Shown one piece after another: positions 1 to 44,638 of a DNA stretch of 44,638 nt. Positions within the stretch are counted from its first letter, which is position 1, and the number at the start of each line of letters is the position of its first letter. The stretch is from an uncultured Clostridia bacterium (GTDB lineage: Bacteria; Acidobacteriota; Aminicenantia; UBA2199): positions 1 to 44,638 of the forward strand of contig CAZTNO010000001.1 of the NCBI GenBank assembly GCA_964614865.1, read 5' to 3'. The position numbers and the translations under genes are program-made. The notes below the pieces were generated by a model, which saw nothing but the letters and a program-made list of their open reading frames with translations, made no database searches and was not told where the DNA came from.

Positions 1-1
1 C

Positions 2-784
2 TTTCTCTACACCGCGCCGGCGACCAACATCATGGCCATCCTCTTCACCGGCAGCGTGCTCGGATGGAGCTTTGCCCTGGCCCGCATCGTCCTTTCGGTG
101 ACCTTCGCCATCGTGATCGGGCTGATCATATCGGCCTTGTTCCGGGAAGAAGATGCCCAGGACGAGCGGAATGCCGTGGCCAGCATTGCCCAGGACGACT
201 CGCGCTCGGCGGATTCCCCGTCTTTTTTCCGAAAACACCGGCTTGTCGCCTTCTTCACCACCCTGGTGGCGATCCTGATCGTGGGCACCCGGGTCCGCGG
301 ATCGATGAAATACGCGATCGCCCTGGTGCTGATCGTCCTTCTCGTTGCCATGGCCAAATGGCTGTTCAGCTCCGACGAAGTCAAGGCCTGGCTCCTGGAA
401 ACCTGGATGTTCACCCGCAAGATATTCCCCCTGCTGCTGGCCGGAATCTTCATTGCCGGGGTCTTGACCAGGCTCCTGCCCCAGAACTTTCTGGCCACCT
501 TCATGGGCACCAATTCGGTGTCCGCCAACCTGGTCGCCGTCCTGTTCGGGGTGCTCATGTACTTTCCAACCCTGGTCGAGGTGCCGATGGCCAAGATGTT
601 TTTGGGGCTGGGTATGGCCAAGGGCCCCTTGCTGGCTTATCTGCTTGCCGACCCGGTGATCTCGCTGGCCAGCATCCTGGTGGTGCGCAAGTTTCTCGGC
701 AATAAGAGGACGGCGGTATACGTCGGTTTGATCGTGGTTTTCGCCACGATTTCGGGCCTCATCTATGGAGTGATCATCTCGTAG
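2..784 (+). CDS. Predicted permease, UPF0718/DUF318 family; N-terminus cut off by the window edge
   Basis: The frame is open from base 2 (FLYTAPATNI precedes the listed Met at 32). Multi-TM hydrophobic protein with the C-terminal segment GPLLAYLLADPVISLASILVVRKFLG, typical of this permease family. Confidence 0.65.
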   Translation, partial: FLYTAPATNIMAILFTGSVLGWSFALARIVLSVTFAIVIGLIISALFREEDAQDERNAVASIAQDDSRSADSPSFFRKHRLVAFFTTLVAILIVGTRVRGSMKYAIALVLIVLLVAMAKWLFSSDEVKAWLLETWMFTRKIFPLLLAGIFIAGVLTRLLPQNFLATFMGTNSVSANLVAVLFGVLMYFPTLVEVPMAKMFLGLGMAKGPLLAYLLADPVISLASILVVRKFLGNKRTAVYVGLIVVFATISGLIYGVIIS

Positions 785-827
785 CGGGGAGGTCGGTGGC
801 AGAGGCCAACAGGTGTACAATAGGGCC

Positions 828-1850
828 ATGAAACTGGATGAATTCGACTTCCCCCTGCCCCCCGAGCACATTGCCCGCTTTCCCGCCGACCGCCGCGACG
901 AATCGCGCCTGATGCGGTTCGATCGGGCCAGCGGTCGCGTCACCCACCATCTCTTCCGCGACCTCCCGGACCTGCTCGCCGGTGACGAGTTCCTGGTGGT
1001 CAACAACTCGCGGGTCGCCCCGGTCCGTTTTTTTGGCCGGGTGGGGGGGCGGGCGATCGAGTTCCTGGTGACCCGCGAGGAGGGAAGCGATGTCACCGAG
1101 GTGCTGGGCAAGCCGGGCAAGGCGCTGAAACCCGGCGCGGTGGTCGAGGTCTCCCCCGGGGTGACGGCGACGGTCATAGAGGTGCTGGCCTCGGGCAAGC
1201 GGCGCTTGCGCTGGAGCGTGCCCTTCGAAGGCGTTTCACCCTGCGGCTATGCCCCGTTGCCGCCCTACCTTCATCGAAACGCCGGGGAAGCGGCGCGCTT
1301 CCGCCAGTACGACCTCGACCGCTACCAGACCGTCTATGCCCGCTCGGGAAAATCGATCGCCGCCCCCACCGCCGGTTTGCACTTCACCCCCGAGTTGTTG
1401 GACCGAATCCGCCAGAAAAGCCCGGTGATCGAATTGACCCTCAACGTCGGCGAGGCCACCTTCCAGAAGATCGAAACCGAGTGCGTCGAGGACCACCGCA
1501 TGGGGAGAGAAATCATCACCCTGCCCCACGAAACGAGGCGGCGGATCCTGGCCTTCAAGGAAGAGGGGAAGAAGCTGCTGGCGGTAGGGACCACCTCGGT
1601 GCGCTCGCTGGAGACCTGGGCCCACGACCTGCCCGGCGAAGAGACCTTCCCCTCCGAGATTTTTATTTATCCGGGTTTTCAGTTCCAGCGGGTCGACCGC
1701 CTGGTGACCAACTTCCACTTGCCCAAGTCGAGCCTGTTCATCCTGACCGCCGCCTTTGCCGGCCTCGAAGGGCTCCAGCAGGCCTACAGGATCGCGGTTC
1801 AGGAGGGCTATCGCTTCTTCTCCTACGGCGATGCCATGCTGATCGTGTGA
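828..1850 (+). CDS. queA: S-adenosylmethionine:tRNA ribosyltransferase-isomerase
   Basis: MKLDEFDFPLPPEHIARFPADRRDESRLM...FLVVNNSRVAPVRFFG matches the QueA N-terminus, and the length is about right (340 aa). ATG 828 is preferred over the listed GTG 813 because TACAAT (816-821) lies 6 nt upstream. Confidence 0.9.
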   Translation: MKLDEFDFPLPPEHIARFPADRRDESRLMRFDRASGRVTHHLFRDLPDLLAGDEFLVVNNSRVAPVRFFGRVGGRAIEFLVTREEGSDVTEVLGKPGKALKPGAVVEVSPGVTATVIEVLASGKRRLRWSVPFEGVSPCGYAPLPPYLHRNAGEAARFRQYDLDRYQTVYARSGKSIAAPTAGLHFTPELLDRIRQKSPVIELTLNVGEATFQKIETECVEDHRMGREIITLPHETRRRILAFKEEGKKLLAVGTTSVRSLETWAHDLPGEETFPSEIFIYPGFQFQRVDRLVTNFHLPKSSLFILTAAFAGLEGLQQAYRIAVQEGYRFFSYGDAMLIV

Positions 1851-1869
1851 CGATTCAGCATGGCATCCA

Positions 1870-1904
1870 GCCGCGGTTGCGACCGTATTGCGGCCCCTTT
1901 TTTT
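1870..1904 (+). terminator. Weak intrinsic-terminator candidate after queA
   Basis: GCCGC (1870-1874) pairs with GCGGC (1890-1894), followed by CCC and a T7 run (1898-1904). It lies between convergent genes. The stem is short and the loop is 15 nt. Confidence 0.3.
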
Positions 1905-1908
1905 GGTT

Positions 1909-2469
1909 CTACTCGGCCTTGCCCTCGGGAGGCGGGCTGGGGAGGATTGCCCGCCGGGCGCCGTGCCGATCCCCCATCGATTTTGCCCCCTCCCTCTCCT
2001 GTTGCCGATTGCGGCGCAGCGCCTCGAGTTTTTTGATCTGCTCTGCGGTCAGGATGCCCCGCAGGTCGATCAGGTAGTTGAGGTGGTCCACTTGAAGGTC
2101 GGTGCGTGTGGCCCCCAGGTCGCGCGCCATCTTTTCCATCGCCTGGCGATCGATTTTCTGCTCTTTGAGCAGGGTGGCGAACTTCAGCTCCAGAATCTTG
2201 AGGTCGCCGCCGCGACGGATGGCCTTCTCCTCCCAGTTCAGCATCAGGGTTTCGATCTTCTTCTCCTGTTCGGGGGAGAGGCCGATCGCCTCCTTGTGGC
2301 GCAACAGGAAGCGGGCTTCGAACAGGTTGTTTTCCGCCATGTGCAAGCCGAACTTCATGCTGGCCAGGGCGGGCACCCCCGGGGCTCCGGGTGTGGCGTA
2401 TCCGGGCAGGACAAGCAGACCGAGGCCGAGGGCGATCCCCGTTGCCAATGCTGTGATTCGTTTATTCAT
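1909..2469 (-). CDS. Periplasmic Spy/CpxP-family (LTXXQ-type) protein
   Basis: Signal peptide MNKRITALATGIALGLGLLVLPGYA. Helical protein with repeated L(S/T)xEQ motifs (GLSPEQEKKI, ILTAEQIKKL). Last gene of the ECF sigma operon. Confidence 0.7.
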   Translation of the reverse strand: MNKRITALATGIALGLGLLVLPGYATPGAPGVPALASMKFGLHMAENNLFEARFLLRHKEAIGLSPEQEKKIETLMLNWEEKAIRRGGDLKILELKFATLLKEQKIDRQAMEKMARDLGATRTDLQVDHLNYLIDLRGILTAEQIKKLEALRRNRQQEREGAKSMGDRHGARRAILPSPPPEGKAE

Positions 2470-2947
2470 GATGACCTCCTTGGTCAGATTCGGGACCGAA
2501 ACGAAACCATTCGCGACTCAGCCGGTAGAGGAGGCGCAGCCGTTGCTGGCTGTCCAGCACCCCCCCCGCCTGCAGCAGCAGATCCGCGAATCGCTGGTTG
2601 AGCGCCTTTTCCAGCTCGTTGAGTTCACCGACCATGGTGCGCACGGTGTCGGCATCGTAGTCGGGGCGGCCGAGTTCCTCGATGATGGCCACCCGTTGAT
2701 CCATGATGTCTTCGCGGATCGGGATCGAGTCCACCTTGTAGCTTCGCACCATCTCCTGCAGCGCCTGGCGCTGCGAAGCCCGGATGTCGAGGTCGGGGGG
2801 GAGCTCTACCTGCCGGTCTACCGGCGGAGGGGGGTGGGGCCGCCGGCGGAAGCTGGCCCGCCGGTGGTCGCACAGGGCCAGGGCCAGGGCGACGTTGATC
2901 GCCAGCGAGGCCAGCAGCAGGGCCAGGATCAGGCGTGGGCGGGTCAT
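2462..2947 (-). CDS. Periplasmic heavy-metal-sensor / Spy-CpxP-like protein with an N-terminal membrane anchor
   Basis: N-terminal TM MTRPRLILALLLASLAINVALALAL, then a helical region with LTXXQ-like motifs (IRASQRQAL, LDSQQRLRL). Overlaps both neighbours (8 nt and 4 nt). Confidence 0.6.
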   Translation of the reverse strand: MTRPRLILALLLASLAINVALALALCDHRRASFRRRPHPPPPVDRQVELPPDLDIRASQRQALQEMVRSYKVDSIPIREDIMDQRVAIIEELGRPDYDADTVRTMVGELNELEKALNQRFADLLLQAGGVLDSQQRLRLLYRLSREWFRFGPESDQGGHHE

Positions 2948-3396
2948 TTGCCTGCTCCGAGGGCCTGCAGGGTAGTGGACTCGATGCCGGCCAGCAGCGA
3001 TTGTCCGGGTTCCTCGAGCAGCATGGTCAGGCGGATCGGCTCAGGCCCGGCGGCCGCCGCGGCGATCACCGGGGGGGTGGGCCGGGGCAGCGCCATCCAG
3101 GAGAGGGCGAATACCAGCAAGAACAACGCGGCGTAGGCGGCGATTTCGGGCAACAGGGCGAAGCGGGATCGGGCCCGCAGGGGGAGGGCTCCCATTACCC
3201 GCAGGGTCAGGTCGACGGGGCGACCAGAGAGCGGGGGGGATGCCCGCAAGCGCCCCTGCAAGCCCTGATAGGAGGCCAACTGCCGGCGACAATCGGGGCA
3301 AAGGTCGAGGTGGGCCCGGATCGCCTCCCTTTCCCGAGAGGGGCACTCGTCATCCAGCCAGCAACTCAACTTCGGTTGGACCTTGCGGCACTTCAT
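2944..3396 (-). CDS. Anti-sigma factor (zf-HC2 type)
   Basis: MKCRKVQPKLSCWLDDECPSREREAIRAHLDLCPDCRRQL carries the H-x3-C-x2-C zinc motif, followed by a TM segment. ATG at 3396 overlaps the sigma factor stop (ATGA). The listed ORF start at 3507 lies inside the sigma gene. Confidence 0.8.
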   Translation of the reverse strand: MKCRKVQPKLSCWLDDECPSREREAIRAHLDLCPDCRRQLASYQGLQGRLRASPPLSGRPVDLTLRVMGALPLRARSRFALLPEIAAYAALFLLVFALSWMALPRPTPPVIAAAAAGPEPIRLTMLLEEPGQSLLAGIESTTLQALGAGK

Positions 3397-3995
3397 TGTT
3401 TTGTCTCCTGGGATACAACACTCGCGGGGGGCGGTTCTTGCGCCAGCCATTCGATCAGGTTCTGGCGGGCCCGGAATATCAGCGACTCGATCTTGGGGGT
3501 TCGCCAACCGGTGATCTCCCCGATCTGTTCGTAGGAAAACTCCAGGTAAACCTTCAGGATCAACGCCAGGCGCTGGTTTTCCGGCAAGCGGCGCAGGGCT
3601 TCGTTCAGCATGGCGTCCTGTCTGCTGCGGGTGAATTCCTCTTCGGGGCCGGGGCCATCGTCGGCGATTTGCCGGGGTTCCCGCTCGTCGTCGTCCCCCA
3701 GCCGGGAGAACAGGGTGACCCGGCGGTGGTGCTTCAACCAGTTGAGGGCGTGGTTTTTGGCGGCCCGGAACAGGAACGGGGCGAACCGCCCTTCGGGCCG
3801 GTAGCGTGGCAGGGCGCGATAGACGGCGATGAAGGTGTCCTGGGTCAGGCTCATGGCTTCGTCCCGGTCCTGGATCATCCGCTCGATCAGGCCCGCCAGT
3901 CGTTGCTGATAGCGTTCCACCAGCAGGGCGTAGTCCTGGACCCGTCCCGACTGGACGGCGGCAACGATTTCGTCATCGCTGAGAGGTAGGGGCAT
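3393..3995 (-). CDS. ECF (sigma-70 group 4) RNA polymerase sigma factor
   Basis: Region 2 (DEAMSLTQDTFIAVYRALPRYR...FLFRAAKNHALNWLKHH) and region 4 (LPENQRLALILKVYLEFSYEQIGEITGWRTPKIESLIFRARQNL) are both recognisable. Confidence 0.9.
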   Translation of the reverse strand: MPLPLSDDEIVAAVQSGRVQDYALLVERYQQRLAGLIERMIQDRDEAMSLTQDTFIAVYRALPRYRPEGRFAPFLFRAAKNHALNWLKHHRRVTLFSRLGDDDEREPRQIADDGPGPEEEFTRSRQDAMLNEALRRLPENQRLALILKVYLEFSYEQIGEITGWRTPKIESLIFRARQNLIEWLAQEPPPASVVSQETKQ

Positions 3996-4040
3996 CGGTC
4001 GGGTTAACCCCTCAGCGGCCCCGATCTTGCGGTGGCACGG

Positions 4041-4580
4041 TCAACCGAGCAGGATGCGGACGGCGGTGGGCAGGTCGGGCACGACGAGACCCGCGGGGGA
4101 GAGGCCGGGGGGAGGGGGTTTTTCGGCCAGGAGTACGGTGCGGCAACCGCAGGTGTTGCCGGCCTCGACGTCGCGCGGCGAATCGCCGATCATGATGCTG
4201 GCTTTCAAGTCGAGGTCGAGGTCGGCTGCCGCCGCCAGCAGCATGCCCGGGGCCGGCTTGCGCCAGGGATGGTCTTTGCGGTAGGCGGGCACCGAACCCT
4301 CGGGGTGAAAGGGGCAATAGTAGAAAGCGTCGATGGCGGCCCCCTGTCCAGCCAATTCGGCTGCCAGCTGACGGTGGATTTCGCCGACCTGCTCTTCCGA
4401 GCAGAGCCCGCGGGCCACCGCCGACTGGTTGGTCACCACCACCAGCAAAAAGCCTGCCTGGCGCAGCCGGGCCAGCGCCGGGGCCACCCCCGGCAAAAGT
4501 CGGACCCGCGCCCAATCGCAGACGTATCCCGAGTCTTCGATCAAGGTGCCGTCGCGATCGAGAAAGATGGCGGGTCTCAT
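4041..4580 (-). CDS. gmhB: D-glycero-beta-D-manno-heptose-1,7-bisphosphate 7-phosphatase (HAD-IIIA)
   Basis: FLDRDGTLIED (DxDGT nucleophile motif), VVVTNQSAVARG, CPFHPEG and GDSPRDVEAG motifs. The start overlaps the upstream heptosyltransferase stop. Confidence 0.85.
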   Translation of the reverse strand: MRPAIFLDRDGTLIEDSGYVCDWARVRLLPGVAPALARLRQAGFLLVVVTNQSAVARGLCSEEQVGEIHRQLAAELAGQGAAIDAFYYCPFHPEGSVPAYRKDHPWRKPAPGMLLAAAADLDLDLKASIMIGDSPRDVEAGNTCGCRTVLLAEKPPPPGLSPAGLVVPDLPTAVRILLG

Positions 4581-5593
4581 CGACTGCCAACCAGCATCCG
4601 GTCGATCGCTTCCGCCACTTCGGCGACCGTGATCGCCGTCATGCAGCGGTGATCGGACGGGCAGGTGCGGTGGCGACAGGGGGCGCAGTCGGTGGGGTGG
4701 TGCAGGAGTTCCTGGCGACGGGACCGGGGGGCGGTGGCCGCCGGGTCGGTGGGGCCGAACAGGGTGACCAGCGGGACGCGCAGGCTGGAGGCGACATGGG
4801 CCAATCCCGAATCGTTGGCCAGAAAAACGTGGCAGCGGGATATCAGGGCAATCGAAGTGCGCAGGGGGAGTTTGCCGGTGAAATCGATGCCGCCGGGAAC
4901 ACCCGCGGTCAGGGCGGCGTTTGCCGGGCGTTCCCCGGAGGAACCGAAGACCAGGATGCGCAGCCCGGGGTGGCGACGGGCGGTTTCCGAAAGGAGCTGC
5001 CGGAACCGTGCTGCCGGCCAGGCTTTGGCCGAACCGAAAGCGGCCCCGGGGGCCACCCCGAGCAGGGGGGCATCGGCGGCGACCCCCGCGCCGGCCAGCA
5101 GGCTATCCGCCGTCGTCGCCTCGACGGCAGGAACGGTCAGCCGGTCGTCGTCTTCGTGCGGGGTCAGCGGAGTCCCGGCCAGGGCTTCGGCCAGGTGCAG
5201 GTAATGGTGGAAGAAGGGGCCGCCCGAGGCGGGAAAGCGGACCGGGTGGGCCAGCAGGAATGTCCTTCCGTCGCGGGCGGTGCCGGTCAGTTCGGCGATG
5301 CCGGCCGAGCGGAACAACAAGGCGGAGGAGAGCGAGTTGGGGAGCAGCAAACCCTGCCGGCAACCCGCGCTGCGGATCCGGCGGGCGCTTTCGAGAAAAG
5401 TGGGGAACGAAGAGGGGCGGGGAATCGAGAGCACCCGGGCGATATCGGGGGCGCTGCCGTAGAGATCGGCCAGATAGTCGAGGGCCACCAGTACGATCTC
5501 TTCCCCGGGAAGGGCGCGGCGCAGGGCCCGCAGGGCCGGCAGCGCCATCACCCCATCGCCGATCCAGTTGGGAACGCGGATGGCCAGTGACAT
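4577..5593 (-). CDS. Glycosyltransferase family 9 (ADP-heptose:LPS heptosyltransferase)
   Basis: N-terminal IRVPNWIGDGVMALPALRALRRALP and C-terminal FLANDSGLAHVASSL...LFGPTDP are GT9 hallmarks. I cannot tell whether it is heptosyltransferase I, II or another type. Confidence 0.8.
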   Translation of the reverse strand: MSLAIRVPNWIGDGVMALPALRALRRALPGEEIVLVALDYLADLYGSAPDIARVLSIPRPSSFPTFLESARRIRSAGCRQGLLLPNSLSSALLFRSAGIAELTGTARDGRTFLLAHPVRFPASGGPFFHHYLHLAEALAGTPLTPHEDDDRLTVPAVEATTADSLLAGAGVAADAPLLGVAPGAAFGSAKAWPAARFRQLLSETARRHPGLRILVFGSSGERPANAALTAGVPGGIDFTGKLPLRTSIALISRCHVFLANDSGLAHVASSLRVPLVTLFGPTDPAATAPRSRRQELLHHPTDCAPCRHRTCPSDHRCMTAITVAEVAEAIDRMLVGSR

Positions 5594-5600
5594 GGCCGAA

Positions 5601-5951
5601 TCAGACCGTCTCTTCCTCCTCCATCGGAACCGGCTTCACTTCTTCGTCGGTCTCGGTCTCGGTGGTGTCCTGGATGGAGTGGAGGGTGGCCAGCATGTCT
5701 TCCGACTCTTTGGCCAGGGGGTCGGCGGCCAGCAGGGCGGCGGCGGCTTCGGCCTCCAGTTGACGGCTCTCTTCCTCGCGAAGGAGATCGTAGGTGATCT
5801 TGCCTTGGTCGAATTCCTCGAAGGCCGCGGCCAGGGGGTTGTCGGACTTGATGTCGACCCGCTTTTTGGAACCGCGGATCAGCTGTTTCGCCCTTCGGGC
5901 GATCAAAAGGACTTTCCTGAATTTACTGTCAACGCCTTTGATTTCCTGCAC
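5601..5951 (-). CDS. rpoZ: DNA-directed RNA polymerase subunit omega with a long acidic C-terminal tail
   Basis: Core VDSKFRKVLLIARRAKQLIRGSKKRV matches RpoZ. GTG 5951 has a GAGGAGG Shine-Dalgarno 8 nt upstream. The listed TTG start at 6008 coincides with the -35 box of the promoter. Confidence 0.8.
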   Translation of the reverse strand: MQEIKGVDSKFRKVLLIARRAKQLIRGSKKRVDIKSDNPLAAAFEEFDQGKITYDLLREEESRQLEAEAAAALLAADPLAKESEDMLATLHSIQDTTETETDEEVKPVPMEEEETV

Positions 5952-5979
5952 GGATGGCTCCTCCTCTGAGGCGCCGGGA

Positions 5980-6008
5980 ATTATACCAGAGAAAAGAGGT
6001 CTTGCCAA
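5980..6008 (-). promoter_or_regulatory. Sigma70-type promoter for rpoZ-heptosyltransferase-gmhB
   Basis: Minus strand reads TTGGCA (6008-6003), 17 nt spacer, TATAAT (5985-5980). Confidence 0.5.
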
Positions 6009-6132
6009 ATGGCGGGCCCGAATCGTTCCTGGTTTTTCCGCCCGTGGTCCTGTCGCTTGACAGGGGGGGATCTGCCAAGGTAAGGTTAGCCAGATCTGCT
6101 GAGGTGCCGATGATCCTGGCGATGGAGCGATC

Positions 6133-7998
6133 GTGGACCTGCTGAGCGAAAACCGGAGAGCCCTGGCGGCCCTCCACCCCCAACTGGCCCAAACCCTGGA
6201 CAGCTTGCCTCCGTCGCCCTACCGCCTCGAGCCCAGTCGACAGGGGCCGCCCACCGTTCGCTACGGCCCCCCCGACCGGGCCGTCTACCTCCATTCCCGT
6301 TTCGATCCGCAAGGCGAAGCGGAAAAAATCGTGGTCGCGGCGGGGCTGACCTCGGAGCATATCGTGGTGCTCGGTCTGGGGCTCGGCTATTCGCTGATGG
6401 AGGTGCTGGCAAGGAAGCCGGTAGGCGCCCGGGTGCTGCTGGTGGAGCCCGATCTCGAACTGGTCCGTCTGTCGCTGGCCACCATTCCCTGGGGGGAACT
6501 GCTGAAACGCGACGATTTGGTGCTGGCCCTGGGTTCGGGGCCCGAGGCGATCGGCAGGGCCGTTTCGACCTTTGTCCAGCTGGTCACCTTCGAGAAAATC
6601 GAAACCATCGAGCTTTCGCCGGAAGTGCGGCTGGCCGAAACCGAGTTCGCCCGGGCCCGGCAGGTGATCGACGCCGAGATCCGCACCCTGCTGATCGATT
6701 TCCAGACCCGCCTGGCCGAAGACTCGATCATCCCCCGCAACATGCTCGGCAATTTGCCTTGCGCCTTGGATAACCGCCCCCTGGCTGCCTTGCGGGGAAA
6801 ATTTGTCGGGGTGCCCGGCATCATCGTTGCCGCCGGCCCCTCGCTCGACCAGAACGTGCTCGAGCTTCGCCGGGTGAACGACCGGGCCGTGGTGATCGCC
6901 GTAGATACCGCGTTAATACCGCTGCTGGCCCGGGGCATCCAGCCGCATTTCACGGTGGTGGCCGACCCTTCGTACAAGAATTACTCGCACTTGCTGGGCA
7001 CGGGGGGGCAGGTCCGCCATTTCGTGGTGGCCACCATGGGGGTGGCCCCCCGGGTGTTTGCCGATTTTTCCGGCCGCCTGTTCACCGGGGTGCTGGAAAA
7101 CCCGTTGGCCCGGATGATCGAGGCCGCCTGCGGCCCGATCGGTCGGGTCCAGGCCTGGGGCTCGGTGATCAGCATGGCGCTCGACGTCGCCGTGCAACTC
7201 GGCCTCGACCCGATCGTCTTCATCGGCCAGGACTTCGCCTTCACCGGCATGCGCAACCACTGCCGCCACACCTCCTGGGAAGAGACGTGGCTGGCCAGCA
7301 ATCCCGATCCCGACCTCCTGGAGCGCAAAGAGCGCGAGTCGATTGTCGGCTCGGGGCGGATGGTGGAGGCGCCCGACCTGTACGGCCGTTTGACCTACTC
7401 TTCGGAGCGGCTGGTCCTGTACAAGAACTTTTTGCTCAAGCTGCTGCGGGAGGTGCCCGGGCGGCGGTTCATCAACGCTTCGGAGGGAGGCATCCTGACC
7501 GAAATCGAGTCCCGATCGCTGACCTGGGTGCTGCGCGAATTCGTCACGAAGCGAGCACCCCTCGACCTTTCCTGGCTGTCGAAACTTCCCGAATGGGGCA
7601 CCGCCAGGAACAGGCGCCAGTTGCTGGTCGTGATCCGCAGCAAAACGTCTTTCTTTGCCCGCTACCAACGGCGGGTAACCGAGGTCGCCGGCGAATTGCG
7701 CTCGTCTCCGCTCCCCGTCGGGGCGGCCCTCGATCGTTTGCTGGCCAAGGCCGAGCGGGTGAAAGGTCAGCTCTACGAATTGCCGGAAAACGGCGAATTG
7801 CTGGAGATGTGGTCGCAAAGCCCGATCTTCCACCTGCTGAAACGCATCCACCAGGCCAACCAGCGCGGGGGTGATCCCGGCGAAACGCTCCTCATCTACC
7901 AGGAATACTTCGACCGGCTCGCCCCGCTGCTGGCCAAGGTGGGGGCTGCGCTGCTGCGAGCGGAGCGGGAACTGGCAGCTCCGGGAAACCTCCGTTGA
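6133..7998 (+). CDS. DUF115 / motility-accessory-factor (Maf)-like glycosyltransferase family protein (MptE-like domain)
   Basis: N-terminal LSENRRALAALHPQLAQ and the central block GIIVAAGPSLDQN...VIAVDTALIPLLARGIQPHFTVVADP are typical of the DUF115 Maf family. GTG start. Confidence 0.65.
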   Translation: MDLLSENRRALAALHPQLAQTLDSLPPSPYRLEPSRQGPPTVRYGPPDRAVYLHSRFDPQGEAEKIVVAAGLTSEHIVVLGLGLGYSLMEVLARKPVGARVLLVEPDLELVRLSLATIPWGELLKRDDLVLALGSGPEAIGRAVSTFVQLVTFEKIETIELSPEVRLAETEFARARQVIDAEIRTLLIDFQTRLAEDSIIPRNMLGNLPCALDNRPLAALRGKFVGVPGIIVAAGPSLDQNVLELRRVNDRAVVIAVDTALIPLLARGIQPHFTVVADPSYKNYSHLLGTGGQVRHFVVATMGVAPRVFADFSGRLFTGVLENPLARMIEAACGPIGRVQAWGSVISMALDVAVQLGLDPIVFIGQDFAFTGMRNHCRHTSWEETWLASNPDPDLLERKERESIVGSGRMVEAPDLYGRLTYSSERLVLYKNFLLKLLREVPGRRFINASEGGILTEIESRSLTWVLREFVTKRAPLDLSWLSKLPEWGTARNRRQLLVVIRSKTSFFARYQRRVTEVAGELRSSPLPVGAALDRLLAKAERVKGQLYELPENGELLEMWSQSPIFHLLKRIHQANQRGGDPGETLLIYQEYFDRLAPLLAKVGAALLRAERELAAPGNLR

Positions 7999-8027
7999 TC
8001 CGGCGGCGTGGAGATCCTCCGTTTTGC

Positions 8028-8056
8028 TTGTCAAACCGGTGGAAGTACGGTAAGAT
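8028..8056 (+). promoter_or_regulatory. Sigma70-type promoter candidate for thiC
   Basis: TTGTCA (8028-8033), 17 nt spacer, TAAGAT (8051-8056). The ATG is 15 nt downstream. Confidence 0.4.
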
Positions 8057-8071
8057 GACGGGCAAATCAAG

Positions 8072-9360
<1,289 letters not shown>

Positions 9361-9364
<4 letters not shown>

Positions 9365-10200
9365 CCGGCACTTTCCTCGGCGTGCGGGGGAGTTACCCCG
9401 TTTCGGGGAGGGGGGTCGCCCGGATCGGTGGCAACTCGAGTTCACTGCGGATCGACGGGGAGAACGTCTCCCTGTTTCTCGACGCCGGCTCGGGGATCAT
9501 CGCCGAAGGGGCCCGCTGGGTGGAATCGGGCGATTCCGAGTTGCACATCTTCCTGACCCATCTGCACTTCGACCACATCATGGGGCTGCCCTTCTTTGCC
9601 CCGGTGTTTTCCCCCCGTTTCCACATCCACTTCCATGCGCCGCAAAACCCGGCTGCCCCCTTGCAGAAGTCGATCGAGTCGCTCTTTCTCCCCCCCTATT
9701 CGCCGATCACCCTGGCTGGCATCCGGGCCACCCTGGAGTACCACGAGTTCGACCCCGCGACTCCTTTCGAGTGGCGATTCAACGAGCGGGTCCGCGTCCT
9801 GGCGCGCATGAATCACGATGGCGACCTGCTGGGGGTCGCGGTCTACCGGGTCGAGGTGGGGCGGGCCTCGGTGGTCTATGCCACCGATGTCGAGGTACCG
9901 CAGGGGTTTGCCGGGCCGGTGCACCAGCTGGCCTCCGGCGCCGATGTGTTGATCCACGATTCGCAGTATCTCCCGGCCGATTACCAGGATCCGCTGGCCC
10001 CCAAGCAAGGGTACGGCCACAGCACGGTGCACATGGCCACCGGCAACGCCCTGGCCTGCCGGGTGAAACGCCTCTACCTGTTCCACTTCGACCCCAGGTA
10101 CGACGACACCGCGCTGCGGGGGATGCTTGCCACGGCGCGTACGATTTTTCCGCGCACCTTTCTGGCGCGCGAACGGCATAAATTCAGCCTAAGGAGTTAG
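9361..10200 (+). CDS. MBL-fold metallo-hydrolase
   Basis: Begins [13 protein letters not shown]. HxHxDH motif within [16 protein letters not shown] 9361 overlaps the thiC stop (ATGA). The listed start at 9049 lies inside thiC. Confidence 0.75.
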
Positions 10201-10202
10201 CA

Positions 10203-10955
10203 ATGTCGGGACATTCCAAATGGGCATCGATCAAACATAAGAAGGCGGCCATCGACGCCAAGCGGGGCAAGATGTTCACCCGGTACATCCGGGAGATCAC
10301 CCTGGCTGCCCGGCTCGGCGGCGGCGATCCCGAGGCCAACCCCCGGCTCCGCCGGGCCATCGATGGCGCCAAGACGGTGAACATGCCCGCCGACAACGTC
10401 AAGAAAGCCATCCAGAAAGGAACCGGCGACCTCGACGGGGCGACCTACGAGGAGATGGCCTACGAAGGGTACGGCCCCGGCGGCGTGGCCATCATCGTCG
10501 AGACGATGACCGACAACCGCAACCGCACCGTCTCCGAGGTGCGCCACGTGTTCGACAAGTACAACGGCAAGATGGGAGAGTCGGGCTGCGTCTCCTGGAT
10601 GTTTTCCCGCAAGGGAGTGATCATCGTCCCCGCCGGCAAGATCACCGAGGACGAGTTGATGGAAGTGGCCCTGGAAAACGGTGCCGAGGATCTGAAGCGC
10701 GAAGACAAGAACTTCGTGATCACCTCGCTGACCGAGGACTACGACCGGGTCCAGGAGGCCCTCAAGGCCAAGAACATCGAAATCGAGTCGGCCGAGATCG
10801 CCCTGGTCCCCTCGACCCAGGTCAAGCTGGAGGGGCGCACCGCCGAACAGATGCTCAAGCTCTTCGACAAGCTCGAGGAGCTCGACGATGTGCAGAACGT
10901 GTGGGCCAATTTCGACATCTCCGACGAGGAGATCGAGAAATTCGAAAGCGCCTGA
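10203..10955 (+). CDS. yebC: YebC/PmpR-family DNA-binding transcriptional regulator
   Basis: [32 protein letters not shown] is the canonical family N-terminus. An AAGGAG Shine-Dalgarno is present, and ruvCAB follows as in many bacteria. Confidence 0.9.
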
Positions 10956-10959
10956 TCCG

Positions 10960-11442
10960 ATGGTGGTCCTGGGTCTCGATCCAGGCTCCCAGAGGTTCGG
11001 GGTGGGGCTGCTGCTGACCCAAGGGGGGAAGATCTCCCGCCTGCACAGCGAGACCCTTACCCTGCCCCGGGGAGATCTGGTCATGCGCATGGCCAAACTG
11101 TGGGATCGCCTCGACGATTTCCTGGCCCGCACCCCGGTGGATTGCGCGGCGATGGAGGAGGGTTTCCTGGGTAAAAACGTCCGTTCGATGTCGGTACTCG
11201 CCCTGGCGCGCGGGGTCGCCCTGGGAGCCCTGGTCTCCCGTCGCATCCCGGTGTCGTTCTACGCCCCGCGTCAGGTCAAATTGGCCATGACCGGCTACGG
11301 CAACGCCGAAAAAGAGCAGGTGCTGGCGATGGCCCAGCGGCTACTCGGCGTCGCCACCCTGGCTCCCGACGAGGCCGATGCCCTGGCGGTGGCCTTCTGC
11401 CGTTGCCTGGACCGGCAGCCCCTTTTGCCGGAGCGAGCATGA
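10960..11442 (+). CDS. ruvC: Crossover junction endodeoxyribonuclease RuvC
   Basis: MVVLGLDPGSQRFGVG (catalytic Asp) and the C-terminal PDEADALAVA motif. ATG at 10960, just after the yebC stop. Confidence 0.9.
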   Translation: MVVLGLDPGSQRFGVGLLLTQGGKISRLHSETLTLPRGDLVMRMAKLWDRLDDFLARTPVDCAAMEEGFLGKNVRSMSVLALARGVALGALVSRRIPVSFYAPRQVKLAMTGYGNAEKEQVLAMAQRLLGVATLAPDEADALAVAFCRCLDRQPLLPERA

Positions 11443-12029
11443 TTGCCGGGGTGCGGGGCACGGTCGCCTTTTCCAGCCCGGGGCAGGTGGGGGTGGAGAC
11501 TCCCGCGGGGGTTCTCTACGAAGTGCTGGTCCCGGTTTCGGCCCATTCCCGGCTGGCCCCGGGCAAAGAGGTGTTCCTGCACACGGTGCTCAAGATCCGT
11601 GACGAGGACCCGGTGATGTTTGGTTTCCTCGAAGGCGAACAGCGGGGGGTCTTCCTGAAGCTGATCGGCGTATCGGGGGTGGGGGGCAAGACCGCCCTCT
11701 CCTGCCTGTCGGCTTTCACTCCCGGGGAACTCGCCCTGGCCATCGCCTCGGGCGACGTGGCGGCGATCAGTTCGGTGCCGGGCATCGGCAAGAAAACCGC
11801 CCAGCGGTTGATCCTGGAGCTGTCGGGCAAACTGGTGCCGGCAGAGGCGGCAGTTGCCGGAGAGGAGGGGCGCGTGCGCCTGCGCGCCGACCTGGAATCG
11901 GGATTGCTCAACCTGGGCTACCAGGCCAAGGTGGCCCACGAGGCCGCCGAGCGAACCCTGCGTGAGCAACCCGACCTGACCAGCTTCGAGGAGGCCTTCC
12001 GGGCCACCTTGCGGAGGCTGCACCGATGA
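11439..12029 (+). CDS. ruvA: Holliday junction branch migration complex subunit RuvA
   Basis: MIAGVRGTV start. HhH motifs (LIGVSGVGGKTAL, SVPGIGKKTAQRLILEL). ATGA overlap with ruvC. Confidence 0.9.
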   Translation: MIAGVRGTVAFSSPGQVGVETPAGVLYEVLVPVSAHSRLAPGKEVFLHTVLKIRDEDPVMFGFLEGEQRGVFLKLIGVSGVGGKTALSCLSAFTPGELALAIASGDVAAISSVPGIGKKTAQRLILELSGKLVPAEAAVAGEEGRVRLRADLESGLLNLGYQAKVAHEAAERTLREQPDLTSFEEAFRATLRRLHR

Positions 12030-13045
12030 GCGACCAGACCCTCGGTTCCCCGCTGCGACGAGGCGAGGACGGCCCGTTCGAGCAGTCGCTGCGTCCCGCC
12101 ACCCTGCGCGAGTTCATCGGCCAGCGGCAGAAAACCGAAAACCTGAAGACCTACATCCAGGGGGCGCTGGGGCGCGGTGAACCGCTCGACCACGTGCTCC
12201 TTTCGGGACCGCCCGGCCTGGGCAAGACCACCCTGGCGGGGGTGATCGCCGCCGAGCTGGGCAAGCCCCTGCGGGCCACCTCGGGGCCCGCCCTCGACCG
12301 CAAGGGCGACATCACCGCCGTCCTCACCGACCTGGCTCCCGGGGAAGTGCTGTTCATCGACGAGATCCACCGCCTCAAGAAGCCGCTCGAAGAGATCCTC
12401 TACAAGGCCATGGAGGACTGCGCCGTCGACATCGTCATCGGCCAGGGGCCCGGGGCCCGCACCGTCACCCTGGCCTTGCAGCCCTTCACCCTGATCGGCG
12501 CCACCACCCGTTCGGGGCTGCTCTCGGCCCCGCTGCGCGACCGCTTCGGCATCTCGCTGCACTTCGATTTCTATCTGCTCGCCGAGTTGACAACCATCGT
12601 CCGCCGCAGTGCCGAGATCCTGCGCGTGGAGATCGCCGCCGAGGCGTCGGAAGCCATCGCCGCCCGCTCACGCGGCACACCGCGCATCGCCAACCGCCTG
12701 CTGCGCCGCCTGCGCGATTTTGCCGAGGTCAAGGGGTCAGGGCGGATCGACCCGGCGATCGCCGCCACCTCTTTTGCCGCCCTGGCGGTCGATGACCGCG
12801 GTTTCGACGAGATGGACCGGCGCATCCTGCTCACCATCCTCGACAAGTTTGCCGGCGGGCCGGTGGGGCTCTCGACCATCGCCACCGCCCTGCAGGAAGA
12901 GCGGGAGACCATCGAGGATGTCTACGAGCCCTACCTGATCCAGGAAGGCTACATGCACATCACCCCGCGCGGCCGGGTGGTCACCCAGAAGACCCTCGAT
13001 TCTTTCGGCCGCAAGTCCCCCTCGGGTGAGGGCCGGCTTTTCTGA
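12026..13045 (+). CDS. ruvB: Holliday junction branch migration DNA helicase RuvB
   Basis: LRPATLREFIGQ, Walker A GPPGLGKTTLA, Walker B LFIDEIHRL, and RGTPRIANRLLRR. Confidence 0.95.
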   Translation: MSDQTLGSPLRRGEDGPFEQSLRPATLREFIGQRQKTENLKTYIQGALGRGEPLDHVLLSGPPGLGKTTLAGVIAAELGKPLRATSGPALDRKGDITAVLTDLAPGEVLFIDEIHRLKKPLEEILYKAMEDCAVDIVIGQGPGARTVTLALQPFTLIGATTRSGLLSAPLRDRFGISLHFDFYLLAELTTIVRRSAEILRVEIAAEASEAIAARSRGTPRIANRLLRRLRDFAEVKGSGRIDPAIAATSFAALAVDDRGFDEMDRRILLTILDKFAGGPVGLSTIATALQEERETIEDVYEPYLIQEGYMHITPRGRVVTQKTLDSFGRKSPSGEGRLF

Positions 13046-13080
13046 GCGAACGGCCATCTACCTTTTTTGCGCCGGTTTTC

Positions 13081-13110
13081 TTGACACCCGATCTTCGCTT
13101 CGATTAAAAT
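13081..13110 (+). promoter_or_regulatory. Near-consensus sigma70 promoter directly abutting the phosphofructokinase ATG
   Basis: TTGACA (13081-13086), 18 nt spacer, TAAAAT (13105-13110). Only 7 nt separate it from ATG 13118. Confidence 0.5.
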
Positions 13111-13117
13111 TGCCGGC

Positions 13118-14317
13118 ATGAAAGGATACAAGGGCAACACCAGGGTAGGCATGCTGTTCTCGGGCGGGCCGGCGCCATCGGCCAACGCCGTGATCTCCTC
13201 GGCGGCACTCAGCTTCATGAACTCCCGCATCCCGGTCTACGGGTTCCAGTACGGCTTCGAGTTCCTGGAGAATTTTGACGACCGCAACCGCTACTCGCTG
13301 GTCGAGGGAGTGCACTACCACCTGCTGAATGAAGATATCTCGGGGATCCGCAACCGTCGCGGGGTGTTCCTGAAAACTTCGCGGGCCAATCCGGGCAAGA
13401 ACATCAAGACCCGTGAGGATCTGGCCGACCCCGACAAGATCCGCAAGCTCAACAACATCCTGAAGGCCTTCGAATCCCTGGGCATCGGTTTCCTGGTGAC
13501 CATTGGCGGCGACGACACCCTCAAGACCGCCAACTACCTGAGCCTGCTCGGCATGCCGGTGATCCACATCCCCAAAACCATCGACAACGACTACTACGGC
13601 ATCCCCTGGACTTTCGGCTACTGGAGCAGCGTGCAGGGCAGCCAGGAGGCTTTGCTCAACCTCAAGGCCGACGCCGAGAGCACCAGCTCCTACTTTCTGG
13701 TCGAGCTGATGGGGCGCAAGGCCGGTTGGCTCACCTACGCCGCCGGTATCGCCGGCGAATCGGTGATGATGATCTCGCTCGAGGATATCGAGGAAGAGGT
13801 GCTCGACATCGACCGTTTGGCCGAGCGCATCGTCGACGTCATCATCTCGCGCGAGAAGAGAGACAAGTACTACGGCGTGATCTGCATCGCCGAAGGGTTG
13901 GCGGAACGCCTTCCCGACAAGTACCGCCCCACCGAAAAGGATCGCCACGGCAACGTGATCCTGGGCACTGCCGAGGTTTGCCGCATCATCCGCGACGCCT
14001 GCGAAGACAACTACCGTCAGCGCACCGGCCGCAAGAAGAAGGTGATCTACAAGCAGGTGGGGTACGAGACGCGCAGCACCCTGCCCATCAGCTTCGACGT
14101 GGTGCTGGGGGCCATGCTGGGCTACGGCGCCTCCAAACTCTACCACCAGGGACAGTTCAACAGCATGGTGTCGGTGTCCGACAACTTCCAGGTGGTCGCG
14201 GTCCCCTTCGCTGAACTGATCGATCCCGAGACCCTGCTGACCAAACTGCGCAACGTGCCCAAGGGGAGCGACTTCTTCGAATTGAAGGAAGCCCTCTCCT
14301 ACAAAGAGCTCGAATAG
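13118..14317 (+). CDS. pfp: 6-phosphofructokinase, PPi-dependent type by residue signature
   Basis: PFK family motifs GGPAPSAN, TIGGDDTLKTA and IPKTIDNDY. Asp (GGDD) and Lys (PKTIDND) occupy the positions that are Gly/Gly in ATP-dependent enzymes. Confidence 0.8.
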   Translation: MKGYKGNTRVGMLFSGGPAPSANAVISSAALSFMNSRIPVYGFQYGFEFLENFDDRNRYSLVEGVHYHLLNEDISGIRNRRGVFLKTSRANPGKNIKTREDLADPDKIRKLNNILKAFESLGIGFLVTIGGDDTLKTANYLSLLGMPVIHIPKTIDNDYYGIPWTFGYWSSVQGSQEALLNLKADAESTSSYFLVELMGRKAGWLTYAAGIAGESVMMISLEDIEEEVLDIDRLAERIVDVIISREKRDKYYGVICIAEGLAERLPDKYRPTEKDRHGNVILGTAEVCRIIRDACEDNYRQRTGRKKKVIYKQVGYETRSTLPISFDVVLGAMLGYGASKLYHQGQFNSMVSVSDNFQVVAVPFAELIDPETLLTKLRNVPKGSDFFELKEALSYKELE

Positions 14318-14327
14318 TTCGTCCCGC

Positions 14328-15032
14328 TCAAAAGCGGGCCAACTCGAGATCGGACAGCCGGCGTAGCGTTTCTTGCAGGTCTTCTGGTAGCGGCGCGGTC
14401 GCCGCCACCCTCTTGCCGTTGTAATCGAAATGGACGTGCCGGGCGTGCAAAAACTGCCGCTTTAGCCCCGTTTTCTTGCGAAAAGCCCGGTTGAATGGGA
14501 AATCGCCATGCAGTTCGTCGCCCACCACCGGATGGCGGGTGGCGGCGAAATGCAGGCGGATCTGGTGCATGCGCCCCGTCTCGATCACCACCCGGACCAG
14601 GGTCACCCCCAGGTGGGGGAAGGACCGCTCGACGGTGTAATGGGTGAGGGCGGTGGTTTTTTCGCCCTGGCGTCCCGGCAACCGACGGTCGATGGTGCCT
14701 TCCCCGCGGAACACCCCTTTGACCAGGGCCAGGTACTCTTTGTGGACCTTGCCGCGGGCAAAGGCCTGGCGGAAGAACTCGACCGCGCCGTCGTTCTTGG
14801 CCACCACCAGACAGCCCGAGGTGTCCTGGTCCAGGCGATGAACCAACTGCGGCACGATGCCCTGGGAGGCTCCGTATTCCTGGAGTTTTGCCAGCAGGGT
14901 GCGGGCGGTGGCCACGTTCTTGCCGCCGTGGACGGCGAACCCCGCCCACTTGTCGACGATCCAGAAATCGCCGGTTTCGACCAGGACAAAGAACCCCTTT
15001 GGCGGGGGGGGGACGGTGGAGAGTGGCGTCAT
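14328..15032 (-). CDS. RluA-family pseudouridine synthase (start uncertain: 15032, 15041 or 15143)
   Basis: Catalytic HRLDQDTSGCLVVAKN motif plus RMHQIRLHFA. The N-terminal part of the listed ORF (MSGKKKFKK) is encoded by intergenic-looking T-tracts. ATG 15032 lies 7 nt after a TACAAT box. Confidence 0.8.
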   Translation of the reverse strand: MTPLSTVPPPPKGFFVLVETGDFWIVDKWAGFAVHGGKNVATARTLLAKLQEYGASQGIVPQLVHRLDQDTSGCLVVAKNDGAVEFFRQAFARGKVHKEYLALVKGVFRGEGTIDRRLPGRQGEKTTALTHYTVERSFPHLGVTLVRVVIETGRMHQIRLHFAATRHPVVGDELHGDFPFNRAFRKKTGLKRQFLHARHVHFDYNGKRVAATAPLPEDLQETLRRLSDLELARF

Positions 15033-15039
15033 GACTGCC

Positions 15040-15068
15040 ATTGTACCGGTACGGGGCCGCTCAGGCAA
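15040..15068 (-). promoter_or_regulatory. Sigma70-type promoter candidate for the RluA-family gene
   Basis: Minus strand reads TTGCCT (15068-15063), 17 nt spacer, TACAAT (15045-15040), then 7 nt to ATG 15032. Confidence 0.4.
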
Positions 15069-15143
15069 GGGGAGCAACCGCTGGTCACCCCCGCTCCCGG
15101 CGGGTTTCCGGGGAATTTTTTTGAATTTTTTTTTACCGGACAA

Positions 15144-15171
15144 TTGACTTTTGCGTTGAATGCCTTAATAT
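15144..15171 (+). promoter_or_regulatory. Promoter candidate for the KamA/ATP-grasp operon, with upstream T-tracts
   Basis: TTGACT (15144-15149), 16 nt spacer, TAATAT (15166-15171). T7 (15116-15122) and T9 (15126-15134) tracts sit where an UP element would be. Confidence 0.4.
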
Positions 15172-15205
15172 ATGGGACGGCGGAACAAAACCGCGGAGGA
15201 ACCAA

Positions 15206-16510
15206 TTGAAAAAAGGCGCTCAGGTCGTGGTAGAGAAAGAAAACGAGATGACCAACAGCGAGGAGGCTGAGCCTCCAAGCACCCCGGCTCTCAAGAGCCC
15301 ACTCCCCGCCCCGCCCCCCCTCCTCTTTCCCGATCTGATCCCCTTTCCCCACTCCCGCGAAGGGCGTACTCCGTTCAAAAGCAGCACCCGCTCGCTGTTG
15401 TTCCTGAACCGCTTTTTTCCCGGGGTCACCCGGGCCGAGTGGAACCACTGGGAGTGGCAGTTGCGCCACAGCATCACCACCCGCCAGGAGCTGGCCCGCA
15501 TGCTGACCCTGTCGGAAGACGAATGCCAGCCCATGATCGGCGGCAACGAGTGTTTGCCGCTACGTATCACCCCCTACTACGCCAGTTTGCTGGATGCCGG
15601 CGACGCAAGCCAACCGCTGCGGCGATCGGTGGTGCCGGTCACCGCCGAGCACCTGATCTCGGCTGGCGAGGCTGCCGACCCGCTGGGTGAGGATGGCCAC
15701 AGTTGCGTGCCCGGCCTGGTTCACCGCTATCCCGACCGGGTCCTGTTCATGGTCACCGGCTTTTGCTCTACCTACTGCCGCTACTGTACCCGCTCGCGGC
15801 TGGTCGGCGACGTCAACAAGCGCCAACTCAGCCGCGACCAGTGGGACCAGGCCCTGGCCTACATCGAGAGCCATTCGCAGATCCGCGACGTGCTGCTGTC
15901 GGGAGGCGACCCGCTGACCTTGTCCGAGGAGAACCTGGAGTACCTGCTGACCCGCCTCAGCCGGATCCCCCACGTCGAGTTCCTGCGCATCGGGACCAAG
16001 GTGCCGGTGGTGCTGCCCCAGCGCATCACCTCTTCGTTGCTCTCGCTGCTCAAGCGATTCCGCCCCCTCTGGCTGAGCATCCACTTCACCCATCCCGACG
16101 AGATCACCCCCGAAACCGCCCAGGCTGGCGAGCGGCTGGCCGATGCCGGGTTGCCGCGCGGCTCCCAGCCCGTCCTGCTCAAGGGGATCAACGACGACGT
16201 GACGGTGATGCGGCGCCTGGTGCATGAACTGCTGAAGATCCGGGTCCGTCCCTATTACCTCTATCAGTGCGATCCGATCCTGGGCTCGTCCCACTTTCGC
16301 ACCCCGGTGGAGACAGGGCTGGAGATCATCCGCGGATTGCGGGGCCATACCACCGGGTATGCCGTGCCCCACTACGTGATCGACGCTCCCGGCGGGGGAG
16401 GCAAGGTGCCGCTGCTGCCCGACTACTACGCCGGTCGCGAAGGTAACGACGTCCTGCTGCGCAACTACGAGGGGCACCTCTACCGGTATCCCGATCCCTG
16501 CGGCAACTAA
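15206..16510 (+). CDS. KamA-family radical SAM aminomutase (lysine 2,3-aminomutase-like)
   Basis: CSTYCRYCTRS (CxxxCxxC), GGDPL, and HYVIDAPGGGGKVP (PLP-lysine motif). TTG 15206 has GGAGGA 6 nt upstream. ATG 15248 is an alternative start. Confidence 0.85.
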   Translation: MKKGAQVVVEKENEMTNSEEAEPPSTPALKSPLPAPPPLLFPDLIPFPHSREGRTPFKSSTRSLLFLNRFFPGVTRAEWNHWEWQLRHSITTRQELARMLTLSEDECQPMIGGNECLPLRITPYYASLLDAGDASQPLRRSVVPVTAEHLISAGEAADPLGEDGHSCVPGLVHRYPDRVLFMVTGFCSTYCRYCTRSRLVGDVNKRQLSRDQWDQALAYIESHSQIRDVLLSGGDPLTLSEENLEYLLTRLSRIPHVEFLRIGTKVPVVLPQRITSSLLSLLKRFRPLWLSIHFTHPDEITPETAQAGERLADAGLPRGSQPVLLKGINDDVTVMRRLVHELLKIRVRPYYLYQCDPILGSSHFRTPVETGLEIIRGLRGHTTGYAVPHYVIDAPGGGGKVPLLPDYYAGREGNDVLLRNYEGHLYRYPDPCGN

Positions 16511-16561
16511 ACAGCCCGACACCATGGACGGCGCCAGGCCTCCTGCGGGCAGGGGGAACCC

Positions 16562-17536
16562 ATGATCATCGGTTTGACCTACGATCTGAAAGACGATTAC
16601 CGTGAACTCGGCTTTTCGGCCGAAGCGGTGGCCGAACTGGACAGCGAGGAGACCGTCTCCGGGATCGAGACAGCCCTGGCCCAGCTCGGCTACGACCCGG
16701 TGCGCATCGGCAACCTGCGCCACCTGATGGGGCGATTGCTTTCGGGGGAGCGCTGGGAGCTCGTCTTCAACATCTGCGAGGGGATGTTCGGTATCGGCAG
16801 GGAAGCCCAGGTGCCGGCCCTGCTCGACGCCTTCCAGGTGAACTACACCTTTTCCGATCCGATGGTGCTGGCCCTGACCCTGCACAAAGGGATGGCAAAG
16901 AGGGTGGTGCGCGATGCCGGGGTGCCCACCGCCCCCTTCGCCCTGGTGGAACGGATCGAGGATCTGCCCTCGGTCGATTTGCCCTTCCCGCTGTTCGTCA
17001 AGCCGGTGGGCGAGGGGACCGGCAAGGGGATCACCGAACGCTCCCGTGCGGCCGATGCCGCCGGGCTGGAGCGCTCCTGCCGCGAATTGCTGGACACCTT
17101 CCACCAGCCCGTGCTGGTCGAAACCTACCTGCCGGGCCGGGAGTTCACCGTGGGGGTCATCGGCACCGGGCCCGAGGCCGAGGCCATCGGCGGCATGGAG
17201 GTTCTGTTCGCCCAAGGTGGGGGGGACATCTACTCGTACCAGACCAAACGCGACTACGAGGACCTGGTGGAGTACCGCCGTATCCCCGACGAGCTGGTCG
17301 CCTCGTGTCACCGGGTGGCCCTGGCGGCCTGGCGGGCCCTGGGCTGCCGCGACGGGGGGCGGGTTGACCTGCGGCTCGACGACCGGAACGTGCCGAACTT
17401 TCTCGAAGTCAACCCGCTTGCCGGGCTCAATCCCAAGGATTCGGATTTGCCCATCCTGTCCCGGTTGCACGGCATCTCCTACGGCGAACTGATCGGCCGC
17501 ATCGTCGATTCTTCCCGGCGGCGGATCGGGCTGTGA
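16562..17536 (+). CDS. D-alanine--D-alanine ligase-like ATP-grasp protein (paralog 1)
   Basis: IGLTYDLKDDY N-terminus, ATP-grasp core (PLFVKPVGEGTGKGI) and the E-x-N metal motif FLEVNPLAGL. Confidence 0.8.
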   Translation: MIIGLTYDLKDDYRELGFSAEAVAELDSEETVSGIETALAQLGYDPVRIGNLRHLMGRLLSGERWELVFNICEGMFGIGREAQVPALLDAFQVNYTFSDPMVLALTLHKGMAKRVVRDAGVPTAPFALVERIEDLPSVDLPFPLFVKPVGEGTGKGITERSRAADAAGLERSCRELLDTFHQPVLVETYLPGREFTVGVIGTGPEAEAIGGMEVLFAQGGGDIYSYQTKRDYEDLVEYRRIPDELVASCHRVALAAWRALGCRDGGRVDLRLDDRNVPNFLEVNPLAGLNPKDSDLPILSRLHGISYGELIGRIVDSSRRRIGL

Positions 17537-18507
17537 AGGGGACGGTCGTTATCCTGCACCAGCAGGTGCCGCCGGGCGCCCCCCCCGACGAGACCGACGT
17601 GCTGGTGGAAGCGGCGGCGGTCCGTTCCGCGCTCGAGACCCTGGGCTGGCGAGTGGTGGTGGTGCCCCTGGGCCTCGACCTGTCCCAGGCTGCTGAAGAA
17701 CTGCGCCAGGAAAAGCCTGCGGTCGTCTTCAACCTGGTCGAAACAATCGGCGGTGACGGCCGGCTGATCCATCTCGGCACCTCCCTGCTCGACCACCTCC
17801 GGATCCCCTATACCGGCTGTCCGACCCCGGCCATGTTCCTCACCTCGGGCAAGGTGTGGGGCAAGCGGGTGCTGCGGGCCGAGGGGATCCCCACGCCGCC
17901 GTGGGCGATACCCGGGGATGATGCCGCCCTGGAAGCCCTGACCGGCCACCCATGCATCATCAAGGCCGAGTGGGAGCACGCTTCGATCGGCCTCGACGCG
18001 GGGGCGGTGCTGACCCCGCAAACCCCCGGGGAGCTCGCCCGGCGGCTCGGCGAGCGGCAATCGAGGCAGGGCATCCCGCTGTTTGCCGAGGCATTCGTGG
18101 CCGGGCGGGAGTTCAACCTGTCGTTGCTGGCAGGGGAGGTGTTGCCCCCCGCCGAGATCCGCTTTCTCGATTTCCCGGCCGGAGCGCCGCAAATGGTCGA
18201 TTACCGGGCCAAGTGGGACGAACAGTCACCCGAGTACCACCAGACGGTGCGTTCGTTCGATTTCTCGACGTCCGACTCGGCGCTGCTCGCCGAATTGGCC
18301 GGGGTGGCCCGCCGCTGCTGGCAGGCGTTCGGTTTGCGCGGCTACGGGCGAGTCGACTTCCGCGTCGACGAACGGGGGCGACCGTGGGTGCTCGAAGTCA
18401 ACACCAATCCCTGCATCTCGCCCGATGGCGGATTCGTAGCGGCTGCGCAGCGTGCGGGGCTGGATTTGCCCGAAGTGGTAGCCCGCATCCTGGCCGACGC
18501 GAACTGA
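17533..18507 (+). CDS. D-alanine--D-alanine ligase-like ATP-grasp protein (paralog 2)
   Basis: GTG 17533 overlaps the upstream stop (GTGA). ATP-grasp core and the E-x-N motif VLEVNTNPCISP. Same length (324 aa) as paralog 1. Confidence 0.75.
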   Translation: MKGTVVILHQQVPPGAPPDETDVLVEAAAVRSALETLGWRVVVVPLGLDLSQAAEELRQEKPAVVFNLVETIGGDGRLIHLGTSLLDHLRIPYTGCPTPAMFLTSGKVWGKRVLRAEGIPTPPWAIPGDDAALEALTGHPCIIKAEWEHASIGLDAGAVLTPQTPGELARRLGERQSRQGIPLFAEAFVAGREFNLSLLAGEVLPPAEIRFLDFPAGAPQMVDYRAKWDEQSPEYHQTVRSFDFSTSDSALLAELAGVARRCWQAFGLRGYGRVDFRVDERGRPWVLEVNTNPCISPDGGFVAAAQRAGLDLPEVVARILADAN

Positions 18508-18517
18508 GGCGAAACGG

Positions 18518-18538
18518 AAAAATCCCGGTAGGCCGGGA
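18518..18538 (-). terminator. Intrinsic terminator candidate for the DUF4342 gene
   Basis: Minus-strand RNA forms UCCCGG-CCUA-CCGGGA followed by U5 (plus-strand A5 at 18518-22), 14 nt after the stop. It lies between convergent genes. Confidence 0.5.
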
Positions 18539-18551
18539 GCCCGGGGGCTGG

Positions 18552-18809
18552 TTATTCGGTCCGCTCGACCACAATGGTCAGGCGCGCGGCCAGGGCGGCG
18601 ATAGCCCCCACCGCGGCGAGTACTGGCAGAAATGCCGCCCCGACGATGCCCAGCGTCAACGGAATCTCGATCAGGGGTTTGCCGTCCTCGTTTTTGATGG
18701 TGATGCGGCGGATGTTGCCCTGGTGGATGAGTTCCTGAATCTTGTCAATCACTTGGCTGCCGCTGAGTTTGAACTCTTCATGGCGATTGCCGGTCTTTTT
18801 TTGTTCCAT
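18552..18809 (-). CDS. DUF4342 domain-containing small membrane protein
   Basis: EEFKLSGSQVIDKIQELIHQGNIRRITIKNEDGKPLIEIPLTLG followed by a C-terminal TM segment, which matches the DUF4342 family pattern. Confidence 0.75.
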   Translation of the reverse strand: MEQKKTGNRHEEFKLSGSQVIDKIQELIHQGNIRRITIKNEDGKPLIEIPLTLGIVGAAFLPVLAAVGAIAALAARLTIVVERTE

Positions 18810-18878
18810 GGTCCCTCCTGGCGAATGGCTCCAGTCTAGCAGAGCAACCCGCTCGTGTCCAGAACACCGGAGGTGTTG

Positions 18879-18907
18879 TTGACGGCCGCCGGTCGGTCCA
18901 GTATACT
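18879..18907 (+). promoter_or_regulatory. Near-consensus sigma70 promoter for the downstream hypothetical gene
   Basis: TTGACG (18879-18884), 17 nt spacer, TATACT (18902-18907). Confidence 0.5.
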
Positions 18908-18982
18908 GGGGGCGGACCTGGCCGATTGTCCTCCGCTGGGCGGGGGTTTTTTTTTCGGCCCGCCGTCCAGGAGCCCCGATCC

Positions 18983-19429
18983 GTGTGGAAAGACCGACTG
19001 CTGAAACTTCTGAGGTTGCGGGACAAGGGGGTCGTCTTCCGTCCCCAGCTCTACGACTTCCTCTACGTGCCCGACAAACACTCGGTGGGCTTGATCACCG
19101 AAATGAAGAACTCCGAGACCTACGGGGTGGCGTTCTTCCCCTCCCTGAACAACAACGAGAATTTTCACGCCCCCGTCCCCTTCAACGCCAAGACCACCCT
19201 GGTCATCCCCAGTTTCGAGAACCTGCTGTCGTTCGGCCACCAGCTGATGAAGCGGGAGAACTGGAGCAGTACCCATCCCGACGTCGTCACTTCGGAAACG
19301 TCTCCGCAGGGGGCCTGGAAGTTCAAGCTGTACGGGCGCATCACCTCACGCTTCAAGACCGCCGGTGACCTCTCCGACTACGACACCCTGCTCGAATTGA
19401 TCGCCGCCATGGTCAACCGGGGCGAATAA
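18983..19429 (+). CDS. Hypothetical protein with no family recognised
   Basis: The only long ORF here. GTG 18983 has AGGAG 9 nt upstream. The listed TTG 18926 start would translate a T9 tract. By eye, codon usage is more A/T-rich than in the neighbours. Confidence 0.45.
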   Translation: MWKDRLLKLLRLRDKGVVFRPQLYDFLYVPDKHSVGLITEMKNSETYGVAFFPSLNNNENFHAPVPFNAKTTLVIPSFENLLSFGHQLMKRENWSSTHPDVVTSETSPQGAWKFKLYGRITSRFKTAGDLSDYDTLLELIAAMVNRGE

Positions 19430-19433
19430 CCCC

Positions 19434-20852
19434 CTACCAGGCGATCAGCACCGGCGGGATCAGCAGCAGGAAGCTGAGCCCCATCAAAACCAGCATCAAC
19501 GGCAAAAACCAGCGCGCCCACCGTTCCCAGGGTATTCCCGCCACCGCCAGCACCCCCATGGTTACCGCCGATGTGGGCAGGATGGGGTTGACGAACTCGC
19601 AGAGCTGGAATGCCAGCACCGTGGTTTGCGGCGTGATGCCCACCAGGTCGCCCAGGGGGGCCATGATGGGCATGGTCAGGGAGGCCTGGGCCGTTCCCGA
19701 GTGGATGAAGAAGTTGATACCCGATTGCACCAGAAACATCACCTGGGCGGTGAGGAACTGCGGCAGGTGGGCGATCCCCGCCGCGGCCCCGGCCAGGATC
19801 GGATCGAGGATCTTGCCTTCCTGGGCGACGATCAGGATGGCCCGGCCGCCGGCGATCACGAAGGCCACGCCGACCATGTCTTTTGCTCCCGAGATCATCC
19901 CCTGCACGATCGTTCCCGGTCGCTGCCCGCCGACCAGGCCGGCGACGATGCCCATGCCCAGAAACAGGGCGGCGATCTCGTCGATAAACCACTGGTAGCG
20001 CAGGATGCCGAACACCAGCAGGCCCAAAGTGAGCAGGAAGACGGCCATCACCGCCGAGTGCCTCCCCCTCCAGGCCGGCATGGGCCCGGTGGGGTCGGTG
20101 GCGAGTACGAGGCGCTCCCGGTCGATGTCGGCCACCGGGCTCAGCGCCGGATTCTTGCGGATGCGGCGGGCGTAGATCATGACCGCCAGGATCATCACCG
20201 CCGTGCTGATGCTCCAGGCGATCAGGCGGTAGGTGAGCCCCGAAAAGAGGGGCACTCCGCTCAATGCCTGGGCGATCCCCACCGTGAAGGGGTTGAAGAA
20301 CGCGGCGGCGAATCCGGCGGCGGCGCCCAAAAAGGGGATGGCCACGCCGACGATCGAGTCGTACCCGAGCGAGAGGGCCAGCGGGATAAAGATCGGAATG
20401 AAGGCGATCGTCTCTTCCGACATGCCGAAAATCGACCCTGCCAGGGAAAAGATCACCATCAGCAGCGGGATCACCACCATCTGCCAGCGAGGGTGCTGGG
20501 AGAGGGCGCGGGCCAGCCGCCGGATGGCCAGGTCGAAGGCCCCGGTGGCCTGCAAGACCGTGAAGGCGCCGCCGATGACGAACAGGAATACGATGATCTG
20601 CATGCCCGAGGCGAATCCGCGGATCGGCGCGGTGAGCAGGATCTCGAGCCCGACGGGGGGCTGCTCGACAGGGTGGAACGAGCCCGGGACGGGGACCAGA
20701 CGGGTTTCGCCGCCGACCTCGCGGGAAATCCGGGTGAATTCGCCTGCCGGGATCAGCCAGGTCAAAACGACCATCAGGATCACCAGCAGGTACATCAGCA
20801 CTACCGGATGGGGGATGGCGAACTTCGCGGAGCGGGGCGAAGTCGGGGTCAT
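19434..20852 (-). CDS. YfcC-family / DcuC-like anaerobic C4-dicarboxylate-carrier superfamily membrane transporter
   Basis: N-terminal FAIPHPVVLMYLLVILMVVLTWLIPAGEF is characteristic of YfcC-family proteins. About 12 TM segments. The start overlaps the trxC stop. Confidence 0.75.
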   Translation of the reverse strand: MTPTSPRSAKFAIPHPVVLMYLLVILMVVLTWLIPAGEFTRISREVGGETRLVPVPGSFHPVEQPPVGLEILLTAPIRGFASGMQIIVFLFVIGGAFTVLQATGAFDLAIRRLARALSQHPRWQMVVIPLLMVIFSLAGSIFGMSEETIAFIPIFIPLALSLGYDSIVGVAIPFLGAAAGFAAAFFNPFTVGIAQALSGVPLFSGLTYRLIAWSISTAVMILAVMIYARRIRKNPALSPVADIDRERLVLATDPTGPMPAWRGRHSAVMAVFLLTLGLLVFGILRYQWFIDEIAALFLGMGIVAGLVGGQRPGTIVQGMISGAKDMVGVAFVIAGGRAILIVAQEGKILDPILAGAAAGIAHLPQFLTAQVMFLVQSGINFFIHSGTAQASLTMPIMAPLGDLVGITPQTTVLAFQLCEFVNPILPTSAVTMGVLAVAGIPWERWARWFLPLMLVLMGLSFLLLIPPVLIAW

Positions 20853-21289
20853 TCCGCCTCTCCGATCCAGGGGGCGAATGCCTTGCGCAGGTCGCTCAGC
20901 GAGAGAACGCCCGAGATCCGCTGTTGCTCGGTGCCGTTCACGAACAGCACCAGGGTCGGCACGCTCTGGATGGCAAAACTGTCGCGGAGCTTTTCAGCCG
21001 TGTCGATGTCGAGTTTGCCCACCCGGATGCCGGGATTCTCGGCGGCGAACTGGGCGAGGAGGGGGGCGAACAGGCGACAGGGGCCGCACCAGGTGGCCCA
21101 GAAATCGACCAGCGCGGGGCGGCGGTCACTGGTCAGAAAAGGGGGGAAGGTTTCGGCAGTCAGATCGATCGGCGGGGCCCCCTGCTCGGGCAGGGGTTGC
21201 CGGCACTTGCCACAGACGGGACGGCCGGGGTGGGGGGTGGCGATGCGGTTTTTGCCACCGCAATGGGGGCAGGTGACGATCGGGGGCAT
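20849..21289 (-). CDS. trxC: Thioredoxin 2 (N-terminal zinc finger plus thioredoxin fold)
   Basis: CPHCGGKN...CGKCRQPL zinc-finger motifs followed by the WATWCGPCR active site. Confidence 0.9.
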   Translation of the reverse strand: MPPIVTCPHCGGKNRIATPHPGRPVCGKCRQPLPEQGAPPIDLTAETFPPFLTSDRRPALVDFWATWCGPCRLFAPLLAQFAAENPGIRVGKLDIDTAEKLRDSFAIQSVPTLVLFVNGTEQQRISGVLSLSDLRKAFAPWIGEAE

Positions 21290-21310
21290 GGGGCTCCTCC
21301 TGGGCTGATG

Positions 21311-22489
21311 TCAACGGTTGTGGGTCATGTCGGCCAAGGCGCGGGCACAGCGCAGCAGCGCCTGGCGAAGGTTTGGGTCGGGCTCGGTTTCGGCGGCGAT
21401 CTGCACGTCCCGCCAGCTGGCGGTATGCTCGAGTTCCACCAGGGCATTTGCCGCGGCCAAACGCACCGAAGGGGCCCGGTCGCGCAAGTTGCCGGCGATC
21501 CGCTCTTTGGCTCCCCAGCTGCGTATCTCCAGCAGGGTGGCAATGGCCGCCCGTTTCTGGTCCGGGTCGGAGTTCTTGATCGAGCTGCCGATCGCTTGAA
21601 AGCAGGCCGTTTCCTTGGCCCGCAGGAAAGAGTCGAACAGCGATTCGGTTGCCGTTCGCCGGGGCCGGACCACGGAGGGCGAATAGGTGACCAGCTCCCG
21701 GCGCAGGGTCCAGCGGACCATGCGCGGGACCATCCAGCGCAGCCCGGGGGTGTTCTCGGGGTGGCCCACCGACAGGAAGACGCGGCCCTTGCCGGCTTCG
21801 CCCCAGGCCAGAAAGGTTTTGCCGGGGGTGAGCCCTTTGGGCGCGTCGTTTTCCAGGTAAACATCGCTTTGCATGGTCGCCAGGGGGGTGAACGGGGCGC
21901 CCCCCTCTTTGGCAACCAGCACCGGCCCCTCGAAGTACTGCATGAAGGCCTGCCCCATTCCGGCGAATTCGGGGAACACCTCGATGGCCGCCGGGGTCAG
22001 GGCGAAGCGGACCAGCCCATGCCCCCGCTCGTCGTGTTCGCGGTCGATGGCCTCCAGCCCGGCGAGGCGAAAGCACGTGTAGTCGGGGGTGTCGGAGAGC
22101 ATGTAACTGCCGGCGCACAAGCCCACCACCCCCTTTCCCCGCTCCCGCACAAAAGCCAGCACCTTTTCCTGCCCCAGGGCACCCAGGTTGTCCATTTGCC
22201 TCATCCCCCCGCCACCGGGAAAGACCAGGGCCTCGCAGCGGTCCAGTTCGCCCCGGACGATATCTGCGGCGGTGACGATCACGGGGTCGATGGCGGAATC
22301 GATCTTCAGCGCCTCGACCGCATCGGACAAACACTCGGGATCGGCCCCGAGGCCTGAAAAGACGGCCACTCTAAACTGCGGCGCCGGAACAGACCGGTTT
22401 TCTCCCTCCTCGCTGGCGGCGAAAGCGAGCGCTGCCACCAGCAGGAGGGTTGCGGTCACCCCGGACCCGATTTTTCGATGGGTATTCAT
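21311..22489 (-). CDS. Secreted BPL_N-like (class I glutamine-amidotransferase-like fold) protein with C-terminal HEAT repeats
   Basis: Signal peptide ...LLLVAALAFA. The block VAVFSGLG...LVFPGGGG...VVGLCAGSYM resembles BPL_N/GATase1-like domains. The C-terminal PSVRLAAANALVELEH is HEAT-like. Confidence 0.5.
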   Translation of the reverse strand: MNTHRKIGSGVTATLLLVAALAFAASEEGENRSVPAPQFRVAVFSGLGADPECLSDAVEALKIDSAIDPVIVTAADIVRGELDRCEALVFPGGGGMRQMDNLGALGQEKVLAFVRERGKGVVGLCAGSYMLSDTPDYTCFRLAGLEAIDREHDERGHGLVRFALTPAAIEVFPEFAGMGQAFMQYFEGPVLVAKEGGAPFTPLATMQSDVYLENDAPKGLTPGKTFLAWGEAGKGRVFLSVGHPENTPGLRWMVPRMVRWTLRRELVTYSPSVVRPRRTATESLFDSFLRAKETACFQAIGSSIKNSDPDQKRAAIATLLEIRSWGAKERIAGNLRDRAPSVRLAAANALVELEHTASWRDVQIAAETEPDPNLRQALLRCARALADMTHNR

Positions 22490-23589
22490 GGTTCACTCCC
22501 CTTGCCTGGAATTGGCTCGATTACGGTTGTGGCGGGACCTGCCAGGGTGGCGAGCCGCTCCAGCAGGGACTCGATGGCCCGGTCGAGGGGGACCCGTTCC
22601 ATGTCCCGGCCGCGCTGGAACAGGAAGCCCTGCTTGCGGGAGAACGCCACCCCCAGGTCGGCTTCGGCGGCCTCGCCCGGCCCGTTGACCTCGCAGCCCA
22701 TCAGGGCCACTTTCAGTGGCAAGTCGCCCAGCCCCCGCCGTCGCACCTCGCCTTCGAACTCCTCGACCCGCGGGATCAGATCGATGCTGGTCCGGCCGCA
22801 GGTGGGGCAGGAGATCACCTCCAGCCCCCGTCGGGAGAGGCCAAGGAAACGCAGGATCATGCGTCCGACCTCCACTTCGCGCAGAGGGTCGGCGGTCAGC
22901 GAGACGCGCAGGGTGTTGCCGATCCCGGCAAGGAGCAGGGGAGCGAGACCCAGCGACGACTTGACCGCGCCCCCCAGCAGGGTGCCGGCCTCGGTCAGCC
23001 CGATGTGCAGCGGGTAATCGCAGGCCTGATCGACGGCCCGGTAGGCGGCGATGGTTTCGCGGACATCGGACGACTTCACCGACAGCTTCAGCAGGGTGAA
23101 CCCCTGGTCTTCGGCCTCATGGACCAGATCCATCAGGGAGTCGACCAGAGCCTGGAGTCGGTTTTTGCCCTCCCTCAGGTGGCGCTTCTCGATCGAGCCC
23201 GAGTTCACCCCCAGTCGCAACGGGACCCGGTGTTCCCCCGCGGCCCGCAGCACGTCGTGGAATCGCTTCGCTCCGCCGATGTTGCCCGGGTTGATGCGCA
23301 CGGCAGCCGCCCCCCGCTCGATGGCGCCGATGGCCAAACGGGCGTCGAAGTGGATGTCGGCGACCACCGGCAGGTCGGATCCCGCGGTGATGGCGGCAAA
23401 GGCCGGTAGCGAGTGCTGGTCGGGCACCGCCACGCGAACGATGTCGCAGCCGGCGCGGGCCAGCGAAGCGATCTGCTGTAAAGTGGTGGCTACATCGCCG
23501 GGGGGGGTGGTGGTCATCGACTGCACCGACACGGGATGGTCGCCGCCGATCCCCACCCGGCCGAGATGGATCTCTCGTTTGCGGCTCAT
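22486..23589 (-). CDS. ispG: 4-hydroxy-3-methylbut-2-en-1-yl diphosphate synthase
   Basis: GGDHPVSVQSMTTT, the RVAVP region, and the SCPTCGRT and MGCEVNGPGE Fe-S cluster motifs. Confidence 0.95.
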   Translation of the reverse strand: MSRKREIHLGRVGIGGDHPVSVQSMTTTPPGDVATTLQQIASLARAGCDIVRVAVPDQHSLPAFAAITAGSDLPVVADIHFDARLAIGAIERGAAAVRINPGNIGGAKRFHDVLRAAGEHRVPLRLGVNSGSIEKRHLREGKNRLQALVDSLMDLVHEAEDQGFTLLKLSVKSSDVRETIAAYRAVDQACDYPLHIGLTEAGTLLGGAVKSSLGLAPLLLAGIGNTLRVSLTADPLREVEVGRMILRFLGLSRRGLEVISCPTCGRTSIDLIPRVEEFEGEVRRRGLGDLPLKVALMGCEVNGPGEAAEADLGVAFSRKQGFLFQRGRDMERVPLDRAIESLLERLATLAGPATTVIEPIPGKGSEP

Positions 23590-25022
23590 CGCTCGGGTTC
23601 GGGCATGCGGATCACCAGCAGCCGGGGTTCGGTCATCTCGGCGATCGCCCAGCGAACCCCTTCCCTCCCCTGGCCCGAATCCTTGACGCCGCCGTAGGGC
23701 ATCGGGTCGAGTCGCCAGGCGGGGACTTCGTTGGCCATCACCCCGCCCACTTCCAGCGTTTCGAAGGCGGTAAAGATTCGCCCCACATCGCGGGTGAACA
23801 CCCCAGCCTGCAAGCCGAAATCGCTGTCGTTGACCCGACGCAGGGCGTCGGAAAAGTCGTCGTAGGGGGTGACGGTGACCAGCGGGGCAAAGACCTCGCG
23901 GCAGTTCACCTCCAGGTCAGCTCGGGCTCCGGTGATCACCGTCGGGGTCATCACCGCCCCGTGGATCTCGCCCCCGGCAAGGACGGTAGCCCCCGCCCGC
24001 CGGGCCGAGGACAGAAATCGGGCCAGGCGTTGGCCGTCCTTTTCGCTGATCAGCGAGCAGAGATCGCTGGTTTCGTCGAGAGGATGGCCCGTTTTCAGCG
24101 CCGCGACCCGGGGCAAAAACGAGGTCAGGAAACGGTCGAACACCGAGGTGTGGACCAGGATGCGCTGCACCGAAATGCAGCTCTGGCCCGAAAACCAGAA
24201 ACCACCCTGAACGCAACGCTCGGCGGCGTGGTCGATTTCGGCGTCGCCATGCACGATCACCGCGGCATTGCCACCCAGTTCCAGGGTCACCCGCTTCTTG
24301 CCCGCCCGCCGTTTCAGGTCCCAGCCGACTTCGGCCGAGCCGGTGAAGGTGAGCATGCGGAAACGCGCGTCTTCGGCCAGCGGCGCGGCCAGAGTGGCAT
24401 CGAGGGGCAATACTGTCAAACCGCCTTCCGGCAAGCCGCTTTCGGCGGCGATTTCTGCCAGGGCCAGGGCGCTGAGTGGGGTCTGCGATGCGGGTTTGAG
24501 CACCAGCGGGCAGCCGGCAGCGATGGCCGGGGCGAGTTTGTGGGCCACCTGGTTGAGGGGGAAGTTGAAGGGGGTGATGGCGGCGACCGGACCCAGCGGG
24601 AACCGGCGCAGGATCGCCTGCCGGCCAAGCCCGGCCGGGGCGACCTCCATCGGCACGACTTCTGCCGGGATGCGCACGGCTTCCTCGGCGGCACCGGCAA
24701 AAATCGACTGCGAACGGTTGACCTCGATGCGGGCCTGGCGGATCGGTTTTGCCGCCTCCAGCGCCATTCTTTCTGCCAACTCTTCGGCCCGACCGGCAAT
24801 TCCAGCGGCGATCCGGCGTAAAATATCGGCTCTGTGGAAGGGGGGGAGCCGGGACATGGCCCCGGCGGCGGCCACGGCCCGATCTGTGGCTTCGGCCAGG
24901 TGGCTGGCGTCGGCGAAGTGGGCGACCCCGGCCTCGCTCCCGTCGTAGGGGCAACGGATCGTGCGCGGGCTCCCCTTCCTCCGGTCGCCGGCCAAAAACA
25001 TCAGTGTTTCTTTCGGGGGCAT
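23586..25022 (-). CDS. NAD(P)-dependent aldehyde dehydrogenase family protein
   Basis: Catalytic Glu in LELGGNAAVIV and catalytic Cys in FWFSGQSCISVQR. A Shine-Dalgarno-like AGGAAG lies upstream of ATG 25022. The stop overlaps the ispG start. Confidence 0.85.
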   Translation of the reverse strand: MPPKETLMFLAGDRRKGSPRTIRCPYDGSEAGVAHFADASHLAEATDRAVAAAGAMSRLPPFHRADILRRIAAGIAGRAEELAERMALEAAKPIRQARIEVNRSQSIFAGAAEEAVRIPAEVVPMEVAPAGLGRQAILRRFPLGPVAAITPFNFPLNQVAHKLAPAIAAGCPLVLKPASQTPLSALALAEIAAESGLPEGGLTVLPLDATLAAPLAEDARFRMLTFTGSAEVGWDLKRRAGKKRVTLELGGNAAVIVHGDAEIDHAAERCVQGGFWFSGQSCISVQRILVHTSVFDRFLTSFLPRVAALKTGHPLDETSDLCSLISEKDGQRLARFLSSARRAGATVLAGGEIHGAVMTPTVITGARADLEVNCREVFAPLVTVTPYDDFSDALRRVNDSDFGLQAGVFTRDVGRIFTAFETLEVGGVMANEVPAWRLDPMPYGGVKDSGQGREGVRWAIAEMTEPRLLVIRMPEPER

Positions 25023-25050
25023 GGGCTCTTCCTCGAAACGGTGCTGCCCT

Positions 25051-25698
25051 CTAGAGGCGGAAGGCGAGGCCTGCCAAAACCGCCGGACTCCACGAGGTCG
25101 GCTTCACCCCCAGGTAGGCGTGGCGCACGCTGACGACCAGCGCCAGGTTGCGGGAAAGGGCCCCTTCGGCCCGCACACCGACAAAGAGCGTCGCACACGC
25201 CTTGGCCTCCGGAGGGGCGATGATGGTGCGGCTACCTAGCCTCGACACCAACACTTGCTTGCCGGTGCCGGTGAGGAAGGCCAGCCCGACTCCGGCCTGG
25301 ACGGCGACTTCGATTCGCCGCCCCGAAATCAGCCGGGTCTGGGCGGTCAATCCGGCTCTCATCTGCCCGGCGGTGTCGGCGACAACCGTGTCGAGATCGC
25401 TGGGATCCTCCATGGTGGCTTGGCCTCCGGGGATCAGCCAACCCTCCAATCCGAGCTGAAAAATGTTTCCCACCGGCAAGGCGATCGCCAGACCGATCTG
25501 GGGGAGGCGGTGGGCGCGGATGATGGCGAAGTCGTTGCTGCCAAACTCGTACTTTGCGGCCGAACCCTGATCGGGGAGGAACGAGATTCCGCCCCAGGCA
25601 GTCACGATGGGCTTTTTGCCGGCGGCGGTCAGGGGCAGCATGGTGGTCAGGCAGATCAGCGCGATCCAGCCCAATCGGCTGGCGGGGCTACGGGTCAT
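25051..25698 (-). CDS. Putative small outer-membrane beta-barrel protein
   Basis: Signal peptide (LICLTTMLPLTAAG), then an alternating hydrophobic/polar pattern rich in G/A/L consistent with beta strands. Its start is 1 nt from the protease stop. Confidence 0.45.
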   Translation of the reverse strand: MTRSPASRLGWIALICLTTMLPLTAAGKKPIVTAWGGISFLPDQGSAAKYEFGSNDFAIIRAHRLPQIGLAIALPVGNIFQLGLEGWLIPGGQATMEDPSDLDTVVADTAGQMRAGLTAQTRLISGRRIEVAVQAGVGLAFLTGTGKQVLVSRLGSRTIIAPPEAKACATLFVGVRAEGALSRNLALVVSVRHAYLGVKPTSWSPAVLAGLAFRL

Positions 25699-25699
25699 G

Positions 25700-26665
25700 T
25701 CACACCCCCTCGACGCCGCGCTTGGTGGCTTTCATGCCCGTCAGGCGCAGCACCCACTCGGCAAAGCCCGAGGTGCCCATGCGGATGCGAAAGTAGCCCC
25801 GGTCGCCCCAGGATGCTCCCCACGAGTTCTTGACGATCCAGCAGTTCTCGGCATCGTCGTAGCCGCACAACACCACGAAATGCCCCCCTTCGTACTGCCC
25901 GGCGGCGGTGGGGGCGTAGACTCCGTCCCGATAGTAGTAGAGATCGGAATAGACCTCCATCCAGGCGGCCAGTGGCCCCTGTTGCAGGGCGCTCCGGATC
26001 GCCGCCCGATCCTCCCCCCCCTGGCAGACCCAGTTCACGGTCGAGGCGCGGAAGGTGCGGTCCTGCCAATCCTCGCAGGGATCGCAGGGGTCGTCTTGTG
26101 CGGTGTAGGGTTGACAGGACTCGGGGGCGACTCCCGACTGCCGCAGATAGGTGGCGGCATCCCAGGCGTACCCTCCGTCGCAATCTCCGCCATTCGAGCA
26201 CGACAGGAGTTGTTGCTCCGACAAATCGGGGACGACGTCGGGGCGCTGGTGTTCGATGCGGAAGATGGTTTCGGCCAGCCCGACGACGGCGAACACCCAG
26301 CACGAACCGCAGGTGCGCTGGTCTTTCACCGGGGTCAGCCAGTTGGTCCCCTGGTGGTTGCGCCAGTCGATGGCGGGGGGAAGGAGCGCCGCTCTCGCCG
26401 ACGGCGACACCGCGGCGGGGTCGAATAGCGGAGTGCGGGCCCCCGGCAAGCGACGGCGCAGGGTCAGGGGGAGGGAACTCACCTCGGAGGGGGCGGCCGT
26501 CCAGCACTGTCCTTCGTGGGCGATGGCCTGGCGGATGCGTTGCAGTTCGGTTGTTTCTGCGTCGAAGGGGAGGGGCTCTTCAGCTGCGACAAAACCGCTG
26601 CCGATGGGGGCCAGCAGGATCATCGCCGCCGCCAGCAAGCGCAGCGACCGGAGTTGCTGTTTCAT
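25700..26665 (-). CDS. Secreted papain-like cysteine peptidase (family C1)
   Basis: Signal peptide MKQQLRSLRLLAAAMILLAPIGSG. Catalytic triad context: DQRTCGSCWVFA (Cys), GGHFVVLCGYDD (His), VKNSWGASWGDRGYFRI (Asn). The listed ORF start at 27289 is an upstream extension overlapping the next gene on the opposite strand. Confidence 0.85.
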   Translation of the reverse strand: MKQQLRSLRLLAAAMILLAPIGSGFVAAEEPLPFDAETTELQRIRQAIAHEGQCWTAAPSEVSSLPLTLRRRLPGARTPLFDPAAVSPSARAALLPPAIDWRNHQGTNWLTPVKDQRTCGSCWVFAVVGLAETIFRIEHQRPDVVPDLSEQQLLSCSNGGDCDGGYAWDAATYLRQSGVAPESCQPYTAQDDPCDPCEDWQDRTFRASTVNWVCQGGEDRAAIRSALQQGPLAAWMEVYSDLYYYRDGVYAPTAAGQYEGGHFVVLCGYDDAENCWIVKNSWGASWGDRGYFRIRMGTSGFAEWVLRLTGMKATKRGVEGV

Positions 26666-26838
26666 GTGTGTGGATCTCCCTGGTTGGATTGAAGTGGCGG
26701 CAACGGGGAAAAACGCCCCCCGGCTTGGCCAGCGGGGGTCACCCCGTTTCTCCGATAGGGCAGGTCGTTGCCATGGCCCGATGGTACCACCGGACCGCCC
26801 GAAATGGAAGGGGTTTGCCGCCTCTGGGATTGATTGAA

Positions 26839-26868
26839 TTGACAACCCCGCACCCCGTTTTTTATAAT
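26839..26868 (+). promoter_or_regulatory. Consensus sigma70 promoter abutting the ATG of the alkaline-phosphatase-family gene
   Basis: TTGACA (26839-26844), 18 nt spacer, TATAAT (26863-26868), then 5 nt to ATG 26874. Confidence 0.5.
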
Positions 26869-26873
26869 ACGGG

Positions 26874-28220
26874 ATGCGACGAATTATCCTGTTACTCTTG
26901 GTTCCATGGGCGATCACCCCGTTGTTTTTCTGCGATGGGGCAAAGCGGCAAGTTACCCAGGAAAAACCGGTCGTTGTCCTTTTGGCCCTGGATGGAGCCG
27001 ACTGGGCGCTGATCGATCCGTTGATCGCGCAAGGAAAGCTCCCACTTTTCAAGGAACTCAAACAAACGGGCGCGTGGGGGGCCCTGCGCACGGCCACTCC
27101 GGCAAAAAGCCCCGTCATCTGGACCACCATTGCCACCGGTAAAGTTCCTGGCAAACACGGGGTCGAGGATTTTCGGGCCACCCGGATCAATTCCCGGGGC
27201 AAGCATCCGCTGAGCAGCAGTCTCGATATCCGCGAGCCGATGCTGTGGGAGATGCTTGAAAGCCAGGGGCGACGGAGCGTGCTGGTCAATTGGTATCTGA
27301 GTTTTCCTCCCCAGCCGCTACGCGGGGTGAACGTGTCCGACTACTTCGCATTTAGTGCGCTCGGGGGCGGCAATCTGGGGGGAGGGGCGCTGGACCGGAC
27401 CGTCTTTCCCGGGGGGATAGCCGAAAAAATCGCCCGGGGGCTGGATCGGGACTATCTCCGCGTGCTCCGGCGAATGAACTTGCCCGATTACCCCGCCCTC
27501 TATGAAAAACAGCATCCCGGTGGCCGTTTCACCGATTTTCCGGTGTTCAAAGAGTGGCCCGGTTTCGTGTTGGAGGAAGGGGTGGTGATCGACGTGGCCC
27601 ACCGGTTGGTCCGCAGTGAGGAGTTCGACCTGTTTGCGGTCTACCTGGAACTGGCCGACAAGGTACAGCACTTTGCCTACATGTCTTTTGTCGACGCAGA
27701 TTTCCAGCAAACCCTGCTGCGGGAGTCGAGGGATGGCCGGGTGCCAGAGGCGCTCGAGGCCGAGGCTTACCGGCGCATCGCCGACATCCTGTGTCCGGTG
27801 TACCAGAACCTGGAAAGGATCCTGCGTAGCTATCTGGAGTGCGAAAAGTATCGCCACGCGACTTTCTTCATCGTGTCCGACCATGGCTTCTCGCTGATCG
27901 TGCGGGAAAACGCGGTCATTTACAACCACATCGGTCAGGACAAGGCTCCCGACGGTATCCTGATCGTCCGGGGGCCCCAGGTCAAGCCAGGCAAGATTCT
28001 CCGCGCAACCATCCGCGACATCGCTCCATCCATCCTGTACGTGCTCGGCTTGCCTCAGGACCTCGGTGCAGATGGTCACCCCCTGCGCCGGGTGTTCTCC
28101 ATGCGGGGGAATAACCGCTCTATCACCTACCACAAACGGGATCTGCGGAAGCAGGGCGACAACCACCCGGTCGACGAGAAAAAACTTCAGGAGTTGCGGG
28201 CCCTGGGTTACATCAATTGA
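26874..28220 (+). CDS. Alkaline phosphatase superfamily protein (type I phosphodiesterase / nucleotide pyrophosphatase-like)
   Basis: LALDGADW metal-binding Asp. PAKSPVIWTTIATGKVPGKHGV aligns with the NPP nucleophile block PTKTFPNHxxxxTGxxPxxHG. VSDHGF is present, as is an N-terminal signal or anchor. Confidence 0.8.
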   Translation: MRRIILLLLVPWAITPLFFCDGAKRQVTQEKPVVVLLALDGADWALIDPLIAQGKLPLFKELKQTGAWGALRTATPAKSPVIWTTIATGKVPGKHGVEDFRATRINSRGKHPLSSSLDIREPMLWEMLESQGRRSVLVNWYLSFPPQPLRGVNVSDYFAFSALGGGNLGGGALDRTVFPGGIAEKIARGLDRDYLRVLRRMNLPDYPALYEKQHPGGRFTDFPVFKEWPGFVLEEGVVIDVAHRLVRSEEFDLFAVYLELADKVQHFAYMSFVDADFQQTLLRESRDGRVPEALEAEAYRRIADILCPVYQNLERILRSYLECEKYRHATFFIVSDHGFSLIVRENAVIYNHIGQDKAPDGILIVRGPQVKPGKILRATIRDIAPSILYVLGLPQDLGADGHPLRRVFSMRGNNRSITYHKRDLRKQGDNHPVDEKKLQELRALGYIN

Positions 28221-28295
28221 CGGGGGGGGTGCGGGACGCCGGCAGCCGGATCAGCAGTAGCAGGGCCAGCGCCGCAAAGCAGAAGGGCTGTCACC

Positions 28296-31200
28296 TCAGG
28301 GGTGGGTCTCCTTTTCGGGTTCGGGAAAGGTGATCTCCAGCCCGGGCGGCGGCAAGGTTCCCTTTTCCACCACCTTGTCACGCTGGAAAATGGCCCAGGT
28401 GGGCAGGGGCTGGTGGCGCTGGGTCATGAAGTGGAGTTGCAGGGCGCTGTTGGCCAGCAGTAGGTAGACCACCCGCTGCGGATGGTAGGGGCTTGGCAGG
28501 GCGAGTGCCAGGCCGTCCTGGTCGCCGGCGTAGGTTTTGCCCTGCCAGCGGAAAACGTTGCGCTGCCAGGAAATGCCCAGCCGGTCGAGGGTGGCGGCGG
28601 TGAGCTGGTTGTCGGCGGGGCCGCCGAGCAGGATCAGGTCGTGTTGTTCCAGCTCCGGCAGGGTCATCTCACTGTCCTTGGCGATCGGCACCAGGGTCTC
28701 GGTGAAGGTGTCGGCGAGCACGGTGCGGTAGTTCAGGGCCAGGGTGTGGTTGGCCTCGATCTGGCGGCTCGTGCCGTAGACGATCCGCAGCTTTTTGAAA
28801 TCGTCGAACAGGTTGTTCCACTGGAAGTGCTCACGCCGGGCCAGGGGGAAATCCATGCCGTGGTTGAGGGTGATGGCCTGCGGCCGGCGGTCGAATACCA
28901 ACTGCTGGCGGTTTTCGCCCGGACCGAGGGTCAGCGGGGAGAGGGTGGTCCCCTTCTCGTCCAGCACCGCCACGGTGGTGGTGAGCAGGTAGGGGGTCTG
29001 CTGCTCGACGACCAAGTCGATCACCCAGCGATTGTCCCGGGGCAGGCAGTGGGCGGAGAACTTAAGGTCGGGCAGGTCGTCGCGTTCCAGCCAGGGGATG
29101 ATCCGCGGCCGGAGCGATTGGCCCGAAGTCCGCTCGAAAGAGGCGATCAACTGGTCGTTGGTCACCGGTTTGCCGGCAAAGCTCCGGTGCGCTTCGGCCA
29201 TAACCTTGGCAAAGAGGGAATTGCCCAGAAAGAGTCGCAACTGGTGGAGCAGGAAGGTGCCGCGGATGCGCGGAAGCTGGTAAGAGCCGTAGCGGTCGTA
29301 GCGACGGCTGGCCTCGATCGGCTTCACCGGGCCTTCGCGGCTCGCCAGGTAGAGCATGCGGTTGGTCTGTTCGTTCCAGGTTTCGGTCAGCGAGGGGAGG
29401 GCCGCCGTTCCCGCGGGCAGGTTGTTCAATATGTTCCAGTAGGCGGCGGTGGCCGAGACAAACCAGTTTTCCCGGTCGGAGGCGGGATAGACCGTGTTTT
29501 GCCAGAGGGCTCGCCGGTCGAAGCGGAAGAAATCGGCGCAGGTCGAGGTGTCGGGGGGTGGGGCCGGCTTGCGGGTTTCCTCGGTGGCTGCTTTGAGCGC
29601 CTTGAGCTTGGCGGTGATGAACTGCGGGCTGAAAACGGTGTAGCCCAGGGTCAGGTGGGGGGTGGCGTCGGGGTGATCGGGTATCAGGCGGCCGCTCCGG
29701 CCGGGAAATTTCTCGCGCAGGGTCACCTTGCCGAAGTGGGCCATGAACACCATCTTCCGTGCCATCTCCGAGGTGGTGATCTTGCCGTCGCAGGCGTGCG
29801 GCCGGTTGATCGGCGAGGAGGCCCAGAGCTCGGCGGCGTTGTCGGTGTCGATGCGGCCGCGAAACTGGCGGTAGTACTCGAAGAAAGCCAGGTCGCGGTT
29901 GGACGGGCTGAAGGTCAGATCGAAGGGGGCGTTGAGCGGGCTGGTGGCGTACTCTTTGCGCACTTCGGCGTCCTTGGCATTGTTGACGCTCCACAGGAAC
30001 CCGTCGGTGCCGCCGGGGAAATCGTTGTTTTTGCTGCGCCACAGCTTGTGTTTTTTCGTGCCCAGCAGCAGGATGGCGATCTCGTCGGTCTTGGCATCGC
30101 CGATCAGCCAGTCGTTGGTGTAGAGGCCGTTGTTCTGTTCGGTGAGGATGCGGGTGACCTCGTCGATCGAGGATGCGTACTGAGCTGCCCGGCGGATTCG
30201 GTTGGCCTGGGGGGTGCCGCTGGAATCGAAGCCGGTCTGCATTACCGTGGTTTCGCCGATCATGATGCCTGCGTCGTTCTGGTAGAAATCCGAACCCGAG
30301 TGGATGCCGCCCGGGAAGGTCTGGTAGACCAGCCGGTGGCCCCGGTCGGGCTCGACATCGCAGATCACTTTCCAATCCACCCCGGTATAGCCGCCCCACA
30401 TGAAGATCTGGCCCATGACGATCTCTCCCGAGCGGGTGGCCTTGCCGGTGGCCAAAAAACCGGAGCACTTGTGCAGACGGTCGGGCACCTTCAGGTCGTC
30501 TTCGGCTTTGAAGAAGTTCTGTCCGCTCAGGGCATGGGGGGTGCGGGGCAGGGCCGAGGCCACGTAGTCCACGTCGATGCCGGCGTTCAGGGTGACGATG
30601 TCGAGCAGGTCGACCGGGCCGCTCTTGCAGCGGGGAGCCTGGTTGCGGCGGGTCACCCCGTCGGCGATGCCGCGCATCTCTTCCAGGTACTCGGGGTCGA
30701 ACAGCCGCAGCATCAGGGCGTCGGCCAGGACGCGGCGGTTCTGCCAGCCATCGCCAGGCTTGTCTCCGTTGTGCTGGAAGGCGATCTTGTCGATGAAGGC
30801 GACGATCTCCTCGGCCATCAGAGACCCGTACTGGACTCCCCGGTCATAGGGTTTGCCCTCGATGTGGACGAAGGTCCAGCCCTGATCGGCGAAGCGAAAG
30901 GCGGGGCCGTGCCAGCGGACCGTTTCTGCCGGAATGAGGGCGGTGATGTCCTCGACCTCCTCCAGGGCGATGTCGTCGAACCAGACGGAGCCCCGGGCGG
31001 GGCCGTTCAGCCCCAGGTGGAGCTGCACCCGGTCCCGGGCGGTGGTGGCGATGAACAGGGTTTCGACCCGTTTCCAGTCGGTGTCGGCTCCGCATGACGG
31101 GGCGTGGTTGGTGAAGGGGAAGGACTGCATGGTCAGGGTGGCGGAAACCGGCGTCGGATAGCGGTCGATCTCGCGGGTTTCGGCGCCCGCGGTGCGGACC

Positions 31201-31493
31201 CAGCCGCTCAGGCGGTAGAGCCGCCCCACCTCCAGCGAGACCTCGGCAGAAGCCACCGTCGAACTCGTCCATTCGCGGTGCTCGATGGCCAGGCTGGCCT
31301 GGCCGCTGTGGGCCCGGGGGGCGAGCCCCACCTGGCCGGAGCGGTCGCCGGCGACCTGCCATGCCGCGGGCAGGGGGCCACTCCCGGGCGTTTCGAACCC
31401 GGCGTTGGCCAGGGGGAGAATACGATCCGCAGCGGGGGCGAGCGAGAAAAACACGAAGCCGGACAGGCCAAGCAGCAGGAGGATTTGCTTCAT
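28296..31493 (-). CDS. Large secreted multidomain protein: N-terminal CBM4/9-like module, central Ntn-hydrolase (phospholipase-B-like / peptidase C45-like) domain, C-terminal M1-peptidase-like region without HEXXH
   Basis: Start MKQILLLLGLSGFVFFSLAPA (signal peptide) at 31493. LANAGFE...VWFDDIALEEV resembles a CBM. LHKCSGFLATG...GQIFMW and NGLYTNDWLIGD resemble PLB-like Ntn hydrolases. GTFLLHQLRLFLGNSLFAKVMAEAHRSFAGKPVTNDQLIASFERTSG resembles the post-catalytic part of M1 peptidases. Upstream of 31493 the 1555-aa ORF is antisense to the CDF gene. Confidence 0.6.
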   Translation of the reverse strand: MKQILLLLGLSGFVFFSLAPAADRILPLANAGFETPGSGPLPAAWQVAGDRSGQVGLAPRAHSGQASLAIEHREWTSSTVASAEVSLEVGRLYRLSGWVRTAGAETREIDRYPTPVSATLTMQSFPFTNHAPSCGADTDWKRVETLFIATTARDRVQLHLGLNGPARGSVWFDDIALEEVEDITALIPAETVRWHGPAFRFADQGWTFVHIEGKPYDRGVQYGSLMAEEIVAFIDKIAFQHNGDKPGDGWQNRRVLADALMLRLFDPEYLEEMRGIADGVTRRNQAPRCKSGPVDLLDIVTLNAGIDVDYVASALPRTPHALSGQNFFKAEDDLKVPDRLHKCSGFLATGKATRSGEIVMGQIFMWGGYTGVDWKVICDVEPDRGHRLVYQTFPGGIHSGSDFYQNDAGIMIGETTVMQTGFDSSGTPQANRIRRAAQYASSIDEVTRILTEQNNGLYTNDWLIGDAKTDEIAILLLGTKKHKLWRSKNNDFPGGTDGFLWSVNNAKDAEVRKEYATSPLNAPFDLTFSPSNRDLAFFEYYRQFRGRIDTDNAAELWASSPINRPHACDGKITTSEMARKMVFMAHFGKVTLREKFPGRSGRLIPDHPDATPHLTLGYTVFSPQFITAKLKALKAATEETRKPAPPPDTSTCADFFRFDRRALWQNTVYPASDRENWFVSATAAYWNILNNLPAGTAALPSLTETWNEQTNRMLYLASREGPVKPIEASRRYDRYGSYQLPRIRGTFLLHQLRLFLGNSLFAKVMAEAHRSFAGKPVTNDQLIASFERTSGQSLRPRIIPWLERDDLPDLKFSAHCLPRDNRWVIDLVVEQQTPYLLTTTVAVLDEKGTTLSPLTLGPGENRQQLVFDRRPQAITLNHGMDFPLARREHFQWNNLFDDFKKLRIVYGTSRQIEANHTLALNYRTVLADTFTETLVPIAKDSEMTLPELEQHDLILLGGPADNQLTAATLDRLGISWQRNVFRWQGKTYAGDQDGLALALPSPYHPQRVVYLLLANSALQLHFMTQRHQPLPTWAIFQRDKVVEKGTLPPPGLEITFPEPEKETHP

Positions 31494-31657
31494 TTTCAAC
31501 AGACTCCTTGTCGGACAGCCATCATCCGGTTGATACGCCCAAAAGGCGGGAAAGTTCCGGGTGTTTTGCTCGGGAGGGATCCGTTCCGCAAATCTTCCTT
31601 CGTGGTACAATAGCCGGCGAGATGCCCGCCCCGACGGGCGATCGAGGAGAGCCGCCG

Positions 31658-32816
31658 ATGGCCAAGACAGCGACCGTGCCCCGCAAAGCCGACGAACAGG
31701 AAAGGTTGGACACCGGGCGCCGGGCGGGGGGGGGTCGGCGTTGCCGTCAACCTTTTGCTGGGCGGCGGCAAGCTCGTTGCCGGGCTGCTCATCGACAGCC
31801 TGGCGGTGATTGCCGACGGGGTCAACAACCTGACCGATTCCTTCTCCTCGCTGATCACCCTGGTCAGCTTTCGTTGGGCGGGAAAACCGGCCGACCGGGA
31901 GCACCCTTTCGGCCACGGCCGGGTCGAGTACATCGCCGCCCTGACCCTGGCCTTCCTGGTGATGGCGGTGGGGGTGCAGTTCGTCAAGAGTTCCTTTTTG
32001 CGGATCCTCAGCCCGGTCGCGATCCCCTTTTCGCCCTGGGTGCTGGGGTTGATGGGGGGCTCGATCGTGGTCAAGGTCGGCCTGGGGCTCTACTACACTG
32101 CCGCGGCCCGGCGGATCGGCTCGGGCACCCTGCGCGCAGCCGCCCTCGACTCGTTCAGCGACGTGGCGGTCACGGCCAGTATTGCCTTGAGCCTGCTGCT
32201 GCCGCGCTTCACCCGCTTTCCAGCAGATGGCTATATCGGCATGGTGGTCGCCGGCCTGATCCTCTACTCGGGGTTTCGCATCGTCCGCGAGACGATGGCC
32301 CCGCTGCTCGGTACCACCCCCGACCCCGAGCTGGTCCGCGAGATCCGCCAGACGATCCTCTCCCATCCTCCGATCCAGGGGGTCCACGACCTGATCGTCC
32401 ACTCCTACGGGCCGGGGAGGTGTTTCGCTTCGGCCCACGCCGAGGTCCCTGCCGGCCTTCCCGCCAGCGAGTTGCACGAGGCCATCGATCATGTGGAACG
32501 GGAGCTGGAAGAGTTGTTTCAGGTGGACATCGTGTTGCACATGGACCCGGTGAATCCCGACTCGGTGGAACTGGTCGCCGCCCGCGAGGAGCTGGCTGCC
32601 ATTTTGCAGCATTTCCCGGGGGTGGAATCGACTCACGATGTGCGCATCGCCGGACACGGCGAAGAACAGAAACTGCTGTTCGACATCGTCCTGACCTCCG
32701 ATTGCGTGCTGGACCGGGCGGGGCAGGAACAACTCATCGGCGAGATCGACCGGCAGCTCCGGCTCCGCCACCCCTCCCGCTCCACCCTGATCACCGTGGA
32801 TCGCAATATGGCCTGA
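31658..32816 (+). CDS. Cation diffusion facilitator (CDF) transporter, interrupted as assembled by a +1 frameshift in a G9 tract (31726-31734); the uninterrupted part is 31755-32816
   Basis: LLIDSLAVIADGVNNLTDS...REHPFGHGRVEYIAAL is the CDF signature. ATG 31658 has GAGGAG upstream and encodes MAKTATVPRKADEQERLDTGRRAGG. Deleting one G joins this to VGVAVNLLLGGGKLVAGLLIDS, which forms TM1. Confidence 0.75.
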
Positions 32817-32840
32817 TTCCGGCCGGGCCCCGAGTGCTCC

Positions 32841-32869
32841 TTGACGAATTCGCAGGCTTGTCCAATAAT
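32841..32869 (+). promoter_or_regulatory. Sigma70-type promoter candidate for the GNAT-corA pair
   Basis: TTGACG (32841-32846), 17 nt spacer, AATAAT (32864-32869). Confidence 0.4.
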
Positions 32870-32898
32870 GAGGAAGAAATGAGAATCGGGGAGGAACC

Positions 32899-33387
32899 AT
32901 GACCTTTCGCGACCAGGTGAGGGCGAGCGACCCCGCGGTTGTTGGCCAGATCGTCGAATCCACCGGCTTTTTCCACGACTACGAGGTCGCCGTGGCGGTC
33001 GAACTGGTCGAGGAGCGGCTGGCCAAAGGCGAGGCGAGCGGCTACCACTTCCTGTTTGCCGAACGGGACGGCCACCCACTCGGCTACACCTGCTACGGCC
33101 CCATCGCCTGCACCTCGGGCAGCTACGACTTCTACTGGATCGCGGTGCACCGGGACGCCCGCGGTACCGGCATCGGCAAAAAACTGATCGGCAAAACCGA
33201 AGAGGCGATCTGGCGGCAAGGGGGGCGGGCGATCTGGGTGGAGACCTCCTCCTCGGACCACTACCTGCCGACCCGCTCTTTCTACCTGGCCTCCGGCTAT
33301 GCCGAGGCGGCCCGCCTGGCAGACTTCTACGCCCCCGGCGATGACAAGGTGATCTACGTCAAGGTGCGTGGCACGGTGAAAGGATGA
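32899..33387 (+). CDS. GNAT-family N-acetyltransferase
   Basis: Acetyl-CoA motif A: IAVHRDARGTGIGKKLI (R-x-x-G-x-G). About 160 aa. GGAGG Shine-Dalgarno. Confidence 0.8.
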   Translation: MTFRDQVRASDPAVVGQIVESTGFFHDYEVAVAVELVEERLAKGEASGYHFLFAERDGHPLGYTCYGPIACTSGSYDFYWIAVHRDARGTGIGKKLIGKTEEAIWRQGGRAIWVETSSSDHYLPTRSFYLASGYAEAARLADFYAPGDDKVIYVKVRGTVKG

Positions 33388-34448
33388 GCCGTCGTCACCA
33401 CCGTTCCCACAAGCGGGGGCAATCGCCGGGCTCGCTGATCTACGTCGGGCGGGACGATGCGCGCCCCCCCGAAGTGACGGTGACCGACTACCACGAGGAG
33501 GCGTTTGCCGTGCATCGCCTCGCCAAAGCCGGCGCCCTCTTCGCCCTGGCCGAAACCCCCGGGATCCGCTGGATCGACATCGAGGGGATCGGCGACGCCA
33601 AGTTCCTCGAGAAACTCGGCCAGCGGTACGCCATCCACCCGCTGGTGCTCGAGGACATCCTGACCACCGAACAGCGCCCCAAGATCGACGATCTGGAGAA
33701 GTACCTCTACGTGGTGGTCAAGATGGTCCGCCCCGACAAGGGGGGGGGACGGCCGCTGAGTGAACAGCTGAGCCTGATCCTGGGCGAACAGCAGGTCATC
33801 TCGATCCAGGAAGGGGTGGCGGGCGACCCGTTCGGCGCGGTGCGCAAACGGATCGAGGGGGGGCGGGGGCGGATCCGCCAGATGGGGTCCGACTACCTGC
33901 TCTACGCCCTGCTCGACAGCATCGTCGACGACTACTTCGAAGTGCTGGAGGGGCTTGGCGAGGAGATCGAGGCGCTCGAAGACGAGATCGTCGCCGGACC
34001 CGGCCCCGAGGCCGTGCAGCGGATCCACCGGTTGAAGCGCGACCTGATCCACCTGCGCCGGGTGGTCTGGCCGTTGCGCGAAGTCCTGTCCCGACTGGAG
34101 CGGCGCGAATCGCTGCTGATCTCTTCGGAAACGCAGATCTTTTTCCGCGACGTCTACGACCACGTGATCCAGATCATGGACGGCATCGAATCGGGCCGGG
34201 AGATGCTCTCCTCGCTTCTCGACATCTACCTGTCGTCGATCAGCAACCGCATGAATCAGGTGATGAAGGTGCTGACGGTGATCTCCACCATCTTCATCCC
34301 GCTGACCTTCCTGGCCGGGATTTACGGCATGAACTTCGACTTCTTTCCCGAGCTGCATTGGCGCTGGGGCTACCCGGCCCTCTGGGGGGTGATGGCCGTG
34401 CTGGCCGGCGGCATGCTGTTCCTCTTCCGGCGCAAGAAGTGGTTCTGA
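33384..34448 (+). CDS. corA: Magnesium/cobalt transporter CorA
   Basis: YGMNF (GMN) motif between two C-terminal TM helices. Length and architecture are typical. ATGA overlap with the GNAT gene. Confidence 0.9.
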   Translation: MSRRHHRSHKRGQSPGSLIYVGRDDARPPEVTVTDYHEEAFAVHRLAKAGALFALAETPGIRWIDIEGIGDAKFLEKLGQRYAIHPLVLEDILTTEQRPKIDDLEKYLYVVVKMVRPDKGGGRPLSEQLSLILGEQQVISIQEGVAGDPFGAVRKRIEGGRGRIRQMGSDYLLYALLDSIVDDYFEVLEGLGEEIEALEDEIVAGPGPEAVQRIHRLKRDLIHLRRVVWPLREVLSRLERRESLLISSETQIFFRDVYDHVIQIMDGIESGREMLSSLLDIYLSSISNRMNQVMKVLTVISTIFIPLTFLAGIYGMNFDFFPELHWRWGYPALWGVMAVLAGGMLFLFRRKKWF

Positions 34449-34464
34449 CCGGGGCGGTATCTCG

Positions 34465-35826
34465 TCAGGGAAACAATTCCCGGTGCAAAGCGGCAAGCGC
34501 CCGGTTCGCATCGCCATCTGCCACCAGAAAGTAAGTGGCGACGTTCGAAGCGCCCGAGACGATCATCTCGACGTTCACCCCGGCCTGCGACACGGCCGAA
34601 AAGATCCGTCCCGCCGCTCCCCGCAGCGAGGGCATCCCCTCGCCGACCACTGCCAGCAGGCTCAGGTCTCTCCGGGCCGAGATCCGCTCGAGGCGTTGCT
34701 CCACGATTTTTTCCAGGGCGGCGAGGCCTTTTTTTGTGTCGTCCCGGGCCACCAGCAAGTTGATACTGGTCTGCGACGTCAGCACCGAGTGGATGTTGAC
34801 CCCGGCGGCGGCCAAAGCATCGCCGATGCGGCCGATCACCCCGGGGCGGATGCCGACCGCCGGCCCTTCGACCCGCAGCACGGCGATCTCCGCGTCGATG
34901 GTGACCCCCTTGATGCCGGGTTCCCCGGAACTCTTTCCCGGTTCGACCCGGGTGCCGGCGTGGTCGGGATCGTCGATGGGACGCAGCCGCACCCGGACCC
35001 CCAGGCCGGCCAGGGGCTCCAGGGTACGCGGGTGCAGGATGGCGGCCCCGAAGTAGGCGAGCTCGGCCGCCTCGGCAAACGAGAGGCGGGGCAGGGGGCG
35101 GGCGCCGGCGATTCTTTTCGGATCGGCGGAGGCGAACCCGGCCACGTCCTTCCAGATCTCCAGTTCACTGGCCCCGAGCAGCACGGCCAGTACCGCCGCG
35201 CTGTAGTCCGAGCCGTTGCGGCCGAAGGTGGCCACCCGCCCTTCGGGAGTGGCCCCGAAGAAACCGGTGAACACCGGGATCTTCCCTTGCCGCCGGCACG
35301 ACTGCCAGGCCGCTCGAGCCCGGCGCCGGCTGGCCGGCAGGTCGACTCCGGCATCCTCCCGGGTATCGTCCCGGGTCACCAGCACGCGGTCGGTGTCCAC
35401 CGCGAGGGCGGCGAGCCCCCCCTCCTCCAGGGCGGCCGCCATCAGCCTTGCTGACCAGCGTTCGCCGATGCTGACGACCATCGCCCGCAACCCGGAGGTG
35501 ATCTCTTCGCCCAAAGTGACCGCCAGCAGCGCCCGTTCCAGCCTTTGTCCCAGCGCCCGGATCGACCGTTCGAGCCGGGCCAGTAACCCGGGCTGGCCGG
35601 TGATTTGCCTGGCCAATTCCAGGTGTTTTGCGGTCAAATCGGCTGCCCGGTCGGCTGTCACCTGCGGTTTCTGGTGGGCAGCTTCTTTTGCCGCTTCGAG
35701 CAGCTGATCGGTGACCCCGGGCAAAGCCGACACCACCAGCGCCGGGGAAAGGGGTTCCTTGCCGACGATGGTGGCGATGCGTCGCATCGCGGGGCCGCCT
35801 GCCAGGCAACTGCCGCCGAATTTCAT
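34465..35826 (-). CDS. Aspartate kinase (monofunctional, C-terminal ACT domains)
   Basis: Start MKFGGSCLAG (KFGG motif) at 35826. SALPGVTDQLL is present, and the C-terminal ACT-like region includes LLAVVGEGM. The listed ORF start at 36198 lies inside asd. Confidence 0.85.
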   Translation of the reverse strand: MKFGGSCLAGGPAMRRIATIVGKEPLSPALVVSALPGVTDQLLEAAKEAAHQKPQVTADRAADLTAKHLELARQITGQPGLLARLERSIRALGQRLERALLAVTLGEEITSGLRAMVVSIGERWSARLMAAALEEGGLAALAVDTDRVLVTRDDTREDAGVDLPASRRRARAAWQSCRRQGKIPVFTGFFGATPEGRVATFGRNGSDYSAAVLAVLLGASELEIWKDVAGFASADPKRIAGARPLPRLSFAEAAELAYFGAAILHPRTLEPLAGLGVRVRLRPIDDPDHAGTRVEPGKSSGEPGIKGVTIDAEIAVLRVEGPAVGIRPGVIGRIGDALAAAGVNIHSVLTSQTSINLLVARDDTKKGLAALEKIVEQRLERISARRDLSLLAVVGEGMPSLRGAAGRIFSAVSQAGVNVEMIVSGASNVATYFLVADGDANRALAALHRELFP

Positions 35827-35846
35827 GACCTTGCCGGCGGGGGCGT

Positions 35847-36932
35847 TCACGGGGTGTCCCCTTTGAGCAGCCCCAGGGCGAAGGCCAGTTCGGCGTTGAG
35901 CAGGCAGCCGCCGGCGGCGCCGCGCACGGTGTTGTGCACCAGCAGCACCAGTTGGACGCGGCGTGGTCCAGCTCCCTGGCGTAGCCGGCCGATGGTCACC
36001 GCCATGCCGGCCCCCCGTCCCGGACCACCGGCCTGGGCATCGCGCCCCGGCTGGGGCCGGTCGGTTTCGTTTCGGACGATCAGGGGGCAGGGCGGCGCCG
36101 AGGGCAACCCCAGTTTCTGGGGCAGGCCGCAAAAATCCTCCAGCTCCTGGCGGAGCGAGTCGATCTCCACCTCTTCGGCGAATTCGAGATCGACACACTC
36201 CAGATGCCCCTCCCGTACCGCCACCCGGGTGCAGGTGGCCTGGATCTCGAGCGGGCGGGGGGCGATGCCCGCCTCGGTGACGGTGCCGAGGATCTTTTTG
36301 GTTTCCCGCCCGATCTTCTCTTCCTCACCGGCAATCCAGGGGATCACCGTGCCCAGGATATCGAGGGCGGGAAGCCCCCGCCTCCCCGCCCCCGAGACGG
36401 CCTGCTGGGTGGTCACCGATACTCCGCAAAGCCCCCCGCGGGCGGCCAGCGGCCGCAGGGCCAGCACCAGCCCCGAGGTCGAGCAGTTGGGGCCGGCGAC
36501 GATAAAGCCGCCGTGCCGCTCCTGCTGCCTTTGGGCCAGCTCCAGGTGGTCAGGATTCACCTCGGCGACCACGATCGGGATGTCCTCCTCCATGCGCAGC
36601 GGGCCGGCGTTGGTGAAGACGGCCATGCCAAGCGCCCGGCACTCCCGTTCCAGCGGGGCAGCCAGCGGCCCGGGCAGGGCCGAGAAAACCCCCCGCACCC
36701 CCCGTTTGATTAATTCCCGGGGGTCTGCGGCAAGCAGTGGCAGGTCGGATACTGGCGGCGGGATTTCGCCATCGAGTGACCAGATCACCCTCTGGCGGTA
36801 GGGGAGGCCCCGCGAGCGTTCCGAGGCGACGAGGGCTACCGGTTCGAAATAGGGATGGTCTGCGAGCCGCTCGACGAATCGTTGGCCGACCAGCCCGGTG
36901 GCTCCCAAAACGGCGACGGGTAGGCGGTTCAT
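35847..36932 (-). CDS. asd: Aspartate-semialdehyde dehydrogenase
   Basis: VAVLGATGLVGQRF (NADP-binding site), active-site GPNCSTSG. ATGA overlap with the upstream UPF0280 gene. Confidence 0.9.
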   Translation of the reverse strand: MNRLPVAVLGATGLVGQRFVERLADHPYFEPVALVASERSRGLPYRQRVIWSLDGEIPPPVSDLPLLAADPRELIKRGVRGVFSALPGPLAAPLERECRALGMAVFTNAGPLRMEEDIPIVVAEVNPDHLELAQRQQERHGGFIVAGPNCSTSGLVLALRPLAARGGLCGVSVTTQQAVSGAGRRGLPALDILGTVIPWIAGEEEKIGRETKKILGTVTEAGIAPRPLEIQATCTRVAVREGHLECVDLEFAEEVEIDSLRQELEDFCGLPQKLGLPSAPPCPLIVRNETDRPQPGRDAQAGGPGRGAGMAVTIGRLRQGAGPRRVQLVLLVHNTVRGAAGGCLLNAELAFALGLLKGDTP

Positions 36933-37660
36933 GAGGCGACTCCCTGGATTTTACGGGCGATCCGCCGGGGGTCTACCGGGACGCGGATCAGTTCGGGCAG
37001 GGCGCCCAGGGTGAGCAGGTGACCTCCGGCGATCACCAGCAACCCCTCGATGCCCGCCAGCAACAGCGGGGGCATGGCCCGGGAGATCTCCGCTGGATCG
37101 TGGCTGCGAACCGCATTGCCCAGGGCGGTGGCCACCGCGTCGGCCAGGGCGGCGTCGCCCGCCACCACCGTGGCAGCGTCGGCGCAACCGAAGCTCAGCG
37201 AGTGGCCGACCGTCCCCGACGAGGTGCAGACCGAGCGGATGCGAGGGGCGGGGGGGAAGAGCAAGGCCAGGTCGCGCACCGGCGAATCGCCGGCGAAGAG
37301 GCCGACCGGTACGGGGCGACTGAGCCACAAGGCGATATCGCCCCCGTTGTCGACGATGGCGTGGTCTGCCCCGGCGGCGATCATCGCTCGCAGGGCCGAT
37401 TCGGCGATCGCTCCAGCAACCGCTGCCATCGGGCCGACGCCGGCCCGGCGGGCGGCACGGGCCATTAGGCAAACGATCGGCGGGGCGCCCTTTGCGACCG
37501 GGATGGGGACCAGCGCGTCGAGGAACTCGGGCCGGGAGGAGATGTACTCCCGTAGCAGGCGGTCCTGATCGGTGATGGCGGCGATCGCCGCCGGCACGAA
37601 GCGGTCGCCGGCGATCACCGTGGCGAATGTCGATCCGATTTCCAGGTGGTGGCGTTTCAT
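36929..37660 (-). CDS. UPF0280 (COG2122, ApbE-superfamily) protein
   Basis: Starts MKRHHLEIGS at 37660. GPMAAVAGAIAESAL...IVDNGGDIAL is the family pattern. It overlaps both neighbours by 4 nt. The remainder of the listed 569-aa ORF is an out-of-context extension over the DUF39 gene. Confidence 0.65.
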   Translation of the reverse strand: MKRHHLEIGSTFATVIAGDRFVPAAIAAITDQDRLLREYISSRPEFLDALVPIPVAKGAPPIVCLMARAARRAGVGPMAAVAGAIAESALRAMIAAGADHAIVDNGGDIALWLSRPVPVGLFAGDSPVRDLALLFPPAPRIRSVCTSSGTVGHSLSFGCADAATVVAGDAALADAVATALGNAVRSHDPAEISRAMPPLLLAGIEGLLVIAGGHLLTLGALPELIRVPVDPRRIARKIQGVAS

Positions 37661-38793
37661 TTTTCCCTCCGCGGCGGGCGCACCGTCAGGGGACGTACCT
37701 GGGCCTGGGTGGGCAGGGGGGCCACCGCTTGGGTGAGCAGGAATCCGCCCTGCTCGATTTGCCGGCGCAACTCGTCTGCCACCCTGCGGGCGCCCCGCTG
37801 GCTGGACAGCGAGGAGGTTTTGGCCAGGCGGCCATTCACCTCGATCTCGCCGCTGCGCAGTTCCTGGTAGGTCACGGTGCGCAGCAGCGGGCGCTCGCGC
37901 GACGGCACGCCGTAGTCCAGCAGCCCGGTGACGATATCGCCATCGGCGATGCCGGTGCTGGCGGCCATCTGCTCGTCCAGGATGGGGATGGGGATGCCCA
38001 GGCCCACGTAGAGGGTGACCCCGTAGCCCTGGAAGCAGGCCGCCCGCAGGAAATCGGTCGACATGCCGCGCAGGTCCCCCTGCACCATCAGGGTGCCGAA
38101 GCCTGCCGCCGGGTTGTGCTGCGAGCCGGGGCCGGTGACGTAGCCTTCGCCTCCGCCGAGCAGGATGCGGGTGCCGATGCCGATGGTGCGGTACGACGGG
38201 TCGTTTTGCAGCGGCGAGAGCTCTCCCGCCCCCGAGTAGGTGACGCCAGCCAGGTTCGGCAGCAGCCGTCCCATGTAGGTGCGCAGGGTGCGCGGTCCCG
38301 AGTTGGTGGCGGCGTTGTAGCGCTGGTAGCCGTTGCGCGGGTTGCACAGCACGGCGAAGTTGAGGTCTTCCAGGGCGATGCGGGTGAAAAGCCGCTTGCG
38401 GGGGTAGCAGTCGGTGCCGCGGGAGACCGCCCGTAGCACCACCTCCCGGCCGGCCAGCAGGTCCTCGATCACGTGGGCGCCGCCGTAGCCGGGGTTGCCC
38501 CGGGCCTCCTGGGTGGCCCCCAGGTAGGCGTCGACCGCGGCCACCCCGCCGTGGGCCTCGACCCCGTTGAACACCATGCGGGACATCTTCTGCGGCGGCT
38601 CGCTGTGGCCCACGTTGAGGAAGACGCCCGACGAGCACATGGCGCCGAAGGTCCCGGTGGTGACTACGTCGACCTGCCGGTAGGCCTCCGCGGGGCCCGC
38701 CTCGCGCACCAGTTTCGTCATCTCGTCGGCGCGCAGCACGCGCACCGTTTTTTGAATGATCCGTTCGTTGATTTCGGATACCGTTCTGGACAT
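37657..38793 (-). CDS. DUF39 / COG1900 homocysteine biosynthesis protein
   Basis: VDVVTTGTFGAMCSSGVFLNVGH near the N-terminus is the hallmark of the COG1900 family. About 380 aa with no CBS domains. AAGGAG Shine-Dalgarno. Confidence 0.75.
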   Translation of the reverse strand: MSRTVSEINERIIQKTVRVLRADEMTKLVREAGPAEAYRQVDVVTTGTFGAMCSSGVFLNVGHSEPPQKMSRMVFNGVEAHGGVAAVDAYLGATQEARGNPGYGGAHVIEDLLAGREVVLRAVSRGTDCYPRKRLFTRIALEDLNFAVLCNPRNGYQRYNAATNSGPRTLRTYMGRLLPNLAGVTYSGAGELSPLQNDPSYRTIGIGTRILLGGGEGYVTGPGSQHNPAAGFGTLMVQGDLRGMSTDFLRAACFQGYGVTLYVGLGIPIPILDEQMAASTGIADGDIVTGLLDYGVPSRERPLLRTVTYQELRSGEIEVNGRLAKTSSLSSQRGARRVADELRRQIEQGGFLLTQAVAPLPTQAQVRPLTVRPPRREK

Positions 38794-38926
38794 GGGTATG
38801 CTCCTTTTCCTGGATTCTCGAAAAAAGGGGGTGGCGCGCCCGAATATCCGTTCGCCCGGTCAGGGGCTGGCGGCTATCCGGGCCTCACATACACATCCAG
38901 AACGATGCGGTGGGGCGGATATTCAC
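38794..38926 (-). promoter_or_regulatory. Structured ~130-nt 5' leader of the homocysteine operon (candidate unclassified riboswitch or attenuator)
   Basis: A perfect 9-bp inverted repeat (38916-38924 / 38842-38850) encloses 65 nt. Inside it is a nested 6-bp hairpin (38878-38883 / 38854-38859). CUGGAU (38900-38895) is complementary to AUCCAG (38815-38810) next to the Shine-Dalgarno sequence. A U6 run sits at 38826-38821. Confidence 0.4.
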
Positions 38927-38933
38927 GGCAACG

Positions 38934-38942
38934 ATTCTAGCA
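38934..38942 (-). promoter_or_regulatory. Extended -10 promoter element for the homocysteine operon
   Basis: Minus strand reads TGCTAGAAT (TGn + TAGAAT). The -35 region (TTCCCT) is weak. The predicted TSS falls 1-2 nt before the 5' arm of the leader stem. Confidence 0.35.
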
Positions 38943-39019
38943 CAGTCGCTGCCAGGAGGGAAGGGGGCGCTTGCCCTGGCTCCTCCAGCGTGATACAAAT
39001 CCTTTTCCGGAGGCCCAGA

Positions 39020-39817
39020 ATGACCGTACCGCTGTGGATCGTCGACGCCTTCACCGGGGAACCGTTTGCCGGCAACCCCGCCGCCGTCTGCCTGCCGGGG
39101 AAGCCACTTTCCGAGGCGCGGATGCGGCAGGTCGCCGCCGAGATGAACCTGTCGGAGACCGCCTTCCTGGTCGCGGAAGGCTCGGGGTACCGGCTGCGCT
39201 GGTTCACTCCGCGGGTGGAGGTCGACCTGTGCGGCCACGCCACCCTGGCCTCCTGCCACGTGCTGTGGAGCGAGGGGTTCCTGCCGCCGGAACAACCCGC
39301 AATCTTCGAGACCCGCTCCGGAAGGCTCTCGGCCCGGCGCGACGGCGACTGGATCGAGCTCGACTTCCCGGCCCGCAAGTCCACCCTGGCCTCTCCCGAT
39401 GGTGCGGTCCTGCGGGCGCTGGGCTGCGAGGCCGTCTCCACCTGGAAGACGGCGGACAACTTGCTGGTGGAGGTGGAAGACCCAGAGACGGTGCGGCGCC
39501 TGGCCCCCGACTTGCCCGCCCTGGGGCGGCTCACCGAACACGGGGTGATCGTCACCGCACGCGGCGCGGAGCGGGGGATCGACTTCGTCTCGCGCTTCTT
39601 CGCCCCGGCCGTCGGCGTCGACGAGGATCCGGTGACCGGCTCTTCCCACTGCTCGCTGGTCCCCTTCTGGGCGGGGAAGCTTGGGAAAACCGAGTTTTTC
39701 GCCCGGCAACTCTCGGTTCGCGGCGGCCAGCTGCGCCTGAAACTTGCCGAAGAACGGGTGGTGATCGCCGGCCAGGCAATCACCGTGCTGCGGGGGAAGC
39801 TCGAACTGCCCGACTGA
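39020..39817 (+). CDS. PhzF-family phenazine-biosynthesis-like isomerase
   Basis: MTVPLWIVDAFTGEPFAGNPAAVCL...EMNLSETAFL...LRWFTPRVEVDLCGHATLAS matches PhzF/YddE family blocks. Confidence 0.85.
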   Translation: MTVPLWIVDAFTGEPFAGNPAAVCLPGKPLSEARMRQVAAEMNLSETAFLVAEGSGYRLRWFTPRVEVDLCGHATLASCHVLWSEGFLPPEQPAIFETRSGRLSARRDGDWIELDFPARKSTLASPDGAVLRALGCEAVSTWKTADNLLVEVEDPETVRRLAPDLPALGRLTEHGVIVTARGAERGIDFVSRFFAPAVGVDEDPVTGSSHCSLVPFWAGKLGKTEFFARQLSVRGGQLRLKLAEERVVIAGQAITVLRGKLELPD

Positions 39818-39820
39818 CCG

Positions 39821-39840
39821 CTAGTCGTTGCTGCCCCAGA
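39821..39840. repeat. Copy A of a perfect 20-bp direct repeat (CTAGTCGTTGCTGCCCCAGA)
   Basis: Identical 20-mer at 41223-41242. Copy A contains the stop codon and the last six codons (LWGSND*) of the IPT/beta-propeller gene. Confidence 0.95.
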
Positions 39841-41140
39841 GGCTGCGGGGGTCGGTCAGACCGGTGAGGATGCGCGCCGGAGCCGAGGAGGAGGTCAGGT
39901 TCTTGGCATCGGCAAAGACGCAGATCCCCCCGGGAATGGGCCAGGTGACGGGATAAGCGTTTAGATACTCGGCATACGAAACGTACAGGAGGTCGCGCAG
40001 CGGGTCGTACCACAGCCCCTGCGGATAGCCGGGAAAGGGGATGACCGCCGCCGGCGTCGTGTCCCCGTTGGCGGTGGCGGCATGGTCATAGCAGAGGAGC
40101 TGTTTGTGATGGTACGCCGCGACGTAGAGGCGGTCGCTCCTGCCGTCGATCCAGATGTCGTAAAGCCGGGCGGCGAAGAAGAGCGGCCCGGTGATGGACC
40201 GGTCCGGAGTGGTGGGGCCGTTCTTGCCACTGGCGGCGTCGATCACGTGAATGACCGAACTCGAATCGCCCGCGCAACCCACGAAAAGCCGGTCGTTGCC
40301 GGCGTCGTAGCTCAGACTCAGGACGTGTTTGAACGCCGGGCCCGAAAGGATCCGGCTGGGAGCCACATCCGCTCCGTTGTTCGAGTTTTGCGTGGAGACG
40401 TTGCCGAAGACGAGGACAACCCCCTGGTCGGCATCGATGACATACAGTTGGTCTCTTCCCTCGTCGAGAGCGGCCGAACACCACCAGCCCGGGTACGATG
40501 AATTGCGAATTTCCCAGGAAGGCGGGTCGGTCCCGTCCGCGCTTCCCGGATGGGTGAAAACCGTCACCTTGCCCGGGACGGCGTTGGTCACGTAGAGCAG
40601 CTGGCGGCTCGAATCCAAACTGATGTCCTGAGGAAAGCCGAAAGCAGGAGTGGTCAGTTTCCGGTTCGGCGTTACCGAACCCGACAGCGTGTTGGCGGCG
40701 TTGAAGACAGGTACGGTCTTGCTGGAGCCTCCAGCGACGAATAACATGGTGGGCTGGCTGACCTTGAATCCGTCACGCAACGCGCCCAGCTTTCCGTCGG
40801 GGTTGGTGACCACCAGGTCGTTCCAGCCTGTCTGGCGTCCGGTCAGGTCGAAGGTGCCGGTGACGGTCGTCTCCCCGGTCACCCTGACGTTGGAGGCATG
40901 CACAAATCCGGCCGTTCCCGTGCGCACGATCAATTGCAGGTCGGCGCCGCTGCGGAAGCCGCTGCCTGACACGGTCACGGTCACCGTTCCGGTGTTGTCG
41001 CCAAACGACGGGCTGATGGCGGTCGGATCGGGATCCAGGACCTCTTCCTCGGCCGCCTTGCAGAATGGTATGGACAGCAGGAAAGCCAGCCCCAGAATGG
41101 CGGGGAGAATCCGCCTTGGCGAAAGGAATCGGCTCTTCAT
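39821..41140 (-). CDS. Secreted IPT/TIG-domain plus beta-propeller-like repeat protein
   Basis: Signal peptide. PSFGDNTGTVTVTVSGSGF...VVTNPDG resembles an IPT/TIG domain. The rest has repeated LYV/DRLYV beta-propeller-like blocks. ATG 41140 has GGAGG 5 nt upstream. Confidence 0.6.
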   Translation of the reverse strand: MKSRFLSPRRILPAILGLAFLLSIPFCKAAEEEVLDPDPTAISPSFGDNTGTVTVTVSGSGFRSGADLQLIVRTGTAGFVHASNVRVTGETTVTGTFDLTGRQTGWNDLVVTNPDGKLGALRDGFKVSQPTMLFVAGGSSKTVPVFNAANTLSGSVTPNRKLTTPAFGFPQDISLDSSRQLLYVTNAVPGKVTVFTHPGSADGTDPPSWEIRNSSYPGWWCSAALDEGRDQLYVIDADQGVVLVFGNVSTQNSNNGADVAPSRILSGPAFKHVLSLSYDAGNDRLFVGCAGDSSSVIHVIDAASGKNGPTTPDRSITGPLFFAARLYDIWIDGRSDRLYVAAYHHKQLLCYDHAATANGDTTPAAVIPFPGYPQGLWYDPLRDLLYVSYAEYLNAYPVTWPIPGGICVFADAKNLTSSSAPARILTGLTDPRSLWGSND

Positions 41141-41163
41141 CACTTCCTCCGATGGATGCCTGG

Positions 41164-41192
41164 ATTATACGCCCCTGCGGCGGATCTGACAA
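41164..41192 (-). promoter_or_regulatory. Near-consensus sigma70 promoter for the IPT/beta-propeller gene
   Basis: Minus strand reads TTGTCA (41192-41187), 17 nt spacer, TATAAT (41169-41164). Confidence 0.5.
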
Positions 41193-41222
41193 CCGGAGAG
41201 GGGGTGGCCGCGAGCCGGTTCC

Positions 41223-41242
41223 CTAGTCGTTGCTGCCCCAGA
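41223..41242. repeat. Copy B of the 20-bp direct repeat; looks like a relic gene 3' end
   Basis: Identical to 39821-39840. On the minus strand it reads ...SPKGIWGSND*, compared with ...DPRSLWGSND* at copy A. Confidence 0.95.
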
Positions 41243-41351
41243 TTCCCTTCGGGCTGGCGCAGGGAGGGGTGACTGAGTCGCCGCTGGGCGGTTGCCGGTC
41301 CGTTCTGCGGCAAAAATGGGTCGCGGCCCAAAAAAAACCTTTCGGGTGCCA

Positions 41352-41380
41352 TTGACAAAGGCGAGCGGGGCCGTTACTAT
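41352..41380 (+). promoter_or_regulatory. Near-consensus sigma70 promoter of lexA
   Basis: TTGACA (41352-41357), 17 nt spacer, TACTAT (41375-41380). An A8 tract (41329-41336) sits at an UP-element-like position. Confidence 0.55.
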
Positions 41381-41386
41381 CTATGC

Positions 41387-41401
41387 GAACGATATGCGAA
41401 C
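41387..41401 (+). promoter_or_regulatory. Candidate LexA operator, direct repeat GAAC-N7-GAAC
   Basis: GAAC (41387-41390), gatatgc, GAAC (41398-41401). It is embedded in a 10-bp direct repeat TATGCGAACG (41382-41391 and 41393-41402), immediately downstream of the -10 box. Confidence 0.55.
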
Positions 41402-41414
41402 GGAGGCGGAAAGC

Positions 41415-42008
41415 ATGATCACGCCCAAGCAGAAACGGATTCTCGATGCCATCCGCGGGTTGTGGACCCGAGTTGGCGGCGCCCCCTCGCTGCGCGATGT
41501 GGCCCGCGAGGCGGGGCTGCGCTCGCCGGCGACGGTCCATCGCCACGTCGCCCACCTGATCGCCGAGGGGTTGCTGGTCAAGGAGGGGGGGCGGATCGCG
41601 CCTGCCCCGCCGCCCGTTTCCACCGGCACGATCTCGATCCCGCTGGTGGGGACGGTGCCCGCCGGCCACCCCCAGGAGGTGTTCGAGTACCTGGGGCCCG
41701 AGATCGACGTCCCCGACTGGCTGGTGCCCAGGCGCTCCGGCATGGCCGCCCTCAAGGTGCGCGGGGACAGCATGCGCGACGCCTACATCGGCGACGGCGA
41801 CATCGTGGTCATCGAGATGACCCCGCGAGCTGATTCGGGCGACATGGTGGTCGCCGCCCTCGACGACAACGAGATCACCCTGAAGCGCTTGAAGATCGAG
41901 GCGGGGGTGTACTGGCTGGTGCCGGAAAACCCCGAGTTCCAGCCGATGCGGCGCGACGAGTTGCGCATCATCGGTCGGGTCAAGGCAGTCTTGCGGCAGT
42001 ACGCCTGA
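41415..42008 (+). CDS. lexA: LexA repressor (S24 peptidase)
   Basis: N-terminal wHTH (LRDVAREAGLRSPATVHRHVAHL). Cleavage site VPAG. Catalytic Ser in VRGDSM and Lys in ITLKRLK. GGAGG Shine-Dalgarno before ATG 41415. Confidence 0.9.
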   Translation: MITPKQKRILDAIRGLWTRVGGAPSLRDVAREAGLRSPATVHRHVAHLIAEGLLVKEGGRIAPAPPPVSTGTISIPLVGTVPAGHPQEVFEYLGPEIDVPDWLVPRRSGMAALKVRGDSMRDAYIGDGDIVVIEMTPRADSGDMVVAALDDNEITLKRLKIEAGVYWLVPENPEFQPMRRDELRIIGRVKAVLRQYA

Positions 42009-42061
42009 TCCGCGGGGGGCTCCGTTTGCCAAGGCGCCGGGGTTTGTGGTACACCTAGCCC

Positions 42062-43453
42062 ATGCGCAAACTCAAGGACCGCCTGGCCGAGGCCATCCCC
42101 GTCCGCCCGCAGGCTCCCGCCAATGATCCCCCCCCCGCCGCTACTCCTCCCGAAAAGGAGGCCCCGGAGCCGGGCGCACGCCCCGGATCGACCCGCGAGC
42201 GGCTGCAAAAGTTGGTCGAAAGACAGCTGAAGAACCGCCCCCCGGTGGTGCCCACGGCTCCCGTTTCCGCCCCGGCGCCGCGGCCACCTTTTGCCCCCGA
42301 TTCCCCCAGTCTGCCGACAAAACGGGACCTCCCTCGTGGGCAGCGGAGCGGTGGCGAACCGTTCGTGGTCAGCGATTTCACCTACGACCTGTCCGCCCGC
42401 TATGGCGCCGTCTGCCTGCGCGAGTGGCAGCAGGTCAGCCCGCTGGGGCTGGCGAAAATCGCCGGCGATGACCGCTTCGCCCTGCCCGCGGAGCGCCTGG
42501 TCTTCTTCGACACCGAGACCACCGGCCTCTCCGGGGGCACCGGTACCATCCCGTTCATGCTCGGCTTCGGCTTTCTCGACGGCGCGGTGTTTTCGGCCAA
42601 GGTCTTCACCCTCAAGGAACTGGACCACGAGGAGGAGATGCTGGCCGCGGTAGGCGAATTCCTGGCCGCCCACGACTTCGCCGCCACCGTCACCTACAAC
42701 GGCCGCTCGTTCGATTTCCCGTTGATGGAGAGCCGCTCCATCCTGATGCGAAGGCCGTTTCCGTTGCTGTCGCGGCCGCATCTCGATTTTCTGTTTCCCG
42801 CCCGGTTGATCTGGCGCCACACCTACGAGTCGCGCAGCCTGGGCTACCTCGGCGAGCGATTGCTGGGGCTCTCCCGAAGCGAGGATATCGACGGCGCCGA
42901 GGTGCCGGTGCTGTTCAACAGCTTTTTGCGCAGCGGCCTCTTCTCGCTGATCGAGCCGGTGATCGAGCACAACGCGCTCGATTTGCTCGGGCTGGCGGCG
43001 CTGCTGCTGCTGGCCGTGCGCTACCTCGACGATTTCTCGCTGACCCGCGACGAGGGGGAAATCCTCGGCCTTGGCACTTTGCATGAGCGCAACGGCGCCG
43101 AAACCGAGGCCGAAGCGCTGTACCGCACGGTGCGCGAGAGCGGGGGGAGGAACGAGGTGGTGGCCCGGGCGGTGAAACGGCTGGCCCTGATGGCCAAGCG
43201 GCGCAAGCTGTTCGAGGATGCCCAGGAGCTGTGGCATGCCCTGGCGGCCTGCGGTGATCCCGGGGCCTGGCGCGAGCTCTCGATTCACCTGGAGCACCGC
43301 CAGGGGCGGGTGGGGGAGGCATTGGCGATGGTCGAGCAGGCTCTGGGGAAGAGCGACCTGCCAGGCCCCGTCCGCGCCGATCTGGAAAAGAGGCTGGTCC
43401 GCCTGCAGCGCAAGGCGGGCAAATTGGATTCCGGCGAGGGGAGCGATTCCTGA
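42062..43453 (+). CDS. RNase H-like (YprB/DEDDh-type) exonuclease domain protein with a Pro-rich N-terminus and a TPR-like C-terminus
   Basis: LVFFDTETTGL (Exo I), YNGRSFDFPLM (Exo II) and IEHNALDLLGL (H-x4-D, Exo III). The C-terminal helical repeats are Ala/Leu/Glu-rich. Confidence 0.65.
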   Translation: MRKLKDRLAEAIPVRPQAPANDPPPAATPPEKEAPEPGARPGSTRERLQKLVERQLKNRPPVVPTAPVSAPAPRPPFAPDSPSLPTKRDLPRGQRSGGEPFVVSDFTYDLSARYGAVCLREWQQVSPLGLAKIAGDDRFALPAERLVFFDTETTGLSGGTGTIPFMLGFGFLDGAVFSAKVFTLKELDHEEEMLAAVGEFLAAHDFAATVTYNGRSFDFPLMESRSILMRRPFPLLSRPHLDFLFPARLIWRHTYESRSLGYLGERLLGLSRSEDIDGAEVPVLFNSFLRSGLFSLIEPVIEHNALDLLGLAALLLLAVRYLDDFSLTRDEGEILGLGTLHERNGAETEAEALYRTVRESGGRNEVVARAVKRLALMAKRRKLFEDAQELWHALAACGDPGAWRELSIHLEHRQGRVGEALAMVEQALGKSDLPGPVRADLEKRLVRLQRKAGKLDSGEGSDS

Positions 43454-43458
43454 TCGGA

Positions 43459-43487
43459 TGGAAATTTGCCCCGGGTAGCGGTACAAT
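43459..43487 (+). promoter_or_regulatory. Promoter candidate for nrfHA
   Basis: TGGAAA (43459-43464), 17 nt spacer, TACAAT (43482-43487). Only 10 nt to ATG 43498. Confidence 0.35.
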
Positions 43488-43497
43488 ATAGGCAACC

Positions 43498-44133
43498 ATG
43501 GCCAAAACCGATCGATCGCTCCTTTCACTTCTCGTTCAGCTGGTGCGCTGGTTTTTCCCTCCCCCGGCCTGGCGGCTACCGGTTGTATTGCTGATCGCGG
43601 TTTTTGCCGGTCTGGGCGCCGCGGTGGTGCACATGGCCCGGGCGCCATCCTATCTCTCCGATCGTCCCGAAACCTGTCTGAATTGCCACGTCATGCGTCC
43701 GGCCTACGCCACCTGGCGGGCCAGCGCCCACGGTCGCGACACCACCTGCAACGACTGCCACGTCCCCCACGATTCGGTGCTGCGCAAGTTCGCCTTCAAG
43801 GCCACCGACGGCCTCCGCCACTCCTGGGTGTTCACCTGGAGGCTGGAGCCGCAGACGCTGCAGATCCGCGCAGCGGGGCGTCAGGTGGTCCAGGAAAACT
43901 GCGTGCGCTGCCACCAGTCGCGGGTGACGCCGATCGCCGTGCGCGGCGGCCGCTCGATGAACTCGCTGACCACGGGGGGGCGCGTCTGCTGGGACTGCCA
44001 TCGCGAAACTCCCCACGGCCGGGCGGTGAGCCTGGCCATGACGCCGAACGCGCGGCTACCCGGTTTGCCGCCGTTGCTCCCCGTTTCCCGCGAGCCCGGG
44101 CCCGTCCGAAAACCGATGTCCACCAGGAGATAA
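43498..44133 (+). CDS. nrfH: Cytochrome c nitrite reductase small subunit NrfH (tetraheme NapC/NirT family)
   Basis: N-terminal TM helix plus four CxxCH motifs: CLNCH, CNDCH, CVRCH and CWDCH. Confidence 0.85.
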   Translation: MAKTDRSLLSLLVQLVRWFFPPPAWRLPVVLLIAVFAGLGAAVVHMARAPSYLSDRPETCLNCHVMRPAYATWRASAHGRDTTCNDCHVPHDSVLRKFAFKATDGLRHSWVFTWRLEPQTLQIRAAGRQVVQENCVRCHQSRVTPIAVRGGRSMNSLTTGGRVCWDCHRETPHGRAVSLAMTPNARLPGLPPLLPVSREPGPVRKPMSTRR

Positions 44134-44135
44134 CC

Positions 44136-44638
44136 ATGATCCCCATCGTCGACCAGATCCGCAAGAAACCATGGCTGGCCTGGCTGCTGTTTTTCGTCAC
44201 TGCCGCGGCGGTATTCCTGCTCGGTCTGTTCGCCGCCTCGATCGTCGAGCGCCGCAGCGAGTCGGTGTTGACCCTGCAGCTGGCCCGTCCGCTGCCCGCA
44301 TTCGAGCCCCGCGCCGAAGTCTGGGGCGAGAGTTTCCCCCGCCAGTTCGAGAGCTTCCGCAAGACATCGGAAACCGGGTTTGCCTCCAAACACGGCGGCT
44401 CGGTGGCCATCGATCTGCTGGCCCGCGACCCGTTGCTGGTGCCGCTGTGGGCCGGTTACGCTTTCAGCAAGGATTATTCGCAGGCCCGGGGCCACGCCCA
44501 TGACCTGGACGACATCCGCGCCACCCTGCGCACCGTGCAGCCCCAGCCCGCCACCTGCTGGACCTGCAAGAGCCCCGACGTGCCGCGCCTGATCGACCAA
44601 ATCGGCGCCGCCGAATTCTACCGTCGCATATGGGTCGA
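44136..44638 (+). CDS. nrfA: Ammonia-forming cytochrome c nitrite reductase NrfA, 5' part (runs off the window)
   Basis: Translated by hand because it is absent from the ORF track (no stop in the window): MIPIVDQIRKKPWLAWLLFF...WAGYAFSKDYSQARGHAH...TCWTCKSPDVPRL. It includes the CxxCK active-site heme motif (44556-44570). Confidence 0.85.
   Translation, partial: MIPIVDQIRKKPWLAWLLFFVTAAAVFLLGLFAASIVERRSESVLTLQLARPLPAFEPRAEVWGESFPRQFESFRKTSETGFASKHGGSVAIDLLARDPLLVPLWAGYAFSKDYSQARGHAHDLDDIRATLRTVQPQPATCWTCKSPDVPRLIDQIGAAEFYRRIWV

Follow-up and report, generated by a model that had tools for sequence, protein, structure and literature searches.

The two Ddl-fold ATP-grasp ligases (G1 and G2) encoded behind a KamA-family aminomutase in this 44.6-kb window (the whole stretch of DNA analyzed here) are best read, we think, though with only somewhat more confidence than doubt, as parts of a self-contained four-enzyme route to a small cytoplasmic metabolite, the fourth member being a GNAT N-acetyltransferase whose gene is unlinked. 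An earlier note on this DNA had treated the first three genes as a complete trio; this did not hold, as a fourth conserved gene, that for the GNAT, has been displaced to a site well downstream. The features concerned are these:

15144-15171, + strand: sigma-70-like promoter candidate, TTGACT-16-TAATAT, from a consensus scan
15195-15199, + strand: Shine-Dalgarno GGAGG, read from the sequence, 6 nt 5' of the aminomutase TTG
15206-16510, + strand: KamA-family radical-SAM/PLP aminomutase gene, 434 aa, TTG start
16562-17536, + strand: G1, Ddl-fold ATP-grasp ligase gene, 324 aa
17533-18507, + strand: G2, Ddl-fold ATP-grasp ligase gene, 324 aa, GTG start
18523-18538, - strand: GC-rich hairpin, from a terminator scan and direct reading of the sequence
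18552-18809, - strand: DUF4342 ORF, convergent
32899-33387, + strand: GNAT N-acetyltransferase gene, 162 aa, orthologue of the fourth cassette gene
33384-34448: CorA gene, 3' of the window GNAT gene

The arrangement of the first three genes is as the earlier note had it, with ORF coordinates that place the aminomutase, a 51-nt spacer (16511-16561) and then two ATP-grasp genes of equal length in succession. The motifs CSTYCRYC, PGGGGK, FLEVNPLAG and VLEVNTNPC are all found in the translations, and the overlap of G2 with G1, in which the G1 stop and G2 start share GTGA, can be read from the sequence. The promoter-like element at 15144-15171 is likewise present, as a consensus match only, at 9 of 12 positions, and it lies in a 4.1-kb region in which five promoter-type sites are seen versus 0.5 expected from shuffles; if used, it would leave a 5' UTR of ~27 nt. 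The proposed end of the trio, against a convergent gene and a terminator, stands as to the gene (DUF4342) and not as to the terminator: the T-run of the hairpin is on the minus strand, so that the hairpin would terminate the DUF4342 gene and serve KamA-G1-G2, at best, as a bidirectional stop.

The aminomutase has the Pfam domains Radical_SAM and LAM_C, scores 348.5 bits against the NCBIfam subfamily model TIGR00238 (cut-off 199.2), and matches 2A5H in the PDB with E 5e-129. Among equivalog models the top one is AblA, at 468 bits, which is below its cut-off of 525.4. Set against the lysine 2,3-aminomutase (LAM) of Clostridium subterminale, the reference for residue numbering, the catalytic apparatus is fully retained and invariant in 80 orthologues: C187/C191/C194 of the CxxxCxxC [4Fe-4S] motif correspond to LAM C125/C129/C132, R196 to the α-carboxylate arginine R134, and K400, in PGGGGK, to the PLP-binding lysine K337. 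Also invariant are D356 and D393, the counterparts of LAM D293 and D330, which we take to bind the ε-ammonium group of lysine, and which in glutamate 2,3-aminomutase are presumably replaced by Lys and Asn. The comparison of substrate residues that had been suggested in the earlier note thus points to β-lysine rather than β-glutamate, and β-lysine is the likely product, judged from sequence. Other identities were tried and rejected, namely glutamate 2,3-aminomutase (TIGR04368, 405.8 bits against a cut-off of 650) and arginine 2,3-aminomutase (TIGR04468, 380.5 against 600), the lysine-type Asp pair being kept, and EpmB (TIGR03821, 266 bits, under both its cut-off of 369 and the AblA score). The cassette enzyme differs from clostridial LAM in two respects: in the alignment of the 80 orthologues the zinc-site Cys268 is missing, with D, S or N in its place, and the C-terminal domain of ~47 aa is absent, where LAM has the further cysteines of its zinc site, the orthologues stopping 0-22 residues past LAM position 369.

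The ligases were described in the earlier note as Ddl-like paralogues, an assignment that is upheld by the Pfam domain Dala_Dala_lig_C in both (9e-23 in G1, 1.3e-16 in G2) and that fares less well as to paralogy, since G1 and G2 are merely 28% identical, about as far from one another as each is from Ddl. AlphaFold2 models of the two proteins (pLDDT 91.5 for G1 and 93.2 for G2) have Ddl structures as their leading Foldseek matches, with TM values of 0.74-0.78 and 0.75-0.78, respectively, and show the three-domain fold common to Ddl and VanA. Nine ATP-grasp residues, numbered as in DdlB (the reference sequence of which was verified against 2DLN), are invariant in 74 G1 sequences, namely K97, K144, E180, E187, K215, R255, D257, E270 and N272; the same nine are kept in 68 G2 sequences, with one exception that has D at 270. 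With all ATP, Mg and acyl-phosphate catalytic residues so retained, both ligases are probably active.

On the other hand, neither is an ordinary D-Ala-D-Ala ligase, the outcome that the earlier note had named as one that would refute its reading. At 24-29% identity to Ddl and VanA, the two proteins fall under every Ddl and Van cut-off (146.7 bits for G1 and 124.3 for G2 against the top Ddl model, PRK01372, with its cut-off of 243), and the D-Ala-binding triad E15/S150/Y216 is gone from both: at its three positions G1 has A, T and a residue that varies, whereas G2 has D, A and an invariant W. At Ddl S281/L282, G1 has S/D, the D being invariant, and G2 has a variable residue and G. The substrate pockets are accordingly unlike that of Ddl and strongly unlike each other, and the pocket of G1 is acid-rich (E16', E68 and D282), which fits a cationic substrate, without identifying one. 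The genomic setting differs as well, with an aminomutase as neighbor rather than mur or fts genes.

That the three genes belong together, as had been proposed, is borne out by their order, kept in 67 of the 71 loci with enough downstream sequence, and by fusion proteins. The carriers are found in the Aminicenantes, Acidobacteriota, Desulfobacterota, Bacteroidales, Omnitrophota, Gammaproteobacteria and Alphaproteobacteria; genomic contexts are unrelated between lineages, and the spread, over both diderm and monoderm-labelled lineages, is patchy and transfer-like. Pairwise distances of the KamA, G1 and G2 proteins correlate (Mantel p ≤ 0.002). The aminomutase has at least 510 relatives in species-representative genomes, which may include non-cassette homologues, and for G1, cluster representatives at 50% identity include 713 with E ≤ 1e-30, some of which may belong to non-cassette ATP-grasp families. 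Fusions are seen of KamA with G1 (P0379, full-length at 746 aa; P0092, shorter at 693 aa and possibly frameshifted), of G2 with the GNAT (P0267 and P0339) and, at least 15 times among the top 150 cluster representatives, of G1 with G2, the last of which suggests that the ligases act together. Because they join neighboring genes, such fusions may reflect simple stop-codon loss instead of pathway order.

The translational coupling, equal length and very frequent fusion of G1 and G2, together with the established fact that Ddl is a homodimer, would also suit a single heterodimeric enzyme, one that forms a single bond or else builds a β-lysine oligo- or poly-amide that is capped by the GNAT. We give this reading only a small chance, as each of the two proteins has the full set of catalytic residues, their pockets are strongly different, and loci with KamA and G1 exist from which G2 is absent.

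The gene neighborhood holds none of the known partners of KamA-family enzymes, as the earlier note had observed: there is no efp in the window or in 81 related loci, and no NRPS or AblB gene near the cassette. The related loci do not share a gene for an exporter, a target protein or a precursor peptide, envelope genes such as mur, fem or that of a flippase are likewise not conserved beside the cassette, and none of the four proteins matches a PADLOC defence model.

What is conserved instead is the acetyltransferase. Elsewhere a GNAT of ~165 aa, its gene lies directly 3' of G2 in 47 of 61 loci and within the cassette locus in 53 of the 61. In the window it is found 14.4 kb from G2, where it can be recognized by 59% identity over 160 aa to the GNAT that stands 3' of G2 in one related locus, L007 (tblastn, E 3e-58), and by the CorA gene that lies 3' of the GNAT both here and in related loci. 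Its PDB match is 2R7H, a "putative D-alanine N-acetyltransferase" (E 3.8e-40), and the top NCBIfam model for the cassette GNAT is RimI, at 50.8 bits and under cut-off. An identity as AblB was rejected, the L007 orthologue scoring 19.2 bits against the TIGR03827 cut-off of 205.1. Because the gene is non-adjacent both here and in L087, the locus most closely related to the window, acetylation may be optional or separately regulated. In a few cassettes a histone-deacetylase-type domain sits beside the GNAT, a sign, perhaps, that acetylation is part of a more elaborate cycle.

The resemblance to RimI bears also on the idea that a protein, and not a small molecule, is the acceptor: here the ATP-grasp enzymes, in the manner of RimK or tubulin-tyrosine ligase, would ligate β-lysine, perhaps with a second residue, onto a target such as EF-P or a ribosomal protein, and the GNAT would then acetylate the product. 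β-Lysine is indeed established as serving EF-P modification in γ-proteobacteria, and a small protein of ~100 aa is encoded 5' of KamA on the same strand in 10 of 80 loci (directly 5' in most of the 10), with a poly-acidic tail in one copy. This protein has no Pfam or NCBIfam family, however, and it is confined to those 10 loci, no target gene being consistently linked; efp is absent from the window and the 81 loci, KamA is far under the EpmB cut-off, and the compact Ddl architecture of G1 and G2 is that of small-molecule ligases. We consider protein modification improbable.

Slightly less probable still is an envelope modifier, in which the ligases would put β-lysine on a peptidoglycan precursor or other envelope component, much as the enterococcal ATP-grasp D-aspartate ligase acts in cross-bridges. 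Such cross-bridge ligases are well established, and among solved structures as among sequences, those nearest to G1 and G2 are Ddl and VanA, both of which serve peptidoglycan synthesis. Weighing against it are the lack of conserved envelope genes beside the cassette, the patchy, transfer-like spread over diderm and monoderm-labelled carriers, and the acetyltransferase, for which a cross-bridge would not call. As for mere housekeeping, that is, an EpmB-type aminomutase for EF-P adjacent by chance to two redundant D-Ala-D-Ala ligases, its chances are close to nil: despite the public annotation of the ligases as "D-alanine--D-alanine ligase", it is already contradicted by the sub-threshold Ddl scores, the lost D-Ala-binding triad, an EpmB score below both the EpmB cut-off and the AblA score, and a gene order that is strict across phyla and accompanied by fusions.

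In the four-enzyme route that we favor, the KamA-family enzyme would convert L-lysine to β-lysine, an activity that we infer from the residues present. G1 would then form an acyl-phosphate and the first amide bond, involving β-lysine; that it is the first ligase, acting directly on β-lysine, is probable in view of the KamA-G1 fusions and the loci that have KamA and G1 only. G2, coupled to G1 in translation and often part of one polypeptide with it, would form a second amide bond to give a tripeptide-like compound, possibly a short oligomer, and the RimI-like GNAT would acetylate a free amine and so remove one positive charge. The earlier note had envisaged a β-peptide, compatible solute or envelope modifier as the possible product class.

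A literature search returned no description of a KamA-G1-G2(-GNAT) cassette, in keeping with the earlier impression that the architecture has no characterized pathway, and the known systems resemble it only in part. One is AblA/AblB, which makes N-ε-acetyl-β-lysine in methanogens and some bacteria by means of a GNAT and a lysine 2,3-aminomutase from the KamA branch to which the cassette enzyme also belongs, and is similarly small and self-contained, AblA being the aminomutase's top equivalog model. The cassette differs in that two ATP-grasp ligases stand between aminomutase and GNAT, the aminomutase is under the AblA cut-off, and the AblB model rejects the GNAT, that of L007 having 19 bits where 205 are required. 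In EpmA/EpmB, too, β-lysine from a KamA-family aminomutase is ligated to an amine, as is proposed for the cassette, whose ligases, however, are ATP-grasp enzymes and not LysRS paralogues, and whose loci all lack efp nearby. In pyrrolysine biosynthesis, the radical-SAM lysine mutase PylB acts first and the Ddl-like ATP-grasp enzyme PylC then couples the product of that rearrangement with another amine, an order that resembles that of KamA and ligase. PylB is neither a KamA-family nor a PLP enzyme, PDB sequence searches gave no PylC match for G1 or G2, and the window has no pylD, pylS or pylT and no tRNA.

Alike in overall logic are the pathways to glutathione (GshA/GshB or the fused GshF), NAAG and NAAG2 (an acetyltransferase with RIMKLA/B) and NAGGN (Ngg, a GNAT-ATP-grasp fusion), in which ATP drives the formation of two amide bonds in succession, in some cases along with N-acetylation, to yield a small cytoplasmic metabolite, a likeness that draws on established knowledge of those pathways rather than on homology. 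Ligase-ligase and GNAT-ligase fusions occur in them and in the cassette alike. The cassette stands apart in its building block, a radical-SAM-derived β-amino acid, and in ligases of the Ddl branch, for which no sequence relation to the glutathione, NAAG or NAGGN enzymes was detected past the ATP-grasp superfamily.

The role of the product is the weakest part of our explanation. By analogy with N-ε-acetyl-β-lysine or N-acetylglutaminylglutamine amide, it would most likely be that of a stress-protective solute of anaerobes; many of the samples come from places with no obvious salinity, such as soils, aquifers and digesters, which makes for a poor fit to a classic salt osmolyte. More speculatively, and with the odds rather against it, the product may represent a new metabolite class, an N-acetylated β-lysine tripeptide-like compound that serves as general cytoplasmic protectant or cofactor in place of the glutathione- or ectoine-like molecules of aerobes; it would do so in numerous anaerobic phyla known from uncultured members, among them Aminicenantes, Desulfobacterota, Bacteroidales and Omnitrophota.

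To our knowledge, only a few fates of β-lysine have been described, these being EF-P modification, the N-ε-acetyl-β-lysine osmolyte, lysine fermentation and NRPS antibiotics; the cassette would add a fifth, independent of both ribosome and NRPS, in organisms that are mostly anaerobes without cultured members and whose small-molecule physiology is largely unknown. As only four soluble enzymes and lysine as the starting material are involved, the pathway is open to direct test by heterologous expression. The analysis also brings out a systematic mis-annotation, with G1 and G2 labelled as D-Ala-D-Ala ligases in thousands of database entries and the homologous GNAT structure 2R7H labelled, in the PDB, as a putative D-alanine N-acetyltransferase.

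In the window, KamA (a KamA-family radical-SAM/PLP aminomutase) is followed on the same strand by two Ddl-fold ATP-grasp ligases, here called G1 and G2 in gene order. This trio, together with the GNAT acetyltransferase that accompanies it in most related loci, is referred to below as the cassette.

Features of the cassette and its immediate surroundings in the window
15144-15171: promoter-like site, TTGACT-16-TAATAT, 9/12 consensus match
15206-16510, plus strand: KamA, 434 aa, TTG start
16562-17536, plus strand: G1, 324 aa
17533-18507, plus strand: G2, 324 aa
18523-18538: hairpin, with its T-run on the minus strand
18552-18809: DUF4342 gene, convergent to the trio
32899-33387: GNAT orthologue, 59% identical to the copy in related locus L007 (E 3e-58)

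The trio of co-directional genes described in the earlier note is real: the ORFs, the 51-nt gap between KamA and G1, the 4-nt GTGA overlap of G1 and G2 and the equal length of the ligases were all recovered, and every motif it quoted is present in the translations. Pfam places Radical_SAM and LAM_C domains in KamA and Dala_Dala_lig_C in both ligases. The proposed promoter-like element is present as a consensus match (the region holds five sites of such score, against 0.5 expected), and GGAGG lies 6 nt 5' of the TTG start. The trio was also said to end at a convergent gene and a terminator; the convergent gene is there, but the T-run of the hairpin is on the minus strand, which makes the hairpin the terminator of the DUF4342 gene and at best a bidirectional stop for the trio. 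Searches of the window returned no tRNA and no Rfam riboswitch or other RNA element. An exact-sequence look-up of KamA found no record. Among named proteins, G1 is most similar to one labelled Candidatus Aminicenantes (86% identity), which makes this group the probable origin of the window.

When species-representative genomes were scanned, at least 510 aminomutase relatives were obtained, of which the best 80 loci were kept. Nearly all are MAGs, and the carriers include Aminicenantes, Acidobacteriota, Desulfobacterota, Bacteroidales, Omnitrophota, Verrucomicrobiota, Gammaproteobacteria and Alphaproteobacteria. The gene-neighbourhood comparison proposed earlier shows the trio to be co-conserved: where at least 2150 nt lie 3' of KamA (71 loci), KamA, G1 and G2 occur in this order in 67, and a further locus (L004) has the trio with a split G1. 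Two more have KamA and G1 only (L020, L059); L058 likewise has just these two genes but, being short, falls outside the 71. In L037 KamA stands alone beside a sigma-54 activator. The three KamA-G1 variants lack both G2 and the GNAT gene, and one of them is in a gammaproteobacterial MAG of 39% GC. Each neighbouring gene pair of the cassette is also found fused: G1-G2 in at least 15 of the 150 top-ranking cluster representatives (clusters at 50% identity), KamA-G1 in P0379 (746 aa), and G2-GNAT in P0267 and P0339. Another candidate KamA-Ddl fusion, P0092 (693 aa), was set aside in favour of the cleaner P0379, as it is shorter than the two proteins summed, lies on a 3.5-kb contig and is possibly a frameshift artefact. 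The pairwise distance matrices of KamA, G1 and G2 correlate (Spearman rho 0.19-0.40, Mantel p <= 0.002), and the flanking genes vary from lineage to lineage; by these comparisons the cassette genes are tightly co-inherited.

The aminomutase aligns over 363 residues with lysine 2,3-aminomutase (LAM) of Clostridium subterminale (PDB 2A5H; E 5e-129). When 80 orthologues were aligned to that sequence, the side-chain comparison suggested in the earlier note came out as lysine-type: the three cluster cysteines, R134 (the alpha-carboxylate binder), K337 (the PLP binder), D293 and D330 are invariant, corresponding in the window to C187/C191/C194, R196, K400, D356 and D393. The two aspartates hold the epsilon-ammonium group of lysine in LAM and are replaced in glutamate 2,3-aminomutase; beta-lysine is the most probable product of these enzymes. 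In KamA and its relatives the Cys of the LAM zinc site (Cys268) and the last ~47 residues of LAM are missing and there is a variable N-terminal extension, and of five NCBIfam models only the subfamily model scores above its cut-off; on these grounds KamA is placed in a distinct clade of its family. The earlier note had allowed for KamA being EpmB, a reading contradicted by a score below the EpmB cut-off and by the higher score with AblA.

NCBIfam scores of the window KamA
AblA: 468 bits, cut-off 525.4
Glutamate 2,3-aminomutase: 406 bits, cut-off 650
Arginine 2,3-aminomutase: 380 bits, cut-off 600
EpmB: 266 bits, cut-off 369
TIGR00238 (subfamily): 348.5 bits, cut-off 199.2

Nor are the ligases ordinary D-Ala-D-Ala ligases, the other outcome that the note had allowed for: G1 (146.7 bits) and G2 (124.3 bits) fall short of a cut-off of 243, and of the cut-off of each curated Ddl or Van model. 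A fold search with their AlphaFold2 models (pLDDT 91.5 and 93.2) returned Ddl structures only (TM 0.74-0.78, 24-29% identity) and gave no clue to the substrate. In an alignment of 74 G1 and 68 G2 sequences to E. coli DdlB, the DdlB sequence being checked against 2DLN, the ATP, Mg and catalytic residues K97, K144, E180, E187, K215, R255, D257, E270 and N272 are invariant, with the sole exception of one G2 orthologue that has D at position 270; both ligases are therefore probably active enzymes. Neither ligase keeps the D-Ala-binding triad E15/S150/Y216: at these three positions G1 has A, T and a residue that varies, and G2 has D, A and a fully conserved W. Position 282 is an invariant Asp in G1, which keeps E68, and Gly in G2, which has Leu or Phe at 68. 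G1 and G2 are only 28% identical to each other and are neither Ddl enzymes nor redundant duplicates. In most members of a less common G2 subtype (12 loci), DE at positions 15-16 becomes AS, a hint that the second substrate varies. In PLSDB, tblastn matched G1 to no plasmid at E <= 1e-30. A separate family of ~600-720 aa (P0389, P0390, P0396, P0409 and others) has two tandem ATP-grasp modules 30-43% identical to G1, neither half being G2-like, and may be part of a related pathway.

Clustering of neighbouring ORFs revealed a fourth gene that the earlier note, in describing a three-gene unit, had overlooked. It encodes a GNAT acetyltransferase of ~165 aa directly 3' of G2. In 61 loci at least 650 nt of sequence follow G2; 47 of these have the GNAT gene next to G2, 6 have it at another place in the locus and 8 lack it. 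The window orthologue is followed by a CorA gene, as in related loci, and ~14.4 kb separate this pair (32899-34448) from the trio. The intervening genes (18508-32898), unrelated to the cassette, encode DUF4342, a DcuC-family carrier, thioredoxin, GcpE, an aldehyde dehydrogenase, a phosphodiesterase, a large secreted protein and a CDF transporter. Because L087, the closest relative contig, has the same trio-side arrangement and no adjacent GNAT, the split is a stable trait of the lineage, an old rearrangement rather than an assembly error.

The cassette GNAT is not AblB, the L007 copy scoring below the cut-off of the AblB model. It does match PDB 2R7H (E 3.8e-40), a structural-genomics entry named 'putative D-alanine N-acetyltransferase'; we found no support for this name, which probably derives from neighbouring mis-annotated 'Ddl' genes. 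The source organism, presumably a Desulfovibrio, could serve as a cultured model for the cassette. In five loci (L038, L062, L064, L065, L067) a protein combining a weak GNAT domain with a histone-deacetylase/acetylpolyamine-amidohydrolase-type domain sits between G2 and the cassette GNAT; in L062 and L067 this protein and the GNAT form a single chain of 750-755 aa. A deacetylase beside an acetyltransferase suggests a cycle of reversible acetylation on the product.

A pathway can be proposed from the LAM-chemistry residues, two ligases of predicted competence with non-Ddl pockets, the GNAT, and the co-inheritance and fusions. KamA would convert lysine to beta-lysine; G1, placed next to the aminomutase step because of the KamA-G1 fusion and the minimal KamA-G1 loci, would form a first acyl-phosphate-mediated amide bond involving beta-lysine; G2 would form a second; and the GNAT would acetylate a remaining amine. 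It is unlikely that the two ligases act instead as a single heterodimeric or polymerising enzyme. As to the product of two successive ligations, the cassette is self-contained and brings no genes for export or for a target, which speaks for a small molecule of the cytoplasm; most economically, this would be a stress-protective solute by analogy with N-epsilon-acetyl-beta-lysine, NAGGN and NAAG. Protein modification we also consider improbable: the cassette brings no target gene, and no efp gene occurs in the window or related loci. Modification of the envelope is slightly less probable still, as no envelope gene recurs near the cassette. An ordinary Ddl working beside EpmB can be dismissed almost entirely, G1 and G2 being below all Ddl cut-offs and KamA below that of EpmB.

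The cassette would work much as the AblA/AblB pathway does, but with two ligation steps inserted, and it resembles the two-ligase peptide pathways of glutathione and NAAG, its building block being a radical-SAM-derived beta-amino acid; the chemistry implied is an extension of known logic. Its proteins are assigned by sequence to the KamA family and the Ddl-like ATP-grasp superfamily, and none qualifies as EpmB, AblA (at the cut-off), a glutamate aminomutase, Ddl or AblB. The cassette is widespread and mis-annotated. The earlier note knew of no characterised pathway of this architecture, and full-text literature searches likewise returned no description of it, an absence that is no proof of non-publication; the only related literature found, reviews on NRPS/RiPP beta-amino acids and AblAB genome notes, does not describe it. 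As for the known partners of KamA enzymes, which the earlier note did not find here, there is no efp in the window or loci, the GNAT is not AblB, and no NRPS recurs in the loci. Nor does any exporter, precursor peptide or envelope gene recur there. A link to EF-P was rejected on the lack of efp in the window and loci and the sub-cut-off EpmB score, lysine fermentation on the lack of recurring kamDE, kdd, kce or kal-like genes nearby, and a defence system on the lack of a PADLOC match.

In the related loci labelled Aminicenantes or 'Chrysiogenales' (L002-L013, L035) the cassette lies directly 3' of pstSCAB-phoU, which is on its own strand. The pst genes of L001 and its genes for PhoB/PhoR-like regulators are also upstream of the cassette, on the other strand, and its response-regulator gene and the cassette are divergent. 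Such a neighbourhood may hint at control linked to phosphate, or at synteny peculiar to the lineage. In a subset of loci (L019, L033, L041 and L058; also L016, L020, L027 and L060) KamA is preceded on its own strand by an NtrC-type activator of sigma-54 that has a receiver domain, together with a small protein of ~90-120 aa. The small protein belongs to no Pfam or NCBIfam family and has a conserved core, GI(V/I)xPxDWDExGN; in L020 its end is a long poly-Glu/Asp tail.

Elsewhere in the window, a 1555-aa ORF (28296-32963, minus strand) is probably over-extended at its 5' end, where it overlaps a well-supported cation-efflux (CDF) gene (31755-32816, plus strand); a signal-peptide-like stretch (MKQILLLLGLSGFVFF) that follows an internal Met points to a secreted product of ~1070 aa, whose only match, to phospholipase B, is weak. 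A 167-aa ORF (18926-19429, plus strand) has coding-like GC3, no Pfam or NCBIfam family and a 148-aa counterpart in L087. The region's highest-scoring promoter-like site (18879-18907, 10/12) lies upstream of this ORF, and a hairpin with a T-run (18926-18947) overlaps the annotated start, so that the true start is probably further downstream.

Follow-up and report, generated by a model that had tools for sequence, protein, structure and literature searches.

A predicted homoserine-free homocysteine operon with a candidate methionine-codon leader and no ferredoxin gene in reach

Introduction

The L-ASST (L-aspartate semialdehyde sulfurtransferase) of Methanosarcina acetivorans comprises a DUF39-CBS protein (MA1821) and a NIL-ferredoxin protein (MA1822), assisted by the COG2122 protein MA1715. 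The marker cysteines of the subfamily to which the DUF39 domain belongs, COG1900a, are Cys54, which is essential, and Cys131 of MA1821 (PMC12068725), and according to work cited in PMC5764234 this protein carries a persulfide in vivo. DUF39 proteins without CBS domains are common in bacteria (PMC4045070), and a bacterial version of the pathway, including its requirement for COG2122, has already been published for Desulfovibrio vulgaris and Desulfovibrio alaskensis (DvMF_1464, DvMF_0262, DvMF_0044; Dde_3007), where DUF39 is a stand-alone, CBS-less protein (PMC4045070, PMC5764234). Methionine prototrophy/homocysteine synthesis of D. vulgaris depends genetically on each of DUF39, NIL/ferredoxin and COG2122, whereas homoserine dehydrogenase is dispensable for methionine (PMC5764234).

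Here, a 44.6-kb stretch of DNA (44,638 nucleotides; the window) from an uncultured anaerobic bacterium was analyzed, in which minus-strand genes for a DUF39/HcyBio protein, a COG2122/UPF0280 protein, an archaeal-type aspartate-semialdehyde dehydrogenase (Asd) and an aspartate kinase follow one another in this order (Table 1). The locus shares with M. acetivorans the COG1900a catalytic domain and a COG2122 partner and, with some archaeal loci, the adjacency of the substrate-forming Asd. It differs from M. acetivorans in that DUF39 lacks CBS domains, that neither the operon nor the window encodes a NIL-ferredoxin subunit, that COG2122 is coupled directly to DUF39 instead of following a NIL-ferredoxin gene, and that kinase and asd are apparently co-transcribed with them. 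Desulfovibrio has the three genes at dispersed sites, and its separate NIL-ferredoxin is essential, whereas in the window the overlapping DUF39 and COG2122 genes form one unit with asd and the kinase gene.

Table 1. Features of the operon and its leader (positions in the window).
Feature	Position	Strand	Remarks
Extended −10 promoter element TGTGCTAGAAT	38934..38944	−	Read from sequence; −35 weak or absent
Candidate leader ORF (uORF), (M)NIRPTASFWMCM then stop	38885..38926	−	Met-x-Met conservation; start uncertain
Predicted long-range helix, 5′ arm CAUCGUUCUGGAUGUG	38892..38907	−	Inside uORF, includes first Met codon
Conserved hairpin GCCCGGAUA...UAUUCGGGC	38838..38883	−	RNAalifold, covariance model R1
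C-rich, G-poor run CCACCCCCUUUUUU	38821..38834	−	After hairpin
Ribosome-binding site AAGGAG of DUF39 gene	38801..38806	−	Read from sequence
Predicted long-range helix, 3′ arm CCCAUGUCCAGAACGGUA	38779..38796	−	Contains DUF39 start codon 38793-38791
DUF39/HcyBio (COG1900a, L-aspartate semialdehyde sulfurtransferase type)	37657..38793	−	378 aa; PF01837 match
COG2122/UPF0280 (ApbE-like)	36929..37660	−	243 aa; start overlaps DUF39 stop codon
Aspartate-semialdehyde dehydrogenase, archaeal/fungal type	35847..36932	−	361 aa; TIGR00978
Aspartate kinase, two ACT domains	34465..35850	−	461 aa from GTG 35850 (most likely start); 453 aa if ATG 35826

Results

The initial annotation, which was made from the letters alone, had proposed these four genes in this order and had assigned the first two to COG1900 and COG2122; profile matches were obtained for every gene and agree with it. 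The DUF39 protein matched PF01837 over profile positions 2-349 of 349 (434 bits, gathering cut-off 26.2; E = 3.7e-130). Against TIGR03287, which represents the CoM-synthase subfamily with an inserted ferredoxin (MMP16/ComF, COG1900d), it scored 132.7 bits, far from the cut-off of 363.95. With archaeal L-ASST-type proteins and CBS-type "homocysteine biosynthesis protein" sequences it shares 59-61% identity (∼60% with orthologues such as that of Methanocella, P0093). Its C53 and C129, invariant in an alignment including one archaeal CBS-type protein, match Cys54 and Cys131 of MA1821, respectively. By sequence, it belongs to the homocysteine subfamily, outside COG1900d. In agreement with the initial annotation, profile search and alignment showed no CBS domain in it, nor did they show a ferredoxin domain. 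Its best 120 homologues comprise 92 proteins with a C-terminal ferredoxin domain, 15 stand-alone forms, 3 fragments and 10 long forms, the latter being nine archaeal CBS-type proteins and P0109, an apparent DUF39-COG2122 fusion.

The COG2122 protein was matched over its full length by NF003324 (E = 3e-73), with 246 bits under the equivalog cut-off of 275, and resembles PDB entry 2O34 (E = 3e-30). PF27030 is precomputed for the identical protein P0121 and for all 120 listed homologues, and Cys145, situated in the motif CTSSGTVGHSLSFG, is invariant in 120/120 of these; the motifs VGPMAAVAG and DNGGD are retained as well. Asd exceeded the cut-off of TIGR00978 (390 versus 301 bits), and its closest solved structure is 1YS4 (E = 4e-82), the malonyl-CoA reductase paralogue 4DPK scoring lower. 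The kinase, with matches to PF00696 and to ACT_9, ACT_7 and ACT, scored 318 bits with TIGR00657 (cut-off 209) and is closest to structures 3C1M and 2HMF (E = 4e-67).

The genes are tightly packed. ATGA overlaps at 37660-37657 and 36932-36929 had been noted before and are exact in the sequence, but the 20-nt gap reported ahead of the kinase gene is probably not real, as a GTG in frame with the kinase lies at 35850 and forms GTGA with the stop codon of asd. The N-terminus read from this GTG, VNAPAGKVMKFGG, aligns with MNPPFFKVMKFGG of 85%-identical relatives, and in the alignment every relative starts 2-7 codons ahead of VMKFGG. The kinase gene thus most likely extends from 35850 to 34465, in which case all three junctions of the operon are 4-nt overlaps. 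The same order with tight junctions is found in at least 11 lineages, between flanking genes that are unrelated, an arrangement that, judged from these sequences, is more than chance; asd adjoins DUF39 also in Methanomassiliicoccales-type loci.

Kinase and Asd might be general enzymes of the aspartate family that merely share a transcript with the sulfur genes, so that the operon would not be a dedicated methionine route. One of the operons (L090) is located among his, ilvC and leuA genes, and two-gene versions consisting of DUF39 and COG2122 only (L172, L175 and L095) possess the same leader (described below), which links the leader with the sulfur genes and not with asd and the kinase. On the other hand, the overlapping four-gene order has been retained in the 11 or more lineages, the sole candidate internal promoter able to drive asd and the kinase gene separately is not conserved, and methionine-specific control would starve the other branches if this kinase/Asd pair were the only one. 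We regard the general-enzyme reading as rather unlikely and favor a dedicated route.

What the window lacks is the ferredoxin. The motif CxxCxxCxxxC was absent from every plausible gene of the 44.6 kb, and tblastn with four NIL-ferredoxin proteins returned no match there, in line with what the initial annotation had stated. Within the window, the pathway is therefore incomplete, with no ferredoxin/NIL gene in reach. Among the four-gene operon lineages (at least 11), seven have ferredoxin fused to DUF39 and four, including the window, do not. The fusion operons (from Acidobacteriota, Aminicenantes and Planctomycetota bins, for example P0004/L090 and P0025/L173) share the gene order and the leader, and their DUF39 proteins are 60-67% identical to that of the window. 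They differ in a C-terminal 2x[4Fe-4S] domain of ∼75 aa, whereas the DUF39 protein of the window ends 8 residues past the conserved linker VRPLxVR, its stop codon being overlapped by the start codon of COG2122. As the stand-alone forms make up 3-5 separate similarity clusters amid ferredoxin-fused relatives, ferredoxin appears to have been lost from DUF39 repeatedly.

The initial annotation had suggested that UPF0280 may be the partner of DUF39 in place of the missing subunit. COG2122 holds the same position in sister operons with ferredoxin-fused DUF39 (L090, L103, L104, L108, L119, L143 and L173) and comes after the NIL-ferredoxin genes in archaeal loci as well. Its presence with and without fused ferredoxin indicates a third component, not a ferredoxin substitute; the partner role thus stands, and that of a stand-in does not, since the two coexist.

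Could DUF39 and COG2122 nevertheless work without a dedicated ferredoxin, the reductant coming from thiol chemistry or from a general cellular ferredoxin? Persulfide/disulfide exchange might then proceed via C53 and C129 of DUF39 and C145 of COG2122, recycled by thioredoxin or a similar protein, and the two-protein bacterial enzyme first envisaged would be essentially right. In at least four operon lineages, stand-alone DUF39 is immediately followed by COG2122 and up to 10 kb of flanking sequence contain no ferredoxin gene; the several apparent losses of ferredoxin, the invariant cysteine of COG2122 and the persulfide on MA1821 mentioned above point in the same direction. However, most close relatives retain the fused ferredoxin, and across the lineages compared neither COG2122 nor DUF39 gained a compensating cysteine where ferredoxin is missing. 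In addition, ferredoxin genes are dispersed as a rule in Desulfobacterota, so that absence from an operon says little; DUF39 loci of this group have no partner gene within 8 kb. A pair working without a dedicated ferredoxin is distinctly improbable to us, and the preferred reading is a ferredoxin or another reductant encoded elsewhere; for a dispersed ferredoxin gene, Desulfobacterota provide a precedent.

Upstream of the operon, the initial annotation had recorded "one upstream promoter and leader", which is true yet without content as written. A generic sigma-70 scan of the intergenic region (38794-39019) reported no promoter. An extended −10 element can be read from the sequence; relatives have TGnTAtgAT or TGCTATAAA at this site and more distant operons a full promoter (TTGACA-17-TATAAA/TAGAAT). 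The ensuing leader of ∼130 nt hardly differs from that of the 85%-identical relatives, in contrast to the diverging flanks. It contains a candidate uORF (GTG AAT ATC CGC CCC ACC GCA TCG TTC TGG ATG TGT ATG TGA) with two invariant Met codons (38896-38894 and 38890-38888). At ∼100-130 nt upstream of DUF39, 16 lineages conserve Met-x-Met with either a stop or Pro-Gly-Pro after it. In the middle, Ile, Cys, Lys or Val is encoded (AUA, AUC, UGU, AAG or GUG) but the flanking AUGs are constant, and one locus carries an extra whole codon through a 3-nt, frame-preserving insertion. Of the 14 lineages outside the pair formed by the window and L081, 13 have an ATG upstream in frame, from which a peptide of 13-37 aa would be read; at L088, the in-frame ATG is only internal, 30 codons upstream of the motif. 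The window lineage has no upstream AUG, which leaves AUG-UGU-AUG itself as a three-codon ORF or a GTG located 7 nt past the −10 element; this GTG being the only nearby start, the beginning of the uORF is uncertain.

Exactly 5 nt past the second Met codon a hairpin begins, a spacing invariant in the 16 lineages. RNAalifold on 11 lineages yielded 8 pairs, of which 4 are invariant (CCCG/CGGG) and 4 variable; 3 of the latter show compensatory double changes, with one cell broken. A covariance model (R1), built from 11 loci, matched across 1.9 Mb solely upstream of this operon class and recognized new independent loci in 4/4 cases. It found the Met-x-Met leader at none of the Desulfobacterota loci searched, a further difference from the window. 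The leader element as such is real and specific to the operon class. Against Rfam 15, neither the window nor the DUF39 upstream regions of 11 related loci gave a gathering-score match, and between 38600 and 39300 matches at E ≤ 10 were at chance level only.

Past the hairpin, all lineages have a C-rich, G-poor spacer; for the run in the window, base pairing with AAAAGG in the ribosome-binding site is predicted. An intrinsic U-tract terminator after the hairpin is lacking in most lineages. In the minimum-free-energy fold of the leader, a segment of the uORF pairs over ∼15 bp with positions 38796-38779. The duplex energy in the window is −25.7 kcal/mol compared with −13.5 ± 3.2 for shuffles (z = −3.9), and across lineages the duplex was better than shuffles (at ≤ 0.1) in 8/14; about half have only a weak helix or none. 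Comparison of the window with its close relatives reveals no covariation in the helix, their sequences being identical there. When folding was constrained, the ribosome-binding site was not freed consistently, so that a simple release model failed.

We hypothesize that the leader is a Met-tRNA-sensing leader-peptide attenuator, apparently of an undescribed kind. It resembles trpL, hisL and thrL in having, ahead of a biosynthetic operon, a short candidate uORF whose end-product codons keep a constant spacing to a conserved RNA structure (E. coli trpL also has two regulatory codons), and ermC-type translational attenuation in that, in the window, a segment of the uORF is predicted to pair with the region around the DUF39 start. 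In contrast to these, the regulatory codons are methionine, and most lineages are devoid of an intrinsic terminator; the literature searched contained no leader-peptide attenuator with methionine regulatory codons.

Alternatively, the leader might be a metabolite-binding riboswitch or a protein-binding operator, responding for example to SAM, methionine or a sulfur metabolite, with the AUGs conserved as RNA nucleotides and not as codons. The base of the hairpin and AUGAUAAUG show nucleotide-level conservation, the stem covaries, the window lineage has no good uORF start, and the peptide model lacks both a terminator and a reproducible freeing of the ribosome-binding site. However, an aptamer consisting of one simple conserved hairpin would be very small, and no Rfam family matches the leader. 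Moreover, a middle triplet free to vary between AUGs that never do, the frame-preserving insertion, and the in-frame ATG starts with stop or Pro-Gly-Pro codons outside the window/L081 pair form a coding pattern. An aptamer or operator is unlikely on this evidence, and the leader peptide is retained as the working model.

Discussion

By analogy with the published systems, synthesis of homocysteine from aspartate and sulfide, along a route described before, is very likely the function of the four genes. This route, proposed in the initial annotation, is supported by the protein families, the conserved linkage of asd and kinase and the Met-codon leader; it is not new, as its bacterial form is in the literature. 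The aspartate kinase and the archaeal-type Asd would supply aspartate semialdehyde, which the COG1900a enzyme, together with the COG2122 protein, would convert to homocysteine by reductive sulfide addition, homoserine not being needed. COG2122, with its one invariant cysteine, is the presumed persulfide or sulfur-delivery component. The ferredoxin domain, fused to DUF39 in most close relatives, appears to have been lost in the window lineage, and the two electrons for the reaction would come from a ferredoxin or another reductant encoded elsewhere. The chemistry is carried over from the work on Methanosarcina and Desulfovibrio, from which we infer the roles of the individual proteins.

Taken together, it is fairly probable that the locus is a translationally coupled, homoserine-free operon leading from aspartate to homocysteine, which has lost its ferredoxin domain and would be controlled by a Met-codon leader. 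Kinase and Asd may be the only copies of the cell, serving lysine, threonine and diaminopimelate as well. We propose that the leader ties the operon to the methionine supply. When Met-tRNA is scarce, a ribosome would pause at the two Met codons of the uORF, just before the hairpin; in the window, it would thereby keep open the predicted 15-bp helix, in which the start codon of DUF39 is otherwise hidden. Opening of the helix would switch on DUF39 and, via the 4-nt overlaps, the three downstream genes. Control in the leader would in this way replace the methionine-binding NIL and the SAM-binding CBS domains of the archaeal enzyme.

Operon structure and conservation

Four close-packed genes run along the minus strand from 38793 to 34465 in the order DUF39, COG2122, asd (aspartate-semialdehyde dehydrogenase) and aspartate kinase, as the initial annotation had stated, and profile searches placed the first two in the families it had named. 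All database relatives of the window COG2122 carry PF27030. Both ATGA overlaps had been located exactly, but the 20-nt gap described before the kinase gene probably does not exist: GTG at 35850 is in frame with the kinase and shares bases with the asd stop codon (GTGA), and the N-terminus read from it, VNAPAGKVMKFGG, aligns with MNPPFFKVMKFGG of the closest relatives, the kinase of every relative starting a few codons ahead of VMKFGG. With this start, each of the three junctions most likely is an overlap of 4 nt, as is usual for translationally coupled genes. At the far end, 16 nt separate the kinase gene from the end of a convergent CorA gene. A promoter-like site upstream of asd is probably due to chance, its hexamers not being conserved in relatives with 85% identity.

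Features of the operon, its leader and other loci mentioned in the text (forward-strand coordinates)
Feature	Position	Strand	Description
Leader locus	38779-38944	-	upstream of DUF39
Extended -10	38944-38934	-	
uORF	38926-38885	-	(GTG) NIRPTASFWMCM stop
Long-range helix, arm 1 (predicted)	38907-38892	-	uORF codons 7-12, first Met codon included
Long-range helix, arm 2 (predicted)	38796-38779	-	DUF39 start codon and codons 2-6
DUF39/HcyBio	38793..37657	-	378 aa; PF01837 434 bits, entire profile covered
COG2122/UPF0280	37660..36929	-	243 aa; NF003324 E = 3e-73; PDB 2O34 E = 3e-30
asd	36932..35847	-	361 aa; TIGR00978 (archaeal/fungal type) 390 bits, cut-off 301
Aspartate kinase	35850 or 35826..34465	-	461 or 453 aa; TIGR00657 318 bits; two ACT domains
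Promoter-like site (probably chance)	36975-36948	-	TAGACC-16-TAAAAT, within COG2122 3' end
Radical SAM and ATP-grasp genes	15125-18507	+	
Very large ORF	28296-31400	-	>1000 aa
LexA-like repressor and exonuclease-domain genes	41277-43453	+	
NapC/NirT-type multihaem cytochrome gene	43492-44133		

The same order, with genes overlapping or nearly touching, recurs between unrelated flanking genes in at least 11 lineages of related DUF39 loci (the window with L081-84, L085-87, L088-89, L090-91, L103, L104, L108, L119, L143, L173 and L174), and because of this recurrence the four-gene operon is considered real. Two-gene versions, comprising DUF39 and COG2122, were found in L095, L172 (a Pirellulaceae bin) and L175. 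Loci of the Methanomassiliicoccales/Thermoplasmata type (L023, L026, L028, L148) carry asd, DUF39, NIL-ferredoxin and COG2122 in this order; thus, the enzyme making aspartate semialdehyde is linked to DUF39 in bacteria and archaea alike. Among solved structures, the best matches to the kinase (3C1M/2HMF) and to Asd (1YS4) are Methanocaldococcus jannaschii proteins, so that all four genes are archaeal in flavour.

When a collection of whole genomes was searched with the window DUF39, only relatives of at most 58% identity were recovered (archaea and Desulfobacterota), none of them from the window's own group. Contigs sharing the local order (PhzF, operon, CorA, acetyltransferase) and a DUF39 with 85% identity stem from anaerobic-digester and similar metagenomes; the COG2122 of these relatives is deposited as Candidatus Aminicenantes bacterium, a group (Acidobacteriota in the broad sense) from which the window, too, very likely derives. 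Elsewhere, the window has the gene content of an ordinary bacterial chromosome (queA, an ECF sigma factor, thiC, yebC, ruvC, ruvB, pfk, ispG, lexA and others), and no canonical methionine gene was found in its 44.6 kb. Three further loci deserve mention. A lysine-2,3-aminomutase-like radical SAM gene and, after it, two ATP-grasp genes (D-Ala-D-Ala ligase C-terminal domain) form a cluster that may function in beta-lysine formation or peptide ligation. A LexA-like repressor gene adjoins a gene for a 464-aa protein with an RNase H-like/PolB-exonuclease domain, a pair kept in L081 (2634-4688); downstream of it lies a Macro-domain gene in L081 and the multihaem cytochrome gene in the window. The sole domain match of the very large ORF is a weak phospholipase B-like one, and its start is tentative, as the stop-to-stop frame extends to 32978 and overlaps a plus-strand cation-efflux-like ORF.

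Assignment to the DUF39 pathway

The core of this pathway is not new, as the bacterial route, the requirement for COG2122 and the absence of CBS domains have all been published. A DUF39 protein from a bacterium, free of CBS domains, was shown to be needed for homocysteine synthesis; its orthologues are often fused to a ferredoxin or encoded next to one, and often lie beside COG2122 (Kuehl et al, 2014; PMC4045070). Methionine prototrophy of D. vulgaris needs each of DUF39, NIL/ferredoxin and COG2122, the fitness profiles of COG2122 and DUF39 are almost identical (r = 0.98), and the route does not pass through homoserine (Price et al, 2018; PMC5764234). A 2025 study defined COG1900a by the conserved residues Cys54, which is essential, and Cys131; it also describes methionine binding by the NIL domain and SAM binding by CBS domains, and regards ferredoxin as the electron supply (PMC12068725).

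The window DUF39 retains both cysteines (C53 and C129) and scores far under the cut-off of the CoM-synthase subfamily. For these reasons, the proposal of the initial annotation that the operon supplies aspartate semialdehyde and converts it to homocysteine appears to be right. Such proteins are already named "homocysteine biosynthesis protein" or "L-aspartate semialdehyde sulfurtransferase" in NCBI and JGI. What appears to be undescribed in the literature consulted is the conserved four-gene aspartate-to-homocysteine operon, its ferredoxin-less variants and, above all, the Met-x-Met leader.

Absence of a ferredoxin partner from the operon

That the window lacks a NIL/ferredoxin partner was borne out, as no CxxCxxCxxxC motif was present in any plausible gene of the 44.6 kb and tblastn with four NIL-ferredoxin queries returned no match. 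Of the 120 DUF39 homologues with the best matches (60-85% identity), 92 carried a C-terminal 2x[4Fe-4S] ferredoxin domain, 15 were stand-alone, 3 were fragments and 10 were long forms, namely nine of the archaeal CBS type and P0109, an apparent DUF39-COG2122 fusion. The window DUF39 ends eight residues past the conserved VRPLxVR linker, at the point from which its relatives continue into the ferredoxin domain. By UPGMA only, which is not a rigorous tree, the stand-alone forms were scattered among the fused ones as 3-5 distinct groups of similar sequences, and repeated loss of the ferredoxin domain is suggested. P0109 (571 aa) was kept out of the evidence, being probably a frameshift artefact; its linker of 80 aa, at the position of the ferredoxin domain, contains no ferredoxin or cysteine motif, and the protein is truncated.

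The suggestion that COG2122 may be the partner in this bacterial version was not supported in the sense of a replacement for NIL/ferredoxin. DUF39 is stand-alone in four of the lineages with the four-gene operon and ferredoxin-fused in seven, COG2122 being present after either form; furthermore, COG2122 follows NIL-ferredoxin in about 40 of the roughly 90 loci (archaeal and other) in which NIL-ferredoxin comes directly after DUF39. COG2122 is therefore a constant third component and not a ferredoxin stand-in. No conserved cysteines were added to ferredoxin-less DUF39 in the alignment. C64 and C159 of the window COG2122, which are arginine in 107 and 81 of 120 homologues, respectively, were rejected as a substitute metal site, as neither tracks ferredoxin loss; C64 occurs in just one other of the 120, and the closest relatives of the window keep arginine.

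Absence of a ferredoxin from the operon does not imply its absence from the genome, because DUF39, NIL-ferredoxin and COG2122 genes are dispersed in Desulfobacterota, both in the loci examined and in the literature (PMC5764234). The search for NIL-ferredoxin beyond the window, in which none of 178 scored candidates was named Acidobacteriota, was uninformative. Most likely, the electron donor is encoded elsewhere in the genome; that DUF39 and COG2122 form a ferredoxin-independent enzyme is a minority possibility.

A conserved leader with Met-x-Met codons

The 226 nt between DUF39 and the divergent PhzF gene (start 39020) contain an extended -10 and a leader. From ∼38925 to the start codon, the leader hardly differs from that of relatives with 85% identity, and the sequence just upstream diverges. 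The leader recurs upstream of DUF39 in L081, L085, L088, L090, L092, L095, L103, L104, L108, L123, L128 and L172-L175, and a common plan was discernible on comparison with the more distant operons. A strong promoter is followed by an upstream ORF (uORF) of 13-37 codons with an in-frame ATG, close to the end of which stands Met-x-Met (x being Ile, Cys, Lys or Val), followed by a stop codon or Pro-Gly-Pro. A hairpin begins exactly 5 nt past the second AUG; its base, CCCG/CGGG, is invariant, and the next four pairs are variable, three of them with compensatory double changes. On its 3' side, a C-rich, G-poor spacer precedes the ribosome-binding site. The uORF start in the window is uncertain, with a GTG 7 nt past the -10 and no ATG upstream.

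R1, a covariance model of the motif built from 11 lineages, was run against 1.9 Mb, with some 150 DUF39 loci of different types among them, and all its matches lay upstream of operons of this class. At four of four loci added after the model had been built, it matched at the expected place (E = 5e-15 to 6e-7); in one of the four, the AUGs are set apart by one more complete codon (Met-Met-Ala-Met). The leader element is real and specific. A known riboswitch was not detected, the leader matching no Rfam family. As no further copies of the motif occurred elsewhere in the window or in the 1.9 Mb of loci, no regulon could be defined. The way in which the element varies is typical of codons and not of an aptamer.

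A candidate methionine-sensing attenuator

Two invariant codons for the end product of the pathway, set at a constant distance from a structure, are characteristic of ribosome-mediated attenuation, and the leader is a candidate methionine-sensing leader-peptide attenuator. The operon class bearing it is devoid of the NIL and CBS sensor domains, and the classes with NIL/CBS are devoid of the leader, a distribution that fits a change in the means of feedback. No report of a methionine-sensing leader peptide was found in the literature searched, which is not proof of absence.

A terminator U-tract is absent in most lineages. In a model in which a ribosome stalled over the 5' arm of the hairpin frees the ribosome-binding site, constrained folding gave no consistent release. 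The dominant structure predicted for the window leader is a helix of ∼15 bp between the uORF and the DUF39 start region (duplex energy −25.7 kcal/mol versus −13.5 ± 3.2 for shuffles). Similar pairing, better than shuffles at ≤0.1, was observed in 8 of 14 lineages versus about 1.4 expected; it is absent in AT-rich members, so this helix may be one solution among several. A ribosome paused at the Met codons would keep the helix open, and after termination and departure of the ribosome it could close over the DUF39 start, a scheme that would give the right sign of regulation. Possibly, the output is instead exposure of the C-rich spacer to Rho.

In the most far-reaching reading, which we hold with somewhat less than even confidence, the conserved Met-x-Met uORF and hairpin would constitute an undescribed methionine-sensing leader-peptide attenuator of the sulfide-dependent homocysteine operon in Acidobacteriota/Aminicenantes-like bacteria and Planctomycetota, which would replace the archaeal allostery via NIL (methionine) and CBS (SAM), and ferredoxin-less DUF39-COG2122 would be a minimal two-protein enzyme using a general reductant.

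Implications

The DUF39 route, the enzymology of which has yet to be settled, is the methionine synthesis of many strict anaerobes. An operon uniting the enzymes that make aspartate semialdehyde with the sulfur-inserting pair supports this compound as the substrate independently, on genomic grounds. Each apparent loss of the ferredoxin domain is a natural experiment on the parts needed, and the ferredoxin-less forms are an obvious choice for reconstitution of the reaction from as few proteins as possible. If the leader does sense methionine, classic attenuation would reach a new amino acid and poorly studied phyla, and the leader would serve annotators as a marker for methionine-regulated genes in metagenomes.
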